Virus record (IMG/VR): IMGVR_UViG_2636415525_000002
Span: 33,425-97,424 of that record
DNA from: a virus
Lineage: Duplodnaviria > Caudoviricetes
Direction: 5' to 3' (one strand)
Length of the DNA: 64,000 nt
The notes under the pieces are model-generated. The model searched no databases. It saw nothing but the letters and a program-made list of their open reading frames with translations, and was not told where the DNA came from. Made by a program: the position numbers and the translations under genes. Positions 1 to 64,000 of the stretch are shown one piece after another. Numbering within the stretch: the first letter of the stretch is position 1; each line of letters begins with the position of its first letter.

Positions 1-567
1 GGTTACGTGAGTGAGGCCTAGAACTGCGGCGCCGGTTTGCTCAGCAAATACCACAACGGGTTCAAGATCCTTACGTACTTGAGTGTTGCTGTTCGAGTTG
101 CCGGATACGATCTGCGCAATCGAATCGATGATGACAAGAACAACATCACGGAGCTCCTGGAGCTTTGCAGCAAGCCGCGGTAGATCGACACGAAAGTCGA
201 ACGCGCGACTGCGACCATTTTCGCTCGTTTCCCGCAGGATATAGACATTCTCGAGATTGGCACCGCTCGCGGCGAGCCTTGGCATCAAAGTATCCTCGAC
301 CCCATCTTCGCAGGTCCAGATCAACACTCGACCTCGAGGGGCACTGCTACCGTCTGGCCATGCACCACCGACCGACAACGTCGCAGCGATCGCAAGAGCC
401 AGCGTTGTCTTCCCTGTTGACGGGGGGCCAGCGAGGAGATGTAGCTTTCCGCGCGCCAACCAAAACTTCCACAACCAAAAGATTGGGAACATGGGAATCT
501 CGCTTGCTGCCTCAAGGACTGGACCGTTCCCATTCGCCCCGAGCTTCGACCAAATGTTAGTGTGCAT
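1..567 (-). CDS. AAA_25/RepA-like helicase/ATPase, N-terminal part (runs off window edge; absent from ORF track)
   Basis: Manual translation from ATG 567 (GGAGG RBS at 576-580): MHTNIWSKLG...LHLLAGPPSTGKTTLAL (Walker A)...VVLVIIDS (Walker B); frame open to base 1. Confidence 0.8.
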   Translation of the reverse strand, partial: MHTNIWSKLGANGNGPVLEAASEIPMFPIFWLWKFWLARGKLHLLAGPPSTGKTTLALAIAATLSVGGAWPDGSSAPRGRVLIWTCEDGVEDTLMPRLAASGANLENVYILRETSENGRSRAFDFRVDLPRLAAKLQELRDVVLVIIDSIAQIVSGNSNSNTQVRKDLEPVVVFAEQTGAAVLGLTHVT

Positions 568-633
568 TTGCCCGGCCTCCGTGTTGGAGTGTAAGCGTGT
601 CGGCAGCGCCGTCTTGACGACGGGATCTTGATG

Positions 634-2205
634 TCAGCTGTCGTCGCGGAGTTGATCAGCTATGGCCCACGGCATGAGCTGATCGACACGATTGATTGCG
701 TGATCAGCAATGCGGGCAAGGACGAAGCGCAGATACGCTTCGGGATCGATGCCGTTGAGCTTCGCCGTTCCGATGAGGCTATAGATCGCGGCAGCGCGCT
801 CGCCGCCGGAGTCGGCACCGGCGAACAGGTAATTCCGCCTCCCGATGGCCACTCCACGCAACGCTCGCTCGACCGGCAGGTTATCGATCTCGAGTTGGCC
901 GTCGTCGCAATAGCGTGTGAGCGCTTCCCATCGGTTCAGCGCATAGAGAATCGCCCGACTCGTATCGGATTTCTTTGAGAGTGTCTCCAGCGTGGCGGTG
1001 AGCCAGGCGTGAAGCTGACTGAGAAGCGGTCGGGCATGTGCTTCTCGATACGCACGACGCTCGTCGGGCGGTTTGCCGCGTATCGCGTCTTCGATCTTGT
1101 ACAACGCACCGATACGCTCGAGCGCTTCGGTATTCAATGCGTTCGGGCGCGCAGCGTGTAGCTCATAGAACTGGCGTCGGGCATGCGCCCAGCAGGCAGC
1201 TTCCCTCACGCGTCCGGTCTCGTAGATAGCCTGGTAGCCGCCATAGGCGTCCGCTTGCAGCGTGCCGCTGAACGTCTCGAGATGTTGTTGCGGATGGATG
1301 CCTTTGCGATCCGGCGTGTAAGCGAACCACACCGCTGGCGGCGTCATATCGGCTGACGATCGATCGTCACGCACATAGACCCACAAGCGGCCAGTCTTCG
1401 TCTTGCCGTTGCCCGGTTCGAGCACTGGAACCGGCGTGTCGTCGGCATGCAGCTTCGTCCCGGTCATCACATGACGGCGTAATGCATCGACCAGTGGTTG
1501 TAAAAGCGTCGCGCCGTGGCCGACCCACTTCGCGAGCAACGAGCGGTCGAGTTCGACGCCTTCACGCGCATACATGACCGACTGCCGATACAGCGGGATG
1601 TGGTCTGCGAACTTCGAGACCAGCACGTGCGCGAGTAGTCCAGGGCCCGCCAGGCCGCGCTCGATGGGACGACTCGGCGCTGCTGCTTGCGCGATGTGAT
1701 CGCAGCACGCGCAGGCGAACTTGGGCCGCACATGACGGATTACGCGGAAGCTCGCAGGTACATATTCAAGTTGTTCGGAGACGTCTTCGCCTAGCAGCTT
1801 GAGCTTGCCGCCGCATTCCGAGCACGTCTCGGTCGATTGCGGCAAGTGCGTTTGCTCTTCACGTGGCAGATGCTCGGGCAGCGGCTTGCGAGGCGACTGT
1901 TCCGGCGCGGTACGAGGTGTCTTCGGGATTTCGATCGGAGCCGCGCCTTCGTCCGCTTCGAGTTCTTCCAGACGCAGTTCGAGTTGTTCGATCTGACGAT
2001 CGAGCTTCTCCGACTTGCGACCGAACTGCATGCGGCGCAGCTTCGCAATCAGCAGCTTCAGATGCTCGATCTCTGCCTTGGCGGTGGCGTTCGCCGCCTT
2101 GTGCGATTCGACTACGTCCTCGAGATGCCCAATGCGAGCATCGCGCTCGAGCAGCATGGCTTTGAGCGCTTCGATGTCGTCCGGATAGGCGTTGGCCGCG
2201 GTCAT
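634..2205 (-). CDS. tnpC: IS66 transposase TnpC
   Basis: 523 aa; coiled coil, CxxC motifs, [31 protein letters not shown]. Confidence 0.97.
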
Positions 2206-2234
2206 GCCGGCAGTTTACGCGGCGGCCGACGGGT

Positions 2235-2582
2235 TTACAACGCCGATGTCGGCTCGGTCGTTCGTATCGGCTGGCGCCAGTCGATACCTTCGAGCAGCAT
2301 CGACAGTTGGGCTTGGCTCAGGCAGACAACGCCACCGTCGGCGCGTGGCCAAACGAATCGGCCCCGTTCCAGGCGTTTCATCAGAAGACACATGCCGTCG
2401 CCGCTCCACCACAGCACTTTGACCAGATCGCCGCGCTTGCCTCGGAACACGAACACGTGGCCGCTGAAGGGATCGCGTTCCAATACGGTCTGGACCTTCG
2501 CGGCCAAGCTGTTGAAGCCTGAACGCATATCAGTCACACCCGCGGCCAGCCAGACCTTTGTGCGGCTGGGCAGCCCGATCAT
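2235..2582 (-). CDS. tnpB: IS66 accessory protein TnpB
   Basis: [37 protein letters not shown]. Confidence 0.96.
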
Positions 2583-2986
2583 GCTGCCGATTCCGGTGTG
2601 TTGCGCAACATGCGCAGCACCAGCCGCAACGTGCCCTCGTTGGGCGAGCCCTCGATCCGCACACGAGTGTTACCGACGTTGATCTCTATGGCGCCCATCG
2701 CGGCAGCGCCGATCACCGGCGTCGGCGCCACGGTCGCAGTCGGTCGCTCGATCTGTGGCGCTGGCGCTTCCAATGTGACCGGCAAAAATCCCACAGAATC
2801 GTATTCGCCGGCACGCAACGCGCGACGCCATTTGAATAACAAGTTCGTGTTCACCCCGTGTTCCATCGCCAGCCGCGCTACGGATACGCCCGGTTCGCAG
2901 GCCAGCTTGGCGAGTTTCCGTCGAAATTCGACGGGGTGATTAGGAATGCCTTTGCGTGAAGTTCTCTTCGGTGCTTCTGTTGACAC
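2579..2986 (-). CDS. tnpA: IS66 TnpA (HTH_Tnp_1)
   Basis: EFRRKLA...[21 protein letters not shown]. Confidence 0.93.
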
Positions 2987-3035
2987 TGTGGTCCCCGCTA
3001 CTCGCCGTGGTGGGGTCTACTCTGGCAACATTCAT

Positions 3036-4244
3036 TCACACCGTCGAGACGGTACCGGCGACTCGCTTACGTTGGAGTTGCCCACCGAACTGGACAAAAT
3101 ACTCTCGCTTCAACCGACTAGCTTTTGATTGCCCACACTTCAGAAACGAACGAATTGCTGCCTGCGTCGGCCTGAGGCGCCCAGCAACGACCGCTTTGTG
3201 AATCTCCCGGAGCAGGCGGAAATCGTCACCGACGCATTCACTGTCGGTAGCGGTGTCGTCAGCGGTCGTTACGCCTGCCGCCGACATCACGTCACGATCG
3301 GCAACCAACGGTGGATGATCGCCAGTCGCGACTCCCGACTCCTGTACGACCGCCCTTTGCTCCAAAGACTCGTCGATAGGACCAGCCATGACTGCGGCGC
3401 GACTATTAGCGCGACTCGATCTAACCGACACCAGCATCCAACCAGTGATGGCAGCGCCTTCAAGGACAACCGAGCAGGCCAGCGCCAACAACAATTCCAG
3501 TCGTCCTTCGGTCGTACCAAGCCACGTCGCCACTTCTGACGCGACCGGATCGGCGCGCAACGCTGCGCGTGACGCTGCTTCTTGGTCGACCAGTCGATTA
3601 TGTCGGTCCTCCTCGGCTTCGTGCCGCCGCGCTTCACCAGCTTCTGTTTCCAGTGTCGCGAGGTGCGTCTCGAGGATCGTCCGACTGACTTTGAGCCACC
3701 GACAATCGCCAACACATGAGCGCGCCTCGACTCGGGCCAAATCGACCTTCGCCTTTGAGGTTTCTCGGGCAATTTCAGTCAACGTACGTCCAGGAGACGT
3801 TACTCTAAGGAATGGCTGAGTGATCGTCGGAGCCATCGCGACCCGTTGATCGCCGGCGTGTTGCCGGGAAACGAGGACAAACGCGACCTGGCCGTACAGC
3901 ACCACAATCAGGCCGACCGCCCACAACACAAAGGCGAACAGCCGAGCGAGACCAGCCAAGGCTTGCCGCAGTGCGGGCAACATGTGGACATAAAGGACAG
4001 CCACACAACCAATTGAGATGCTCATCGCCCGCTCAACGGTCAATCCACCTCGATACCAACCGGCATACATCGCGATGGCGATCGATACTATCGTGGCGAA
4101 CATCGCTCCGAACTTCAAAATCAAAAGGTTAATTACGGAAGTGCGGCTGGATTGGAACTGGTGGGTTTCATTTGCAAGATCCGCGCTCAGAAAGCGCACA
4201 GGGTTAAAGGGCGGGGGGGAGCCGCCGGCGTATCGCGTGCACAT
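3036..4244 (-). CDS. Multi-TM membrane/coiled-coil protein with C-terminal HTH-like segment; last codons replaced by IS66
   Basis: Several hydrophobic helices; removing IS66 restores the end ...GQLQHGGRANAH* with stop at 557-559. Confidence 0.75.
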   Translation of the reverse strand: MCTRYAGGSPPPFNPVRFLSADLANETHQFQSSRTSVINLLILKFGAMFATIVSIAIAMYAGWYRGGLTVERAMSISIGCVAVLYVHMLPALRQALAGLARLFAFVLWAVGLIVVLYGQVAFVLVSRQHAGDQRVAMAPTITQPFLRVTSPGRTLTEIARETSKAKVDLARVEARSCVGDCRWLKVSRTILETHLATLETEAGEARRHEAEEDRHNRLVDQEAASRAALRADPVASEVATWLGTTEGRLELLLALACSVVLEGAAITGWMLVSVRSSRANSRAAVMAGPIDESLEQRAVVQESGVATGDHPPLVADRDVMSAAGVTTADDTATDSECVGDDFRLLREIHKAVVAGRLRPTQAAIRSFLKCGQSKASRLKREYFVQFGGQLQRKRVAGTVSTV

Positions 4245-4517
4245 TCAAGCCCCCTCGATCAGTGCACGGATCAGATCGGCCTTCCAGTAAAGACGGCGGT
4301 TTGCGGCCTTCTTCGGAACGACGGAGAAATAGCAGCCGTCCGTGGAATACGCTTTTCTCAGAGTCTGCGGACGGAGGCCAAGAAGGTCCGCAGCCTCGTC
4401 GGTAGTGAGATATTCGCGCCCAAACGACGGTGCGGATGTATGGCTGACAGCCGACGCCCGGAACGGGACATCGGCGGCAAGTTGGGCGGCGCCGCCGGAA
4501 ACAGCGTAGAGACTCAT
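4245..4517 (-). CDS. Excisionase/AlpA-like (MerR-type HTH) DNA-binding protein
   Basis: YLTTDEAADLLGLRPQTLRK; stop abuts the ATG of the next gene. Confidence 0.75.
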   Translation of the reverse strand: MSLYAVSGGAAQLAADVPFRASAVSHTSAPSFGREYLTTDEAADLLGLRPQTLRKAYSTDGCYFSVVPKKAANRRLYWKADLIRALIEGA

Positions 4518-4637
4518 TGTTCGCTCCAAAGGATTAGGAAAATCCGCGTCGCAGCATCCCGAGGCTGACAGGATCAACACATCGGACCCAGTCAACTAGG
4601 TCACTGCGAACTGCGTGGAGCGAACAATATTTGTGAG

Positions 4638-4708
4638 CGAAGAGATACGAAACAGCTTCGAAGCTTACCGAAGGCTACCGAAGCTAGTCGTGAACTATCG
4701 AAGCCTAT
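4638..4708. repeat. Seven helically phased ~10-bp imperfect repeats (CGAAG core)
   Basis: Units start at 4638, 4648, 4659, 4669, 4679, 4689 and 4699. Confidence 0.6.
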
Positions 4709-5697
4709 TGTCGTGGGCCGCTCTTCTTCAAAGCATCCCAGCGGCGATTCAAACGGTTATTAAGCGCATCCTTCGTCAATCGGGCGGGGGCCTTCTTGTC
4801 TGTCGAATACCAGTCTTTCGAATACAGCAAAGCGCCGTCGTGATCCGTCTGTCCAGTGAAAGGCCGCTCTTCATTCAAAGCGAGTTCTCTTAGAGCCTGC
4901 CAGACTGTTGAGGTGTTATAAGAGCCAGTGGATGCAACAGCCTTATCAATTGGATCGTCCAGTTCGTTTCGCCGTTGCTTCAGTCGCGAAGACTTTCGAG
5001 TCACCTCGGCCACGCCCACGTCGCCAGCCACCATCTCCGGAGTGACGCTTACCTCGACATGGGGAATAGATTTATCCGTCATGCTTGGATTCGATTCGGA
5101 TGGCTGATCCACCACTTCATTTGTGGCCGGGGCCGCACGGAAGAATCCGAGTATTTCCTCTGTCTCAAAACCAAGACAGCTCAACCACTTCCGATCTGCA
5201 GCGTCAAACGCCGCAGAGTCGTCAATAACCGACTGTTGGGAAAGCGATTTTCGTCCAGACAGAAAATCATTGAATCGATCCTGGTTATAAGCAATCATGC
5301 GCTCCAGCATGGCCATAGCCCGCGTTCTACCTTCGACGTCTAGACGAACGGGCTGCCCAGTCACGCTCCAGTTTCTCCACTTCGGGCTTCGCTCTGCGTG
5401 CTCCATCAGTTCCCAATGCAGGCGACTCGCGGCAAACCAGCGACGATAAAGAGATTCCATTACCGGGGTCAGGGGCAATCCACGGTTGAACCGAGCCATT
5501 GGCAAGCTACTGATCCGTCTTGCGACAAAATCTTCAATCTGCTTGGCCTCACCTTCCGGGATTTCAACGCCATGCCTTGCGATCAAACTGATCACGCTAT
5601 CGAGCGTAATACACGGGATCTTTGGCAAATCTTTGTCGTACAACGGCTCCGCGGCACGCTGGACCTTCGGTTCTTGCACTGTCATGGCCTTTAGCAA
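4705..5697 (-). CDS. Hypothetical island protein
   Basis: 330-aa ORF with plausible composition; no family recognised. Confidence 0.65.
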   Translation of the reverse strand: MLKAMTVQEPKVQRAAEPLYDKDLPKIPCITLDSVISLIARHGVEIPEGEAKQIEDFVARRISSLPMARFNRGLPLTPVMESLYRRWFAASRLHWELMEHAERSPKWRNWSVTGQPVRLDVEGRTRAMAMLERMIAYNQDRFNDFLSGRKSLSQQSVIDDSAAFDAADRKWLSCLGFETEEILGFFRAAPATNEVVDQPSESNPSMTDKSIPHVEVSVTPEMVAGDVGVAEVTRKSSRLKQRRNELDDPIDKAVASTGSYNTSTVWQALRELALNEERPFTGQTDHDGALLYSKDWYSTDKKAPARLTKDALNNRLNRRWDALKKSGPRQ

Positions 5698-6139
5698 ATC
5701 GGAAACTGAACGATGTATTGACTCGGCTGGTCATCGGATGCGTCAGGAACCACTCATCGCTTCCAGTGATTAGGCAGACACGGCCCCGATTTCACCGCTC
5801 CAGGTGGTTTGATTTTATCGCGACATACATGAAGGTCTCCGACAGGCACCCGGATCAGAACTTCGCGGAACTCGTCCCGCGTCCGCGCCACCACTTGGAC
5901 ATGCAATTGACGTGGCGTCAAAAACCGCTAAGGCCACCCATCGGATCCGAGCGTCGGAGCCGCGTGCTTCGTAGCGTGAACACGCCTCGCAGTCGCCCAC
6001 GCCAAACTCGTGCTCGTCCGGCGAACAAAAGAGCATCGATGTGCATCCACGTTGACCCAATTGGGTTACATAGCGGTTACACGAGCATGCCGACAGAGGA
6101 CGGGGAATTCGAAAATTTCAGCTAAGGTACTGATTTGAC

Positions 6140-6184
6140 TGGCCCGCCCTACACGATTCGAACGTGTGACCTACGGCTTAGAAG
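6140..6184 (-). other. att site: duplicated 3' half of tRNA-Arg(TCT)
   Basis: Reverse complement CTTCTAAGCCGTAGGTCACACGTTCGAATCGTGTAGGGCGGGCCA gives the anticodon loop, T-arm and CCA; the 5' half of the tRNA is absent. Confidence 0.85.
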
Positions 6185-6301
6185 AACGGTAGTTTGCAAA
6201 TCGATGGGAGCGGAAGCGTTGCTGGGTAACGATCTGAAGCGGTAGCCACCCCTAAGTCGGCTGCGCTTTCGCATCCATTTTAGCCATTTCGCAGGCATTC
6301 A

Positions 6302-6321
6302 GGGCACACTTTGGGCACACT
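6302..6321. repeat. 9-bp direct repeat GGGCACACT x2, possible integrase arm-type sites
   Basis: Copies at 6302-6310 and 6313-6321, ~120 bp inside the att core. Confidence 0.4.
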
Positions 6322-6330
6322 CCGAGAACT

Positions 6331-6531
6331 TCATTCCGGGCGCTCCGCCAAGCTGGTTCGCCAGTCCCCGACAAACCCGAACGTCGGCGCTGGCTTGGGC
6401 TCCGAAAACCAGAAATCTGTATAGACGGCGACATTCGGGGCAAGGAACCAGTGCGCTTCTCCGTTGGCGTCCATTGCCCACCAGCGGGCGTTCTTCGGAG
6501 CCTTCTTCCAATCGATCTCGGGTTTGTCCAT
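6331..6531 (-). CDS. Small phage hypothetical protein
   Basis: 66 aa, Trp-rich (IDWKKAPKNARWWAMDANG); GGAGG RBS. Confidence 0.75.
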   Translation of the reverse strand: MDKPEIDWKKAPKNARWWAMDANGEAHWFLAPNVAVYTDFWFSEPKPAPTFGFVGDWRTSLAERPE

Positions 6532-6565
6532 GCGACCTCCATCGTGACGGTGGAAGTCTAGACGA

Positions 6566-7042
6566 TCAGTGAGGCGCCGTCAGGGCATCATAGTCGCGCT
6601 CGCACTGCTGGCCGGCGATGCGGGCACGGTCAGCGTACTCTGCCAGTTCGCCCGCGCGCTGATCAGCGCGGCCGAGCACGTCGGCAAGCAGATCGAGGGC
6701 GTCGCCGGCTGCCTGGCTTCCGGCGGTAACGGCGGGATGGCGGGCGGCTGCGACGAGCTGATCGACGCGCTGCTGCAGGCTGCCAGCGGCAGCACGAGCA
6801 GCAAAAGCATCCGCGAGTGCGGCCGTGCGTTGTTGGTTCGCATCGTTTGCAATCTCCTGTTGAGCCGCGGTGCGGCGTTGTTCCACGGTGCGCGCCGCCT
6901 CGACGGCGTCGAGCTGCGCCTTCTGCACGGTGGCGACCGTCGTGCGCACGCCGTCGGCGTGTCCCTTGAAGTACCCGCCGGCGAGGCCGACGACGGCCGC
7001 CGCGATCACGGCCAGCCAAACTCGGGGATCGAACCAGGTCAT
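6566..7042 (-). CDS. Rz-like i-spanin (DUF2514-like)
   Basis: N-terminal TM (MTWFDPRVWLAVIAAAVVGLAGGY) then Ala-rich coiled coil, ending GQQCERDYDAL; last gene of lysis cassette. Confidence 0.85.
   Translation of the reverse strand: MTWFDPRVWLAVIAAAVVGLAGGYFKGHADGVRTTVATVQKAQLDAVEAARTVEQRRTAAQQEIANDANQQRTAALADAFAARAAAGSLQQRVDQLVAAARHPAVTAGSQAAGDALDLLADVLGRADQRAGELAEYADRARIAGQQCERDYDALTAPH
6580..6843 (-). CDS. Rz1-like o-spanin lipoprotein embedded in Rz
   Basis: Alternate frame; lipobox LLLLVLPLAAC then Pro-rich segment; start uncertain. Confidence 0.75.
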   Translation of the reverse strand: MRTNNARPHSRMLLLLVLPLAACSSASISSSQPPAIPPLPPEARQPATPSICLPTCSAALISARANWQSTLTVPASPASSASATMMP

Positions 7043-7584
7043 TTCCGCTCCTTCGCATGCAATTGCTTCAGCTCGTCCGGTGAGTAGACGAAGCCCGGCA
7101 GCAGGAACGCCTGCACGCTCCAGACCGGGTCGCTTTCCTCGTGCCGGCCGTGATCCCTGCCTCGGTGATGGAGCGCGCACAGCAGCAGTTGGTTGTAGGT
7201 CGAATCGACGAACGCCTCCGGCCGGGCCGGGTCGAACGCCTCCCAGTCGAAGCCCTGCGTCAGCTTGATCACGTCCCAGACCGGGTGCTGGCGCGGGATC
7301 GGCACGATGCGCTGCAGCTTGTGGCTGAACATCGTGTCGACCTCGTTGAGCGCGACGCCGCGGATCCACTTCCAGTCGATCGCGTGCGAGAACGCCCACT
7401 CGAAGAACCGATGGTGCGACTCGACCGCCTGGTCGTCGCCGCAGACCGCGCAGACGTAGCCGCCGGCCGCCTTCATCGCGCGCTTGCTCGCGCGGAACGT
7501 CGACGATTCGGTACGGGGCTCGTGGTCGGGATAGAAGACGTCCTCGGCGAGCGTACGCCGCGTCTCGTGAGTTTTCGTCGTCAT
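7039..7584 (-). CDS. HNH-like zinc-binding protein within lysis cassette
   Basis: CAVCG...ESHH...YNQLLLCALHHRG..H; ATGA overlaps on both sides. Confidence 0.7.
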   Translation of the reverse strand: MTTKTHETRRTLAEDVFYPDHEPRTESSTFRASKRAMKAAGGYVCAVCGDDQAVESHHRFFEWAFSHAIDWKWIRGVALNEVDTMFSHKLQRIVPIPRQHPVWDVIKLTQGFDWEAFDPARPEAFVDSTYNQLLLCALHHRGRDHGRHEESDPVWSVQAFLLPGFVYSPDELKQLHAKERK

Positions 7585-8078
7585 AGGTCACGCTCGCACA
7601 ATGCGCGCTCTTCGGCGCGACGTTTCACCAGACCCGGCAGCACGCGGCCGCCGGCCGTCACCCACTGCTGCCGGCCGTTGTCCGCCTCGTTCATTGCGCG
7701 GCATGCGCCCTTCCAGTCGCCCACGGTGAACCGCTTCGCCGTCGTGCTGCCGCAGTACGCGCCAGCTCCGACGTTGTAGGCGAAGCTCACGGCGGCCGCG
7801 AGCTGGTACGTGTGCCCCTTCAGGCCTGGCGTGCACTTCAGCACTGGCTCGGCGTGCTCGATGAGGCGCTGCTCGAGGCGCGCGCGGCACTCCTCGGGTG
7901 TGAAGCGCTGGCCGGCCCGCACGTCCTTCGTGTCGCCGTTGCATGCCGTGATGATCCCGATCGGGTCGGGTCGCGCGACGAGTTCGAGCCCCTCGAACTT
8001 CGGGACCATGGAAAAAAGAAGGGCTGCCGCAGCAGCCCCCACAACACCCGCCAGTGTCTTCTTCGGTACGTTAGCCAT
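7581..8078 (-). CDS. SAR endolysin, GH24 lysozyme
   Basis: Ala/Gly-rich N-terminal SAR helix; E-x8-D-x5-T triad (EGLELVARPDPIGIIT); SFAYNVG; LPGLVKRR. Confidence 0.93.
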   Translation of the reverse strand: MANVPKKTLAGVVGAAAAALLFSMVPKFEGLELVARPDPIGIITACNGDTKDVRAGQRFTPEECRARLEQRLIEHAEPVLKCTPGLKGHTYQLAAAVSFAYNVGAGAYCGSTTAKRFTVGDWKGACRAMNEADNGRQQWVTAGGRVLPGLVKRRAEERALCERDL

Positions 8079-8253
8079 CGAGCAGTGCCCTCTTCCCTTT
8101 GTTCTTGACCAGGTAGTACGCCTGCAGCCCGATGTACGCGATCGTCGCGACGGCCACCCACCAGTTGATGTCGTGGCCAGTCAGCCACAACCAGAAATTG
8201 CCTCCCACCGCCGGCGCCGCCTTGGCTGCGCTTACCGCGAGATCGTTCTTCAT
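8071..8253 (-). CDS. Holin
   Basis: 60 aa with TM segment(s) and basic C-terminus, immediately upstream of endolysin. Confidence 0.75.
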   Translation of the reverse strand: MKNDLAVSAAKAAPAVGGNFWLWLTGHDINWWVAVATIAYIGLQAYYLVKNKGKRALLDG

Positions 8254-8306
8254 CGAGTCCCCGAAATGAAAAAGAAAAGCCGCCCGGAGGCGGCGGCGAA
8301 ATATTC

Positions 8307-8335
8307 TTGACCATCAGACCCAATAGGTCTACATT
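8307..8335 (+). promoter_or_regulatory. Sigma70-like moron promoter with palindromic operator
   Basis: TTGACC-17-TACATT; inverted repeat AGACC-caata-GGTCT at 8316-8330. Confidence 0.55.
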
Positions 8336-8419
8336 ACTGGGCAGCGGTAGCGCATTCGCGTAGCCCGACACCCCGAAAGGAAACGACCATGAAACTCACT
8401 TTCCGCGCGCGCCCCGCGC

Positions 8420-8716
8420 GTGCCTACCTCCATGCCGATCAAGTACACACCTCCCGGAACTCGGGATCTCGCGACGCTCAAGCACGAGCTGAACATGACC
8501 GGCAAGCAGATGGCCGATCTGTTCTGGCTGGCCGGCGATCATCAGTGGCGCAAGTACACGGGCGGCCAGTCTCCGCGGGAGCTGAGCCCACACATGGCGT
8601 TTGTGGCGGCGGCGAAGCTCACGCTCGCGGAGGACGACTTCGCTCGCATCCTCGCGAAGATGGCGACGTTCGGCGCGCACGTCGAGGAGGCGCCCGATGG
8701 AGAGCCGCAGCCGTAG
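8420..8716 (+). CDS. XRE-like HTH protein
   Basis: LKHELNMTGKQMADLFWLAGDHQWRKYTGG. Confidence 0.7.
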   Translation: MPTSMPIKYTPPGTRDLATLKHELNMTGKQMADLFWLAGDHQWRKYTGGQSPRELSPHMAFVAAAKLTLAEDDFARILAKMATFGAHVEEAPDGEPQP

Positions 8717-8718
8717 CG

Positions 8719-9456
8719 ATGGCCCTTGGCTGCAGTGCAGCCCTGACCGCGTGCGGAGGCGGCGGTGATGGCAGTGGCCAGCCCACCGCGCCCACGACAC
8801 ACCCCGATCCCGCGCCGAGCACCTCTCCTTCACCTTCGAAGACCGTCAAGATCGCGATGTATGGCGATTCGACTGCATTCGGCACGACGTTCGAAGCCGG
8901 CGTGTATGTCCAGTCACCGCACAACGAACCCGCATCGATTCAATTCGCCCTTCAGCAGAAGTTCGGCGCCGCAGTGACGGTCGAGAATCGCGGCGTGCCA
9001 GGATCGACCTGCGGTCAGTGGCTATGGGGGCAGCGCGACGTCAAACAGGCGTGGACGGTCGAGATGGCGAAGTCCGACGCGCAAATCGTCACGATGAACT
9101 GCGCGATCAACGACGCCTTCCTGCCGAACGAGACCGACCAGGACTTCCAGTACGTCTACGGCCAGTTCGCGCAGATCGCCCGCCAGTACGGGAAAGCATT
9201 CGTGATCATCACGCCGAACCCGATCGACGATCCGCACAACGTCCGTTTGGAGGAGCTCGTGCGTAGTCAGCACTACGTCGCGCAGCTTCAACAGGTCGAG
9301 ATCATCGACCAGTGGAGCACGATTCAGCAGGCAATGCCGAACTGGCAGGCCAATCTGCCCGATCGGATTCATCCGAACGACGCTCTGTACGAATACATGG
9401 CGCAGATTTCTTCTGCAGCCCTGGACAGCCTGGTGGCCAGATATCTGTCCGATTGA
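8719..9456 (+). CDS. SGNH/GDSL hydrolase lipoprotein
   Basis: Lipobox LTAC; MYGDST, NRGVPG, AINDA and DRIHP blocks; start uncertain (frame open from 8389). Confidence 0.85.
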   Translation: MALGCSAALTACGGGGDGSGQPTAPTTHPDPAPSTSPSPSKTVKIAMYGDSTAFGTTFEAGVYVQSPHNEPASIQFALQQKFGAAVTVENRGVPGSTCGQWLWGQRDVKQAWTVEMAKSDAQIVTMNCAINDAFLPNETDQDFQYVYGQFAQIARQYGKAFVIITPNPIDDPHNVRLEELVRSQHYVAQLQQVEIIDQWSTIQQAMPNWQANLPDRIHPNDALYEYMAQISSAALDSLVARYLSD

Positions 9457-9490
9457 ATGGTGCGACGACATGAGAGGTCGATATGGCAAA

Positions 9491-10594
9491 ATGCACCGAA
9501 TTTCACGCGATCTCTCATCCCTGATGCACCGGAATAATTTCGATTTCCTGCGGCTGTTCGCAGCGCTTCTAGTTGTTGTCGGGCATGCCTATGGAATCAT
9601 GGCGCGCGAACAGCCGACATTGCTCGGTCCGCAAATTTCGGTGCTCGGGCTGATTATCTTTTTCTCGATCAGCGGCTACCTTGTAACGCGTAGTTGGGCC
9701 AACGACCCGTCGCTTGGCCGGTTTCTTATAAAGCGTGCGCTCCGGATTTTTCCGGGGCTGATCGTTGCAATCTCGGTGACGACCTTCATCATTGGACCGA
9801 TCGCATCGGGCCTGCCGTTGATGTCATATCTGACATCCAGCGACACCTATGCCTACCTCCTGAACGGCGTCCTCCGTTATACCTACGGACTGCCCGGCCT
9901 ATTCATTGGCAACCCGATCTCAGGGGCAGCAAACATCTCGCTCTGGAGCCTTCCAGTCGAATTCTCTCTCTACCTGGCAACCCCTCTCGTAGCCGTGCTT
10001 GCGATGCGTCGTCACGCATTGGCACTCGCGCTACTGACGGCTACTCTCGCGCTTTCCTCCATCTACCTCGCGTATTACTACCGGGGACAGCATCCGGTTT
10101 TCTACGGAACGGATCTGATCGCCGCCTCGGGAATGGCCTTCTTCTTTACCTCAGGTGCATTTTTCGCGGCATCTCGGAGCAAATTCTATCTACCGATTGC
10201 GTGCCTCCTATTCGCTGGCTGGCTCATTGAACCGCGATATTTCGAAGGCATTTTGCGATTCCCTGTCGCGATGCTTGTCGCATTCGCAATACCCTACGTT
10301 GTCTTGACTATTGGAATGCGATCGTGGCCAATAATTCGGCGTGCTGGTAGATTCGGTGACGTATCGTATGGCATCTATCTCTATGCCTTTCCAGTCCAAC
10401 AAATCATTGCGCAGCATCTCGCGGGGAAGATCCCTGTAGGCCTTTCGATCGTTCTGTCGCTGGTAGTCGTCATTCCGATCGCCTTCGCCTCCTGGCATCT
10501 CGTCGAGAAACGAGCCATGAAGGCGAAGGGAAGGGAGATCAGTCGGCAACCGGCGAGGACATCCCCTGTTGAGCCAAATGAGGCAGTGCGTTGA
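9491..10594 (+). CDS. Acyltransferase-3 (OafA-like) membrane O-acyltransferase
   Basis: NNFDFLRLFAALLVVVGH, FFSISGYLV, RALRIFP, SLWSLPVEF, SYGIYLYAFP, SWHLVEK; multi-TM. Confidence 0.92.
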   Translation: MHRISRDLSSLMHRNNFDFLRLFAALLVVVGHAYGIMAREQPTLLGPQISVLGLIIFFSISGYLVTRSWANDPSLGRFLIKRALRIFPGLIVAISVTTFIIGPIASGLPLMSYLTSSDTYAYLLNGVLRYTYGLPGLFIGNPISGAANISLWSLPVEFSLYLATPLVAVLAMRRHALALALLTATLALSSIYLAYYYRGQHPVFYGTDLIAASGMAFFFTSGAFFAASRSKFYLPIACLLFAGWLIEPRYFEGILRFPVAMLVAFAIPYVVLTIGMRSWPIIRRAGRFGDVSYGIYLYAFPVQQIIAQHLAGKIPVGLSIVLSLVVVIPIAFASWHLVEKRAMKAKGREISRQPARTSPVEPNEAVR

Positions 10595-10721
10595 AGAACG
10601 CTGCAAAACGAGGATCGGTGAGATCGACCTGCCCTTGATGGGGGAAAGTCTCGCTGTCTTGCTCGTTTGCAAATACAGCGATGATGATCTTCTCGTCTGC
10701 GTCAGAAAACTGTACGAACAT
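10539..10721 (-). CDS. Small tail-fibre-associated protein
   Basis: 60 aa directly downstream of tail fibre; GAGGAG RBS. Confidence 0.6.
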   Translation of the reverse strand: MFVQFSDADEKIIIAVFANEQDSETFPHQGQVDLTDPRFAAFFNALPHLAQQGMSSPVAD

Positions 10722-10730
10722 GTCAGCTCC

Positions 10731-12152
10731 TCAAAATTCGTAGCTAGCGACGCCCATCGTGAACGTCGGCGTCCCCGCCGATGATGTCGCCGTGTAATAG
10801 AGCGTCTGCGATACAGTGATCGGCAGATCCTTGTAGTTCGTCGAGATGCCGCCCGACGCGCTCACGCTATTGTTCAATCCCTGAATGCCGACACCCGTCG
10901 ATGCCGCATAGACGATGATCGACGAGTTCGGCGTCGACGACGTCGACGACACGGACATCGTTCCAGAAACCTTGCGTGCGTTCGGCGGCACGGCGCCCGA
11001 GATCGACAATGCTGTCGGCGATGCCTGCGTGGTGCTCGTCGTCAGCACCGTGACGGACGGGATCGAGATGGCCCGATCGACCTGCGCGCCCACGATGAAC
11101 TGGCCGCTCCCGTTCGTCGGCCACACGCTCACGAGCGCCGACGCCGTGTAGCCACTCGGCATGTTGGCGCCACCGTAGACGTTCGGCTGCACCGCGCTCG
11201 TTGCGTTCCTCGCGAGCAGTGCGCTTGCTCCGGTCGTAGGGTTGTAGATCGCGTAGAGCGCAACGTAGCCGCTCACCGGCGCGCTGCCCGTGTCCATGCC
11301 GCCCGCGCCGGTCGTCGCGAGGTTGATCGTCTTGCTGAAACTGGCGAGCCGGTAGAAGCCGCCACCGAGCGCGGTTTCGACGACGATCTCATCAGCAGTG
11401 AAGGTCGCTGACGCGCTCGCTGCCGACACGTTCATGCTGGCGTTGCGCATGGCTCCGACGACGCCGCCGGATGTCCGCTGCGCGGTACTTGCAAATGGCA
11501 ATTGAGCGCTTCCGCCAGTCGCAACCCATTGGCTCGGCGAAATCGCGACCAAGAGAAGGTTATCGCCCGGCCCGACAACGACACTAGTGGCATTGCCTCC
11601 GCAAAGAATTGAATCTGAGCCTGCCCGAGTCACCGTGACCGAAGTGTTGCCGGCATTGGAATTGTTGAACAAGAACGATCCGCCAGCAGGCATTGCAGAG
11701 CACGATGGAAGCGTGAAAGTCGACGCGGAACTTCCCCAAAAATTGATGACTGAGCCAGATTGCGAAGCCGTGAGAGTCTGACTCGACGTGTATGCATAGA
11801 ATGCTTGGAAATTGCCAAGCGACCGCTGCGCGAATGCCGTCGTCGCGAGCTTCGTGCTGTTGTCGAACTGGGCGGCCGTGATGCCAGCCGCATTGATCGC
11901 CGCTTGAAGATTCGCCAGCAGCGTCGCGGTCGTGCCGTCGTCGATGGCGTTCTGGCCGGAAAAGTTGGCAGTGAACTGCCCGAGCACCGCCGCCATGATC
12001 GAGCTTTGGCGCCACACCTTGTTGAGTTGCGCCGACAATGCAGTGCCGGACTGAAATCCCGCCAGGCGCGCAGTGAGCGCCGCGTACGTCGCCTGGTCGA
12101 TAACGTTCGGGGAACTGCCGCCGCCGAATACGAGAAAGTCGCTGGTTGCCAT
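10731..12152 (-). CDS. Tail fibre protein
   Basis: N-terminal ...GFQSGTALSAQLNKVWRQSS; FDNSTKLATTAF motif; S/T/A/G-rich; follows baseplate genes. Confidence 0.85.
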   Translation of the reverse strand: MATSDFLVFGGGSSPNVIDQATYAALTARLAGFQSGTALSAQLNKVWRQSSIMAAVLGQFTANFSGQNAIDDGTTATLLANLQAAINAAGITAAQFDNSTKLATTAFAQRSLGNFQAFYAYTSSQTLTASQSGSVINFWGSSASTFTLPSCSAMPAGGSFLFNNSNAGNTSVTVTRAGSDSILCGGNATSVVVGPGDNLLLVAISPSQWVATGGSAQLPFASTAQRTSGGVVGAMRNASMNVSAASASATFTADEIVVETALGGGFYRLASFSKTINLATTGAGGMDTGSAPVSGYVALYAIYNPTTGASALLARNATSAVQPNVYGGANMPSGYTASALVSVWPTNGSGQFIVGAQVDRAISIPSVTVLTTSTTQASPTALSISGAVPPNARKVSGTMSVSSTSSTPNSSIIVYAASTGVGIQGLNNSVSASGGISTNYKDLPITVSQTLYYTATSSAGTPTFTMGVASYEF

Positions 12153-12173
12153 CAATGCTCCGAGCAAAAAAAA

Positions 12174-13478
12174 GGTTCATCGCAGAAAACCGTGGAGCCT
12201 TGGAGAACGATTGCGTAACCTGACGCCTGATTTTATGGATGTCAGGAGGCGGAATTGCTCGATCGCAAGGCACTTCAGGCACTAGGTTGCTGGACAGGCT
12301 ATCGGCTGGAGCGGGTGGAGTGGCCGCAGGGCGATAGCCGCACGCTGTCGCTCTACCTGAAGCCGGTCAGTCGGATCATGTACTGCGAGCAATGCGGTGC
12401 GCGTTGCCAGCAGATTCATGAAACGACCGTACGGCGGGTACGTGATCTGCCGTTGTTCGAGTACCGGGTGGTGCTGCACGTGCCTCGACGCCGAGTCTGG
12501 TGCGAACGCTGCGGCGCAGCGCGGCTGGAGAAGCTGGACTGGCTGGGCCGCTACCAGCGGGTGACGGAGCGGTTTGCCCAGGCCTGCGAGAAGTTGCTGC
12601 AGGCCGCCAGCGTACAGGCCGTGGCGGCCTTCTACGATCTGGGCTGGCACACGGTCAAATCGATCGACAAGATGCGCTTGCGCGCGCGCGTGGCCGAACC
12701 GGACTGGTCGACGATCCGTTATCTGGCGATGGACGAGTTCGCGCTCCATAAAGGCCATCGCTACGCCACGGTGGTGGTTGATCCGATCGGCCGGCAGGTC
12801 CTCTGGGTTGGGCCCGGACGGTCACGCGAGACGGCGCGCGCCTTCTTCGAACAACTCCCCGAAGGCGTGGCCGAGCGCATCGAAGCGGTCGCAATCGACA
12901 TGACCACGGCCTATGAGCTGGAGATCAAGGAACAGTGCCCGCAGGCGGAAATCGTCTTTGACCTGTACCACGTCGTGGCCAAGTACGGTCGCGAGGTGAT
13001 CGATCGGGTACGGGTGGATCAGGCCAACCAACTGCGACATGACAAGCCGGCCCGCAAGGTTCTGAAGTCCAGTCGCTGGTTGCTGCTGCGCAACCGTCAT
13101 AACCTGAAGCCAGAACAGGCCGTGCATCTGAAGGAACTGCTGGCGGCCAATCAGTCGCTGTTATGCGTCTATGTGCTGCGCGACGAGCTCAAACGGCTCT
13201 GGTTCTACCGCAAGCCGGCCTGCGCGGAAAAGGCTTGGGGGCAATGGTTCGAACAGGCTCAGCAAAGCGGGATCGCCGCCTTGCAAAAGTTCGCCCAGCG
13301 CTTGCAGGGTTACTGGCACGGAATCGTGGCCCGCTGCCGCCATCCGCTCAATACCAGCGTCGTCGAAGGCATCAACAACACGATCAAGGTCATCAAGCGC
13401 CGAGCTTACGGGTACCGCGACGAGCAATACTTCTTCCTCAAGATCCGCGCCGCGTTCCCCGGGATTCCGCGATGAACC
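12174..13478 (+). mobile_element. ISL3-family insertion sequence
   Basis: Inverted repeats GGTTCATCGC.../...GCGATGAACC; 8-bp A8 target duplication at 12166-12173 and 13479-13486. Confidence 0.95.
12255..13475 (+). CDS. ISL3 transposase
   Basis: CEQC/CERC zinc finger; LAMDEF, AIDM, FDLYH, EGINNTIKVIKRRAYGYR. Confidence 0.96.
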   Translation: MLDRKALQALGCWTGYRLERVEWPQGDSRTLSLYLKPVSRIMYCEQCGARCQQIHETTVRRVRDLPLFEYRVVLHVPRRRVWCERCGAARLEKLDWLGRYQRVTERFAQACEKLLQAASVQAVAAFYDLGWHTVKSIDKMRLRARVAEPDWSTIRYLAMDEFALHKGHRYATVVVDPIGRQVLWVGPGRSRETARAFFEQLPEGVAERIEAVAIDMTTAYELEIKEQCPQAEIVFDLYHVVAKYGREVIDRVRVDQANQLRHDKPARKVLKSSRWLLLRNRHNLKPEQAVHLKELLAANQSLLCVYVLRDELKRLWFYRKPACAEKAWGQWFEQAQQSGIAALQKFAQRLQGYWHGIVARCRHPLNTSVVEGINNTIKVIKRRAYGYRDEQYFFLKIRAAFPGIPR

Positions 13479-13504
13479 AAAAAAAAGCCGCCCGAAGGCG
13501 GCTT
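13479..13504 (-). terminator. Intrinsic terminator whose T-tract is the ISL3 target
   Basis: Minus strand AAGCCGCC-TTCG-GGCGGCTT followed by T-run. Confidence 0.7.
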
Positions 13505-13524
13505 GCAGACAATTCAGTTGGGCG

Positions 13525-14187
13525 TTAAACGGGACGGCTCCAGGCTCCGGCGTCGAACCCGGCCACGAGCTCATTGCTCATGTCGAATCCGAAGAGCGGC
13601 GATCCGTCAACAGTCGTCACGATCGTGTAATTGATCCGAACACCTTCGGGTTTCAGGGGGATGTATCCGCCGGAAAGCAGTGCGAGGAACGTCGCCGGCG
13701 GGACCTTCCCGGCGATGCCGATCGTCATCGACATGTCCTGGTGGTCCTCGATGAACACTTGCGTGTCGGCGTCGAAGATGCTGTTCAGGATTGCGGCGGA
13801 CTGCTCGAGCGTCCCGTCCCAGTGGTTCGCGCCGATCTTCGCGCGGATGACCAGACGGTACGTGTCGTCATCGAGCACCGTCAGGCCCGTGTCCGGATCG
13901 AACGGACCCTTCCAGATCCCCTGATCGAAGCCGAGCCCGGCGATGTCGAACGAAAAGTAGATGCCGGTCAGCGGCGTCCGGATTCGCCGCGACACGCCCA
14001 CCCACAACCCGACCGTATCGAGCTGATCGCCAACGGCGACGTCTAGGTCGAACTTGCCGGGCATGCTCGCGAGTAAATTCATCTGGTCGACGAGCGGTTG
14101 CACGAGCACGCCGAGGGTCGACATGAACCTCGGTTTGTCGCTGTGCTCGGACGTGATCAGCGCGGTGTAATCGTTCAGGTCGGCCAT
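13525..14187 (-). CDS. Baseplate protein (DUF2612-like)
   Basis: FDLDVAVGDQLDTVGLWVGVSR, LDDDTYRLVIRAKI. Confidence 0.85.
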   Translation of the reverse strand: MADLNDYTALITSEHSDKPRFMSTLGVLVQPLVDQMNLLASMPGKFDLDVAVGDQLDTVGLWVGVSRRIRTPLTGIYFSFDIAGLGFDQGIWKGPFDPDTGLTVLDDDTYRLVIRAKIGANHWDGTLEQSAAILNSIFDADTQVFIEDHQDMSMTIGIAGKVPPATFLALLSGGYIPLKPEGVRINYTIVTTVDGSPLFGFDMSNELVAGFDAGAWSRPV

Positions 14188-15368
14188 CAGGTCACCACCA
14201 GCGTCACATTCGCGGGCGTGCACGACGCCGCCTCGTTGAACAGCAACGCGACGTCCGGCGCGCCGGCGCCGCGCGGCCCGCTCAGCGCCAGCCCGGACAG
14301 CTTGAAGGTCACACCGCCGCCGACGCTGTTCGCCGCGGTCAGCGCATCGCCCCACTCCACGCTGCCTGACAGGCCGCCTCCGATCTGGACGCCGTTGACG
14401 TAATCGGAGACCGCCTGCTGGATCTGCTGGCCGGTCTGTGTTGTGTAGCCAGCGAGCGCCTTGAGCGTGACCATGGCCGTGATTGGCGCGGCCGTCGGGC
14501 GGAAGAAACGAATCGTGATCGGGCGTCCGTAGATGTCCGTGACAACAATCGCCGTCGTGCCGTACGTGCCGGCCCCTGGCGTCTTCTTCGATGCGATCGC
14601 GTTGGCGATCGCCGTCGCGTCACCGCCCTCGACCACGAGCGAAATCGAGTGCGACGGGATGCCATTCGCGTCCGTCGCGCTCGTGTCGTTCTCGTACGCG
14701 ACGTAGCGCGTGACGCCAGCGACATTCGCCACCGCGCCGATGATCCCGTCGAGCACCGTCAGCGATGGGAGCGCCGTCGACACGGTTTGGCGCTGGCGCA
14801 AGGCTGCGTCCGATTCGACCGGCGCACCCGCGGCCGCATCCGCCGGGTTCGTCACCGTCTGCCAGCCGAACGCCGGTGTCGCAATCTGGTTGATCGTGCC
14901 GGCGCGCGCAGCGACAGCGCCGATCGTCGCGCACGTCGCGGTGACGGTGATCGTCCCGCTCGGCGGGATCGTCACGGTCGCCGGCAGCAGCCATTTCACG
15001 CCGTTGCCGTCCTTCGCCGCGCCGTTCGTGATCGTCGCGCCGGCCTGGCCGACGAGCACCAGGTCCGCGCTCGAGTACGACGCGACCTTGCGCGCGATGT
15101 CGTTGATCTTCACGTTGCTCGACAGCGCCGCGCCCTGCGCTGTCGCGGGGCTGAACGACTGGTAGATGGCGATCGCGACCGAGTTCACGTCGCTGATCGC
15201 CTTGGCGAACACGCCGAGCAGCTGACCGTCCTGGCTGTCGGGCTCCAGATACGTATCCGCGCCGTAGATTGCCCGGAACTGGTCCTGCAGGAACGAGAAC
15301 ACGTCGGCGTACGTCGGCGCCGTGATGCCGTTCGCGTCGATAGTGGGTGCGAGGGTCGTGATCGTCAC
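14187..15368 (-). CDS. Baseplate J-like wedge protein
   Basis: GTG start; ESDAALRQR, YENDT, PSHSISLVVEGG. Confidence 0.88.
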   Translation of the reverse strand: MTITTLAPTIDANGITAPTYADVFSFLQDQFRAIYGADTYLEPDSQDGQLLGVFAKAISDVNSVAIAIYQSFSPATAQGAALSSNVKINDIARKVASYSSADLVLVGQAGATITNGAAKDGNGVKWLLPATVTIPPSGTITVTATCATIGAVAARAGTINQIATPAFGWQTVTNPADAAAGAPVESDAALRQRQTVSTALPSLTVLDGIIGAVANVAGVTRYVAYENDTSATDANGIPSHSISLVVEGGDATAIANAIASKKTPGAGTYGTTAIVVTDIYGRPITIRFFRPTAAPITAMVTLKALAGYTTQTGQQIQQAVSDYVNGVQIGGGLSGSVEWGDALTAANSVGGGVTFKLSGLALSGPRGAGAPDVALLFNEAASCTPANVTLVVT

Positions 15369-15718
15369 AATGTCGCCTGTACCGTGGTGGTGCCGTAGAT
15401 GGTGTTGATCGTCGCGGTGACCGTCAGCACGCGCGTCTCGGGATCGGCCGTGCTCGAGTAGCTCGTCAGCTCGGCCACGCCCTGCGTGCCGAGAATGCAC
15501 GTGCGGATAGCCGCGTCGTACTTTCCGCTCGTGTACTTCCCGAGCACGTCCGTCGCCCACGGCATGCCGGCCGTCGTGTCGAGGAACCATTCGCCGCGCA
15601 ACAGGCGCAGCCGCGTCAGCACGGCCTGCGCGACCGTCTCTGGCGTGTTCACGAGGAAGTCGGCCGCGCCCCCGCCGAAGACGTAGTCGCCGTCAGCGTC
15701 GAGTTTTCGGTATCGCAT
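15365..15718 (-). CDS. Baseplate wedge (gp25/GP46-like) protein
   Basis: VAQAVLTRLRLLRGEWFLDTTAG. Confidence 0.8.
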   Translation of the reverse strand: MRYRKLDADGDYVFGGGAADFLVNTPETVAQAVLTRLRLLRGEWFLDTTAGMPWATDVLGKYTSGKYDAAIRTCILGTQGVAELTSYSSTADPETRVLTVTATINTIYGTTTVQATL

Positions 15719-15730
15719 TCGTACCCCAAA

Positions 15731-15773
15731 AACGTTAGTAACGTTTGACGTTATTAACGCATTGCGTTATCAT
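15731..15773 (+). promoter_or_regulatory. higBA promoter with two inverted-repeat operators
   Basis: TTGACG(15745)-17-TATCAT(15768); palindromes AACGTTagtAACGTT and TAACGCattGCGTTA; ATG 7 nt after the -10 suggests a leaderless mRNA. Confidence 0.75.
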
Positions 15774-15779
15774 CAACCC

Positions 15780-16058
15780 ATGATTACATCGTTCAACTGC
15801 CGAGATACTGAGGCGCTGTTCAATGGCACGCGAGTCGCCCGCTTCGTCAATTTCGAACGCGTCTCGATTCGCAAGCTCCAGCAGTTGCACGCTGCGGCCG
15901 ATCTGGACTTCCTTCGCATCCCGCCGAACAACCGGCTCGAAGCGCTGAAGGGCGACCGACAAGGCCAATTCAGCATCCGCATTAACGACCAGTGGCGTAT
16001 CTGCTTCAAGTTCGCCAATGGACGCGCCTCGGATGTGGAAATCGTCGACTACCACTGA
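15780..16058 (+). CDS. higB: HigB/RelE-family toxin
   Basis: LRIPPNNRLEALKGDRQGQFSIRINDQWRICF...VEIVDYH. Confidence 0.93.
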   Translation: MITSFNCRDTEALFNGTRVARFVNFERVSIRKLQQLHAAADLDFLRIPPNNRLEALKGDRQGQFSIRINDQWRICFKFANGRASDVEIVDYH

Positions 16059-16075
16059 CCAACCCGGAGAAAGTC

Positions 16076-16375
16076 ATGACCCGAGAAGTACCCCTGGCGA
16101 CGCCCGGTGAAATCCTGGCGGAAGACTGGCTGGAGCCGATGGGCATCAGCCAATACGCACTGGCGAAGGCGATCAGCGTCCCGGCTCGCCGCATTAACGA
16201 GATCGTGAAGGGCGACCGTGCCATCACGGCCGACACTGCAGTGCGCCTTGGTGCGTTCTTCGGCGTCGATCCGCAAAGCTGGATGAACCTCCAGACGCAT
16301 TACGACACCGAACTCGCCAAGGAAAAGATCGGCGACGATGTGCTACGCGAAATCCGCGAGCACGCGCACGCTTGA
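16076..16375 (+). CDS. higA: HigA antitoxin (HTH)
   Basis: TPGEILAEDWLEPMGISQYALAKAI...RAITADTAVRL...WMNLQ. Confidence 0.93.
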   Translation: MTREVPLATPGEILAEDWLEPMGISQYALAKAISVPARRINEIVKGDRAITADTAVRLGAFFGVDPQSWMNLQTHYDTELAKEKIGDDVLREIREHAHA

Positions 16376-16395
16376 TCTCCCGTTCCAGAAACGAC

Positions 16396-16421
16396 AAACC
16401 CCGCTTCGAGCGGGGTTTTTT
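16396..16421 (+). terminator. Intrinsic terminator after higA
   Basis: AAACCCCGCT-TCG-AGCGGGGTTT followed by T-run. Confidence 0.8.
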
Positions 16422-16437
16422 ATTCGCGATCTGACAA

Positions 16438-17187
16438 TCAGTTGACCGGCCCCGTGTTGCCGCCCTGCGCATCCGGGTGCGTGTGCGTGTCGTCGACCCG
16501 CTTGCTGTTCGCCGTGATCTGGCCGATCACGTTCAGGATGCCGTTGAATACGGCGGCCGCGCCGCTCGCCGCGCTGCCAACCATGCCGCCAACGAACGTC
16601 AGCAGCCCAGTGATCGTCACCGCGGCCGAGAACGTCGACAGCGGCGCGACCACGTCGAAACCGCCCGGCGCCACGATCTTCACCTTCTGCAGCGCCGGGT
16701 TCAGGTCGATGTACGTTGCGCCGTCGTCGCTGCGCAGTTGCGTCGAGCTGCCGCTGACGCCGGCGAGCGCGCGCGGCCGAGATCGAAAGCCGAGCAGCGC
16801 GAACCCGTCCGACAGGTCGTGCATGCGCAGCTCGGCCTGCTCCTGCACGCCGCCCGACTGCCACCAGGCGTCGATGCAGCGCGACGCGAACACGACGAGG
16901 CACTCGTCGCCGGGCACCACCGGGAACGTCAACGTACAATTTCCGCCAGCAGGAAACTGGACCGGGCAGTCGACCAGCAGCGGCAGCGCGACGCTCTGGA
17001 TCGTGCCGTCGATATCGCGCACCAGCGCCTTGATGGCCGGCTGTACGCTGCACGTCGGCGGTCGGTCGGCTGCGCTTTCGAACGACTGGATAATGCCGGG
17101 CAATGCCGTCCAGACGCCCGCACGCAAGCCGTCGAACGCTTCGCGCAGGGCGACCTCCGGGTCGCCTACCCTTTCACGTCGATCCAT
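16438..17187 (-). CDS. Baseplate central spike (Gp138/gpV-like)
   Basis: TALPGII, GDECLVVFASRCIDAWW, RMHDLSD; C-terminal HTH (His-x-His) iron-binding tip motif. Confidence 0.88.
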   Translation of the reverse strand: MDRRERVGDPEVALREAFDGLRAGVWTALPGIIQSFESAADRPPTCSVQPAIKALVRDIDGTIQSVALPLLVDCPVQFPAGGNCTLTFPVVPGDECLVVFASRCIDAWWQSGGVQEQAELRMHDLSDGFALLGFRSRPRALAGVSGSSTQLRSDDGATYIDLNPALQKVKIVAPGGFDVVAPLSTFSAAVTITGLLTFVGGMVGSAASGAAAVFNGILNVIGQITANSKRVDDTHTHPDAQGGNTGPVN

Positions 17188-17190
17188 GGG

Positions 17191-17568
17191 ATGAAAATGA
17201 AAAAACTGCTGTTGACCGCGGCGCTGCTCGCGCCGCTCGCCGCCGTCGCTGACGACGCCTACGTCTACCCGTTCGCCGGCATGCAGGTCGGCGTGACCGT
17301 CGAGAACGAATTCCCGACCATCCTGTACACGGGGAAAAAGTGCGACCTGCCGCTCGCCAATGCGAAGAACATGCGGCGCTACGAGTCCTACCGCGGCGTT
17401 TGGGATATCGGCTGCTGGGGCGAGACAATCGACGGCGACGCCGTGATCGTCGTGCCGCAGATGCCGACGAATTCGATGCCGCTCAACGTACTCGCGCGCG
17501 CCGACGTGAAGCGCAACGGCGACAACACGACGATGACCATCAAGGCGCTTCCGACGTACGGCCGCTAA
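17191..17568 (+). CDS. Secreted moron protein
   Basis: Signal peptide MKMKKLLLTAALLAPLAAVA; two Cys; opposite strand within tail operon. Confidence 0.7.
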   Translation: MKMKKLLLTAALLAPLAAVADDAYVYPFAGMQVGVTVENEFPTILYTGKKCDLPLANAKNMRRYESYRGVWDIGCWGETIDGDAVIVVPQMPTNSMPLNVLARADVKRNGDNTTMTIKALPTYGR

Positions 17569-18533
17569 CCGAACCGCTTGATAACGTCGGCAGACGGCAC
17601 CGCCGCCTTGTCCCTGAACGAATCTGGCAGCACCGTCACGTCGGCCGCCAAGCAGGTCACGCTTGTGTACCACTCTTCGCCGCGCGTATCGCCGCTTACC
17701 TCCGCGAGCATCACGTAGTAGAAGCCGTCGTCCTGCAGCTTCGCCTGCATCTCGATCCGCTCGTTCTCGGCCTGCTGGCCGACGTTCAGGCTGTACTCGT
17801 ACTGCTGGATGCTCGCGTTGTCGAGCCAGATCAGCCGGCCGATCTTCACGCTCGGGTTCAGCAGCATCTTCACCTCTATGCCGTTTGCCGTCTGCTGCGG
17901 CAGTCCGACCATGCCGGTCTCCGACGTGATCTTCGGGATCTCGCCGGGTATGTACGCCGTCTCCGGCACCAGCACAACCTTGCCGTCCTGGATGCTCCAG
18001 ACCGTCTGCGTGGTTCGTGCGGTCCATCGCATAAAGTCCCGCGCCATGCCGAACATCACCTTGCCTCGCGGCAACGGATTCGACGGCAGTTCGGGCAAAT
18101 ATCCCTGCTGCACGCCATACGGATTCATCGCAGTGCATGCCGCCGCTACGTGATCGACGGCCGTCGATCCGGCCGCGAGCGTCGTGTTTACCACAGCGAA
18201 GTTGTACGCGGAGTCGCCATCCGCCGCCGTAATGTCGAGGAACGTGTCAGTCTGGGTCTCGCGCCCGCGGCGCACCTGCTTGATCGACCCGTCGAAGATG
18301 ATCCCGTAGTTCCCCTCGTACCCGGCTTGCAGCACGACTCGCGCGAACTCCTTCTGCGCGCGGCGCGCCGTCGTCGCGGAGACGTTGTACACCCGGATAC
18401 GCGCCGAGTTCGGCGTCTGGAGATCGCCACGCTGCACGCGGAACACGATCCGGAGCTCGGAAAGGTCGAGCGCCTCGCCGCTGTCGAAACCGATGATCAG
18501 CGACACCTTGCGGCCGAACTGCAATACGCTCAT
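17565..18533 (-). CDS. Baseplate hub protein
   Basis: RIRVYNVS, LQAGYEGNYGIIFDG, TGMVGLP; position upstream of the spike. Confidence 0.82.
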   Translation of the reverse strand: MSVLQFGRKVSLIIGFDSGEALDLSELRIVFRVQRGDLQTPNSARIRVYNVSATTARRAQKEFARVVLQAGYEGNYGIIFDGSIKQVRRGRETQTDTFLDITAADGDSAYNFAVVNTTLAAGSTAVDHVAAACTAMNPYGVQQGYLPELPSNPLPRGKVMFGMARDFMRWTARTTQTVWSIQDGKVVLVPETAYIPGEIPKITSETGMVGLPQQTANGIEVKMLLNPSVKIGRLIWLDNASIQQYEYSLNVGQQAENERIEMQAKLQDDGFYYVMLAEVSGDTRGEEWYTSVTCLAADVTVLPDSFRDKAAVPSADVIKRFG

Positions 18534-18547
18534 TGTCAGGAACCAAT

Positions 18548-18571
18548 AAAAAACCCCGCCGGGGCGGGGTT
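18548..18571 (-). terminator. Intrinsic terminator after HEPN gene
   Basis: Minus strand AACCCCGCC...GGCGGGGTT followed by T-run. Confidence 0.65.
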
Positions 18572-18574
18572 CGA

Positions 18575-18985
18575 TCAATCACTTTGATTGTTGCAATATC
18601 TCTGACTGGCGACGCTGGTGAACTGCACGATTTTGTCTGCCATCGCGATGCATGCACTGGCGTCAACATCCCAATCGGTATCAACCTTGTAGTCCGCTTG
18701 GACCCGCAATCGCTTCAACTTCGAGATCAACCTTGCTGCCTGCTGAGCCTCCGTCCGCCCAGGCACCAACTGACGGCCCCACCGTTCCATCGCGTCGATG
18801 ATCGCCCTATGACTGCTTGCATCGACGAACTCTTCAGCCTTCGGAGCAAAGTCTTTCGGCACGCACTCATTGCAGTTGTGAAGTGCTCCGTAATATGCAC
18901 GTGAGACCGCACTCCTCATCGCTGCCTCGGAGTTCTGAGACATCGCAAGCGATCTAGCAACCTCGATGAATTCAAGCGGAGACAT
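18575..18985 (-). CDS. HEPN-domain protein (UPF0332-like)
   Basis: RSAVSRAYYGALH, SHRAII, LKRLRVQADY. Confidence 0.8.
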   Translation of the reverse strand: MSPLEFIEVARSLAMSQNSEAAMRSAVSRAYYGALHNCNECVPKDFAPKAEEFVDASSHRAIIDAMERWGRQLVPGRTEAQQAARLISKLKRLRVQADYKVDTDWDVDASACIAMADKIVQFTSVASQRYCNNQSD

Positions 18986-19736
18986 CGGGAAATACCTCAA
19001 TTGATGCACCGAACAGGCCAAGCTGCAGATCCGGAACTTGGTCAAACAGAAGCGGCGTCAGTCTCTCGTCAAGCTCTTGAACACGCTCAACCGACTCCCG
19101 AACAAACAGTTCGAAATACAAACTTTCTTCGCCAGGAATGGTTTCTACGAGATCGCGAATACCAACCAACCGCACCTTTTCGTCAAACAGAAACCGGGTG
19201 CAGACTCTTACGACATTCGCAACTGTCGAACTCCTCAATCCCATTCTCGACGAAATTTCGATGATCTCGCGCGCTCGCAACAGATACTCGTCGATTGACT
19301 TAGTGCGCTTCTCGAGTATCGAAAGCAGATTCTCAGTCTCCGCCCACCTTCCCGCGGTGAAATTGTTCGAAATTGCCTCTTGAAGATACATAAGAGCTTC
19401 TGGCGCAAGATTCGATGCTTCTTCGATCAAGATGGACGCCCGCTCCAGATCGTTCAAATCGCGAAACGCTCTCGCCCAGTTGGCAACGACTGCGTGATCA
19501 CCACCTAAATTAACTGCTTTCGAAAACGCCCGATCAACGCCGTCAACATCCCACTTACAAGCAGAGATCACGCCGAGAAGTTGTTGCGACATAACCGGGT
19601 CGACGTTCATGCTCTCACGAGCATCCCGCTCGAACCGAGCCAATGAAAATTGGTCCGGTTCAATGCCTTTCATGCGCATGCCAGTAAGCGCCGTGAATGC
19701 ACTGTGCGCTTTGGACAGCGGAACTGGATTTGCCAT
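18972..19736 (-). CDS. TPR-like helical protein paired with HEPN gene
   Basis: 254 aa, AT-richer than flanks; TPR-like segments (AFSKAVNLG, EEASNLAPE); overlaps HEPN start. Confidence 0.65.
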   Translation of the reverse strand: MANPVPLSKAHSAFTALTGMRMKGIEPDQFSLARFERDARESMNVDPVMSQQLLGVISACKWDVDGVDRAFSKAVNLGGDHAVVANWARAFRDLNDLERASILIEEASNLAPEALMYLQEAISNNFTAGRWAETENLLSILEKRTKSIDEYLLRAREIIEISSRMGLRSSTVANVVRVCTRFLFDEKVRLVGIRDLVETIPGEESLYFELFVRESVERVQELDERLTPLLFDQVPDLQLGLFGASIEVFPDVSA

Positions 19737-19798
19737 GTCCTTAAAATACGTCGCCGGTTGAACTATTTGATTGAAATACTACACCAGTTGGGTTCAGC

Positions 19799-20116
19799 TC
19801 AGCCGGTCACCCAGAAAACGTGAGATCCGATGCCGAGATCCTCGTACGTCGGAACGTCGTCAGGATTGTCCGCCCCCTGAACCCACAAGCGACCTTGAAA
19901 GCCAAGGTGCTTGTACTGGCCGAGCAGATCGATGCCGGTCACCAACGGCAGGCCGGACACCATCGGGTTGTCCTGCGCATCCGCGACGTCGAGCACCCAT
20001 CCCGCGCCGCCGGCCTTGCGGTACTGGACGGTCAGGCGGTAGTCGGTCCCGCTCAGCGTCACCGTGAAGCGCTCGGGGCGCGGCGAAAACGGAATCTCGA
20101 AGAAGCTCGGCATCAC
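19799..20116 (-). CDS. Baseplate/tail protein
   Basis: GLPLVTGIDLLGQYKHLG; synteny. Confidence 0.75.
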   Translation of the reverse strand: MMPSFFEIPFSPRPERFTVTLSGTDYRLTVQYRKAGGAGWVLDVADAQDNPMVSGLPLVTGIDLLGQYKHLGFQGRLWVQGADNPDDVPTYEDLGIGSHVFWVTG

Positions 20117-20688
20117 ATACTCCCTGGCGGTACCGCGCCGCCCGGCGCTGGCGTCGCCGGCATGGCGGCCTTCGTGCCGCCGTTGCCGGTCTCGGCCGTC
20201 GACACCGGATCGGCCTGGTTCTCACGCGGCGGCAGCTTCGTCACCTGCGTCGACACGATCCGGATCTGCTTGAGCGTTGCCGTCAGAATCAGCGCGCTCG
20301 ACGTCTTCACGTCAGTGGTAAGCCGCAGCCCCTGCAGAAGCATGTTCTGGTAGGTTCGGCGGCTCGTCGTGACGTCGAACGGTGTGCGCGCCTGCTGCAG
20401 CGCGAGCAGCTGCGAGTAGATCGCATTGACGTACTGCGCCGACGGCAAGCCGCCGCCGTCGAACGTCGCCTCCGCGGCACCGAGCAACGCCTCGTAGTCG
20501 GCATTGCTCCAGCCGCACCGCATCGAGATATCCGGCTGCCGCTTGAAGGCGTGATCGGTGATCTGCGCCCCTTGCTCGACCGGATGCTCGGTGATCGTGA
20601 GTTCGTCGTTGTAGACCTCCTCGATCGCGACCTGCACCGTAATGCTGCCAATCTTCTTCGGCGAGATCATGATCATGTCGAGGATCAT
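20113..20688 (-). CDS. Tail tube initiator/Dit-like protein
   Basis: ITEHPVEQGAQITDHA, PFDVTTSRRTYQNM. Confidence 0.8.
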   Translation of the reverse strand: MILDMIMISPKKIGSITVQVAIEEVYNDELTITEHPVEQGAQITDHAFKRQPDISMRCGWSNADYEALLGAAEATFDGGGLPSAQYVNAIYSQLLALQQARTPFDVTTSRRTYQNMLLQGLRLTTDVKTSSALILTATLKQIRIVSTQVTKLPPRENQADPVSTAETGNGGTKAAMPATPAPGGAVPPGSM

Positions 20689-22811
20689 GCGATTACCCCC
20701 TGCATGTTGCGCACCATGTCGGAGTTGACCGCGCGCTGCTCGCGCTCAACCGCGCGACCGGCCGCCGAAGGATCGCCCGAGCCGGTCACGTGGATCTGCG
20801 TGGACTGATGCAGCTCGACCTTTGCCGGTCCGCCGCGCGCCGCCGACTGCGCGGCCAGCGCGCCGGCCGGTTGGTACGTCGCGCGCGTGTTGCGCAGCGC
20901 GGTCTCCATCTCGGCGGCCGTAATGCTCGCGCGGTTGTTGCCTTTACCGGCGTAGTAGCTGCGACCGGTGTCCGGGTCCGCGACACTAGCCCACTCGCGC
21001 GACGATGCGCGCAGCGCGCCGCGCAGATCGTCGCTACGCCCTTCGACATAGTCGGCGATCGCGCGCCGCTTGTTGCGCACCAGATACTGCCCGAAGATCC
21101 GGTCCTGCAGCTTCCGGTCGAACATCTCGGACCCGCTCAACTTCAACCCGCGCGCGGCCTCGGCCAGGGTGCTGCCGATTATCTGGTAGCGGCCGGCCGC
21201 GTTGAACTGCCCCGCGCGCTGCGCGGCCATGACCTGCGCCAGCGTCATGCCTTCGAGGTTCTCAGTGCCGGCACGGTAACCGCCGCGCGCGCCGCGGTTC
21301 ACGCTGTTGTAATCGCCTTCGCCGCGTGCGATCAGTTTGCCGAACGCCGTGTCCGCGAGCTGGCTGAGACGGCCGGCGAGACCGCTGTCGTCGGGAGCCG
21401 AAACACGCTCGATCCGCGGCGCCAGTATCGGCGCCGGAACGAGTTGTGGTATCGGATTCCGCGTACCGGAAGGCTGCGGCACCGGTGCCAACGGCTTTGC
21501 GCCACCCTGCGTCAGAGTGGGTTCCGGTGCAGCCAATGACGTCGCAGGGGTACGCGACTGCTCGACGCGCGGCGGCGTCAATTTCGCGCCGCCGCCATCC
21601 TTGACGCTGTCGATTTCCTCCTGCGTGTAGCCGCCGGTAGCGTCGAGGCCGCGGCGATCCTTCAGCGTGAGGATGTCCCACAGCGAGCGAAAGCGGCCGC
21701 CCGACAGCTTCGTGATCAGACCGTCGATCTGGTCGCGCACGCCGTCGCCGATTTTCCAGCCGAGGAAAGCCGCGCCGACGGCGGCCGCACTCGAGGCGAG
21801 CGCGGCAAGCTCGACGCCCACCGCAGAAAGCAGACCGGTTGCGCCACTGGCCGCCGCACCGCCCGCGCGCAGCGCCCCCACGATCTTCCAGATACCTCCG
21901 GCGATCTTGAATACGCCCAGCGCCTTCAGCGCGACACCGAGCAGCAGAATCTTCGTCGACCAACCGTCCGTCGCCCGGTCGAGCTCGATAAACCGATCTA
22001 CCAGCTTCGCAAGCGGCGGCCCCGCGGCCTCGGCCACTTTCAGGATGGCACTCGCGATGTCGGCGATCCTGTTGGCGATCTCGTCACCGTGGTCGTCCAT
22101 CCAACGCTGAAACCGATCGAGGCTTGGCCCGACCTTCTGCAGCATCGCGCCCTCGACGCGGATGCCGAGGTTCTCGAACGACGTGCCGAGTCCACGCAAC
22201 TGCGTCATGAAGCGGTGCGAATCGTCGGCCGCCTTGTCCAGACCGGTCGACTTCGACATCTCGCGGTACTGCGCGAGTAGCTTCTCGAAGTCCCCGTTAC
22301 GCATCGCGAGCATCAGGTTCTCGTCGATGCCGAGGATGTTGCCGTACTGGCTCGCGAGCCACGTCGGCTTGTTCGCCAGCGACTTCCCGAGGTCGGACAT
22401 GATGTCGACCGTGTCGCGCAGCTCGCCATTCGCGTTCCGCGTCTGCACGCCCAGCGTCGTGAGGTAGCCCTCGCCGGCCGGGTTGTTGCGCAGGAAGCGC
22501 GCGAGATTCTCGATCGTGCCGGTTGCCGCCTCGGCCGAGACGCCCATGTTCCGCGCGGCAAACTCGAAGCCGCGCAGGTTGGCCGCCGACGCGCCCGTGC
22601 GCTGCGACACGAAATACAGGCGCTCCAGCTTCGACGCGAATGCCGCGACGCCGGCGCTCACCGTGAGCGCGGCGCCGGACACCGTGGCGATCAGCTGCTT
22701 GACGCCCTTCGTCGTGCCTTCGACGCCTTCCTTGAAGTTCTTCAGGCCCTTCTCGTCGACCTTGAAGCCGAGCGCGACCAGGAACTCGCGGATGACGACC
22801 GAATCAGCCAT
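20685..22811 (-). CDS. Tape measure protein with C-terminal lysozyme-like domain
   Basis: Long Ala/Gly helical protein; GEGDYN...AAGRYQII...REWAS. Confidence 0.85.
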   Translation of the reverse strand: MADSVVIREFLVALGFKVDEKGLKNFKEGVEGTTKGVKQLIATVSGAALTVSAGVAAFASKLERLYFVSQRTGASAANLRGFEFAARNMGVSAEAATGTIENLARFLRNNPAGEGYLTTLGVQTRNANGELRDTVDIMSDLGKSLANKPTWLASQYGNILGIDENLMLAMRNGDFEKLLAQYREMSKSTGLDKAADDSHRFMTQLRGLGTSFENLGIRVEGAMLQKVGPSLDRFQRWMDDHGDEIANRIADIASAILKVAEAAGPPLAKLVDRFIELDRATDGWSTKILLLGVALKALGVFKIAGGIWKIVGALRAGGAAASGATGLLSAVGVELAALASSAAAVGAAFLGWKIGDGVRDQIDGLITKLSGGRFRSLWDILTLKDRRGLDATGGYTQEEIDSVKDGGGAKLTPPRVEQSRTPATSLAAPEPTLTQGGAKPLAPVPQPSGTRNPIPQLVPAPILAPRIERVSAPDDSGLAGRLSQLADTAFGKLIARGEGDYNSVNRGARGGYRAGTENLEGMTLAQVMAAQRAGQFNAAGRYQIIGSTLAEAARGLKLSGSEMFDRKLQDRIFGQYLVRNKRRAIADYVEGRSDDLRGALRASSREWASVADPDTGRSYYAGKGNNRASITAAEMETALRNTRATYQPAGALAAQSAARGGPAKVELHQSTQIHVTGSGDPSAAGRAVEREQRAVNSDMVRNMQGVIA

Positions 22812-23051
22812 TTTCACTTTCCATCTTGCGGCGGAACGCCGCTTCGTTGTCTGCCCGGACGGCAAGGGAATCGTTCATCAGCGCGACGTCGGCGAGGCCG
22901 AGCGTTCCATCGATCAGCGACTCGTACCGGCACATCTGGGCGTGCACCGGCGCGAGCAGCCAGTCCTCGCCGCCGGGCAGCGTGCGGATCCAGCCTACGT
23001 CGCCGCCGGGCTGCTCGCTTGGCTGGTAAGCAGCCCGCTGATAAAAGAACC
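22804..23051 (-). CDS. Tail assembly chaperone downstream part (GT-like), possibly by frameshift
   Basis: LPGGEDWLLAPV...YESLIDGTLGLADVALMNDSL in the -1 frame relative to the upstream chaperone; 5' boundary inferred. Confidence 0.55.
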
Positions 23052-23552
23052 GAGGTTCGCCACCACGACGCGCACGACGAGCGGCAGCATCACGTCGATG
23101 CCGATGTCGTCGAACATCGACGTCTTGTGAGTGATGTTCCAGACCTTCGCCCAGCCGGCGCCCTGCCAACGCTCGACTACCGACAGGCACGTGCCGAACA
23201 CGTATTCCGCGTCCTCGTCCTTCAGCCCGGCCAGCGCATCGGCGAACGGCTGCAACACTGGGGCGATTGCGTCAACCATCGACAGCAGTTCGCGCGACTT
23301 GTCGACCGCGGGCGTGGGCGCTTGCGCTTCCTGACTGGAAGCCTCGCCCTCGGCAAGCGCCGCAAGCGCGGCGTTCGCTACCGCCTGCTGCCGCGCGACG
23401 TCGGCTTGCTCAAGCTCGGCGTAGAACTTCATCAGGACCGGGATCATCGGCGGGATGATCGGCGCGATGCGCCGCGAGACGTGGAACTGCTGCATCGCGC
23501 TCAGCTTGCCGATCGCGTACCGCACGCCGTTGAGTTGGATTTCGGTCGTCAT
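22995..23552 (-). CDS. Tail assembly chaperone
   Basis: YAIGKLSAMQQFHVSRR; lies between tube and tape measure genes. Confidence 0.78.
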   Translation of the reverse strand: MTTEIQLNGVRYAIGKLSAMQQFHVSRRIAPIIPPMIPVLMKFYAELEQADVARQQAVANAALAALAEGEASSQEAQAPTPAVDKSRELLSMVDAIAPVLQPFADALAGLKDEDAEYVFGTCLSVVERWQGAGWAKVWNITHKTSMFDDIGIDVMLPLVVRVVVANLGSFISGLLTSQASSPAAT

Positions 23553-23629
23553 GTTCAGCTCCGCAATCCGTTGACCGAGCATCTATCAAAATAGATAATG
23601 TTCTTGTTCATATATACCTTGAGGTTTCA

Positions 23630-24178
23630 ATGCGTGAGCTGCCGATTGAGTATCTTCGCGAGTGCCTTGATTACGACCCGCAATCGGGTCATCTGACATG
23701 GCGAGTCCGCCCCGAGTCCCACTTCAGCACCAAGTCCGTCGCACAACGCTTCAACAGCTTGTATGCGGGAAAAATTGCGGGCGGCCGCGTAGCGAACGGC
23801 TATCTCATGCTTCCGTTCAAGGACGAAAACGGCAAGCGGGTGATGGTCTACGCTCACCGAATTGCGTTCGCACTTCACCATGGCCGATTCCCGGTTGCTG
23901 AAATCGATCACGTCAATGGCATTAAAGAAGACAACCGCGCGGAGAATCTTCGAGAAGCAACGCGCCTAAAGAACGCGGCCAATACTGTCTTCGACTACGA
24001 CAACATGCGCGGCACGAAGCGACGCGGCGACAGGTGGCTTGCGCAAATCAGCCATCGAGGCGAGAACGTCTACCTAGGCTCCTACGACACTGAAGCCGAG
24101 GCATACGCTGCATTTTGTGGTGCCGCCACTCTCGCGCGACGAGAATTTGCGAAGCTCACACACACGCGAGACGACTAG
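23630..24178 (+). CDS. HNH homing endonuclease (HNH plus AP2-like)
   Basis: AHRIAF, IDHVNGIKEDNRAENLREAT, YLGSYDTEAEA. Confidence 0.88.
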   Translation: MRELPIEYLRECLDYDPQSGHLTWRVRPESHFSTKSVAQRFNSLYAGKIAGGRVANGYLMLPFKDENGKRVMVYAHRIAFALHHGRFPVAEIDHVNGIKEDNRAENLREATRLKNAANTVFDYDNMRGTKRRGDRWLAQISHRGENVYLGSYDTEAEAYAAFCGAATLARREFAKLTHTRDD

Positions 24179-24615
24179 TACTGACCCAGCAGACTGTCGA
24201 TCTTGATCGAGTCGAAGACCCATTCGAGGATGTCGCCGTCCTTCGCGTACTTGATGTCCGGCACCTTCTTGAACGCGCAGCTGCGCGCGGTATGGAGGTC
24301 GCCGGCCGCCGACTGCCCCACCTCGATCAGATTCTTTCCCCACAAGCGGCTGTCGAGCTGCTGCGCGTCGTACAGCGCCATCAGCTTCGCGTTGATCGGT
24401 GCCGTCTTGAGGTATCGGAGCGTGACCTGACCGGATTTGTCGGCGTGCAGGCTGTGCATGCCCTCGCCATCCGAGCCGATCGTCATCGTGTTCTTGTCGC
24501 CCGCGCGCACGATCGTGATGCCTTCTTCTGCGGTCGCTTCGCCGTAGCCGAGCGAGAACGCGCCGCCCGGGCCGACGATCGTCGCCGTGACGTCCTGAAA
24601 GCTGTAAGTCGCCAT
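24175..24615 (-). CDS. Tail tube protein (DUF3277-like)
   Basis: MATYSFQDV...IGSDGEGMHSL; follows sheath. Confidence 0.85.
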   Translation of the reverse strand: MATYSFQDVTATIVGPGGAFSLGYGEATAEEGITIVRAGDKNTMTIGSDGEGMHSLHADKSGQVTLRYLKTAPINAKLMALYDAQQLDSRLWGKNLIEVGQSAAGDLHTARSCAFKKVPDIKYAKDGDILEWVFDSIKIDSLLGQY

Positions 24616-24630
24616 GTTGAGATGCCCCTG

Positions 24631-26106
24631 TTAGCGGTTAACGTTGACGAGGATGTCGGCGCCGTGGATCGCGCCGGCTTCCTTCGCCGCGACCTGGAAC
24701 GTGACGGACTTACGCGCCTCGCGATCCGCCTGCGACTGCGTCGCGATGGGCGGTGCGTAGACGTAGTAACCCTTCGCGAGCGTGTCGCCTTGGTTCAGTG
24801 CGCCGAAGCCAGCCGAATTCCAGACACCGGGCGCTAGGTAGCCGTTGTTCACCGCCGCCTCACACGCAGCCGAAATGGTCGCCGCGATCAGCGCGTTGCC
24901 GCCGTCGGTCTGCGGGATCTTCGTCGGGCTCTGGTACAGCAGGTTGTAGACGTCCGTCTCGATGCGGTTGCGGAACCAGATCGCGTTGTAGACGGAGTCG
25001 GCGAACAGCCCGCTCGGCGTCACGCCGTACTGGATGATCGACGTGTCGTTGCTGTAGTTCACGAACACGTTGCAGTTCTTCGCCTGCAGCGCGTTCGCCT
25101 GCGTGCTGGTGAGCTGCTCGGCAGCAACGCTCGGCTCCTGCTTGAACATGAGCGTGATCGTCGTGTTGTTGCCGTCGAAGTTCACCGTCAGCAGCCGGCC
25201 GAGCAGCGACGACACCGCGTACGGCGTCGAGCTCGAGTACTGGATGATCGTGTACTTCAGCTTCAGCGCCTTCAGCTTGCTCGCGATGTCGGTCGACACG
25301 GTCGAGTCGAGCACCTGCGGGTTTTGCGTCGTGATGCCGTAGATGTGCCGCTGGTCGGCTTCGATGAGGTTCGCGACCGCGATGTGTTGATCGTCGGTGA
25401 TCGATGCGTCCACGAAGTCGAGGCCGAGGAACTGGTTCGAGAAGCGATCGAGGAACAGCGCGGCCGCGTCGACGGGCTGCTCGGGCGCGATGCCGTCCGC
25501 CGGCACGCCGGCGAGGTTGCTCGTGAGGCCGAGCATCGCCGAGATGTCGGTACCGCTGCCCGGCGCCGTCGCATAACCGACCTTCGAGTTCGTGCCGGTG
25601 GTGTTCGACGTCACGACGAATTGCGAGCCGGTCCACGCGATCGTCGCGCCCGTGAGCTTCGCATTGATGGCGCTCGCGACACCATTCAGATTCGTCTGGG
25701 CCGAGAAGTCGAGGCCGCTGACGGTCTTCGCAGCGCCGTCGATCGTGATGCTGAACGCGCCAGTGGTCACCGCTTCCCACAGCGCGATGTCCTGCTGCGC
25801 GGCTGACAGCACGCCACCGCGAAGCGAGCCGGACGTTGCCGTCTTCGCCCACCGGCCGATCATCAGCTGTTGCGGCTGCGGCACCTGGTTGAAGTAGAGC
25901 GCTGCGGCGAAGTACTCCGGCGTGTTCGTGCCGAAGTCGGCTGTCACCTCGTCGATGCCGCCGTACGTGCGCGCGCGCTCGTTCGTATCGATGACGGCCG
26001 ACGGGCCGAGAATCAGCCCGGTGTTCATGTTCGCGCCCTGCGCCGCGAGCGCGGCGAGGTTGATCGTCACGTTGATCAGGCGCGATACCGGCAATCCGTT
26101 GGACAT
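24631..26106 (-). CDS. Tail sheath protein (DUF3383-like)
   Basis: 491 aa; [21 protein letters not shown]. Confidence 0.9.
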
Positions 26107-26115
26107 GCTGGTCCC

Positions 26116-26706
26116 CTACGAGTGGATGTTCGAAACGCCGGCCACGGGCGTCGACGAGTCGGTCGTCGTCGCCACGATGGCCGATTTCAGGTTGAGGACC
26201 GAATAGGTCCGGGTGATCTTGCGGCGCAGCGTCACGGTCATGTCATAGCGCCGCACCCACTGCTGATTGACAAAGTCCGGCACCGGGCGGATCGCGCTGA
26301 CGCCGACGAATGCCATGTCCTGCAGTTGGAGCTGCTCGCGGTTCTGCGGGATCGCGAGACCGTCGGCGAGACGCTGCGCGTAACCCTTCGCGCGCGGGCC
26401 GTAGAACGTGCATAGGACGTCTATGTCCTGGTGGCGGATGTACGTGTCGTGCCCGTCGCCAGTGCCGTCGTGCTGGATCGCCGGCGCGGCGTCCGGCTCC
26501 TGCTCCTGCACGCCGAACGCGCACCAGTCGACGGACGGCTCGGGCTGCTTCGGGACGGTGGGCTGCCAACGCGGCCGCACGAGGTCGCCGGGGAGCGCCG
26601 TGATGCCTGCGATCAGGTCGTGGACGAGATCGTCGAGGGCGTCATCCTCGGCCGGCGGCGCATCGACGGCTGGCGCCAGATATCCGCCGGTCGAGCTGTC
26701 GGTCAT
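26116..26706 (-). CDS. Tail terminator/neck protein
   Basis: LVRPRWQP; synteny. Confidence 0.72.
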   Translation of the reverse strand: MTDSSTGGYLAPAVDAPPAEDDALDDLVHDLIAGITALPGDLVRPRWQPTVPKQPEPSVDWCAFGVQEQEPDAAPAIQHDGTGDGHDTYIRHQDIDVLCTFYGPRAKGYAQRLADGLAIPQNREQLQLQDMAFVGVSAIRPVPDFVNQQWVRRYDMTVTLRRKITRTYSVLNLKSAIVATTTDSSTPVAGVSNIHS

Positions 26707-26710
26707 AGGG

Positions 26711-27082
26711 TCATCCCGAGAGAGGTTTCAGGTCGCACGTGGCGCATACGAAGCCGCGGCCGAAGTGCGAGTAGTCGTTCACGTTCACGACGGTGTAGGT
26801 GCGGCCCGCCCACACGACTTCGTCGGCGTCCTGACCGAGACTGCCGTCCAACAGCCGGAACGTCGTGTGCAGCGTGATCGAGCCGATGATTCGGCTGCCG
26901 TCCGCATTGCGGTGCAGGATGTCGCCCTTGTCGCTCGTCACGACCGCGGCGAACGGCGTCGACGCCGCCGTGTTCTGCCCGCGGCCGTGGCCGTCGACTG
27001 TCTGCGTCATTCGATTGCAGATCAGGCCCGTGTCCATGAAATCCGGATCGAGTAGGACCTCGGTTGCGTCGAGGAAGGCCAT
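26711..27082 (-). CDS. Head closure protein
   Basis: EVLLDPDFMD; synteny. Confidence 0.7.
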   Translation of the reverse strand: MAFLDATEVLLDPDFMDTGLICNRMTQTVDGHGRGQNTAASTPFAAVVTSDKGDILHRNADGSRIIGSITLHTTFRLLDGSLGQDADEVVWAGRTYTVVNVNDYSHFGRGFVCATCDLKPLSG

Positions 27083-27143
27083 AGTGAGCGCACCAACGAA
27101 AAAGGGCCGCGCATGGCGGCCCTTGGAGCTGTGAGACTGGAAA

Positions 27144-27623
27144 CTACTTCTTGTGGACCACGTACGTGATCGCGTTTCGATACTGAGCGGTGTCGACCAG
27201 CGTGTTCTCTCGCGTGACGCCGCGGCGCCGGCGCGCGGCCAGCGTCGAGTCAGCGAGTTTGGGCGGGATGTTGCTGTTGATCTTCGCGCGCACGCCGTTT
27301 TGCCCGGCGAGACCGGCCAGCTTCAGCCTGCGCTCGACCTGTTCGAGATCGCCGTCGAGCGCCGCTTCGACGCCCTTCTGGAGCTGCGGCTCGAACTTCG
27401 GCCGCGCGTCCTGCACGCCGGGCACCAGGTGCGGGCGCGCCGGGATGTTGTTGGCCGGCGAACCGTTTTCCATGATGTAGCCGATCTCGGCGTTGCTGAG
27501 CGGCTCGCCTTCGTTCTTCCGTCCGGCGGTGCTGTCGGGCACGCCGACGAGCACCTCCTTCTTCACGAGCCCGCTGATCGACTTCAGCACCTCGTCGAGG
27601 CGGTCGATTTTCATGCCGTCCAT
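27144..27623 (-). CDS. Neck/virion morphogenesis protein
   Basis: NIPARPHL, LVDTAQYRNAITY. Confidence 0.75.
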   Translation of the reverse strand: MDGMKIDRLDEVLKSISGLVKKEVLVGVPDSTAGRKNEGEPLSNAEIGYIMENGSPANNIPARPHLVPGVQDARPKFEPQLQKGVEAALDGDLEQVERRLKLAGLAGQNGVRAKINSNIPPKLADSTLAARRRRGVTRENTLVDTAQYRNAITYVVHKK

Positions 27624-27651
27624 GGGATTCTCCCGATGGGCGGCGGCAGCG

Positions 27652-28035
27652 TTACAGCTGAATGCCGCCCGAGCCCATCATCTGCGCGAGGCTGAGATAG
27701 CGAACGCCGTACATCGTGGCGTTCCAGAAACCGCCGTCCTTGATGGCGACAGCCGCGGTGTCGTAGCTCGCGCTCACCTTGTCGACGGCCTTCGACGACT
27801 GCGGCCCGGTCACCTGCCCGGGCACGCCGCCGACTGCGGCCGTCTTCTGGTCCTTAAGCGCGAGCGCGAGGTGGTGCGCGGTGACCAGCGCGACACCCAG
27901 ATCCGTCAGCTCGCGCCACCGATCAGCATTGACTAGCGAGACCGCGACCGTCATCCAAAACTGGACGAGGGAGTCGGGGTACGTCGTCGTGTCGTTGAAC
28001 TCGGGAAACGATTGTCGGAACTGGGCGATATCCAC
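27652..28035 (-). CDS. Head-tail adaptor (DUF4054-like)
   Basis: FRQSFPEF, LVTAHHL, WNATMYG. Confidence 0.82.
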   Translation of the reverse strand: MDIAQFRQSFPEFNDTTTYPDSLVQFWMTVAVSLVNADRWRELTDLGVALVTAHHLALALKDQKTAAVGGVPGQVTGPQSSKAVDKVSASYDTAAVAIKDGGFWNATMYGVRYLSLAQMMGSGGIQL

Positions 28036-28098
28036 GTGTCACCTTGCCAAAATGCGGATGCCCGGCGCGCGCCTGCATGGCGCGGCGCCGGGAGGCCA

Positions 28099-28566
28099 TT
28101 ATGCCTTCTTCCCGCTGCTGGACTTCTGGTTGGCGCCGTCGGCTGCGCCATCCTTCGCAGCGGCCGCGGCGTCCTTCTGGGCTGCCTCGAAGGCCGCGAC
28201 CCGCGCGGCGAGATCCTGCTCGCTCGCCGCGACCGCAGCTTCGCGCGTGTCGAGCGCGGCCGCGCGGTCGTCCAGCCCCTTGCCGAACGTATCGAGCTCG
28301 GTGCGCAGCCTTTCAAGCCGGTCCGACTCGGCCTGGAGATCGGACTTCGCCGCGGCGAGCGCCGCAGCCTGATCGGTCGCGCCGCCTTGCGAGTCACCCA
28401 CATCGCCGGACTTCTCCGGCAGCGGGCCCGTGTGCGCCTTCGCGTACCAGTGCTCGGCGATGAAGTCCTCGACCTCCTGTACGCCGGCCTCGACACGCCG
28501 GACGACTTCCTCGCCCTCGTGCACCAGCCGAATCGTGAACGCCGTCAGAACGTTGATCTTCGCCAT
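28099..28566 (-). CDS. Phage protein downstream of capsid (coiled-coil C-terminus)
   Basis: 155 aa; adjacent to capsid stop. Confidence 0.65.
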   Translation of the reverse strand: MAKINVLTAFTIRLVHEGEEVVRRVEAGVQEVEDFIAEHWYAKAHTGPLPEKSGDVGDSQGGATDQAAALAAAKSDLQAESDRLERLRTELDTFGKGLDDRAAALDTREAAVAASEQDLAARVAAFEAAQKDAAAAAKDGAADGANQKSSSGKKA

Positions 28567-28567
28567 G

Positions 28568-29659
28568 TCAGATCCCGTCCCGGTAAGCAGCCGTCGTGCC
28601 GTAGCGCCATTCGACGCGGCCGATACGCGACCAGTAGGTCGTGATCTGGAACAGCGAGCGGTACTCGAGCGGCGTGCGCTGCAGGTCCGTCATCGGGAAC
28701 TGGACGTACTTCTTGTCGCTGTTGTACGCGACCATCCGGTCTACGGTGTTGAGCTGGCCCTGCGTGCCGCCAGCGCCGGCGCCGATCAGCCACTTCAGCT
28801 CGAGGATTTCGAGCGGCGTACCTTGCTGCGTGCAGATGTTGTTCTCGAGCAGGTAAGTCAGGATCGACTTGTTACCGGCGTCGCTGACGATCTGCGAAGC
28901 TGCCCAACCCAGCTTTGCGGGCGGCAACATGAGGCGGTTCGGCTTCACCTTCCAGCCGGACGCTTGCCATGCCGACGTCAGGATCTCGTTGACGTCCTTG
29001 AGGATCTCCTTCGGCGTCTTCGTCTCCCACTGCGGGGTACCGGCCGCGCCGTTCGCCACGTTCGAAACGCTCCCGACCGCGCCGACCGAATTCACCAAGC
29101 CGGTGAAGTTCATCTGCGGATCGCCGTAGTAGACGATCTGGTCGAGGTCCATGTTGCGCTTCATGTTCATCGCCTCGACCTTCTGCGAGTCGATGGGCAT
29201 GCCGAGCGCTTGTGACTTGATCAACTCGGGCACCGTGTACTTGACTTCGGCGCCCCAGAGCAGCATCGGTTGTGCGGTCTTGCCGATGTCGACCGACGGG
29301 CCTGCCAGCGCGTTGCCCTCGTTCGAGATCCAGTTCAGCCCGTTCGGGTTGATGCCGCCGCTCATCCCGAACGCCGAGTTCGTGAACGACGCGACTTCGT
29401 CGGCCGCCGACACGTCGCTGCGAATGTAGATGTCGCGCGACCACGTGTACTCGACGAGCGGCTCGTTGAGCGTCGGGTCGAGGCGTTCGAGCTGGCCGAC
29501 GAGGAACGCGCCGGTCGAGTCGATCGTCGCGCGATCGTAGGTGTATTGCTGGTCCTGCGTGCGCGCGCGGACGAGTCGGCGCGTCGCGTCCGCAACGGCC
29601 GCCGACATCGGGATCGACGCCCCGGCCCGGCGCAGGTGCTTCAGTTCGGACATGTCCAT
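28568..29659 (-). CDS. Major capsid protein (DUF2184-like)
   Basis: GAFLVGQLERLD, DQIVYYGD, final YRDGI. Confidence 0.9.
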   Translation of the reverse strand: MDMSELKHLRRAGASIPMSAAVADATRRLVRARTQDQQYTYDRATIDSTGAFLVGQLERLDPTLNEPLVEYTWSRDIYIRSDVSAADEVASFTNSAFGMSGGINPNGLNWISNEGNALAGPSVDIGKTAQPMLLWGAEVKYTVPELIKSQALGMPIDSQKVEAMNMKRNMDLDQIVYYGDPQMNFTGLVNSVGAVGSVSNVANGAAGTPQWETKTPKEILKDVNEILTSAWQASGWKVKPNRLMLPPAKLGWAASQIVSDAGNKSILTYLLENNICTQQGTPLEILELKWLIGAGAGGTQGQLNTVDRMVAYNSDKKYVQFPMTDLQRTPLEYRSLFQITTYWSRIGRVEWRYGTTAAYRDGI

Positions 29660-29729
29660 GTAATGGCTCCAGAAATGCAAAAGCCCCGCGGTTGCGGGGC
29701 TTCGGGGTGAAGCGCTGTTCAGCGCCGGA

Positions 29730-30236
29730 TCAGATGTTGACGGCGATTTCGGCGATGCCGTACGAGTCGGCCGGGCCGGTGAAATACCAATTCGCCGGCA
29801 TCGCGACGGTGTTCGTGCCGTCCGCCGCCGCCTCGAAACCGCCGAGCGGCTTGCCGGCAGCTGCGGCCGCGACGCGCACATACACCGTGCCGTTCTTCGT
29901 GGCCGGCGCGGTGCCGCCCAGAACGACATCGACGTAGCCGCGCTTCAGGATGTCGGTCGGACCGCTGGTCGGCGGCGTCGACGTGCCGAGCGGGTCCGTG
30001 CCGTTGCCCTGGATCGGGTACGCACGCAGATTCACGCCATACACGGTGTCGGCCGTGTCAGCCGCGTTGTTGATCGGCTGAATCTTGCCGTTCACCATTT
30101 TCACGGGAACGCCGAACGCCGTCGGCGGTGCTGCCGGGTCGATCAGCTGCGTTTCGATCGTGGCGACTTCAGCACGCTGGAGATCGCCGGCAAAACCTGC
30201 CGGCATGCGGTATTGATAAGCTTGCAACGAGGGCAT
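29730..30236 (-). CDS. Head decoration/cement protein
   Basis: RMPAGFAGD; lies between protease and capsid genes. Confidence 0.75.
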   Translation of the reverse strand: MPSLQAYQYRMPAGFAGDLQRAEVATIETQLIDPAAPPTAFGVPVKMVNGKIQPINNAADTADTVYGVNLRAYPIQGNGTDPLGTSTPPTSGPTDILKRGYVDVVLGGTAPATKNGTVYVRVAAAAAGKPLGGFEAAADGTNTVAMPANWYFTGPADSYGIAEIAVNI

Positions 30237-30245
30237 GTCGGCTCC

Positions 30246-31694
30246 TTACTTGCGGACCTTCCAGAATTCCGCGTGGATTGCGTTGATGTCTTTCCGCTCG
30301 GCCTGAGCGGAATCGTTCGTCCGGCGCTGTGTGACTCCGGAGTTCTTGCTGCGCACGATCTCCGACGCTGCATTGAAGAACGCCGTCACGGAATCGCAGG
30401 TCATGTTCGCGACGTTCGCGCCGCCGACCACCGACTTGACCAGTTCGGCGTTCTCGTTGTCCAGCGCGGCGCGCAGCGCGCGGCGGCGCAGCACGCAGAT
30501 GGCGTCGACCGTCTTCTTGCGGACCGCCTTCGCATCGAACGTCGGCAGTCGAACGCCCGGCGCGAGGATCTCGGCGCGCGAGAGCGCATCCTGGAACTGG
30601 TCGCGCAGCGCGGTGCTGTCACCGGTCTTCGCAGCCTTCGGATCGGGATCGTCGTCCATCGTCGCGCCGGGATCGTCGTCCGGATTGGGATCGTCATCGC
30701 CCGTCGGCGTACCGCCGCCTTCGAGCTTCGTCACGCGATCGGCGAGCGCATCGATCTTGCCGTTGGTGGCTTGGATCGCGTCGAGCACCTGCTTGAGCGG
30801 ATCGCCTTCACCACCGCCGGCGCCGTCGTCACCAGTCGCGGAGACACCCGCCTTCGGATCGGTGCCGGTACCGGGCATGTGGATGTGAATCTGGGGTTGG
30901 CCGTCGCCACCCTCGCCGCCTTCGTCGCCGGTCATCTCGCTCGCGACCTTCTCGAACGCTTCGGAATCGCGCGTCATGAACGCCTTGCGCAACGCGTCGA
31001 CGAACTTGGAGCCTTTCTTGGTTGCCATGCTTGCATCTCCTGTCGGGAGTAGGTTGGAACTGCCATCCCCGATCGAACACACGGGGCCACAGCGGGCGCT
31101 TTTCACGAGGGCGACGTGGTTGCCCACGATCACCACCTGTCGCGCCCGCCCAGGCGCAATCTGTTCGTAGTCGGCGTCGTAGCCGTTGCTGACCTGCGTG
31201 AGCGCGTCTGCGCCCTTGCTCTGGACGCGGCGGATTGCCTCGACGTCGGCGATCAGCAGGTCGGCGAGCATCAGCTCAGCCTGGTCGCCTTCGCCTCGCC
31301 GTACGTTGCGAACCGTGCCGCGCGCCACCGACATGTAGTTCGCCGGCGTCACGAAATCCGGCGGATGGTCGATCGTGATCGGCTTGCCCTCGAAGCTGGC
31401 GAGCGTCTCGGGGCTGAACAGCACGTCGGCCGTGCGCTCGGCGACGATGACGCCGTCCTTCGCCTCGATCTCCGGCAACTCGAAGTAGGCATAGTCCTGC
31501 GCGCCGACGCGCGCGATCGGCACGGCCTCGCAGAGCAGGAAACCTTCCGGCGTGATCGACTGCCGCTCGCCGAGCTGCTCGGCCGCGTACAAGCCCGACG
31601 CGGTGATGCCATCGCGGGTATGCGCGCGAGCGCGCGCGGCACCGGCACCGCAACTGCAGGCGTGGTCCGCCGTAGGAATTCGAATGGTCCGCAT
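30246..31694 (-). CDS. Prohead protease/scaffold (DUF2213-like)
   Basis: TPEGFLLC, SFEGKPITIDHP, VSNGYDA, GNHVALV. Confidence 0.88.
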   Translation of the reverse strand: MRTIRIPTADHACSCGAGAARARAHTRDGITASGLYAAEQLGERQSITPEGFLLCEAVPIARVGAQDYAYFELPEIEAKDGVIVAERTADVLFSPETLASFEGKPITIDHPPDFVTPANYMSVARGTVRNVRRGEGDQAELMLADLLIADVEAIRRVQSKGADALTQVSNGYDADYEQIAPGRARQVVIVGNHVALVKSARCGPVCSIGDGSSNLLPTGDASMATKKGSKFVDALRKAFMTRDSEAFEKVASEMTGDEGGEGGDGQPQIHIHMPGTGTDPKAGVSATGDDGAGGGEGDPLKQVLDAIQATNGKIDALADRVTKLEGGGTPTGDDDPNPDDDPGATMDDDPDPKAAKTGDSTALRDQFQDALSRAEILAPGVRLPTFDAKAVRKKTVDAICVLRRRALRAALDNENAELVKSVVGGANVANMTCDSVTAFFNAASEIVRSKNSGVTQRRTNDSAQAERKDINAIHAEFWKVRK

Positions 31695-31735
31695 CTGGGT
31701 CGAAATTGGATGTACGTCGTTGATTCGACAGGTAA

Positions 31736-31840
31736 TTCTCAAGTCGTGAGGACTTGGCTATAATGCGTACTGGGACGGTCGCCGGAGGTGAGCCGACTGC
31801 CGAAAGGCAGGGGGTGCCTTATTTAAACGACGGCCGGCCC
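31736..31840 (+). ncRNA. Putative promoter plus ~70-nt structured RNA convergent with 31840-32361
   Basis: TTCTCA-17-TATAAT (31759); 31772-31784 pairs with 31828-31840 (11/13) around CTGCC-GAAA-GGCAG. Confidence 0.35.
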
Positions 31841-32361
31841 TATTCCCCTTCCCGCACCAGGCCTTGGTTGTAGTACCGATGGCCGTCGTAGAACACCTTC
31901 ACCGTGATCACCGCCCGATAGTTCTTGCCGTCCAGCTTGAGCGGAGCTGAGTACGTCTCGACCGCCTTGACGTTCGGGTCGCCGCGCTTATCGGGCTGCG
32001 AATCAATGAGTCGAGCCTTCGTCAACAGGTCGGGCAGAGCCGGGATCGAGCGCAGCACCTCATCGTGGCCGGTCGCGACGGTGTGCCGGATCCCGCCGTT
32101 CGTCACTTCGATCTGGTTGCCTGTCGCCGCATTCTTGAACTTCTTCCCAGCGAACTGCTTGCCGTAGGCGATGGCCTTCTGGCGCAGCTCCTTCATGCTG
32201 GTGAAGTCGCCAAGCTCGTCGCCTTTCAGCGACGTCGGCGCAGCCGCCGCTGCCCCGGTGCCACCACCTGATCCGAACTGTCCGTTCGCAGCGCGCGGAT
32301 GCTTCGATTCCTCCCACGACGTGTCATACGTGTGGAAGTAGATATGCAGGTGCTTTGCCAT
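31840..32361 (-). CDS. LPD3/BECR-fold-like protein with N-terminal HPRxxxGxF motif
   Basis: WEESKHPRAANGQFGS; GIRHT...IPALPDLL...YRAVITVK...YY. Confidence 0.6.
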   Translation of the reverse strand: MAKHLHIYFHTYDTSWEESKHPRAANGQFGSGGGTGAAAAAPTSLKGDELGDFTSMKELRQKAIAYGKQFAGKKFKNAATGNQIEVTNGGIRHTVATGHDEVLRSIPALPDLLTKARLIDSQPDKRGDPNVKAVETYSAPLKLDGKNYRAVITVKVFYDGHRYYNQGLVREGE

Positions 32362-32441
32362 GGGCCTGTCGGGTCATGCGGGCTCGGCCCGGCAACTACT
32401 CAAAACGAAGGCCAACGACCGGCCCCTCTCATCTCGCAACA

Positions 32442-33197
32442 TCAAGCCGACGGCAAAACCACTTCCGCCCAGCATCGGCAGTTGTAGATGCAGCCCGGAT
32501 GCGCCCGCGCGCCGGTCCGCTTGTCTGCGATCGGTGGTTTGTCCCACGTGAAGAACTTTCCTTCGAGTTCGCGGTGGTCCTCGCGCACGTCCGAGTCTCC
32601 CGACGTCCGCCAGAAATATCCCGGGCTGCCGACGTCGAGCGCACGCGCCTCGGTAAGGGTCGCGGCTGTGCGGCTGACCTCGGTTCTCGCGATGGTGTCC
32701 GCCCGGCTTTTCGCGACCTGCCCGGACTCCTGAATCGCCTTCGAGATCTGCGCGGCGCGCGTGCTGTCGACGATTCCTTCCAGCGTCAGCCGGTGCACGC
32801 GCTCGGCCGCGTCGAGTGGGATCGACTTGATCAAGCGCACCTGCTCGGACAGGAGCGCACGCATCGTCTCGCCGGTGGCGGCGCCGCGAATCTCTTCGCG
32901 CAGCGCGCGCGACATGTCGGCGGCCTGCTTCATCCACATCTGCTCGTCGCGCCGGTTCAGGTCGGCGATCATGCGCGCCGCCGTCGCCTCGGCCCATGGC
33001 GCGAGCGCCTCGGCGTACCGCCGCAGCAGTTCCTCGATCGTCGGCGCATACGACGCGTCATCGGCCGGAAAGCCGTTCACGAGCACGCCCACCTGGTGGG
33101 CGATCTTTCGAAGCTGGCCGCCGTACTGCCGCTCGGCACCGCTCAGCCGGATAGGGTTCTTGCGCCGGTCGCGCTTTCGATCGAGGGTGAGGATCAT
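32442..33197 (-). CDS. MuF/SPP1 gp7-like minor head protein
   Basis: RADTIARTEV, WRTSGDSDVREDH, HPGCIYNCRC. Confidence 0.9.
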   Translation of the reverse strand: MILTLDRKRDRRKNPIRLSGAERQYGGQLRKIAHQVGVLVNGFPADDASYAPTIEELLRRYAEALAPWAEATAARMIADLNRRDEQMWMKQAADMSRALREEIRGAATGETMRALLSEQVRLIKSIPLDAAERVHRLTLEGIVDSTRAAQISKAIQESGQVAKSRADTIARTEVSRTAATLTEARALDVGSPGYFWRTSGDSDVREDHRELEGKFFTWDKPPIADKRTGARAHPGCIYNCRCWAEVVLPSA

Positions 33198-34660
33198 CGA
33201 CGTCGGAAAAGCCTGCGAAGCAGAGAATCGTTCGTGCGCGCGGCCGCGCCGGGCGCCGGGCCGAGCGGAAGCGCCGGATCGATACCCGGCGGGTCTTCGC
33301 CCTCTTCATCGCGCTCGGCCTGCTCGATCGCTTCGTCCGGGATGTCGCCGAACATGCCGGTGTCGGGGGACGACGCCTTCAGCTCGCGCATGCCCTGGCT
33401 ACGCGGAATCAGGTCGGCGTCGACGGCCTTCGTCACCGAGTCGACCGTCTTGTTGCCGATCTCCGCCTTCTCGGCGGCCGACATCTCCTGCAGCGGGTTG
33501 AACTCGTACGAGAAGTCCTCGGGCAACGGCTGGCCGATCTCCGACCGGCACATCACGTCGAGCAGCCCATGCAGCGGGTTGCGCATCCGACGCTCCTGCC
33601 GCGTGTGTACCTTCTCGTGATACAGCAGGCGCGACCCTTCGCCGGTGTCGCTCAGGCCGGCCGGCTGCTGGCCGAACAGGCGATCGAGCGGAATGCCCGT
33701 CGCGCCGCTGAGCTGCATCGCGAACTGGAGCAAGACGTCGGACAGGCCACTGAACGCGTACTGGTGAGTCTCGAACTTGTCGGTCGCGTCGATGAGGGTG
33801 ATGCCCTCGTTCGACTGCCCGAGCCGGATCATCTCGACCTGCTTCAGCAGGCCGTTGAGTGCCGGGCCGCCCGCCGCGATGATCTCGCGCAGCTTCTCGA
33901 CGCTCAGCGTGCGCAGATGCGCCTTGTAGACGAGCTGCCCGGCGCCGACCGTCGCGCTATCGAACGCGATAAGCCGGTCCCACATCGGCTCGAGGATCGA
34001 TAGGCCCCAACCGTTCTCGCTGATGCGCTGGTAGTACGGCAGTGCTTCGCCGTCCATGCGCAGCACGCGCGAGTGGTGAATGCGCCCCTGCGGCAATCCG
34101 ATCGTCGTCGGCAGCACGTCGTAGAACTTCGGCATGCCGAGATCGGGGCCGAACTCGGTCACGACCTCGCCGACCGGCGGCGCAACCATCCAGCGGTCGA
34201 GCACGAGCAGGCCCTTGAACTGACCTTTCCCGATCGTCTCGCGCCGAAGCGGCTGCGACATGTCCTGGCCGTCGATCAGCATCACCGCGATCGCACCGCC
34301 GTACAGCTGCGCCCACTTGCCGGTGTCGCAGAGCTGGTCCCAGATCGCCTTGCGCGTAAGCGCCGTCTCCATCTTCGACACGTCGGTCGGATCGAGGCCG
34401 GACATCTCGATGCCCTTGCGGGTCATGTCCTCCGGGATCGCGTCCACTGCGGCGCGCACGATCCACGAACCGCGATACGCCGCCTCCAACCAGACGCGGT
34501 TGCGGCTCTGGTACGTCAGCGTGTACTGCGCCGCCGACGCCTGGTTGTCGGCGCCCCATCCGAGCCGCGCTTCGAAGTTGGCGAACGAGTCGACCGTGCG
34601 ATGGGCGTGCGTCGCCGCCGGCGCGCGCGGCGGCCGGGTCTGTTGCTTCCGTTTCGACAT
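33194..34660 (-). CDS. Portal protein (DUF1073-like)
   Basis: IHHSRVLR, TGIPLDRLFGQQPAGL; follows terL. Confidence 0.9.
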   Translation of the reverse strand: MSKRKQQTRPPRAPAATHAHRTVDSFANFEARLGWGADNQASAAQYTLTYQSRNRVWLEAAYRGSWIVRAAVDAIPEDMTRKGIEMSGLDPTDVSKMETALTRKAIWDQLCDTGKWAQLYGGAIAVMLIDGQDMSQPLRRETIGKGQFKGLLVLDRWMVAPPVGEVVTEFGPDLGMPKFYDVLPTTIGLPQGRIHHSRVLRMDGEALPYYQRISENGWGLSILEPMWDRLIAFDSATVGAGQLVYKAHLRTLSVEKLREIIAAGGPALNGLLKQVEMIRLGQSNEGITLIDATDKFETHQYAFSGLSDVLLQFAMQLSGATGIPLDRLFGQQPAGLSDTGEGSRLLYHEKVHTRQERRMRNPLHGLLDVMCRSEIGQPLPEDFSYEFNPLQEMSAAEKAEIGNKTVDSVTKAVDADLIPRSQGMRELKASSPDTGMFGDIPDEAIEQAERDEEGEDPPGIDPALPLGPAPGAAARTNDSLLRRLFRRR

Positions 34661-34680
34661 TCCGGGAAATCCTGTCGTGC

Positions 34681-36234
34681 TCAACCGGCAAGCCGCTCCC
34701 AGACCGACAGGTCCTTCGCGCCTCCCAGCATGTCGTTGATTGCGTCGACCATTGGATCGATCTGGTCGTCGTGCATGTGCGTGTCGTCAGCCGTGAACGA
34801 ATCGCACTCGGTCAAGAAGTCGCTGACCCATGGGGCATCCAGCGGTACGCCGACGTTGCCGGCGTCGATGTGGCTGACGACGTCCATCACGCGCGTCAGC
34901 TTGTCCTTCACGCGCTCGATGCCCTCGATCGGGATGCCGCCCTCGGCCTGAATGTCTTGGATCAGCCCGGTACCGCTGGACTTGTCCTCGACCTTCATCT
35001 GGCGTAGCACCGGCGCGCCCGGATCGTCGGCGCCGATGGCCGCATGCTTGTTCCAGAAGTCGATCGCGCGGCGCTTCAGCTCGGGCGCCTTCCACTTCCC
35101 GCGCACCAGGTCGATCAGGTACAGACGGTTGTCGTACCCAAGCCCCCAGCACTCGAAGACGCTGTAGTCGTTCCGCTCGGCAGTCTTCTGCGCCGTGTCG
35201 GCGAAGATCTTCCGGTACTGGAGCTGCGGCAGCGCGCCGTAGCGCAGGAACTTGCCGCTCTGGATGATCCCGCCGCCCAACGGCGACGGCCTCTGCATGT
35301 ACTGACCGTTGAAGACGTACGGGTCGGCCTTCTCGGACGCGAGCAAGTCGTGCAGCGGCTCCTTGTACGGCCAGTAGCTGAACCGGCCGTCCGCATCGCG
35401 CTCCGTACATTCGACGCGCTCGCGCACGTGCACCGGCAGCTTCTCGACGTACGCGTCGGTGATCAGCGCCGGGATCTCGATGAACTCCCACTCGCCTGGC
35501 AACTTGCCGGACTTGATGAACCCGGTCGGGTCTTCCTCGGCGAGCCGCTGCATGATCACGATGATCGGCGTGTCCGGATTCGCCTTCCGGCTCTTCACGG
35601 TCGACAGCAGCTTGCGGTTCGCCTTGTTGCGGTTCGTCTTGCTGTACGCGTCCTCGACCTTCAGCGGGTCGTCGATGATGATCGCGCCCTGCCAGCCTTC
35701 CGCCATGTGGCCGGCCCGGAAGCCGGTGATCTGGCCGCCGAGCGACACTGCGTAGACGCCGCCCGCCTTCTTCCCGCCGACCAGGACGTTCCAGCGCTTC
35801 TTCGACTTCGCGTCGTCTGCGATCTCCAGAGGCCAGAGCGCCTGGTATTCGGCGGACGCGACGATGTCGCGCGCCGCCTCGCTGTTCAGCAGCGCCAAGT
35901 CGTCCGAGTACGAGATGTGCAGGAAGCGCGCGCGCGGGTTCAGCGCCAGCCCGCGCGCGATGAGGTTGATCGCGACGAGCTCAGTCTTCGACGAGCCTGG
36001 CGGCACGTTGATGACGACGTTCTTCAGCTTGCCGTCGATCACGCGCTGGACCGTGTCGGCAATCAGCACGTGGTGCCAGTTGACGCGGAACTTGATCGCC
36101 TGGCGGTGCTTGAAGAAGTACCGGCTGAAGAACAGGTGATCCCGCTCGCACTTCGCCTTCAGGACGGCCCGCTCGATGGCGGGGTCAATACTCGTCTTCG
36201 AGTTTGGCGACGGCGGCTGCGACCTGGCTTTCAT
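34681..36234 (-). CDS. terL: Terminase large subunit
   Basis: [34 protein letters not shown]. Confidence 0.93.
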
Positions 36235-36664
36235 CGACGACGACCGTCCTGTTCTCGATCGGGCCGCCGTTCTCCCCAGTGAGTTCGTGGCGGCGCTTGT
36301 TCGTGAACGCGTCGCCGGATTCCTTCGCAGCCTGCTCGAGCAGCTGCGCCATCAGCGGCAGGTTGTTGCGTCGCTCCGCTTCCGCGACGGCGCGGTCGAG
36401 CGCACGCAGGCGCACCGCTCGGTGCGACACGCCGATGCGCGAGGTGTCCTCCAGGAACTCCTCGCGAGTGCGCTCGAAGATCTCCCGATACTTCTTGCTG
36501 AGCGTCGAACCGGCGCGCTTCGTCGGGTCGTACCGCTCGCACTGCTGCGGCGACACCTCGACGCCGAATTCCTCGCGCACGGCCTTCGCGACGCGCGAGA
36601 TCGTGTCGAAGCATGCGAGCGACTGGACGATGTACACCTTGATCGCGTCGGGAAGTGCTGCCAT
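36185..36664 (-). CDS. terS: Terminase small subunit (DUF2280-like)
   Basis: [28 protein letters not shown]. Confidence 0.85.
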
Positions 36665-36698
36665 AGCGGGAGAAGTTCAGAGAGGGCTATGCGGCGGG

Positions 36699-37250
36699 TC
36701 AGATGTGCGACCAGGTTCGGCCATTCAATATGTCGCGGATCGCTGTCTCTGACACGCCGAACTGCCGTGCAATCCTTGTTTTCTCGCCTCGGCGGCCTAC
36801 AGCCAAATCGCGAATCTCGCGCACCATGGCTTCGGTAAGTTTCGCTTGCCCGTTCGCCTCACCCCTGGCGTCAGCAAGGCCGGCCTCATATGCATGCAGC
36901 GAATTCCCCGATGACGTAACCCATTCCAGATTCCTGAAGTGAGGATTCGTCTTGTCGCCGTCGATGTGGTTCACCTCGGCTCCAACGAACGGCGCAGGCC
37001 CCAGAAATGCGCGCGCAACCAGAATATGAATCATCTGGGTGCGACGCTTCCCGTTTCTGCTCAGATCCACTGATGGGTACGGCCGATCCTTACTGCGATT
37101 GCATGGCTTCAAGATGGAGCCTGCCTTCGCACGCGTTCGCGTCGTCAGACGCTTCACACGACCATAGTCGCTGATAGCGTAGTCCGGAAAGTCCAGCACG
37201 GGCTTCCATCGCTCGGCGTCTACGCAGCCTTCAATATGCACGTTCCGCAT
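36699..37250 (-). CDS. NUMOD4-HNH homing endonuclease
   Basis: WKPVLDFPDYAISDYGRV, IHILVARAF, VNHIDGDKTN...NLEWVT. Confidence 0.88.
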   Translation of the reverse strand: MRNVHIEGCVDAERWKPVLDFPDYAISDYGRVKRLTTRTRAKAGSILKPCNRSKDRPYPSVDLSRNGKRRTQMIHILVARAFLGPAPFVGAEVNHIDGDKTNPHFRNLEWVTSSGNSLHAYEAGLADARGEANGQAKLTEAMVREIRDLAVGRRGEKTRIARQFGVSETAIRDILNGRTWSHI

Positions 37251-37879
37251 GCTTGTGCTATCGATGCGTGAGAGATTGTTGGTCCGGCATTTGCAGCTCT
37301 GACCATTCTGGAAATGTCGCTATCCGGACCACCGGTTCCGTAACGCGCCACGATCCCAACGAACTCGCTGACGTCATGCGCCCGGATTCCCAGCCTGGGA
37401 AACCCATCCTTCGTGAAGGCTGGGGCGCCGAACTCATCCGTCTTCTGAGCGATGTGCATCAATTCGTGCTCGACGAGCGCGCACCACTGCAGGTCGTTGC
37501 ATTCGCGCGCGTAGTGCGCGTCGAGCGTGATGAGGAACGCCGGCACTCGGCCGAACCATTCGAGGAACTGCTGCTCCTGCCTGGCGCGCTGCCAGCCGCC
37601 GGCGCGGATCGTCACCTCTTCGCATTGGCCGACGACGCGCCGCATCTGGCGCACGTTCTCGACCGCCGCCCAGAGGTAGGCGACGTCGGCGTCGATCAGG
37701 TGCTCGTGGTCGGGGTTGTGCAGCAGCGCGCCGTCGCGCAAGAGCGTCTCGTTCACCCACTCGGCGACCCCATCGGCCGGCACGATGCGCCGAACCCAGT
37801 TCGAGTCGTCGAAGAGGATGTCGGGTGGCGCTGGCCGCGCCGCAGCAGATTCGATGACGATCTTCGGCGGCTTCGGCAT
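37220..37879 (-). CDS. Putative phage metallopeptidase
   Basis: LVEHELMHI (HExxH), HDVSEF. Confidence 0.78.
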   Translation of the reverse strand: MPKPPKIVIESAAARPAPPDILFDDSNWVRRIVPADGVAEWVNETLLRDGALLHNPDHEHLIDADVAYLWAAVENVRQMRRVVGQCEEVTIRAGGWQRARQEQQFLEWFGRVPAFLITLDAHYARECNDLQWCALVEHELMHIAQKTDEFGAPAFTKDGFPRLGIRAHDVSEFVGIVARYGTGGPDSDISRMVRAANAGPTISHASIAQACGTCILKAA

Positions 37880-37897
37880 AGCGGTGATGGCGGAAAC

Positions 37898-37933
37898 GAA
37901 AAAGCCCGCTGGCTTGTCGGCTCAGCGGGCTTC
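37898..37933 (-). terminator. Intrinsic terminator at start of late operon (tR'-like)
   Basis: Minus strand AAGCCCGCT...AGCGGGCTT followed by TTT, downstream of Q-like gene. Confidence 0.6.
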
Positions 37934-38008
37934 GGTCGCAACTCTGCAATTTGGCGAAAATTTACACCCTATCCGCCACGTTTGCAAGAGGAATTTTCGC
38001 TGTACCCC

Positions 38009-38668
38009 TTACGCCTCAACGGCCTCCGCGATCGTCACGTTGTTTCGCTCGAAGAGTGGCGTCAGCCGCTTCACGGCCTGATGCTCCAGTTCGAGGAGCC
38101 GCTTCCGGATGATCTGCGCGTTCCGCTCGAGTGTGCGGACCGTGACGTGCGTCTCCTCGGAGATCTCCCGATACGACAGCCCGTCCTGGCGCAGCCGCAC
38201 CTGCGAGTGGGCGGCGATCAGGGCCATGATCGCCTTGCCGTTCGTCACGGTGAGCGACGGTCGCAGGTACGTCCGCATCTCGACCAGCGCCCGCTTCCAC
38301 TCGGCCGACGGCGGGATCCCCGGGTCTGCCGCGCGGGTAGCGCTCGCGGGGCGCGCCGGCATCCCGCAGGCGTAACGCAGCCACACCGCGTTGCGTTCCG
38401 GCTTGAGCAGGTGATTGCGCACCGCCCCGACGACCATTGCGCATTGGGCCCGGATTTCGTCACCGTTCAAGCCTTCGAAGTTGATCGTGCCCGACGAACT
38501 GCCGTACAGGTAGTCGAGGAATTCAGCCTGGCGCGTGCTGAGACGGCCGACCGATTCGAGGATCTGGATCAGCGCAAGGCGGAACTGCTGCTTCTGCCGC
38601 GGCGGCAGCGACGTCACGAGAAAGCTGACGTGCAGCGCCTGCTGCGTGTTCTCGAAGATGGCGATCAC
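38009..38668 (-). CDS. Late regulator, antiterminator Q-like
   Basis: GTG start; C-terminal HTH LSYREISEETHVTVRTLER; position before late genes. Confidence 0.6.
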   Translation of the reverse strand: MIAIFENTQQALHVSFLVTSLPPRQKQQFRLALIQILESVGRLSTRQAEFLDYLYGSSSGTINFEGLNGDEIRAQCAMVVGAVRNHLLKPERNAVWLRYACGMPARPASATRAADPGIPPSAEWKRALVEMRTYLRPSLTVTNGKAIMALIAAHSQVRLRQDGLSYREISEETHVTVRTLERNAQIIRKRLLELEHQAVKRLTPLFERNNVTIAEAVEA

Positions 38669-38994
38669 CGGCCACCCCGCGTCATCATCGCCAGCGCCCG
38701 GCGAGTGTTGAGCTCGGCCATGTAGCCCGACAGGTTGCTCGTGAAGTCCGGCCGGATGCGCGTGTCGACGTGCGCGTCCGGCGCGCGGCAGGTTCCCGCG
38801 AGCGAGTATTCGCGGCCGCGGTGCGAGCTGCGCGAGTCGAGACGCGCGAGCGCGACGTCGGTCGCCAGCAGCTGGCGCACCGACGACAGCGGCGCGCCCA
38901 GCTTCTCGGCGAGGCGGTTCGCCGTGTACCGGCTGCCCGGCCGCATGGCCCCCAGCACCGCGTTGATGGTCAGCTTTCCGTTTTTGGTTTTCAA
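38665..38994 (-). CDS. HTH protein
   Basis: YTANRLAEKLGAPLSSVRQLL. Confidence 0.65.
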   Translation of the reverse strand: MKTKNGKLTINAVLGAMRPGSRYTANRLAEKLGAPLSSVRQLLATDVALARLDSRSSHRGREYSLAGTCRAPDAHVDTRIRPDFTSNLSGYMAELNTRRALAMMTRGGR

Positions 38995-39003
38995 GGTCCG
39001 CTC

Positions 39004-39474
39004 CTATGCTCGCTGCAAATTCAATTCGATGGCCTCGATGCGCACGCCGGGCACGCGCGCGTAGCGCTTCGAGATCCAGAGGTCGACCACCTGGCCGTCG
39101 TCGGCGTAGACGACCCCGTTCATACCGTCCTTCAACGCCTTGACAACGTTGTCGGCGTCGGGCTTCTTCGTCGCGCCGATCGTGCCGGCGGCGGCCGCAG
39201 CCTGGCGCTTCTGCGACCAACTGGTCGGGATCGGCAGGCCGATGTGCACAATCAGGCGGACCGGGCCGGCGTACGGCGCGGCACTGCGCATCGCCTCGCG
39301 GGCGGCCATCTTCACGAGGTTCTCGTACCGCTCGGTCTTCTCGGGCGTGTAGGTCGTGACGTGCGCGCCGCGGCGTGCGAATTTCGGGCGGCCCTTCGCG
39401 ACAGGCGTGCCGGGAACGACGAACTCGACGCGCTGCGCGATAGGCGACGCCGTAATGAGCGATTGCTGGGTCAT
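39004..39474 (-). CDS. rusA: RusA-like Holliday junction resolvase
   Basis: KPDADNVVKALKDGMNGVVYADDGQV. Confidence 0.9.
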   Translation of the reverse strand: MTQQSLITASPIAQRVEFVVPGTPVAKGRPKFARRGAHVTTYTPEKTERYENLVKMAAREAMRSAAPYAGPVRLIVHIGLPIPTSWSQKRQAAAAAGTIGATKKPDADNVVKALKDGMNGVVYADDGQVVDLWISKRYARVPGVRIEAIELNLQRA

Positions 39475-39644
39475 GCGCGCACCTCGCGCGAGGGCGGCGC
39501 GGCCGTCTCGGCCGGCTTGTGCGCGTCGCAGTAGTCGCGCCCCTTGTGCGTCCAGTGCGCCTTCACGCGCGGGCCATGAGCCGCGCATTCGCAGCAGTAG
39601 CGATGGCCGCTGGCCTGCTTCATCGCTTTCGTGATCCGCTTCAT
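39471..39644 (-). CDS. Small zinc-finger protein
   Basis: YCCEC...YCDAH; ATGA overlaps. Confidence 0.55.
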   Translation of the reverse strand: MKRITKAMKQASGHRYCCECAAHGPRVKAHWTHKGRDYCDAHKPAETAAPPSREVRA

Positions 39645-39889
39645 GCCGGCACCTCGTCTTCGACGTCGTCGGTCACGGGCACGCCGCTGATCGGCCGAAG
39701 GTTCGCGTCGAGAACCTGCGCACGGCCGAAGGCCACGCGACCGGTTCGTGTCTGCACGGCACCACGAAACGACACGACCCACCATGACGGCCCGTTGGGC
39801 CCTACTTCTTCGACTTTGACGACCATGCCGTTTTGTTCCGGCAGTCCAGAACCGATGACATAGGCCAGATCACCAGGTTTGCAGTTCAT
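39641..39889 (-). CDS. Small phage protein (CKPGDLA...LxPISG family)
   Basis: MNCKPGDLAYV...DANLRPISG; similar to 46369-46710. Confidence 0.6.
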   Translation of the reverse strand: MNCKPGDLAYVIGSGLPEQNGMVVKVEEVGPNGPSWWVVSFRGAVQTRTGRVAFGRAQVLDANLRPISGVPVTDDVEDEVPA

Positions 39890-40995
39890 CGCCCACCCTC
39901 CATCAAAACGCCGGCTGCGACGGGTCCGGCAGTGTTGCGAAATGCGCGGTTGTGGTCGTCCCACCACGGGCCATCGCCCGCGGCGTCGAACACGCGCAGC
40001 TTGAAATCGAACGGAGGTTCTTCGCGGCCTTGCTCGATGCCGAGCGCGCCGCCGTGCTCGACGATGCCGGTCCACGAGCGCCACCAGTCGCCCACGGCGC
40101 GCGAGCCCGACGCGGTCGTCGCGGTACGGGCCGCCAGCAGATCGCCGAGGATCAGGTCGAGCAGGCCGACGTTCAGCGCCTGCTCCGAGCACTCGCGCTC
40201 ACGGCGCTTGCGTCCCGTGGCGATGGCCGCACGCAGGTCGTCGGCAGTCACGCCGCGCCCGGGCCAGCTCGCCAACCGCGCGTCATCGGCGGCGAAGCCG
40301 ACGCCCGACGAGCGGAGGATTTCGACGAAAGCGGCGGCGGCGATCGGCGGTTCTTCCCCGTCTCCCTGTGCTGTGCCGCCGCCGCTTGCTGTGTTTACAT
40401 CTCCCTCTCCCTCTCTCTTGCGATCGGGGGGCGAATCGGGGGGCGATGCTTTAGGTGATCGGGGGGCGATCTGGTCTGGATCGCGACTCGAATCGGCCAC
40501 GATGTCTTTCACCTGCTTTTTCCGCAGCCATTCCGATTGGGGGGCGACGCCCTTCAGCAGGTGCGCTGCCTCGACGACCTGCTTGCGCACGGCAACCGTA
40601 TCGATCTCGATCCCCCATCGCTTGGCGTTGCCGACTGAGCCCGACAGGCTGCTCGTGAGCTTCGATAGCCACGCCTCCAGCACCTTCTCGGCGGCGACCG
40701 GGTGATACAGGCGACCGTCGGCGCACTTCACCCACCCGCGCAGCGCATGATCCTTCACGCGCTTCCAGTTCTTCGCCTGGGACAGATGGCCAAGCATGCG
40801 GTCGTCGGCCGGCAGGCTGGCGGCCGGAATCTGATGCCAGCTTTCGAGCCACAGCGTAATCGCGGCCGCGCGCTCGTCACCGCTGCCGAGGATCCACGTC
40901 TCCGACGTCAGCAAGCGCTTCACCTCGATCGGCATGAACGGGAAATCGCGGAGGTTGCAGTCCGCTGGGGTGAGAGGATTCGGGAGCTGATTCAT
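39886..40995 (-). CDS. Replication initiator (DUF1376/YdaU-like)
   Basis: LRDFPFMP, SWHQIPAASLPADD, DGRLYHPV; contains iteron-like repeats. Confidence 0.8.
   Translation of the reverse strand: MNQLPNPLTPADCNLRDFPFMPIEVKRLLTSETWILGSGDERAAAITLWLESWHQIPAASLPADDRMLGHLSQAKNWKRVKDHALRGWVKCADGRLYHPVAAEKVLEAWLSKLTSSLSGSVGNAKRWGIEIDTVAVRKQVVEAAHLLKGVAPQSEWLRKKQVKDIVADSSRDPDQIAPRSPKASPPDSPPDRKREGEGDVNTASGGGTAQGDGEEPPIAAAAFVEILRSSGVGFAADDARLASWPGRGVTADDLRAAIATGRKRRERECSEQALNVGLLDLILGDLLAARTATTASGSRAVGDWWRSWTGIVEHGGALGIEQGREEPPFDFKLRVFDAAGDGPWWDDHNRAFRNTAGPVAAGVLMEGGR
40423..40469. repeat. Three 12-bp iteron-like repeats, putative origin
   Basis: ATCGGGGGGCGA at 40423, 40435 and 40458. Confidence 0.65.
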
Positions 40996-41966
40996 TCGCA
41001 CAATCCGTACGCCGAAGCGCATGCGGTCGCCGGCTCGGCGTCCGCGAGAAGGTCGTATTGGCGGCCGCCGCGCGTCGTTTTCGACCACTCGACGACCTGA
41101 TGCACAGTTGTGGCTTGGCCGGCGTGCCCCGTCGTGCCCATGTGGAAAAATGAGACAGGGCTCAACGGCCGACACACCTCCGAAACGAGGCGCTCCCACG
41201 CGGCGATGCGCTCGACGTGCTCGGGAAAGCGGCGCGCGATTTCGCGCAGTTCGAGCTTCCCTGCGTTGATGCAGGGCATGCAGCCGACGCGCGTCATGCC
41301 TTCGCGGTACAGCGGATTCGCGGCGACGCCGGCTGACGCGTGCGCCTCGAACACGTCGGAGACGTCCCAACGCAGGATCGGACGGAACACCGCGTAGCAG
41401 CCACCGCGCCATTCGTATTGCGGAAGCCACCGGCGAGCCTCGCTCTCGTCTGCACGCACGCCCTGCCAAGATTCGACGAAATAGCCCTCGTCGATCAGGC
41501 CAATCGCGTACTCGGTCAACGGGTTGCGCTTCAGGTACTCGGTGCAGAACTGGCGCTTCCGGGACGGGAAGCCGCCCCGCACCATGCAAAGATCGAGGAA
41601 CGGGTTTCCGGTCGGGTGCAGCAGGTCGAGCGCACGCGCAGCCGCGTCTGGAGTCCAGGCGTACATGAACTCGCGCTTGCCGTAGACGGATGCCTCCGGC
41701 TCGCCGGCCGCGATCCGCGCGAGGTTCGCGCGCTTCGTCGCGAACTCGTCGGCGAAGTCGGCGCGCACCACGTCGACGGTAATGCCAAGCGCGTGCGGCA
41801 GGTATTCAAGCGCGTATTCGTACGTCGACTCGTGCTCGTTGCCAGTGTCGGCAAACACGGCGCGGACGTTCCCGCGGCCGTGCAGCTCGAACGCGACGAG
41901 CAGTGTCGCGGTGCTGTCCTTCCCACCCGACAGCGAGACAACATGGAGAGTCGGCCGGTCCATCAC
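40992..41966 (-). CDS. PAPS-reductase-family protein
   Basis: [10 protein letters not shown]-loop, FADTG, CTEYLK, GVRADES, RVGCMPC. Confidence 0.88.
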
Positions 41967-43132
41967 GACACCTCCAGCATGAGGCCGGGCTGCCGCAGGC
42001 GATCGCGCTGCAGCTGCTCGTAGTCGGGATTCAGCTCGCAGCCGAGAAACCGGCGGCCGAGCCGCTGTGCAACCTGGCCCGTCGTGCCGCTGCCGAAGAA
42101 CGGATCAAACACGACGTCGCCCGGCCGGCTGCCGGCGAGCACGCAAGGTTCGACGAGCGCCTCGGTGAAGGTCGCGAAGTGCGCGCCGCTGTACGACTGC
42201 GTAGGGATGTGCCAAACCGAACGGCGATTGCGCATCGTCGGCATGATCGCCATCGCCTCGTCGAAGCTGGCGTTGTTCTTCGTGCCGCCGCCCTCGTCCG
42301 CCAGTTTTCGCTTCACGCGGCCGCGCGAACGCTCGTCGGCATCTGTACCGTGCCCCCAACCAACACCGCGACCAACGGCTTTCATGTTGCCGTTCGTCTT
42401 CGCACCACCGTTCGCGCGCTCGCTACCGATCTGCGCCTGCACGTTCTGCGACAGACGAGCATGCGTGTTCGGACTGACCGGTTCGAGGATCGCTTCCTGG
42501 TCGAAGTAGTAGCGCTCGTTCTTGCTCAACAGGAACATGTACTCGTGCGCCTTCGTACAGCGGTCGCGCACGCTTTCGGGCATCGGGTTCAATTTCTCCC
42601 ACACAATGTCCTGCCGGAGATACCAGCCGGCGTCCTGAAGAGCGAACGCGAGGCGCCACGGCTGGCCCATCAGGTCTTTCGGTTTCAGGCCGTCAACACG
42701 GACGTCAGAGCGAGGAATCGGCGCGTTATCGCGCCGGCGCGATTGCGTCATGTCGGTCTTCGCGACCCGACATTCACGCTGGTTGCGGCGAGATCCCTCA
42801 AGCGTCGACGACGTATCACTGTTGGGGCCGCTTTTATTTGTGCCACCGCGCGATCCTGCGTAGGCGTCACCCATATTGAGCCAGAGCGTGCCGTCGTCGG
42901 CGAGCAGCTCGCGCGCGAGGTCGAACACGCCGACGAGCGTGTCGATGAACTCGCGCAGCGTCGGCTCCTGACCGATTTCGCGATGCTTGTCCGGGTGGCC
43001 GTCGGGCAGGTACGAGCGCAAGCCCCAGTACGGCGGCGACGTGACGATCGTCTGCACGCGCACGCCGTCGGCGATCATCGCGCGCATCAGGTCGCGGCAG
43101 TCGCCGCGGTGGGAACGGTCGAGCCAGTTCAC
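41963..43132 (-). CDS. Amino (N4-C/N6-A) DNA methyltransferase, beta class
   Basis: TSPPY before [10 protein letters not shown]. Confidence 0.92.
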
Positions 43133-43998
43133 GCAACCTCCCGCGCGATGTGCGGCAGCGGCTCGGCGGCCGATTCGATCGCAACCTGGATGCGCTCCAG
43201 CTGCTGACGGAGTCGCTTGACCTCCGGATCAACGCTGACCCGGCGCGCGGCCTGTTTGCAGGCGCTGGCGATCTCCCATGCGCCAGCGCTCGCCGGCAGC
43301 CCAAGCGCACGCGCGAGCTCGCCGCGCGCGCTGTCGATTTGCATCGCGTCGCGCTCCGCATGCTCCTTCGTCCGATCGAGGATCAGCCGCCGTTCTTTTT
43401 CCGCCTCTTCGGCCAGGTTCTCAAGCCGCTCGGTGGCGGTCTTCAGTCGGCGTTCCGCATGCAGCTGGTCACGTACGGCATCCGCAACGATGTCGCCGAG
43501 GCGCGCGCGCAGTTTCTTCTCGAGCGTCCATTCGTTGCAGAGTCCGGCCCGCAGCTGCTCACGGCCCTGATCCGCGAGCCGCGCCATACCGTCGATGATC
43601 AGCTTGATCCACGCGTCGCGCGGCAGGTTCTCCATGTTCTTCAGCGTCGGGCCCTTCAACGAGCGCCAGCCGTCCGGGCCGCGTACGATCAGCCCGCAAC
43701 CGGCCGGAATGTCCTCTTTCTTCAGCAGCCCGGCCGGCGCGGCGAAGATCACGCCAGCGGCAAAGCGCAGGTATGACGTCCACTTGCCGGCCGTCACGTC
43801 CCGCCGGAAGTCGGCGACGCTGATCTTGCATTCGTAGGCGACCGGCTGGAAACGCGCGAACGAGCACGGCACGGTGTAGACGTCCGGCCGCGGCGAGCCG
43901 GCCGGCCCGAGCTGCATGTCGGTCCAGACGAGGCGATCGGACGCACCGCGAAGATGGGCGGCGAGATCCTTGGCGAGGTCGTCGTGCGCCCAGGTCAT
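43129..43998 (-). CDS. MmcB-like PD-(D/E)xK nuclease with coiled coil
   Basis: RPDV...[17 protein letters not shown]. Confidence 0.7.
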
Positions 43999-44090
43999 GC
44001 GAACTCCCTTCGCACGCAAGCTTCCGCCGCGAGTGCGCTATGATGATTTCGCCGCGGGCGTGCGCGGTCTATTTGAAGACGGGGAATCAG

Positions 44091-44609
44091 ATGGCGATCA
44101 TGACCGTAACGGCAGCTATTGCCGGCCTGAAAAATACAATCGACCTTGCCAAGGCAGCAGTCGCCGCGCGGGACGAACTGAAGCTCGCAGAGATGCAACA
44201 ATCGATCAACGATCGCGTGATCGACGTCCAAAACGCAGCGCTGGCGTTGCAAGAAAAGCAGGCGAGCGCGCGCGACGAAATCGATGAGTTGAAGGAGCAG
44301 ATTCGCTCCGCCAACGAGAAGATCGCCGAGCTTGATCGAAAACGTGCTCTTCGCAGTCAGTACGAGCTTCGTGAACTGACCGAGGGCGTATTCGTGCTGG
44401 CAAGCACAAGCGCCGACCCGTCGCAGCCGGCACATTTGATTTGTCAGCCCTGCATGGACAACGACAACAAGCTTGGAGTCCTTCAGCAAACCTCGAAGTA
44501 TGGTGGGATCAAGCTTAAGTGTCCCTTGTGCTCCATGGAGTACCGCACCGGCAAGCACGTCCCGGCCCCTCAAGTGCCGATTCCGCGCAATTCCTATAGT
44601 CGCTGGTAA
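44091..44609 (+). CDS. Moron: coiled-coil plus zinc-ribbon protein
   Basis: ICQPC...CPLC; opposite strand; TATGAT at 44039. Confidence 0.72.
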   Translation: MAIMTVTAAIAGLKNTIDLAKAAVAARDELKLAEMQQSINDRVIDVQNAALALQEKQASARDEIDELKEQIRSANEKIAELDRKRALRSQYELRELTEGVFVLASTSADPSQPAHLICQPCMDNDNKLGVLQQTSKYGGIKLKCPLCSMEYRTGKHVPAPQVPIPRNSYSRW

Positions 44610-44635
44610 AAAGCGGCTGGTATCGAACAGTTGGG

Positions 44636-44860
44636 TCAGCACGAGCCGCCCTCCTTCTTGTTGCTGTCGATCGGCGCCGCCTCGGGACGCACGCGCTCGA
44701 GCATCCAGAGCTGGTCGGCCCGGAACGCGAGGTAGTCCTGCGGGGGATCGCGGAAGATGAAAAGGTGCTTTTCCTCGACGATACCGAGGTACGTCATGGG
44801 GCGCCCGAGCTTGCGGGCGAAGTGCTTGCCGACGTCGCGGCGGCTGAGCGTCAACGTCAT
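44636..44860 (-). CDS. Hypothetical protein
   Basis: 74 aa; ATGA overlap with upstream gene. Confidence 0.55.
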   Translation of the reverse strand: MTLTLSRRDVGKHFARKLGRPMTYLGIVEEKHLFIFRDPPQDYLAFRADQLWMLERVRPEAAPIDSNKKEGGSC

Positions 44861-45231
44861 GCCGCCGCCTGGCGCTGGCCGAATGCCTGTTGGACGAACT
44901 CGCCGATCGCCTGCTGGCTGAGCCGGCGGTATTCCTCGATCGCCTTGCGCTCCTGAATGGCAAGCCACTGCCGCGGGTAGTCACATCCCGTGAACATGCA
45001 GAACAGATGCAGTTTCGTGGCGTTGAAAGGACGACGGCCGGCAATCACGTCGCTGAAATGCGGGTAGTGAATCCCGCAGTTGCGCGCAAGCGTCTTGCGA
45101 TCGAAGCGCCGCAGCCCGAGCTCGAGCGCGTGCGCGAGGCAGTCCTCGAAGCTCATCGCTTCGATCTCCCCATCCGGCAGCGTCGCGGCCTGCACCCACG
45201 GCGCGAACATCCTGAATTCGGTCTGGTTCAT
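44857..45231 (-). CDS. CII-like HTH regulator
   Basis: DRKTLARNCGIHYPHFSDVIAG; downstream of cro. Confidence 0.6.
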   Translation of the reverse strand: MNQTEFRMFAPWVQAATLPDGEIEAMSFEDCLAHALELGLRRFDRKTLARNCGIHYPHFSDVIAGRRPFNATKLHLFCMFTGCDYPRQWLAIQERKAIEEYRRLSQQAIGEFVQQAFGQRQAAA

Positions 45232-45246
45232 ACGAAAAATCAATCG

Positions 45247-45281
45247 TTACCCAGTTGATTACCCACTTGCTTACCCAGTTG
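45247..45281. repeat. Three 12-bp-period repeats TTACCCA(G/C)TTG
   Basis: Copies at 45247, 45259 and 45271, upstream of CII-like gene. Confidence 0.6.
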
Positions 45282-45397
45282 GCGCCGGGGCGAAATAAAG
45301 GCCAGGACAACACCTGGCCGACTGCAAAAGATGCGAACCGCCGCTATGCGAGAATTGAAGCTCTCTACTTCATCAACCACCACACAATGGGGCTCGC

Positions 45398-45628
45398 ATG
45401 ACCATCAACTCGAAAGACATCGACTACCAGGACTACACGTACACAATCGATCTTTCCAATGCCGGCGGACTCATCGTCGAACGCCGTTTCGCGTTGAAAG
45501 GCGCAGAAACCGTTTCGATTCGCGTGAGGATCGACAGCAAGGAAAATTCCGATCTCGCGAAGATCAATACGGCTTCTATTCATCGCTCCATCGAGATCCT
45601 TCAATCGTTCCTTCCAAAGGAAGAGTGA
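45398..45628 (+). CDS. Small hypothetical moron
   Basis: 76 aa, AT-richer, opposite strand. Confidence 0.5.
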   Translation: MTINSKDIDYQDYTYTIDLSNAGGLIVERRFALKGAETVSIRVRIDSKENSDLAKINTASIHRSIEILQSFLPKEE

Positions 45629-45805
45629 TCGGCTGCCCGAAGGCGTTGAACGCGTTTGGCTCGCTGCCTTCGGGATCCAGTTGCCGACCGCAGGTGGGAT
45701 CGACATACCCCCCAGCCATCCAAAGCAACGTCGTCGAGATCAGCCGCCAGCGCTTCGTCGACGGCTTTCGGCTCAGCCTCACCGGCTCGAACACACGGGT
45801 CTTCT

Positions 45806-46009
45806 TCACGCACCCTCCTTCGCCGGCTGAGCACACCGTTCCCTATGCAGGGCCATCACGCGACTCGCAATCGCAAACGAAACGCGCGAGCCACGGGCTC
45901 CCCTGAGAAGCGCGGAAATGAGGGATTGCGAGCACGGAATTAGGCCGGCCAGCTGGGATTGGGTGAGCCCCGAACCAAGGAGATCGGAGACAGCTTTTTG
46001 GATGTCCAT
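45806..46009 (-). CDS. cro: Cro-like repressor
   Basis: GLTQSQLAGLIPCSQSLISALLRG; divergent from cI. Confidence 0.82.
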   Translation of the reverse strand: MDIQKAVSDLLGSGLTQSQLAGLIPCSQSLISALLRGARGSRVSFAIASRVMALHRERCAQPAKEGA

Positions 46010-46014
46010 GGCCA

Positions 46015-46079
46015 AGTATCACATTTGTGTTTGTTGCGGTCAACACAAATCGAATGGGCCGTTCTATTACGATTGTGAT
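46015..46079. promoter_or_regulatory. OR-like region: divergent promoters and operators
   Basis: Minus strand TTGACC-17-GATACT; plus strand TACGAT just before cI ATG; ATCACATTTGTGTT at 46018 identical to 46865. Confidence 0.7.
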
Positions 46080-46472
46080 ATGTACACGCTAGCCGACAGA
46101 CTGAAATGGGCGAGAGCCCGAGCCGGCCTATCCCAAGAGGATTTGGGTGCCAGGGCCGGCGTTTCCCAATCGACGATTGGGAATCTGGAAGCGGGAACGC
46201 GCAACAGCGCACGCCGCCTCCCGCAAATTGCCGACACGCTCGGCGTGAGCGCACTATGGCTTGCCGAGGGGAAAGGCAAACCGACGTCGGATGCCGATAC
46301 CGCGGAAAGCTACGATTCCGCGCTGCTCACCGCGAGCGCAGACGCGAGGGCGCTGATTGACGCGATCCTCAAGGCAGACAAGGCTGGTGAGCCGGCACAA
46401 ACGTTCGCGCTGATGCTTCGGATGCTTCCGAATCCGGACGAGCCATTTCGCCTGGAAGACCCGTCCCGCTGA
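46080..46472 (+). CDS. cI: CI-like XRE repressor lacking S24 peptidase domain
   Basis: 130 aa; LADRLKWARARAGLSQEDLGARAGVSQSTIGNLEAG. Confidence 0.85.
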   Translation: MYTLADRLKWARARAGLSQEDLGARAGVSQSTIGNLEAGTRNSARRLPQIADTLGVSALWLAEGKGKPTSDADTAESYDSALLTASADARALIDAILKADKAGEPAQTFALMLRMLPNPDEPFRLEDPSR

Positions 46473-46710
46473 TAGGCGTCAAATTCCAGTCGTTCAGCAA
46501 TGCACGCCGGCGCAGAGTAACGTCCCCCGTTACAGCGCCGCGCGCCCAAACCCCCGGCCCCTGCAGTACTACGAGCCAGTCATGCTGCCCGTCCCAGCAT
46601 CTCTCAATCACTCGCACCAGTAGCCCGATCCGATCGGACACCCCGCATTTCGTCACGATCGCCAAATCCCCGGGCTTGCATCGCAGACGCACCTTCACTT
46701 GTTGTTTCAT
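46369..46710 (-). CDS. SOS-box-preceded small protein (candidate antirepressor)
   Basis: RCKPGDLAIV...NLTPISG; GAGGG RBS; LexA box 30 nt upstream. Confidence 0.6.
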   Translation of the reverse strand: MKQQVKVRLRCKPGDLAIVTKCGVSDRIGLLVRVIERCWDGQHDWLVVLQGPGVWARGAVTGDVTLRRRALLNDWNLTPISGTGLPGEMARPDSEASEASARTFVPAHQPCLP

Positions 46711-46739
46711 CAGTCGCCCTCGTCTCTCTGCACCGAACA

Positions 46740-46786
46740 CTGTATGAATGTACAGTAGTTTAGTACCAGATCCGGGCGACTTTCAA
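46740..46786 (-). promoter_or_regulatory. LexA (SOS) box and promoter
   Basis: CTGT-ATGAATGT-ACAG at 46740-46755, just downstream of minus-strand TTGAAA-18-TAAACT. Confidence 0.8.
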
Positions 46787-46864
46787 CTGGTGTCAGCAAC
46801 CGCTTAACCAGCGGGCGTTTCCGTCCCCCTCACCTTCCCCTTGTTACAAACTTTTCCCGACAAA

Positions 46865-46906
46865 ATCACATTTGTGTTGACTGTGATGAATCACGTATGT
46901 GATTAT
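46865..46906 (+). promoter_or_regulatory. OL/PL-like promoter with two operators
   Basis: ATCACATTTGTGTT (46865) and AATCACGTATGTGATT (46889) overlapping TTGACT...GATTAT. Confidence 0.7.
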
Positions 46907-47300
46907 TCCCTCAACGCGGCACCGACGCCGCGCCACCGCCCCAGGCGGATCGCTCTCTAACAATCGAAGGTAAGCCGGGACCGCACATGCGGAGCAACCG
47001 GCCGGCGCGATCAGCGTCGTGAGTCAGGACGGACGCTGCGGAAGACCGCAGCGGCATGCAATACCCGAGTGAACCTGACGCAAGACAGCCAGCAACAAGT
47101 GACCGATGGCGTCGTAATCGGTACAAACCTCGCGCGGCCCGGAGCCGGCACGACCGGGAGTAGTCGGGCGCGCGAGTGATGCAGTTCTGACCGGTGGCGG
47201 TTCTTCTTCTGAGGCGTCACCAGTGAGAGTTGGTGCAGCAATCGCAATTCGATTTTTCACACCAAACTTTACTTAGTAGTTCTTTCTATTTGGAGTCTCT

Positions 47301-47681
47301 ATGAGCGCGCCCGTCCCCACTGCCGTTTCCATTCCGCAGCTCGCCGAGGGCGAGATCTACGTCGGTGTCGTCACGAACACGGCCGGCGAACAGCATCACG
47401 TCGTGCTCCTGCCGGGTGACAACGACGACGCCACCTGGCAGGCGCAGATGGAATGGGCGAAGTCGATCGGCGGCGACCTGCCGACACGGGTCGAAATGCT
47501 GTTCCTGCTGGAAAACCATCGTGACGAGTTCGAGCGCGACGCGTACTGGACGTGCCAGCCGGACACCGACCCGGGCTACTCCGGCTGGGCGTGGTGCCAG
47601 ACCTTCGGCAGTGGCGGCCAGGGCCTCATCCACCAGTACGGCGAGTTGCGCGCCCGCGCCGTCCGCAGATTGTCGATTTAA
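47301..47681 (+). CDS. DGR target 3: DUF1566/CLec-like protein (remote target)
   Basis: LPTRVE...YWT...SGWAW...ELRARAVRR; carries VR3. Confidence 0.92.
   Translation: MSAPVPTAVSIPQLAEGEIYVGVVTNTAGEQHHVVLLPGDNDDATWQAQMEWAKSIGGDLPTRVEMLFLLENHRDEFERDAYWTCQPDTDPGYSGWAWCQTFGSGGQGLIHQYGELRARAVRRLSI
47580..47670 (+). repeat. DGR variable repeat VR3
   Basis: 91 bp; 15 mismatches to TR, all at TR adenines. Confidence 0.95.
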
Positions 47682-47714
47682 CCCTTCATCGATTTCAACT
47701 GAGTGGAGGGTGCG

Positions 47715-48131
47715 ATGCATTGGAACAATCACCGGGCCGGAAACGTCTGCACGCTCCCTTCGCGCACGGACGCACTTGCCGACCGCCGACAAGCAGTTGC
47801 CGACGACGCTGCGCTGGCGCGCGACGAGCGCAACGAAGCGATCGCCGAACGCGTCACGTTCGACGTGCTGCCGTTCTCCGCAGAGCAGATCGCAGTTATC
47901 GACGCTGCCCTGCGTCGCGGCTGGATCGAAGATCGGGAGATTTTCTGGAACATTTGCCAAGACGTTCTGAAGGCTGAGATCGCGCGGCGCATCGCGGCCG
48001 CCGATCTCGCCGGCGCCGTGCCGAGTTTCGCCAACGTCTACTGCTCCGGATGCGGCCAGAAGTTCGGCCCGGCCAACGCCGGGTTCTCCAGCTGCACCGA
48101 TCACGCCGGGCGTCGCGCGCTCGACGACTGA
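47715..48131 (+). CDS. Hypothetical protein with C-terminal CxxC...CxxH
   Basis: GGAGG RBS; YCSGCGQ...SCTDH. Confidence 0.65.
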   Translation: MHWNNHRAGNVCTLPSRTDALADRRQAVADDAALARDERNEAIAERVTFDVLPFSAEQIAVIDAALRRGWIEDREIFWNICQDVLKAEIARRIAAADLAGAVPSFANVYCSGCGQKFGPANAGFSSCTDHAGRRALDD

Positions 48132-48179
48132 GCAACCGCGCCGGCTTCGGCTGGCGATCACACCACACTGAGAGACCAC

Positions 48180-48407
48180 ATGAACGAGATCAACGGCGGC
48201 GGCCCGGCGTTTCCGGAAGTTCCCGGCGACTGCAACGGATACGAAGGCCAACCCGGCATGAAGCTGCGTGACTACTTTGCGGCGAAGGCAATCGCCGGCT
48301 TGCTCGCCAACCCGAACGTGAAGCTGGGCGAGGATCGAGCCGACAAAGTCGCCGTTCTCGCGTACAGCGTGGCTGACGCCATGCTCCGCGCTCGAGGCAA
48401 AGCATGA
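48180..48407 (+). CDS. Conserved small phage protein
   Basis: GGPAFP...GMKLRDYFAAKA...AYSVADAML. Confidence 0.8.
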   Translation: MNEINGGGPAFPEVPGDCNGYEGQPGMKLRDYFAAKAIAGLLANPNVKLGEDRADKVAVLAYSVADAMLRARGKA

Positions 48408-48754
48408 ACGAGATCAAGCACACGCTCGGTCAGGCGTGGCTGCAGCGCGCGAAGGAGCTCGCGCAGGAGTGGGCCGACTCGAGCTTCGCGTATGGCGAGC
48501 TGCCCTCGGATGTCGACGACAGTTCGTCGGCCGATGCCTATGCGCGCTCGCTCGCGGCTGACCGCTCTCTCGACGCACACCTTCAACCGATGGCGCACCT
48601 GATCGACGCACTGCACCTGGTCGCGTCCAAGACCGTGCTCACGTCCGGCATCCGCGCCGTTGTCGATGACGCGCTGGCGAAGGCAGGCTTCGCCGCACCC
48701 ATGCCCGCGTCCGATCCCGTTCGCCACATCACCATCGCCGGAGTCGACCGATGA
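48404..48754 (+). CDS. Hypothetical phage protein
   Basis: ATGA-coupled. Confidence 0.65.
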   Translation: MNEIKHTLGQAWLQRAKELAQEWADSSFAYGELPSDVDDSSSADAYARSLAADRSLDAHLQPMAHLIDALHLVASKTVLTSGIRAVVDDALAKAGFAAPMPASDPVRHITIAGVDR

Positions 48755-48996
48755 GCAATCTCAAATCCCCCACGCAATGCGGCGACCTCGCTGAAAAGCT
48801 GATCGCCGACTACGTGCGTGAATCCGGTGCGTATGGCAATCCGAACGCGCTCGCGAACGTGATGGAAATGCTGATCAGCAAGGCGGCGCTCGGCATCGCG
48901 ATGGTCGGCGGCGAGGCGATCGCGCAGCAGATCCTCGACCGTACGAAGCACAACGTCGCGACTTTCGCCGAGCGGACGCTGCGGAGGAACCACTGA
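48751..48996 (+). CDS. Hypothetical phage protein
   Basis: ATGA-coupled. Confidence 0.65.
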   Translation: MSNLKSPTQCGDLAEKLIADYVRESGAYGNPNALANVMEMLISKAALGIAMVGGEAIAQQILDRTKHNVATFAERTLRRNH

Positions 48997-49172
48997 TGCG
49001 CTCGCCCCTCAACAGCCTACAGCCTGTATTTCGCGAATACAGGCAATCGCCTGTATCGCGCCTGCGCTACGTAATCGAAGGCTCGGCATGGGCAGTCGCA
49101 TACGGCGTCGCGATCGGCGCGCTCTGGTTCGGCGCTGATCTGGCCGGCCCGTATCTGCGGAGCCTGGGATGA
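48996..49172 (+). CDS. Small membrane protein (58 aa)
   Basis: Manual translation MRSPLNSL...AWAVAYGVAIGALWFG; GGAGG RBS; TGATG overlap. Confidence 0.6.
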   Translation: MRSPLNSLQPVFREYRQSPVSRLRYVIEGSAWAVAYGVAIGALWFGADLAGPYLRSLG

Positions 49173-49318
49173 AGTCCTTTCTGCGCAAGGTCGGCGAGCT
49201 GGTCGGCCTGTGGTTCGTCGTCGCGACGATCCTGTTCGTCTTCGTCTGGCTTGTCGTGCCGACGCTGATCAGTGCGCCAGACGACGCGCCTGTCATCGTT
49301 CCCACGAGGCCATCATGA
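49169..49318 (+). CDS. Small membrane protein (49 aa)
   Basis: Manual translation MKSFLRKVGELVGLWFVVATILFVFVWLVVP; ATGA overlaps. Confidence 0.6.
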   Translation: MKSFLRKVGELVGLWFVVATILFVFVWLVVPTLISAPDDAPVIVPTRPS

Positions 49319-49458
49319 GCCGCTTCACCGATCACGCTGACCTCTTTGAGCGTCGGCACCCGCGCGCCGCCCGGGCACTCGTTCTCGCGACCTTCATCGC
49401 AGTTGCAGTTATCGCGATCGCGATCGACTACACCTGCAAGCGCTTCGGAATCCTCTAA
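49315..49458 (+). CDS. Small membrane protein (47 aa)
   Basis: MSRFTDH...ALVLATFIAVAVIAIAI. Confidence 0.6.
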   Translation: MSRFTDHADLFERRHPRAARALVLATFIAVAVIAIAIDYTCKRFGIL

Positions 49459-49551
49459 GCGCCGCCGTCGCACCCATCGACGCAACGTTGTCCGCCACAT
49501 GCCGCGCCGTTCGATGCGCGTCTCTCGTCGTTCTATCTGGAGTTCCAAGAC

Positions 49552-49851
49552 ATGAAAACCATCGACACCCAACCGGTCGAGTCGTCGCAGATCCATAGCA
49601 TCGGCTACGACGCCGAATCCGAAACGCTTGCGGTCCGCTTCAAGGATCGCAAGACGAATGCGCCGACGTCGCTGTACCACTACACCGGCTTCACGCAGGC
49701 GAACTTCGATGCGCTCAAGGGCGCCGACTCGCTCGGCTCGCACTTCTACAAGCACATCAAGCCGTTCCCCGACCGCTTCCCGTACGTGTGCATCGAGAAG
49801 ATGCCGGTACCGGCCGCCGACGTCGACGCCGAAATCGCAGGTGCGGCATGA
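49552..49851 (+). CDS. KTSC-domain protein
   Basis: VESSQIHSIGYD...LAVRF...YHY...ADSLGSHFYKHIK. Confidence 0.88.
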   Translation: MKTIDTQPVESSQIHSIGYDAESETLAVRFKDRKTNAPTSLYHYTGFTQANFDALKGADSLGSHFYKHIKPFPDRFPYVCIEKMPVPAADVDAEIAGAA

Positions 49852-50657
49852 CCCCCTCGGTCTACACCGTGCGGGCGTCGAGCTGGGGCGCACTTTTCGA
49901 GTGCGCCTACCGGTGGGAGGCAATCCACCTCCTGAAGATGCGGAACGTCGTTGGTCTGCGCGCCGCGCTCGGTACCGCGATCCACGCCGGCACGGCTGCC
50001 TATGACCAGAGCATGCTTGACGGCTCCGGCCTGACCGTCGACGACGCGGCCGGAGCATTCGTCGACAAGCTGCACGACCCGTCGAACGAGTACAACCCGG
50101 CGAGCGACGATCTCAATCTGAAGGAAGCCGAGCGCATCGGTATCTCGCTCACGACGAAGTACTGCCTCGAAATCACGCCGCGGTACAACTTCGTCGCGGT
50201 CGAGATGGAAACGAAGCCGCTCGACATCGACTGCGGCGGTGGGATCGTGGTCCGCCTCACCGGCACGATGGACCGCGCACGTGTCCGTCGCACGGCGCTC
50301 GGCCCGGGCATCGCCGACCTGAAGAGCGGATCGAAGGCCGTCGCGCAGGGCGTCGCTGTCACGAAGGGCCACGGCCCGCAGATCGGGACATACGAGCTGT
50401 TGTACGAGCACACGACGGGCGAGCAGATCGGCGACACCGCCGAGATCATCGGCCTGAAAACGAAGGGTACGCCTGAGGTCGCGACCGCACCGGTCAAGAA
50501 CGCCAAGCGCGTGATGCTTGGCACCGAGGAAACGCCGGGGCTGATCCAGTTTGCCGCCGACATGTTCCGCTCTGGTCGCTTCTACCCCAACCCGAAATCG
50601 CTGTTGTGCGACAAGAAGTACTGCCCGCGCTACGGCACCTGCCAATTCCACGAATAA
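49848..50657 (+). CDS. PD-(D/E)xK (RecB/Cas4-like) exonuclease
   Basis: GTAIH, GTMD, ADLKSG, QIGTY, C-terminal Cys cluster. Confidence 0.82.
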   Translation: MTPSVYTVRASSWGALFECAYRWEAIHLLKMRNVVGLRAALGTAIHAGTAAYDQSMLDGSGLTVDDAAGAFVDKLHDPSNEYNPASDDLNLKEAERIGISLTTKYCLEITPRYNFVAVEMETKPLDIDCGGGIVVRLTGTMDRARVRRTALGPGIADLKSGSKAVAQGVAVTKGHGPQIGTYELLYEHTTGEQIGDTAEIIGLKTKGTPEVATAPVKNAKRVMLGTEETPGLIQFAADMFRSGRFYPNPKSLLCDKKYCPRYGTCQFHE

Positions 50658-50668
50658 CCGAGGTATCC

Positions 50669-51868
50669 ATGTCCACGCCCACCACTCTCGAATCCGTCCG
50701 CTCGCCGCTGCCGCGCGAGGCCAACATGCCCGCCGTGTCTCCCGGCTTCGGCTCGCTGCAGTCGTTCGAGCTGATGCAGCGCGCTGCGAACCTTCTTGCG
50801 TCGTCGACGCTCGTGCCTGCCGCGTATCGCAAGGTCATCGAAAAGCTCGACAAGTACGGCAACGTGAAGGAATCGCGTGAGAACCCGAACGCGCTCGCGA
50901 ACGCCGTCGTTGCGCTGAATATGGCGCAGCGCATGGGCGCCGATCCGCTGATGGTGATGCAGAACCTGTACATCGTCGAGGGCCGGCCGTCCTGGTCGTC
51001 GCAGTGGATCATCGCCGCGGTGAACGGCTGCGGCCGCTTCTCGCCCCTGCGCTTCGACATCAAGGTGCTCGGCGACAAGACAGTCGAACGCGTCGAAACG
51101 GTCTGGGAGAACGGCAACCGCAGCACGGTCACGAAGCGCGTGCCGATCGTCGACAAGGTCTGCGTGGCGTGGGCCATCGAGAAAGAGACCGGCGAGCGGA
51201 TCGACTCGCCTGCCGTGTCGATCGAGATGGCCGTCAAGGAAGGCTGGTACACGAAGAACGGCAGCAAGTGGCAGACGATGGACGAGGTCATGCTGCGCTA
51301 TCGCACCGCGTCGTTCTTCGGGAAGCTGTACGCGCCCGAGCTGCTAATGGGCCTGACGAGCGTCGAGGAAGTGGCGGACATCGTCGACGTGCACGAAGAC
51401 GGCAGTTACTCGGTCAACCGCTCGACGCTCGACGAGCTGCGCGCCGGACGCGCGCAGCCGGCCGAGGAAGTCTCGCGCGCCACGCCGGCGCAAACCGGCC
51501 CCGCCACCGAATCGCACGAAAACGCCGCGCCGCCGTCGGACGCGCACGCAGACCCCGTCGACGACCAGGGCGAACCGGGCGATGACGATGACGGCGGCCA
51601 AGGCGGTTTCGACTTCGACGTCGCCGGCCTCGTGCGCGGCATCCGCGAGGACATCGAGTCCGCCAAGTCGCCCGAAGACCTCGACCTCGCCCGCAGCGCG
51701 ATCAGCGGCGTGCCGGACGAAACCGCCAAGGCCGAACTGAACGCCCTCGCCTCCGCACGCATGCGCGCCATCACGGCGGCAGCCGAACAGGCGGCCGCTG
51801 GCAAGGCATCTTCCCAAACGACCGCGCCGGCCAGCCGTCGGCCGCGCGGCCCGATCACTGCCGACTAA
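50669..51868 (+). CDS. Putative recombinase/ssDNA-annealing protein
   Basis: PLMVMQNLYIVEGRPSW, SKWQTM..ML.YR; follows exonuclease. Confidence 0.6.
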   Translation: MSTPTTLESVRSPLPREANMPAVSPGFGSLQSFELMQRAANLLASSTLVPAAYRKVIEKLDKYGNVKESRENPNALANAVVALNMAQRMGADPLMVMQNLYIVEGRPSWSSQWIIAAVNGCGRFSPLRFDIKVLGDKTVERVETVWENGNRSTVTKRVPIVDKVCVAWAIEKETGERIDSPAVSIEMAVKEGWYTKNGSKWQTMDEVMLRYRTASFFGKLYAPELLMGLTSVEEVADIVDVHEDGSYSVNRSTLDELRAGRAQPAEEVSRATPAQTGPATESHENAAPPSDAHADPVDDQGEPGDDDDGGQGGFDFDVAGLVRGIREDIESAKSPEDLDLARSAISGVPDETAKAELNALASARMRAITAAAEQAAAGKASSQTTAPASRRPRGPITAD

Positions 51869-51898
51869 CGCGCGCCTTCCGCCGCCAAGGATTTCGAC

Positions 51899-52780
51899 AT
51901 GACCGACAAGAACGTCCTCCAGATGACCGCCGACAGCATCGGCAAAGACCTGCTTTCCGCGCTGGTGACCGAAATGAAGCTGATGCCCGACATCTGGGTG
52001 AAGCTGTCCGAGAAGAAGCAAAACGACGTGATCGACCGGCTGCGTGCGCGCGTCGAGCACAACGTGAAGATGGCGACGCATCTGATCGCGAGCGATGGCC
52101 GCATCGTCGTCCAGGGTGACCTCGACCAGGTCACGATCAAAGACGGCGTCAAGGCGGTCGTGAAATTCGGCGGTTCTCAGCCGAACCTGCACGAGCTCTA
52201 CGAAGCAAGTGGGAAAACCGTTCCGGTCGTCGTCGCAAACCCGGGCGAGCACACCGGCGGCATGGACGAGATCCGCGGCGAATCGGATCAGCGCGGCTTC
52301 GACCTCGGCCGCGAGTACACGGACGGCGATGGCGATGGCATGGACGGAGACAAACCCGATGGCGACGTCGTCGACGCCGAGTTCCGCGAGGTGCCGAAGC
52401 TCGGCGACGGTCCGACGCAAGCGCAGATCGACGAACAGCATCATGCCGGCCGGCAGGCGGCCGCCGAAGGCAAGCCCGAAAGCGAATGCCCCGTGATGGC
52501 AGGCGAACTGTGCATCGCATGGGTGAAGGGCTGGAAGGAGTGGCACGAGCAACAGGCCGGCGCCGGCGACGAGGATCCGCTGTACCCCCAAGTCGAAACG
52601 TTCGTGATCGAGCAGCAGAAAGTGACGATCTCGAGCGTGCAGCGTCAGTTCAAGATCGGCTACAACCGCGCCGCACGGCTGGTCGAACTGCTCGCAGCGA
52701 AGGGCATCGTGAGTGCGATGGATTCGGACGGCGGCCGCACGGTGCTGCGGCCGCGCAGGCAGCAGGGAGAGGAATCGTGA
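51899..52780 (+). CDS. Protein with RMF-like and FtsK-gamma domains
   Basis: DPLY...ISSVQRQFKIGYNRAARLVELL..GIVS; GRQAAAEGK..ECP...WVKGW. Confidence 0.8.
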   Translation: MTDKNVLQMTADSIGKDLLSALVTEMKLMPDIWVKLSEKKQNDVIDRLRARVEHNVKMATHLIASDGRIVVQGDLDQVTIKDGVKAVVKFGGSQPNLHELYEASGKTVPVVVANPGEHTGGMDEIRGESDQRGFDLGREYTDGDGDGMDGDKPDGDVVDAEFREVPKLGDGPTQAQIDEQHHAGRQAAAEGKPESECPVMAGELCIAWVKGWKEWHEQQAGAGDEDPLYPQVETFVIEQQKVTISSVQRQFKIGYNRAARLVELLAAKGIVSAMDSDGGRTVLRPRRQQGEES

Positions 52781-54543
52781 AAATCACCGACATCTACGTA
52801 GCGAACGTTCTCGGAATCCGGACGGCGGACCTCCGGCTCGCAAAGCCGGTCGCCCTCTTCACCGGCCCGAACGGCGCCGGCAAGAGCAGCCTGCAGGAAG
52901 CCGTGCGCATGGCGCTCACCGGTGACACGGTGCGCGTCGCGCTGAAGAAGGAATACGGCTCGCTCGTCACCGAGGGAGCCGACGGCGGCCAGATCGTGGT
53001 CGCGTGCGGCGAGCAGGCGAACAGCGTCATGCTGCCGTCCGGGAAACTCAAGCGTGAGATCGCCGAGGATCCGCGCCTGCCGCTGGTGCTCGACGCGCAG
53101 CGGTTCGCGCACCTCGGCGCGGGCGAGCGTCGCGCGTTCCTGTACGATCTGATGGGCGTGAAGATCGGCGTCGACGAAATGCGCGCCCGGCTGCTCGCTA
53201 AGCTCGGGCTTCGCGCAGACGCAGTGCCGGCACCGGCCGCCGCGCGGCTCGCGGCGATCACGCCGATGTTGCGCGCCGGCTTCGAAGCGGCGCAGAAGGA
53301 AGCGGCCGACCGCGCGCGCGGCGCGAAGCAGTCATGGCGCAACGCGACCGGCGAGACGTACGGCAGCCAGAAGGCAGCAACCTGGCGCCCGGCGCCGGTC
53401 GAGTTCGACGAGGCAGCATTGCGGAAGCTCACGGGCGACCGCGCGGCGCTCGACGACCGGATCGGCGAGCTGCAGCAGCAGATCGGCGCTGCCGATGCGG
53501 CGGACACCGCGGCACGTGCGCGCGCGTCGAAAATCGCCGACCTGCGCACGCGCGCCGCCGGTTACGCGAAGGCGGTCGAACTCGCGCAGCTCGCCGACGA
53601 GCAGGTCGCCGAATTCGAGCCCAAGGTCGAAGCGCTTCGTGTGCGCGCCGGCGCGGCGCCGGCCGGCACCGAATGTTCGTGCCCGGAATGCGGAGCGCTC
53701 CTGCGGTACCTCAACGGCGTTTTGTCGGCCGCGGCCGCAGCCGGCGCGCGCGACGCTGACGCGGCCGCGAAACTGCCCGAGTACGAGCAGGGCCTGAAGA
53801 CGCTGCAGAACGCTGCTGCGAACCGTAAGCGCGACCTCGAAGCGGCAGACTCGGCCGCGACGCAGTTGCGCGCGCTCGAAGACGATGCAGCGGACAGCGG
53901 CGCGGCCGCCGCGCGCGAAAGCGGCGACGCCGCGCGCTCGGAGCTGGCCGACCTTCAGCACCGCCGAAAGCAGCTCGACACCGACATCGCGACGCTTCGC
54001 GAGATCGAGCGCCGCGCCGCCGGCGCCGCAGATCTGGCCAAGCAAGCCGCCGCGCTGCACAGCGACGTCGCCGCGTACGAGGCGATCGCCGACGCGCTCG
54101 CGCCGAACGGCATCCCGGCCGACTTGCTCAGCGAAGCGCTCACGCCGATGAACGAGCGCCTCGTCGCGCTCGCCGAGATGTCGGAATGGGCCGACGTGAC
54201 GATCACGCCCGAGATGGAAGTCCTCGCCGACGGCCGCGCGTACGCCCTGCTGTCCGAATCGGAACGCTGGCGCGTCGATGCGCACATCGCCGCGGCGATC
54301 AGCCACTTCTCAGGCCTGAAACTGCTCGTGCTCGATCGTGCCGACGTCCTGGTCGGCCCGGAGCGCGATCGGCTGCTCTACTGGCTCGACGATCTCGCGT
54401 ACACCGACCAGATCGAGACGGCGCTCGTGTTCATGAGCCTGAAGACGCCGCCCGGCGGCCTGCCCGAAGCCATCGAAGCATTCTGGGTCGAGGATGGTCA
54501 GGTCGCGCCAGCCGCGCAGCATGCAATACGGGAGGCAGCGTGA
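52777..54543 (+). CDS. SMC/Rad50(SbcC)-like ABC ATPase
   Basis: GPNGAGKSS, coiled coils, CPEC hook, LSESE signature, LLVLD. Confidence 0.85.
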   Translation: MKITDIYVANVLGIRTADLRLAKPVALFTGPNGAGKSSLQEAVRMALTGDTVRVALKKEYGSLVTEGADGGQIVVACGEQANSVMLPSGKLKREIAEDPRLPLVLDAQRFAHLGAGERRAFLYDLMGVKIGVDEMRARLLAKLGLRADAVPAPAAARLAAITPMLRAGFEAAQKEAADRARGAKQSWRNATGETYGSQKAATWRPAPVEFDEAALRKLTGDRAALDDRIGELQQQIGAADAADTAARARASKIADLRTRAAGYAKAVELAQLADEQVAEFEPKVEALRVRAGAAPAGTECSCPECGALLRYLNGVLSAAAAAGARDADAAAKLPEYEQGLKTLQNAAANRKRDLEAADSAATQLRALEDDAADSGAAAARESGDAARSELADLQHRRKQLDTDIATLREIERRAAGAADLAKQAAALHSDVAAYEAIADALAPNGIPADLLSEALTPMNERLVALAEMSEWADVTITPEMEVLADGRAYALLSESERWRVDAHIAAAISHFSGLKLLVLDRADVLVGPERDRLLYWLDDLAYTDQIETALVFMSLKTPPGGLPEAIEAFWVEDGQVAPAAQHAIREAA

Positions 54544-55154
54544 GAGAAGACATCGAGAAGTATCTCGCCGCGACGTCAGAAGCCACGGCGAAGGCCGTAG
54601 CGACCGGGACCGGGCTTCCCCATCTCGACGTGACGAAGGAGCTGAACCGGATGCTCGGCGAGGCGATCGTCGAGCGCGAGAAACGGGCCGGCGGCGGCAA
54701 CGAATATGTGTACTGGCTCGCGCGCGGCGTCGCTCCGATACCGCCGGCCGACGCCGCGCCGCCGGTCGTCGCTCTGTCGCTGGCCGACGCCATTGCGAGC
54801 CTGCCGCCGTCGGCCGTAGCGGCCGACACCACCTCACGCGTCATCGCGGAGCTGCGAGCCGAGGTCGAACGGCTCACCGCCGAGCGCGACGCGGCGCAGC
54901 AACGAGCCGACACCTGGCGCGCGAACGCCGCGGCACTCGAAGCGCGCATCGACGAGCTGACGCTCGGGCCCGTCGGCGCGCGTGCACCGCTGTTCGTGAC
55001 GGTCGGCAGGTATTGCAAACCACGGCGTCACGCGTCGCTCGAGAAAGCCCAGCGGCGCGGCAGCGCGCTCGTACGCAGCGAGAAGGAATCCGAGGTGCTC
55101 GTGCTCGAGCCGGTTGGCCGGATCGTGCGCGGCACGCAGTGGATGCCCCGCTGA
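54540..55154 (+). CDS. wHTH plus coiled-coil protein
   Basis: GTG start; ATAKAVATGTGL...EYVYWL. Confidence 0.65.
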   Translation: MREDIEKYLAATSEATAKAVATGTGLPHLDVTKELNRMLGEAIVEREKRAGGGNEYVYWLARGVAPIPPADAAPPVVALSLADAIASLPPSAVAADTTSRVIAELRAEVERLTAERDAAQQRADTWRANAAALEARIDELTLGPVGARAPLFVTVGRYCKPRRHASLEKAQRRGSALVRSEKESEVLVLEPVGRIVRGTQWMPR

Positions 55155-55202
55155 TTCAACAGAGCCTACCCCGCGCGGCTTACCTCGGACCGCGCGGCAT
55201 TC

Positions 55203-55238
55203 GAAGGGCGCCGATCAATCTCGGCGCCCTTCTCTTTT
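55203..55238 (+). terminator. Terminator-like hairpin upstream of DGR cassette
   Basis: GAAGGGCGCCGA-TCAATC-TCGGCGCCCTTC followed by TCTTTT. Confidence 0.7.
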
Positions 55239-55249
55239 CCGGAGAAACC

Positions 55250-55612
55250 ATGCAGATCCAGCTTCCTACGCTCGCCGACGGCGAGATCTACCTCTGCGGC
55301 TTTGTCGACAAGAACGGCGACGTCACGCACACGATTCTGCTGCCCGGCGACAACGACGACGCCAGCTGGCAGGCGCAGATGGACTGGGCCAAGAGCATCG
55401 GAGGTGATTTGCCGACACGGGTCGAAATGCTGTTCCTGCTGGAAAACCATCGTGACGAGTTCGAGCGCGACGCGTACTGGACGTGCCAGCCGGACACCGA
55501 CCCGGGCTACTCCGGCTGGGCGTGGTACCAGGACTTCGGCAATGGCCTCCAGAACTTCAGCCCCCAGATCAGCGAGTTGCGCGCCCGCGCCGTCCGCAGA
55601 TTGTCGATTTAA
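55250..55612 (+). CDS. DGR target 2: DUF1566/CLec-like protein
   Basis: GGAG RBS; MQIQLPTL...SGWAWYQDFGNGLQNFSPQISELRARAVRR; 120 aa. Confidence 0.92.
   Translation: MQIQLPTLADGEIYLCGFVDKNGDVTHTILLPGDNDDASWQAQMDWAKSIGGDLPTRVEMLFLLENHRDEFERDAYWTCQPDTDPGYSGWAWYQDFGNGLQNFSPQISELRARAVRRLSI
55511..55601 (+). repeat. DGR variable repeat VR2
   Basis: 91 bp; 11 mismatches to TR, all at TR adenines. Confidence 0.95.
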
Positions 55613-55642
55613 CCCTTCATCCTTTCACAATCGGAGCACGCA

Positions 55643-56107
55643 ATGACGATCACGCTGGAACAGATTGAAGCAGATCACGCGCGCATCGGCGCGCTGATCG
55701 ACGAATTCAAGAAGCAGCAGCGCGCGACCGAGCACCACGTCGACGCCGCCACGGTCCCGCTCGCGGCCGGCGAGCGCATCGCCGGGCAGATCCTTCTCGA
55801 AGACGGTTCGCTGAGCCACTACCTGATTCTCCTGCCGGGCGATGCCGAAGATCTGGACTGGGAAGCGGCGAAGGCATGGGCCGCCGAACGTGGCGGCGAA
55901 CTGCCGACGCGGCGGGAGCAATCGCTCCTGTTCGCGAACCTGAAGGGCGAGTTCGAGCCGAGCTGGTATTGGTCCAGCGAACGCCACGAATCGAACTCCG
56001 GCTGGGCGTGGTACCAGTACTTCAGCAATGGCAGCCAGTACTACGGCCGCCAGCTCAGCGAGTTGCGCGCCCGCGCCGTCCGCAGATTTATCCATTCAGT
56101 TTTTTGA
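55643..56107 (+). CDS. DGR target 1: DUF1566/CLec-like protein
   Basis: LPTRREQSLL...WYWSS...SGWAWYQYFSNGSQYYGRQLSELRARAVRR. Confidence 0.93.
   Translation: MTITLEQIEADHARIGALIDEFKKQQRATEHHVDAATVPLAAGERIAGQILLEDGSLSHYLILLPGDAEDLDWEAAKAWAAERGGELPTRREQSLLFANLKGEFEPSWYWSSERHESNSGWAWYQYFSNGSQYYGRQLSELRARAVRRFIHSVF
55997..56087 (+). repeat. DGR variable repeat VR1
   Basis: 91 bp; 11 mismatches to TR, all at TR adenines. Confidence 0.95.
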
Positions 56108-56121
56108 TCATTTGACCCACC

Positions 56122-56478
56122 GTGGCCCTGCACAACCAACTCCCGATATATCGAGCCGCCTACGGGCTGCTCGATGACGTCACCAACCTGGTCAAGAACA
56201 TGCCCCGCGACTTCAAGCGCAGCATCGGCGAGAAGATCAGCGCGGAGTGCATCGAGATCATGGTGTTGGTGTTCCGCGCGAACGTCGCGGCCGACAAGGC
56301 ACCTCACCTCGTCGAATTGCTTGAGCGCTTGCAGGTAATCGAGTTGCTGCTTCGTCTCAGCATGGACAAGCGCCTGATCGCACCCGACGGCTACGCAGCT
56401 GCCGTCGAGAAAACGACGAGCATCGGGAAGCAGGCCAACGGCTGGAAGAACGCCGCAAACCGTCGCCCGCTCCGCTAA
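56122..56478 (+). CDS. avd: Avd accessory variability determinant (four-helix bundle)
   Basis: LPIY, MPRDFKRSIG, LLLRL, IGKQANGWK; lies between target and TR. Confidence 0.9.
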   Translation: MALHNQLPIYRAAYGLLDDVTNLVKNMPRDFKRSIGEKISAECIEIMVLVFRANVAADKAPHLVELLERLQVIELLLRLSMDKRLIAPDGYAAAVEKTTSIGKQANGWKNAANRRPLR

Positions 56479-56518
56479 GGTCACGGCCTTCGCGGCTGAG
56501 CGATATATCAATCTGGTC

Positions 56519-57820
56519 GTGCCGCTGGCCCACAAGGCCACCGCCATGCGCAATGAGGAAACCGGCCGCCAGCGTGCGGAAAGGTCCAGCGCAGTTTCCC
56601 AGCTGAGAAATCGGCCGGGCGACGTAGATCGCACGATACCTCCGGCTGGGCGTGGTACCAGAACTTCAACAATGGCAACCAGAACAACAACCACCAGAAC
56701 AACGAGTTGCGCGCCCGCGCCGTCCGCAGATCGAGGGCCAATTTCGTTCGCCGAGCTGGTCGAAGCGTATCTCGACTGCCGGCGAACGAAGCGAAACAGC
56801 AATGCAGCGCTCGCGTTCGAAATGCGGCTCGAACGCAACCTGCGCCGCCTGTACGACGAGCTGGTCGACGGCAGCTACACGCCCGGCCGCTCGAAGTGCT
56901 TCGTCATCACGAGACCGAAGCCGCGCGAGGTTTGGGCGGCAGCGTTTCGCGATCGCATCGTGCACCACCTACTTTACAACCGGATCGGCCCGCGCTTCGA
57001 GCGGTCGTTCATCGCCGACTCGTGCGCCTGCATCAAGGGGCGCGGCACCCTGTACGCCGCGCAGCGACTCGAATCGAAGGTGCGTTCGATCACGCAGAAC
57101 TGGTCGAAACGCGCGTTCTATCTGAAGTGCGATCTCGCGAACTTCTTCGTCAGCATCGACAAGCGGATCCTGCTCGACCTGCTGCTCGCGAAGATCTCCG
57201 AGCCATTCTGGCGCGCGCTGACCGAGCGCGTGCTGATGCACGATCCACGGGCCGACTTCGAATACCACGGCGACCCGGCAATGATGGAGCTCGTGCCGCC
57301 CCATAAACGGCTGCTCGAACAGGCGCCGGACCTCGGCCTGCCGATCGGGAACCTATCGAGCCAGTTCTTCGCGAACGTCTACCTCGACGTGCTCGACCAG
57401 CGCGCGAAGCACGTGCTCGGCGCTCGGCACTACATCCGATACGTCGACGACTTTGTGTTCCTGCACGCCTCGCCGGCGCGCTTGAACGAGATCCTCGCCG
57501 ATGTCACGGATTTCCTGCCGGAACAGCTCGGCGCTCGGATCAATCCACGCAAGACCATCCTGCAGCCGATCGACCGCGGCATCGACTTCGTCGGACAGGT
57601 CATCAAGCCGTGGCGCCGGGAGACGCGGAAGCGAACGCGCAATGAAGCGTTGCGGCGCATCGCCGAAACACCGGCCACCGACCTTATGCCCGTTGCAAAT
57701 TCGTATTTTGGCCTGCTGCGCCAGGCGACCGCTAGCCATCACGACCGAGCGGGGCTGGCGAATCTTCTCCGGTCACTCGGCAAAGCCGTCGATCGCGACC
57801 TCACCAAGACTTTCGGCTAA
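56519..57820 (+). CDS. DGR reverse transcriptase (start uncertain; possibly ATG 56672)
   Basis: PKPREV...FRDRIVHH, KCDLANFF.SID, GLPIGNLSSQFFANVYL, YIRYVDDFV, GIDFVG. Confidence 0.96.
   Translation: MPLAHKATAMRNEETGRQRAERSSAVSQLRNRPGDVDRTIPPAGRGTRTSTMATRTTTTRTTSCAPAPSADRGPISFAELVEAYLDCRRTKRNSNAALAFEMRLERNLRRLYDELVDGSYTPGRSKCFVITRPKPREVWAAAFRDRIVHHLLYNRIGPRFERSFIADSCACIKGRGTLYAAQRLESKVRSITQNWSKRAFYLKCDLANFFVSIDKRILLDLLLAKISEPFWRALTERVLMHDPRADFEYHGDPAMMELVPPHKRLLEQAPDLGLPIGNLSSQFFANVYLDVLDQRAKHVLGARHYIRYVDDFVFLHASPARLNEILADVTDFLPEQLGARINPRKTILQPIDRGIDFVGQVIKPWRRETRKRTRNEALRRIAETPATDLMPVANSYFGLLRQATASHHDRAGLANLLRSLGKAVDRDLTKTFG
56641..56731 (+). repeat. DGR template repeat (TR)
   Basis: 8 AAC plus 1 AAT codons in the VR frame; 14-nt GC-only tract GCGCGCCCGCGCCG; diverges from VRs after ...CGCAGAT. 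Confidence 0.96.
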
Positions 57821-57870
57821 GCCGAGCACCCAGCCATTGAGGCTTGATCTACTGATTTAGAGGATGCCAC

Positions 57871-58977
57871 GTGGCCGCGTACTACAACGAGCACGACCCA
57901 TACGCCGTGCAGTGGCTGCGCAACCTGATCGCCGCTGGGCACATCGCACCGGGCGACGTCGACGAACGGAGCATTGAGGATGTCCGACCTGATGACCTGC
58001 GAGCCTACGACCAGTGCCATTTCTTCGCCGGAATCGGTGTCTGGTCGCACGCGCTTCGACGCGCCGGCTGGCCTGACGATCGATCTGTTTGGACTGGTTC
58101 CTGTCCGTGCCAACCTTTCTCCTCGGCAGGCAAAGGAGCTGGGTTTGATGACGAGCGGCACCTGTGGCCTGCGTGGTACTGGCTCATCGGCGAGTGCCGA
58201 CCTGCAGTCATCTTTGGAGAGCAGGTTGCGAGCTCGGCTGTCGAGCCTTGGATCGACCTTGTACACGCTGACATGGAAGCGCTGGACTACCCCTTCGGGT
58301 GTGTCCCGTTTCCGTCTGCGGGCGTCGGCTCCCCGCACATCCGAGACCGGGTGTACTGGATGGCCTACGCCCACGGCCGCACTCGCGGAAAAGGGCATCC
58401 GCACGTTCGAGGGCGGGTTGATCGAGGCGATGCGCAATCACGGGCCAGATCTCGCAGCGGCCGCATGTCTGGCCGGTTGGCCGACTACGACCAGCACGGA
58501 CGCGGTGCGCATGCCGTCACCGGACTTCATGACGTCGAACGTGACGCTGAATCACGCTGCAGTTCTGGCGGGCTGGCCGACGCCGACGTCGACGGACTTC
58601 AAGGGTGCACCGTCGAAGCCATACGCCGAACGGGGCGGCGGCAAGAAGGGCATGCGATTGGACGCAGCGGCGCATCACTGGCTGACGGCTTCGAGCGAAT
58701 CGAGCCAGCCGGCCCGACTAACGGCGTCTGGCGAGATGCTGACTGGTTGCTCTGCCGGGATGGAAAGTGGCGGCCAGTTGAACCCGGCACATTCCCGCTG
58801 GTTGATGGGACTGCCGGTAGCGTGGGACGAGTGCGCGCCGATCAAGAACGCCTCGCCGCGCTACGACCGCGCAAAGACCAAGGCAGCTGCACGGGCCGAC
58901 TCCGAGGATACGGCAACGCGATCAACGCCGAAGCGGCGACGCAATTCATCCTCGCCGCGCGAGACATCCTGAACTGA
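57871..58977 (+). CDS. C5-cytosine DNA methyltransferase (alpha-like polypeptide)
   Basis: FFAGIG (I), SCPCQPFS (IV), EQV (VI), HIRDRVY (VIII), RGYGNAI (X); motif IX absent. Confidence 0.9.
57980..58972 (+). CDS. Nested +1-frame ORF, putative MTase beta polypeptide
   Basis: Three GWPT(P/T) repeats and motif IX-like [18 protein letters not shown]. Confidence 0.7.
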
Positions 58978-58989
58978 GGACCAAACACC

Positions 58990-60702
58990 ATGACGACCAC
59001 CGAAAATAGCCGCGCTGATGCGCTGACGGACGACGAGATCGACGCAATTTACGAGCGCGTTCATGCCGAATGGGAAGCGCGCAACAAGTGCGCTCCGAAC
59101 TTGTGGGTCGCGTTCGCCCGCGCCATCCTCGCCGCATCCCCTGTCGAGAAGCCCGCACCCTCGCTGATCGACGAGGATGCCGAGGTTCCTCCGATCATGT
59201 ACAACGGCGACACCAAGCGTGATCCCGCGCTGCGCGAACTGCTTGCACGACAAGCCACGCGCCATGTGCTGACCAATTCGCGCGGAGACAGTAAGCAGCC
59301 CGCAGCAGCGCCGATCGATGCCGCAAAGGCGGTAAAGTGGGTAGACGGATGCACTGAAGAACACTGCCACCGTTGCCGGACACCTCAAAACCTGCGTACG
59401 CCCGATATGCAACATGCGGGTATCGGTTCGTACCCGCCACTCGGATGGTACTCGGCCAAATCCACCGCACAACCCGCCCCCGCGCCGGCGGACGAGCGGG
59501 CGGCGTTCGAGGCATTCGCGCGCGGCATCCGAATGGACGTCAGCGTGAGCTTGGAGGGGCATTACACAGATGCCGCTACAGCGTACGCTTGGGCGGCATG
59601 GCGTACCCGCGCCGCATCTGCCAACGAGACGGGGGCGGAAGGGGTTGCTTGGTACGACCGCTGGAAGGCCGAATGCACGCGCGACCATGGGGAGTACGAT
59701 GAGAGCGCGCCGATTGCGGATCGGCTTCGCTGGTGGGTACCGAAGTCAGCGAGACATGGGACCATACTGCTCGAAGATGATCTCCGCGAAGCGGCGGACA
59801 CACTCTCCCGCTCGCCCGCTATGGCGGCGGAAGCGGTGGCGATCCCGGCCGGCTATGCGCTCGTGCCGATCGAGCCGACCGAGGAAATGATTGCTGTGGG
59901 CGTCGGGAAAGGCGACGCCGATTTCTACGGCGATGCATTGGTCAAGGCCGAGGTCCGCTCCGACTATCAGGCCATGATCGCCGCTGCACCGCCCCTCGTT
60001 CGATACCAGATTCTCACGGAAGAAGGCGGATGGCTCGACGTGCCGCAGGCGTACTACGAGCGCTTCAAGAGCGACGCCACGCTTACGCGCGTCGTCAACC
60101 TGATGCAGCCGACGGCAGCACACGATGAATCCAGCATCGAGAAGCACTTCGACGACTACGGGTTCTATCTGCATGGGTTCGAGGAAGAAGACCGGGAGGC
60201 GTTTTTCCAAGCTGCGCTGGCTCTCGCCGCCGCCCCCCAGCCAGCGCAGGCAGACGCTCGGGTCGGGCTGACGGCTGCTGCGCGCGCCACGATCATGGAC
60301 GCCTGCCAGAGCATCTCGCAGAATGCCGATGGCGTAAAAGCCGGATGTGCGATCGGCGATGAATGGCCGGACGCCGAGGACAAGGCGTTCTACGACGCAG
60401 AGCTGCAGTTGCTCGCTCGGCTGGTTGCCCTGCTCAACGATCCGGGCCAGCCGGAGCCGCGCGCCGAGGTGACGCATGGCGATACGACGATGGGCGAGTG
60501 CATGGCCAGTTTGCTTGATCGTCTCGAAGCGGCCGAGTTGTATGCGGATCGCTATCGCTACCTGCGCGAGCGCCCTCTGAATGCAGTCAGTGTCGGCGGT
60601 GTTTTCGCCGGCAAGACGCCCGACAACGTCGTGCTCAATGGCGCGGACCTCGACGCCGCCATCGACGCCGCCATCGACGCCGCCCGCGCAGGAGGTGCGT
60701 GA
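58990..60702 (+). CDS. Mosaic hypothetical phage protein
   Basis: 570 aa; GAGG RBS; typical phage modules (IPAGYALVPIEPTEEM, ADRYRYLR, DLDAAIDAA). Confidence 0.75.
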   Translation: MTTTENSRADALTDDEIDAIYERVHAEWEARNKCAPNLWVAFARAILAASPVEKPAPSLIDEDAEVPPIMYNGDTKRDPALRELLARQATRHVLTNSRGDSKQPAAAPIDAAKAVKWVDGCTEEHCHRCRTPQNLRTPDMQHAGIGSYPPLGWYSAKSTAQPAPAPADERAAFEAFARGIRMDVSVSLEGHYTDAATAYAWAAWRTRAASANETGAEGVAWYDRWKAECTRDHGEYDESAPIADRLRWWVPKSARHGTILLEDDLREAADTLSRSPAMAAEAVAIPAGYALVPIEPTEEMIAVGVGKGDADFYGDALVKAEVRSDYQAMIAAAPPLVRYQILTEEGGWLDVPQAYYERFKSDATLTRVVNLMQPTAAHDESSIEKHFDDYGFYLHGFEEEDREAFFQAALALAAAPQPAQADARVGLTAAARATIMDACQSISQNADGVKAGCAIGDEWPDAEDKAFYDAELQLLARLVALLNDPGQPEPRAEVTHGDTTMGECMASLLDRLEAAELYADRYRYLRERPLNAVSVGGVFAGKTPDNVVLNGADLDAAIDAAIDAARAGGA

Positions 60703-61085
60703 TGGTCGACTACGCACGTTTCCGCTCGATCGCCGAAGACCTGAAGGAAGGCGGCAACCACGTCGCCTCCGAGGCGATCGATGAACTTTTGACCAGCGCC
60801 ATGTCCGCACACGACGCCAAGCAGGAGGCCGCACGGAACGCCAAGCGCATCGCCGAACTGGAGGCGGCCCTCGAAATGGTCCACGGCATCCGATACCAGG
60901 AAATGCGTCTGCATCTGCCCGAAGGCGGACACGTCAGCCTGCGCTGGCCCGAGTCGATGTCGCTGGATAGCGCCGAGATGCTGCGCGAGGTGTTCGACCT
61001 GCAGATGAAGGCGCACGCGAAGTACATGGCAAATCGAGTCGCGACACCCGAGGCTGACACCGCCCGCACCGGAGCCTCATCATGA
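60699..61085 (+). CDS. Hypothetical phage protein
   Basis: GGAGG RBS; overlapping start/stop codons. Confidence 0.65.
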   Translation: MMVDYARFRSIAEDLKEGGNHVASEAIDELLTSAMSAHDAKQEAARNAKRIAELEAALEMVHGIRYQEMRLHLPEGGHVSLRWPESMSLDSAEMLREVFDLQMKAHAKYMANRVATPEADTARTGASS

Positions 61086-62080
61086 GCGAGAACAGCAAAA
61101 TCGAGTGGACCGACTCGACGTTCAATCCGTGGGAGGGCTGCCAGAAGGTCGGCCCCGGCTGCGACCACTGCTACGCCGAGTCGCGCAACGCGCGCTTCGC
61201 TGGCGGCACAGCCGTGAACTGGGGTGCCGGCGCACCGCGCCGCCGCACGTCGGCCGCAAACTGGCGCAAGCCGCTTCAGTGGAACCGCGACGGCACGTTC
61301 TACGCAATCCACGGCCGGCGCCGGCGCGTGTTCTGCGCGTCGCTTGCTGACGTGTTCGACAACGAGGTCGATCTGTTGTGGCGCCGCGACCTCTTTCGGC
61401 TGATCGCCGACACGCCGAATCTCGACTGGCTGCTGCTGACGAAGCGGATCGGCAACGTGCCGACGATGCTGCGGCATATCGGCGTCGACCGGCTGCCGGA
61501 TAACGTCTGGCTCGGCGCGACCATCGTCAACCAGGCCGAGGCCGAACGCGACATCCCGAAACTGCTCGCGGTGCCCGCGCGCGTGAGGTTCCTGTCGATG
61601 GAGCCGTTGCTTGGTCCCGTCGACCTGACGATCCTGAAGACCAAGGTCGACGGAATTGAATGCGCGCACAACGCGCTCACCAACAGCGTGTGGCATCCGC
61701 TGTGGGAAGGGCCGGAAAGCCTTGGCGGCAACGGAATCGACTGGGTAATCGTCGGCGGCGAAAGCGGCCCCGGCGCGCGGCCGATGCATCCCGATTGGGC
61801 CCGCTCGCTGCGCGACCAATGCGCGGCTACGGGCGTCGCCTTCCACTTCAAGCAACACGGTGAATGGGCGCCAGGCTCCGGTGACTTCGGTGCTGGCCGC
61901 TTCGAAACTGCGGCGATCGCGCTCGACGGCAAGGTCGCAGTGGGCAGCTACAGCGTTGGGGACTACCCGCGCGGGTCCACGAGCGGCTATGGCTGGTCCA
62001 TGGTTCACCGCGCAGGCAAGCGCGCTGCCGGCCGACACCTCGACGGCCGCACGCACGATGAATTCCCGGAGGCACGATGA
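61082..62080 (+). CDS. Gp37/Gp68 (DUF5131) family protein
   Basis: IEWTDSTFNPWEGCQKVGPGCDHCYAE, LLLTKR, SMEPLLG, WVIVGGESG. Confidence 0.9.
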   Translation: MSENSKIEWTDSTFNPWEGCQKVGPGCDHCYAESRNARFAGGTAVNWGAGAPRRRTSAANWRKPLQWNRDGTFYAIHGRRRRVFCASLADVFDNEVDLLWRRDLFRLIADTPNLDWLLLTKRIGNVPTMLRHIGVDRLPDNVWLGATIVNQAEAERDIPKLLAVPARVRFLSMEPLLGPVDLTILKTKVDGIECAHNALTNSVWHPLWEGPESLGGNGIDWVIVGGESGPGARPMHPDWARSLRDQCAATGVAFHFKQHGEWAPGSGDFGAGRFETAAIALDGKVAVGSYSVGDYPRGSTSGYGWSMVHRAGKRAAGRHLDGRTHDEFPEAR

Positions 62081-62697
62081 AAGAGCGCCCTATCCTGTTC
62101 AGCGGCCCGATGGTACGCGCCATTCTCGAAGGCCGGAAGACGCAGACGCGGCGAATCATATCGCCGCCAAACGGCTATCGGTGGCTCAACGTCGATGTCG
62201 GCACGATGGTCAACGATGGTGGCCACAAAAAGCACATCACCGATTTACCGCGGCGCCATGGCGTCGCGGGCGACCGGCTATGGGTGCGCGAGACGACATA
62301 CGACGTTGAACGGAACGGCTTCGTCGGACCGGTTTTTGTCGAATCGGATGAAGGCACGCACGCCGCGGCATGGGGCTGGGGCGAATCGGACGATCCCGAC
62401 TACGTCGAGCCGTACGAGCTGCGTAAGCGCCCCGCGATTCACATGCCCCGCTCGATGGCCCGCATCACGCTCGAAGTTATCGGCGTGCGTGCCGAGCGCC
62501 TGCAGAGCATCGAGTGGGACGAGGCGATCGCCGAAGGCATTCCCGATCCGCGGCGCGCCGGCCGCCGCGTCGATCCGGTGGAGGGCACCGTCGCGCAGTT
62601 CCGCCAGCTCTGGGACGGCCTGAACGCCGCTCGCGGCTATGGCTGGGACACGAACCCATGGGTGTGGCGTATCGAGTTCCGGAGGGTAAAAAAGTGA
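62077..62697 (+). CDS. ASCH/PUA-like phage protein
   Basis: MVRAILEGRKTQTRR, GDRLWVRET, IHMPR, NPWVW. Confidence 0.8.
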   Translation: MKERPILFSGPMVRAILEGRKTQTRRIISPPNGYRWLNVDVGTMVNDGGHKKHITDLPRRHGVAGDRLWVRETTYDVERNGFVGPVFVESDEGTHAAAWGWGESDDPDYVEPYELRKRPAIHMPRSMARITLEVIGVRAERLQSIEWDEAIAEGIPDPRRAGRRVDPVEGTVAQFRQLWDGLNAARGYGWDTNPWVWRIEFRRVKK

Positions 62698-63035
62698 GCG
62701 AAGACAACGAAACCGCCCTCACCCTTCAGCAGGTCGCTGAGCGTATGCAGCTGTCGTACAGCACAGTTTTTGCCATGCGTAAGCAAATTGGATTTCGCCT
62801 GCCCGGCTCCCGGGTTTGGCGTGTCTGGCCGTCGCGGCTTGCCGGGCTAACAGAAAAACGCAACAATCTGACCCGGCTATCGCTGCGGGTCGGTGGAGAA
62901 AATGGATGTCAATCCGCAGACGTAAAGGCTCCGGGGTCTGGTTTATCGACCTCCGCACGCCAGGCGGCGAAAGAATTCGCCGCTCTACTGAAACAACGGA
63001 CAGGCGGGCAGCGCAGGAATACCACGACCGGCTGA
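62694..63035 (+). CDS. Excisionase-like HTH protein
   Basis: GTG start; LTLQQVAERMQLSYSTV; overlaps int. Confidence 0.7.
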   Translation: MSEDNETALTLQQVAERMQLSYSTVFAMRKQIGFRLPGSRVWRVWPSRLAGLTEKRNNLTRLSLRVGGENGCQSADVKAPGSGLSTSARQAAKEFAALLKQRTGGQRRNTTTG

Positions 63036-64000
63036 AGGCCGATCTGTGGCGGCAAGACAAGTTGGGGGAGGTGCCGGATCGCATTTTCGAAGAAGCCGCG
63101 ATGCGGTTTTTGAAGTTGTGCGAGGGTCAGCGTGACTATGCCGGGAAGTTGAGGCACATCACATACTGGGGAGAGCAATTTGCCGGTCGCTCGATCCGGG
63201 CCATCACGGCCGACGAGATTTTCGATGCACTTCCCACGCATCGACTGATCAAGGGAAAGCCGGCACGCCCATTGGAGCCCGGCACGCGCAACCGATACGT
63301 CAACACCATTCGGCGCATGCTGAACCTGTGCCAGGAATGGGGATGGATCGATCGCGTGCCGAAGCTCCAGCGGTTCGAAGAGCCTGACGTGCGGGTGCGC
63401 TGGGAGCCGCCGGCGGTCATCATGGCGATGATCAACGCGTTGCGTCTGCCGTGGATGCGCGACGCGGCGATCGTCGCCGTAGCGACCGGGATGCGCGAGT
63501 CGGAGCTGTTCGGTCTGCGCGTCTCGCAACTCGATCTCGCGCAGTGCAACGCGTGGATCACGCACGAGGGTGCGAAGTCAAAGCGCGCCCGGTCGGTGCC
63601 ACTAAACGAGGATGCGATGAGCGTGCTCGAGCGGAGAGCCCGGACGGCAACGGATCTCGTCTTTACGCGCGGATACACGCGCGGCGACGGGCCGCCAAAA
63701 CTGATCGGGCAGATCGACAAGAGGGACTTCGCGCAGGCGTGCAAGACGGCCGGGATGGCCGACTTCAACTGGCACGACCTGCGGCACACCTGGGCAAGCT
63801 GGCACGTGCAGCGCGGCACGCCGCTGATGGTCTTGAAGGAGTTGGGCGGCTGGGAGACGGTTGCGATGGTGCAGAAGTACGCGCACCTCGCGCCCAGCCA
63901 TCTGGCGCAGCACGCAGGCACGGTCACATTTTGGGCGCAGTCGGCCGAGCAGAAAGAAAAAACGCCGCTGTCGGAGGCGGCGCAATCCCTTGCTGCATAA
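62906..64000 (+). CDS. int: Tyrosine integrase
   Basis: TGMRESEL, AKSK, WHDLRHTWASW, LGGW, KYAH. Confidence 0.95.
   Translation: MSIRRRKGSGVWFIDLRTPGGERIRRSTETTDRRAAQEYHDRLKADLWRQDKLGEVPDRIFEEAAMRFLKLCEGQRDYAGKLRHITYWGEQFAGRSIRAITADEIFDALPTHRLIKGKPARPLEPGTRNRYVNTIRRMLNLCQEWGWIDRVPKLQRFEEPDVRVRWEPPAVIMAMINALRLPWMRDAAIVAVATGMRESELFGLRVSQLDLAQCNAWITHEGAKSKRARSVPLNEDAMSVLERRARTATDLVFTRGYTRGDGPPKLIGQIDKRDFAQACKTAGMADFNWHDLRHTWASWHVQRGTPLMVLKELGGWETVAMVQKYAHLAPSHLAQHAGTVTFWAQSAEQKEKTPLSEAAQSLAA

Follow-up and report, generated by a model that had tools for sequence, protein, structure and literature searches.

In the DGR of Bordetella phage BPP-1, information flows with adenine-specific changes from an AAY-rich template repeat (TR) into a variable repeat (VR) with a G+C-rich 3' end, which is located at the 3' end of a lectin-fold gene and is accompanied by an Avd and reverse transcriptase (RT) pair. 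The one target of this element, Mtd, is a receptor-binding virion protein of ~380 aa. Phage DGRs are seen in the literature as tropism switches on tail proteins, and the experimentally characterised phage DGR targets covered in section 9 of Roux et al. (2021) are all receptor-binding virion proteins (PMC8144416). Among DGR targets at large, short DUF1566-only proteins constitute about half of category 'd' (CLec2) as given by Wu et al. (2018), which includes the DUF1566, DUF823, Fib_succ_major and Legionella LdtA types, LdtA being a surface lipoprotein (PMC5758913). Furthermore, for predicted cytoplasmic lectin-fold DGR targets of multicellular bacteria, a role as antigen sensors has been suggested (Doré 2024, PMC10907252).

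The closest described system is that of phage Magia (MT701587), whose announcement notes a potential DGR and places its targets in two short genes, 47 and 57, termed 'relatively short reading frames' (Microbiol Resour Announc 2021, PMC7883833); the announcement's account of this DGR does not extend to its activity, the fold of the targets, or how the element is distributed and positioned in the genome. In the window considered here, a stretch of 64,000 nucleotides that ends where its 97-kb provirus record in IMG/VR ends, the cassette is 89.8% identical in nucleotide sequence to that of Magia over 5 kb. The order of genes between the AAA ATPase and the RT is common to both, as is a remote target that opens the arm; before the ATPase and after the RT, the two differ. 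Magia gene 46, annotated as hypothetical, is the homologue of target 1, and a VR was found in it in this work. Since the Magia DGR had been reported and short DUF1566-type targets are a catalogued class, the DGR itself is already known, and the novelty is smaller than the original prediction had claimed.

Repeats, retroelement proteins and adenine-directed variation

A repeat search returned a family of four copies of 94 nt each (47578-47671, 55509-55602, 55995-56088 and 56639-56732), which comprise the TR and, at the 3' ends of three genes, the 91-nt VRs (Table 1). Compared base by base with the TR, the VRs of targets 1, 2 and 3 carry 11, 11 and 15 mismatches, all 37 of which fall on TR adenines (21 to G, 11 to T, 5 to C), an outcome with a chance probability of ~7e-21 given the adenine content of the TR. 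This recount is identical to the original prediction, whose figure of 15^9 variants per target, derived from the AAY codons, is also arithmetically right. In total, 19 of the 26 TR adenines are altered in at least one VR, and the three CAG adenines are unaltered in all three. Each VR ends 11-20 nt before the stop codon of its gene. Targets 2 and 3 moreover share 212 nt that are identical except for 14 sites, every one of them adenine-templated. As no further TR or VR copies were found in the whole 97-kb record, and a search with tolerance at A on the two strands of the window returned the same three VRs and no others, the tail genes hold no target.

Table 1 Features of the DGR locus and of the arm that carries it (positions in the window)
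Feature	Position	Strand	Description
Small Cro-like HTH ORF	45809-46015	-	69 aa; divergent from repressor-like gene, heads minus-strand arm; HTH by eye
Two operator-like sites ATCAC-N4-GTGAT	46018-46079	.	at 46018 and 46066, between the divergent HTH genes
CI-like HTH repressor candidate	46080-46472	+	130 aa from ATG 46080; phrog_4
Promoter-like site	46865-46906	+	TTGACT, 18 nt, GATTAT, with TG; overlapped by operator-like sites at 46865 and 46890
Target 3	47301-47681	+	126 aa, predicted minimal lectin fold; VR 47580-47670; first gene of the putative early plus-strand operon
Strong terminator-like hairpin	55203-55232	+	12 pairs, 9 G-C, T-rich tail; 18 nt before target 2
Target 2	55250-55612	+	120 aa, predicted minimal lectin fold; VR 55511-55601
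Target 1	55643-56107	+	154 aa, predicted N-terminal helix (residues 5-24) and lectin fold; VR 55997-56087
Avd accessory protein	56122-56478	+	Pfam bAvd, phrog_3206
DGR RT	56519-57820	+	Pfam RVT_1, phrog_1423; IGNLSSQ and YVDD
TR	56641-56731	+	26 A in 91 bases; nine AAY codons in target frame
Tyrosine integrase	62816-64000	+	phrog_1, E 2.9e-55; ends the co-directional arm and the provirus record

Like BPP-1, the locus thus combines adenine-specific flow from an AAY-rich TR, an Avd and RT pair and VRs at the 3' ends of lectin-fold genes. The G+C-rich 3' end, a candidate IMH, is likewise present and common to TR and VRs up to AGAT, which is followed by T in the three VRs and by C in the TR. In contrast to BPP-1, three targets are served instead of one, no stable hairpin was found 3' of the VRs (z-scores 1.03, 0.41 and -1.41) and the TR lies, without a separate spacer, inside the RT reading frame, which runs through it. 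In-frame starts of this RT are GTG 56519, ATG 56546 and ATG 56672, and RT homology begins at 56738. Avd and RT are intact, as had been claimed. Avd reaches 48.2 bits against Pfam bAvd (cut-off 40) and E 1.8e-29 against phrog_3206 ('Avd protein of DGR'), with DivGenRetAVD as sole NCBIfam match (53 bits, below the cut-off of 80). The RT matches Pfam RVT_1 (E 6e-14) and phrog_1423 (E 5e-114), and its translation contains both YVDD and IGNLSSQ, the motif [I/L]GxxxSQ being a mark of DGR RTs; against NCBIfam it gave sub-cut-off matches to other RT classes only, the libraries holding no DGR-specific RT model.

Evidence for retrohoming was obtained by comparison among contigs. The closest relative (L086) differs from the window at 39 of 2393 flanking sites and at 0 of 91 TR positions, while 14/26 and 10/26 adenine-templated VR sites differ (24/52 in total) and none of the remaining VR sites does (0/65 and 0/65, 0/130 in total). 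In another relative (L095), the TR differs at 10/91 positions and the VRs at 9/65 non-adenine sites each, and the non-adenine changes of the TR are mirrored in both VRs. Across the family, mismatches amount to 2516/5477 (46%) at adenine sites versus 639/12937 (4.9%) at other sites. Adenine-specific VR variation, whose absence from related prophages had been named as the sign of an inactive DGR, is hence present in L086 and family-wide, and judged from these contigs the DGR looks active, with ongoing adenine mutagenesis.

Lectin-fold targets in an early-type arm

The targets are predicted with confidence to be minimal C-type-lectin folds. The structure prediction proposed earlier as a check of the CLec fold returned it for targets 1 and 2 with AlphaFold2 pLDDT values of 93.6 and 95.7, respectively. 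In Foldseek, the best match of target 2 is 8q4e, the C-terminal domain of Legionella Lcl (TM 0.73), and target 1 matches 8q4e, the Bd2740 C-terminal domain and C-type lectins including tetranectin; E-values to 8q4e are 7e-5 for target 1 and 5e-4 for target 2. Profile comparison with PDB sequences gave E 0.018, and the scores against Pfam Lcl_C (PF07603, formerly DUF1566) are 17.8, 21.9 and 27.3 bits, below the gathering threshold of 34.9; therefore, the label 'DUF1566' is valid at fold level only. Of the original description as small stand-alone DUF1566/CLec proteins, the small size, the stand-alone character and the lectin fold stand, while the Pfam cut-off for DUF1566 is missed. The same fold also tips fibre proteins, such as the Bd2740 C-terminal domain and a 594-aa Peptidase S74 phage protein, and the profile of phrog_4245 (583 positions) matches target 1 at its C-terminus only.

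The weak DUF1566 (Lcl_C) similarity over the VR and the best structural match to Legionella Lcl are shared with category 'd'/CLec2. Unlike LdtA, however, the targets lack a lipobox, a signal peptide and conserved cysteines and are encoded in a phage early-type operon. Only ~12 residues precede the lectin core in targets 2 and 3 (from the target 2 model), which are therefore without an anchoring domain; N-terminal tail-attachment domains as in BPP-1 are absent from these much shorter proteins. No hydrophobic N-terminus, signal peptide or transmembrane segment was found in any of the three by hydropathy, the one measure used in place of a dedicated signal-peptide predictor, in agreement with what had been predicted. 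The maximum 19-residue hydropathy is 0.8-1.1, the pI 4.3-5.4, and each target has 0-2 non-conserved cysteines with no conserved pair.

The arm runs from the promoter-like site with its operators through target 3, recombination genes, the terminator-like hairpin, target 2, target 1, Avd, TR and RT to a methylase and the integrase; structural genes are on the opposite strand, 10-40 kb from the targets, whereas the BPP-1 element lies beside tail genes. The repressor candidate matches PHROG transcriptional repressor families (phrog_4, E 2e-17) and, below cut-off, the RstR and DicA repressors of NCBIfam, which contains no match for the Cro-like ORF. The operator-like motif occurs seven times in the window versus 1.46 times expected. 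We infer that the promoter-like site, 395 nt upstream of target 3, acts as a pL-like early promoter. In Magia, a terminator is annotated at the place equivalent to the hairpin before target 2. An SMC/ABC-type ATPase encoded upstream resembles LmuB and PtuA weakly, at the level of the P-loop. Concerning the original claim of a repressor-controlled early operon far from the structural genes, the layout next to a CI/Cro-like pair was confirmed, and early timing is deduced from it. RNA-library contigs of a relative span target 1, Avd and RT; as these libraries also hold contigs of 18-68 kb, DNA carry-over is possible.

Relatives of the RT occur at 210 places in a one-genome-per-species collection covering 185,579 species; in IMG/VR, the number of places is 583. 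Of 162 related loci in prophages of beta- and gamma-proteobacteria, 152 contain the cassette of small target, small target, Avd, TR and RT. Its targets are nearly always 120-200 aa long (median lengths 154, 120 and 128 aa for 359 target genes in the 162 loci), and a hydrophobic stretch above 1.6 is present in only 6 of the 359. Flanking ORFs of 89 dereplicated loci lie mostly on the same strand (224/253 upstream and 203/240 downstream, by crude gene calling). The commonest named families among them are SbcC-like, RecE-like, RecT and ParB-like proteins, integrases and DNA methyltransferases, the recombination genes lying on the upstream side and the methylases and integrases on the downstream side. 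phrog_19855 ('virion structural protein') appears in 5 of 150 upstream ORFs. In 33 of 38 evaluable cases, the gene before the remote target is divergent or ends at least 150 nt away from it. Architecture and early-arm position are conserved over a large prophage clade.

Possible roles of the variable proteins

A Magia-like temperate myovirus in Burkholderia with a functional DGR, whose early lectin-fold targets are intracellular variable binders, is the explanation we favour, at roughly even confidence. Its strongest competitor, which we regard as rather unlikely, holds that the targets belong to the virion, docking on fibre or baseplate for receptor binding or as decoration, and are merely encoded outside the late operon, giving a tropism switch like that of BPP-1. 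Such a function is what the experimental precedent summarised by Roux et al. (PMC8144416) would suggest, related lectin domains do cap fibres (Bd2740, the Peptidase S74 protein, phrog_4245), and the N-terminal helix of target 1 could oligomerise or dock, because tetranectin, one of the fold matches, is a lectin that forms trimers and contains an alpha-helical coiled coil. Against docking, targets 2 and 3 offer no anchoring domain, and the genes belong to an immunity-to-integrase arm remote from the structural genes. Moreover, no tail, baseplate or fibre family ranks in the top 25 on either side of the cassette in 150 + 150 flanking ORFs of the 89 loci, and in phage Medea1 a tandem DUF1566 pair is again located between recombination and methylase genes. 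A virion proteome of Magia or vB_Sb_QDWS was not found in the literature.

Less probable still is a service to the lysogen, in which the targets, hypervariable and cytoplasmic, would sense or block superinfecting phages as a prophage-encoded defence. The element does reside in a prophage, with the LmuB/PtuA-like ATPase upstream, and the antigen sensors proposed by Doré (PMC10907252) are likewise predicted non-exported lectin-fold targets with several targets per TR. Those sensors, however, are large multidomain cellular proteins (STAND NTPase or MoxR-associated), whereas bare lectin domains of a phage are found here, with neither a fused nor a conserved neighbouring effector or signalling domain. 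The ATPase occurs in only 21 of 162 loci and, together with recombination genes, also in a phage without this DGR, and at E values up to 0.001 none of the PADLOC-DB families matches target 1, 2 or 3. In addition, silence in the lysogen would be expected from the operator-overlapped promoter before target 3 and the strong terminator before the cassette.

Selection on the targets was estimated from dN/dS of the scaffold, which is ~0.05-0.36 in unsaturated pairs (0.05-0.18 for target 3). A selfish or relict module, with neutral VR variation in targets lacking a selected binding function, would fit the mutually unrelated VRs within one genome, but it is highly improbable given this purifying selection, intact reading frames in 359/361 VR-bearing segments, invariant or nearly invariant Gln positions matching the unaltered CAG codons (69 and 72 sequences) and retention of the 154-aa and 120-aa pair from Burkholderia to Pseudomonas at an RT identity of 65%.

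In the favoured explanation of intracellular binders, Avd and RT copy TR RNA with errors at adenines, and the cDNA replaces the last ~91 nt of the three paralogous genes, as sequence pattern and comparison show. The products would be minimal soluble C-type-lectin-fold proteins with randomised residues in C-terminal strands and loops. They would be made early after infection or induction, as the lambda-pL-like arm suggests, targets 2 and 1 behind the terminator only with read-through, and would probably act inside the infected cell. Every progeny genome would then carry its own binder set, to be tried in the next host, with host defence or takeover targets as candidate ligands. Given gene position and absent export signals, a cytoplasmic anti-defence or host-takeover role is plausible. 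Only tentatively can this be extended to a widespread clade of temperate proteobacterial phages whose DGR may hypermutate two to four minimal cytoplasmic lectin-fold binders from an early pL-like operon, not for adsorption retargeting but as a phage-side 'antibody repertoire' against variable host proteins of defence or takeover.

A large and readily sampled clade thus keeps tiny, export-signal-free targets in an early recombination-to-integrase arm, which hints at a use of targeted hypermutation beyond host-receptor change. With the cassette present in phage Magia, which is in culture, and in many inducible prophages, the question lends itself to direct testing. If the targets do act intracellularly, this would be the first case in a phage in which programmed hypermutation is directed at an interaction within the cell, and the 120-aa fold with its ~10^10-10^11 variants would represent a natural minimal scaffold for binder evolution.

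Template, variable repeats and DGR genes

A single repeat family was recovered by repeat search of the window, its four copies comprising one next to the RT gene and one at the 3' end of each of three short genes, referred to here as targets 1, 2 and 3. Compared over 91 bases, the target copies carry 11, 11 and 15 mismatches, respectively, to the RT-proximal copy, and all 37 fall on an A of the latter (21 to G, 11 to T and 5 to C), an outcome with a probability of ~7e-21 given 26 A in 91 bases. Because the mismatches are confined to these bases, the RT-proximal copy can be assigned as the template and the other three as variable repeats. The DGR is real, as are its three targets, and its mechanism is canonical. 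Profile matches as well as the IGNLSSQ and YVDD motifs in the RT translation bear out the original prediction that Avd and RT are intact. A fifth copy is absent from the whole 97,424-base provirus record, the last 64 kb of which make up the window, and an A-tolerant scan of either strand returned no additional repeats. In the target frame, the template holds nine AAY codons. Of its 26 adenines, 19 are altered in one or more repeats. The adenines of the three CAG codons are constant across the repeats of the window, and the corresponding Gln residues are fixed or almost fixed when 69 and 72 homologues are aligned.

In the region 56519-56740 of the window, the template is located inside the RT reading frame, for which in-frame starts are found at GTG 56519, ATG 56546 (the annotated start in Magia, a cultured Burkholderia phage with the same cassette) and ATG 56672, the last within the template itself. 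No start codon occurs between the template end and the onset of RT homology, and in 133 of 152 related loci the frame already begins ahead of the template; thus, RT may carry an N-terminal extension translated from the template. Directly 3' of the template, a strong stem-loop (z -2.3) is predicted. Its candidacy as a family-wide spacer-type RNA element was rejected, since an alignment of 61 sequences gave no conserved structure (consensus energy -0.97 kcal/mol), and it may be specific to a Burkholderia subclade or fortuitous. A BPP-1-like hairpin was not found downstream of the variable repeats.

Genomic position of the targets

The prophage is a temperate myovirus. Two ATCAC-N4-GTGAT sites lie between its divergent Cro-like ORF and CI-like gene, and two further ones overlap a promoter-like site, so that four of the seven matches in the window (1.46 expected) are located at these two places. 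From the promoter-like site a co-directional arm extends, with target 3 as its first gene, followed by small ORFs, exonuclease, RecT, an SbcC-like ATPase, a regulator and a terminator-like hairpin. After the hairpin come target 2, target 1, Avd and the template within the RT frame, and the distal end is formed by a C5 methylase, DUF5131 and, at the end of the record, the integrase. We take this layout to match the pL arm of lambda. The earlier description of a repressor-controlled early operon is therefore reasonable in view of the repressor-like genes, operator-like sites and promoter-like site, all of which were recognized from sequence only. The 395-nt leader between the pL-like promoter and target 3 occupies the position of nutL and N in lambda. 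In terms of transcription, two studies of the same organism provide contigs from RNA libraries that span target 1, Avd and RT of a ~92%-identical relative; contigs of 18-68 kb are also present in these libraries, which makes DNA carry-over possible.

Features of the DGR and its surroundings (window coordinates)
Feature	Coordinates	Strand	Remarks
Endolysin, baseplate, tape measure, sheath, portal, terminase, RusA and methylase genes		minus	
Transposase-family ORF	37220-37879	minus	phrog_513, E 2e-82; between terminase and RusA regions
Cro-like ORF	45809-46015	minus	small
CI-like HTH gene	46080-46472	plus	
Promoter-like site	46877-46906		
Leader	46906-47300		without convincing ORF
Target 3	47301-47681		
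Terminator-like hairpin	55203-55232		12 pairs
Target 2	55250-55612		
Target 1	55643-56107		
Avd	56122-56478		intact; Pfam bAvd above cut-off, phrog_3206
Template	56641-56731		
Stem-loop	56743-56792		
RT			intact; RVT_1; phrog_1423, E 5e-114

Conservation and activity of the cassette

Related loci were fetched by RT, giving 160 in total (80 of 210 matches in species-representative genomes and 80 of 583 in IMG/VR). Among the 162 loci in which RT could be placed, 152 hold at least one variable repeat; two repeats are present in 83 loci and three in 55 (before merging of split repeats). Every variable repeat is on the RT strand, and two are found at fixed distances from RT of about -1230 and -742 nt. 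The flank genes are unconserved (ATPase in 21, RecT in 22 and methylase in 8 of 162 loci), so that the conserved unit consists of target, target, Avd, template and RT. The upstream AAA ATPase and regulator, which accompany the cassette in Magia, were considered as cassette members and rejected, being present in 21 and 27 of the 162 loci. Across 89 dereplicated loci, cassette neighbours are mostly co-directional, and the commonest named PHROG families are SbcC-like, RecE-like, RecT and ParB-like upstream and integrases, DNA methyltransferases, HNH and PAPS-reductase-like downstream, tallies which are qualitative because flank gene calling misses or mis-starts genes. Directly upstream of the cassettes, 5 of 150 ORFs match phrog_19855, labelled 'virion structural protein' (best E 2.7e-12). 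Remote targets, the counterparts of target 3, are like the latter preceded by a long gap or a divergent gene in 33 of 38 evaluable cases.

Host names on the records include Burkholderia, Paraburkholderia, Caballeronia, Cupriavidus, Pandoraea, Pseudomonas, Dechloromonas and Gallionella. Two records of 47,902 bp each, OK094664 ('Shewanella phage vB_Sb_QDWS', locus L167) and OP650936 ('Hujiaoplasma phage zrk29-1'), match the Burkholderia prophage DGR cassette at ~87-88% nucleotide identity, and their host labels look doubtful. Pseudomonas phage Medea1 (locus L166) carries tandem DUF1566-annotated proteins of 203 and 206 aa at 4088-5396, with recombination genes (ERF, YqaJ and SSB) on one side and two methyltransferases on the other. 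In the 10 kb covered around this pair, RT is not annotated, and the pair may persist there without a DGR.

Comparison of close relatives supports activity of the DGR well. In L086, the closest relative among the loci fetched, 39 of 2393 flank sites are changed and none of the 91 template sites, while the two proximal repeats differ at 14 and 10 of 26 adenine-templated sites versus 0 of 65 other sites each. This pattern holds in the other 24 close relatives with comparable template and repeats; in one further locus, L113, the sequence reaches only part of the RT gene. Of four public sequencing runs compared as contigs, one was identical to the window and may be its source, and another, from a relative, gave, among the matches listed, differences in repeat 1 at at least four adenine-templated sites. 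In the related locus L095, the template has diverged at 10 of 91 sites and the repeats at 9 of 65 each, the latter following the non-A changes of the template as expected from template-to-repeat copying. Over 192 template-repeat pairs from 131 loci, excluding the repeat that defines each span, mismatches occupy 2516 of 5477 A sites versus 639 of 12937 non-A sites. The non-A count is a maximum, since the homology of shorter repeats ends early. Targets 2 and 3 of the window share 212 nt (55410-55621 and 47479-47690, respectively) that are identical but for 14 sites, all of them adenine-templated, while their 5' parts are only ~70% alike, which points to a recent gene conversion between the two paralogues followed by independent mutagenesis. 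The non-repeat scaffolds display dN/dS ratios of ~0.05-0.36 in unsaturated pairs; saturated or misaligned pairs (dS above 1) were kept in and give ratios above 1.

Target proteins and their proposed role

With family alignments as input, AlphaFold2 yielded models with pLDDT values of 93.6 (target 1) and 95.7 (target 2). The model of target 2 is a bare lectin-type fold from residue 13, to which target 1 adds a helix at the N-terminus (residues 5-24) and a linker. In a Foldseek search of the PDB, the C-terminal domain of Legionella Lcl ranked first (E 7e-5 and 5e-4), followed by C-type lectin-like domains, the Bdellovibrio fibre-tip domain Bd2740 and tetranectin. Best viral-model matches were small DUF1566 proteins of uncultured phages and one 594-aa Peptidase S74 protein. 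The targets score below the Pfam Lcl_C threshold and are hence outside Lcl_C membership; no PADLOC or NCBIfam family matched, and the ESM Atlas clusters matched are named 'hypothetical protein' and 'DUF1566 domain-containing protein' alone. Across the loci, counterparts of targets 1, 2 and 3 have median lengths of 154, 120 and 128 aa (10th-90th percentile 151-203, 117-202 and 124-199, respectively). A 19-residue hydropathy peak above 1.6 occurs in just 6 of 359 target ORFs. With a median pI of 4.9-5.1 the targets are acidic, and no more than one cysteine is present in roughly three quarters of them.

A closely related DGR, that of Magia, is already in print, and its GenBank notes name the flagged targets lectin-fold proteins; gene 46 is not flagged there, though our repeat scan detects a repeat in it. 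According to Wu et al. 2018 (PMC5758913), half of the DUF1566-type target category are short single-domain proteins, and Doré et al. 2024 (PMC10907252) predict cytoplasmic lectin-fold targets in cellular conflict systems. In Roux et al. 2021 (PMC8144416), viral targets are mostly placed in tail structures, and the existence of non-membrane-bound targets is left open. In the open-access full texts searched, no paper was found that counts the targets of phage DGRs among early or intracellular proteins; the individual DGRs and target clusters tabulated in the supplements to Wu 2018 and Roux 2021 may include this clade. On either cassette side, tail, fibre or baseplate families are absent from the 25 commonest families, as qualitatively tallied. 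The most likely reading, to which we give roughly an even chance, is that the targets are soluble binders of variable sequence that act within infected cells. A role as virion-associated receptor binders ranks second and appears rather improbable. Third and still less probable, the targets would serve as lysogen-protecting sensors. A specific anti-defence role is an attractive but speculative candidate. What is distinctive about this DGR is the family-wide pairing of minimal, export-signal-free targets with a constant location in the early arm that leads from recombination genes to the integrase.
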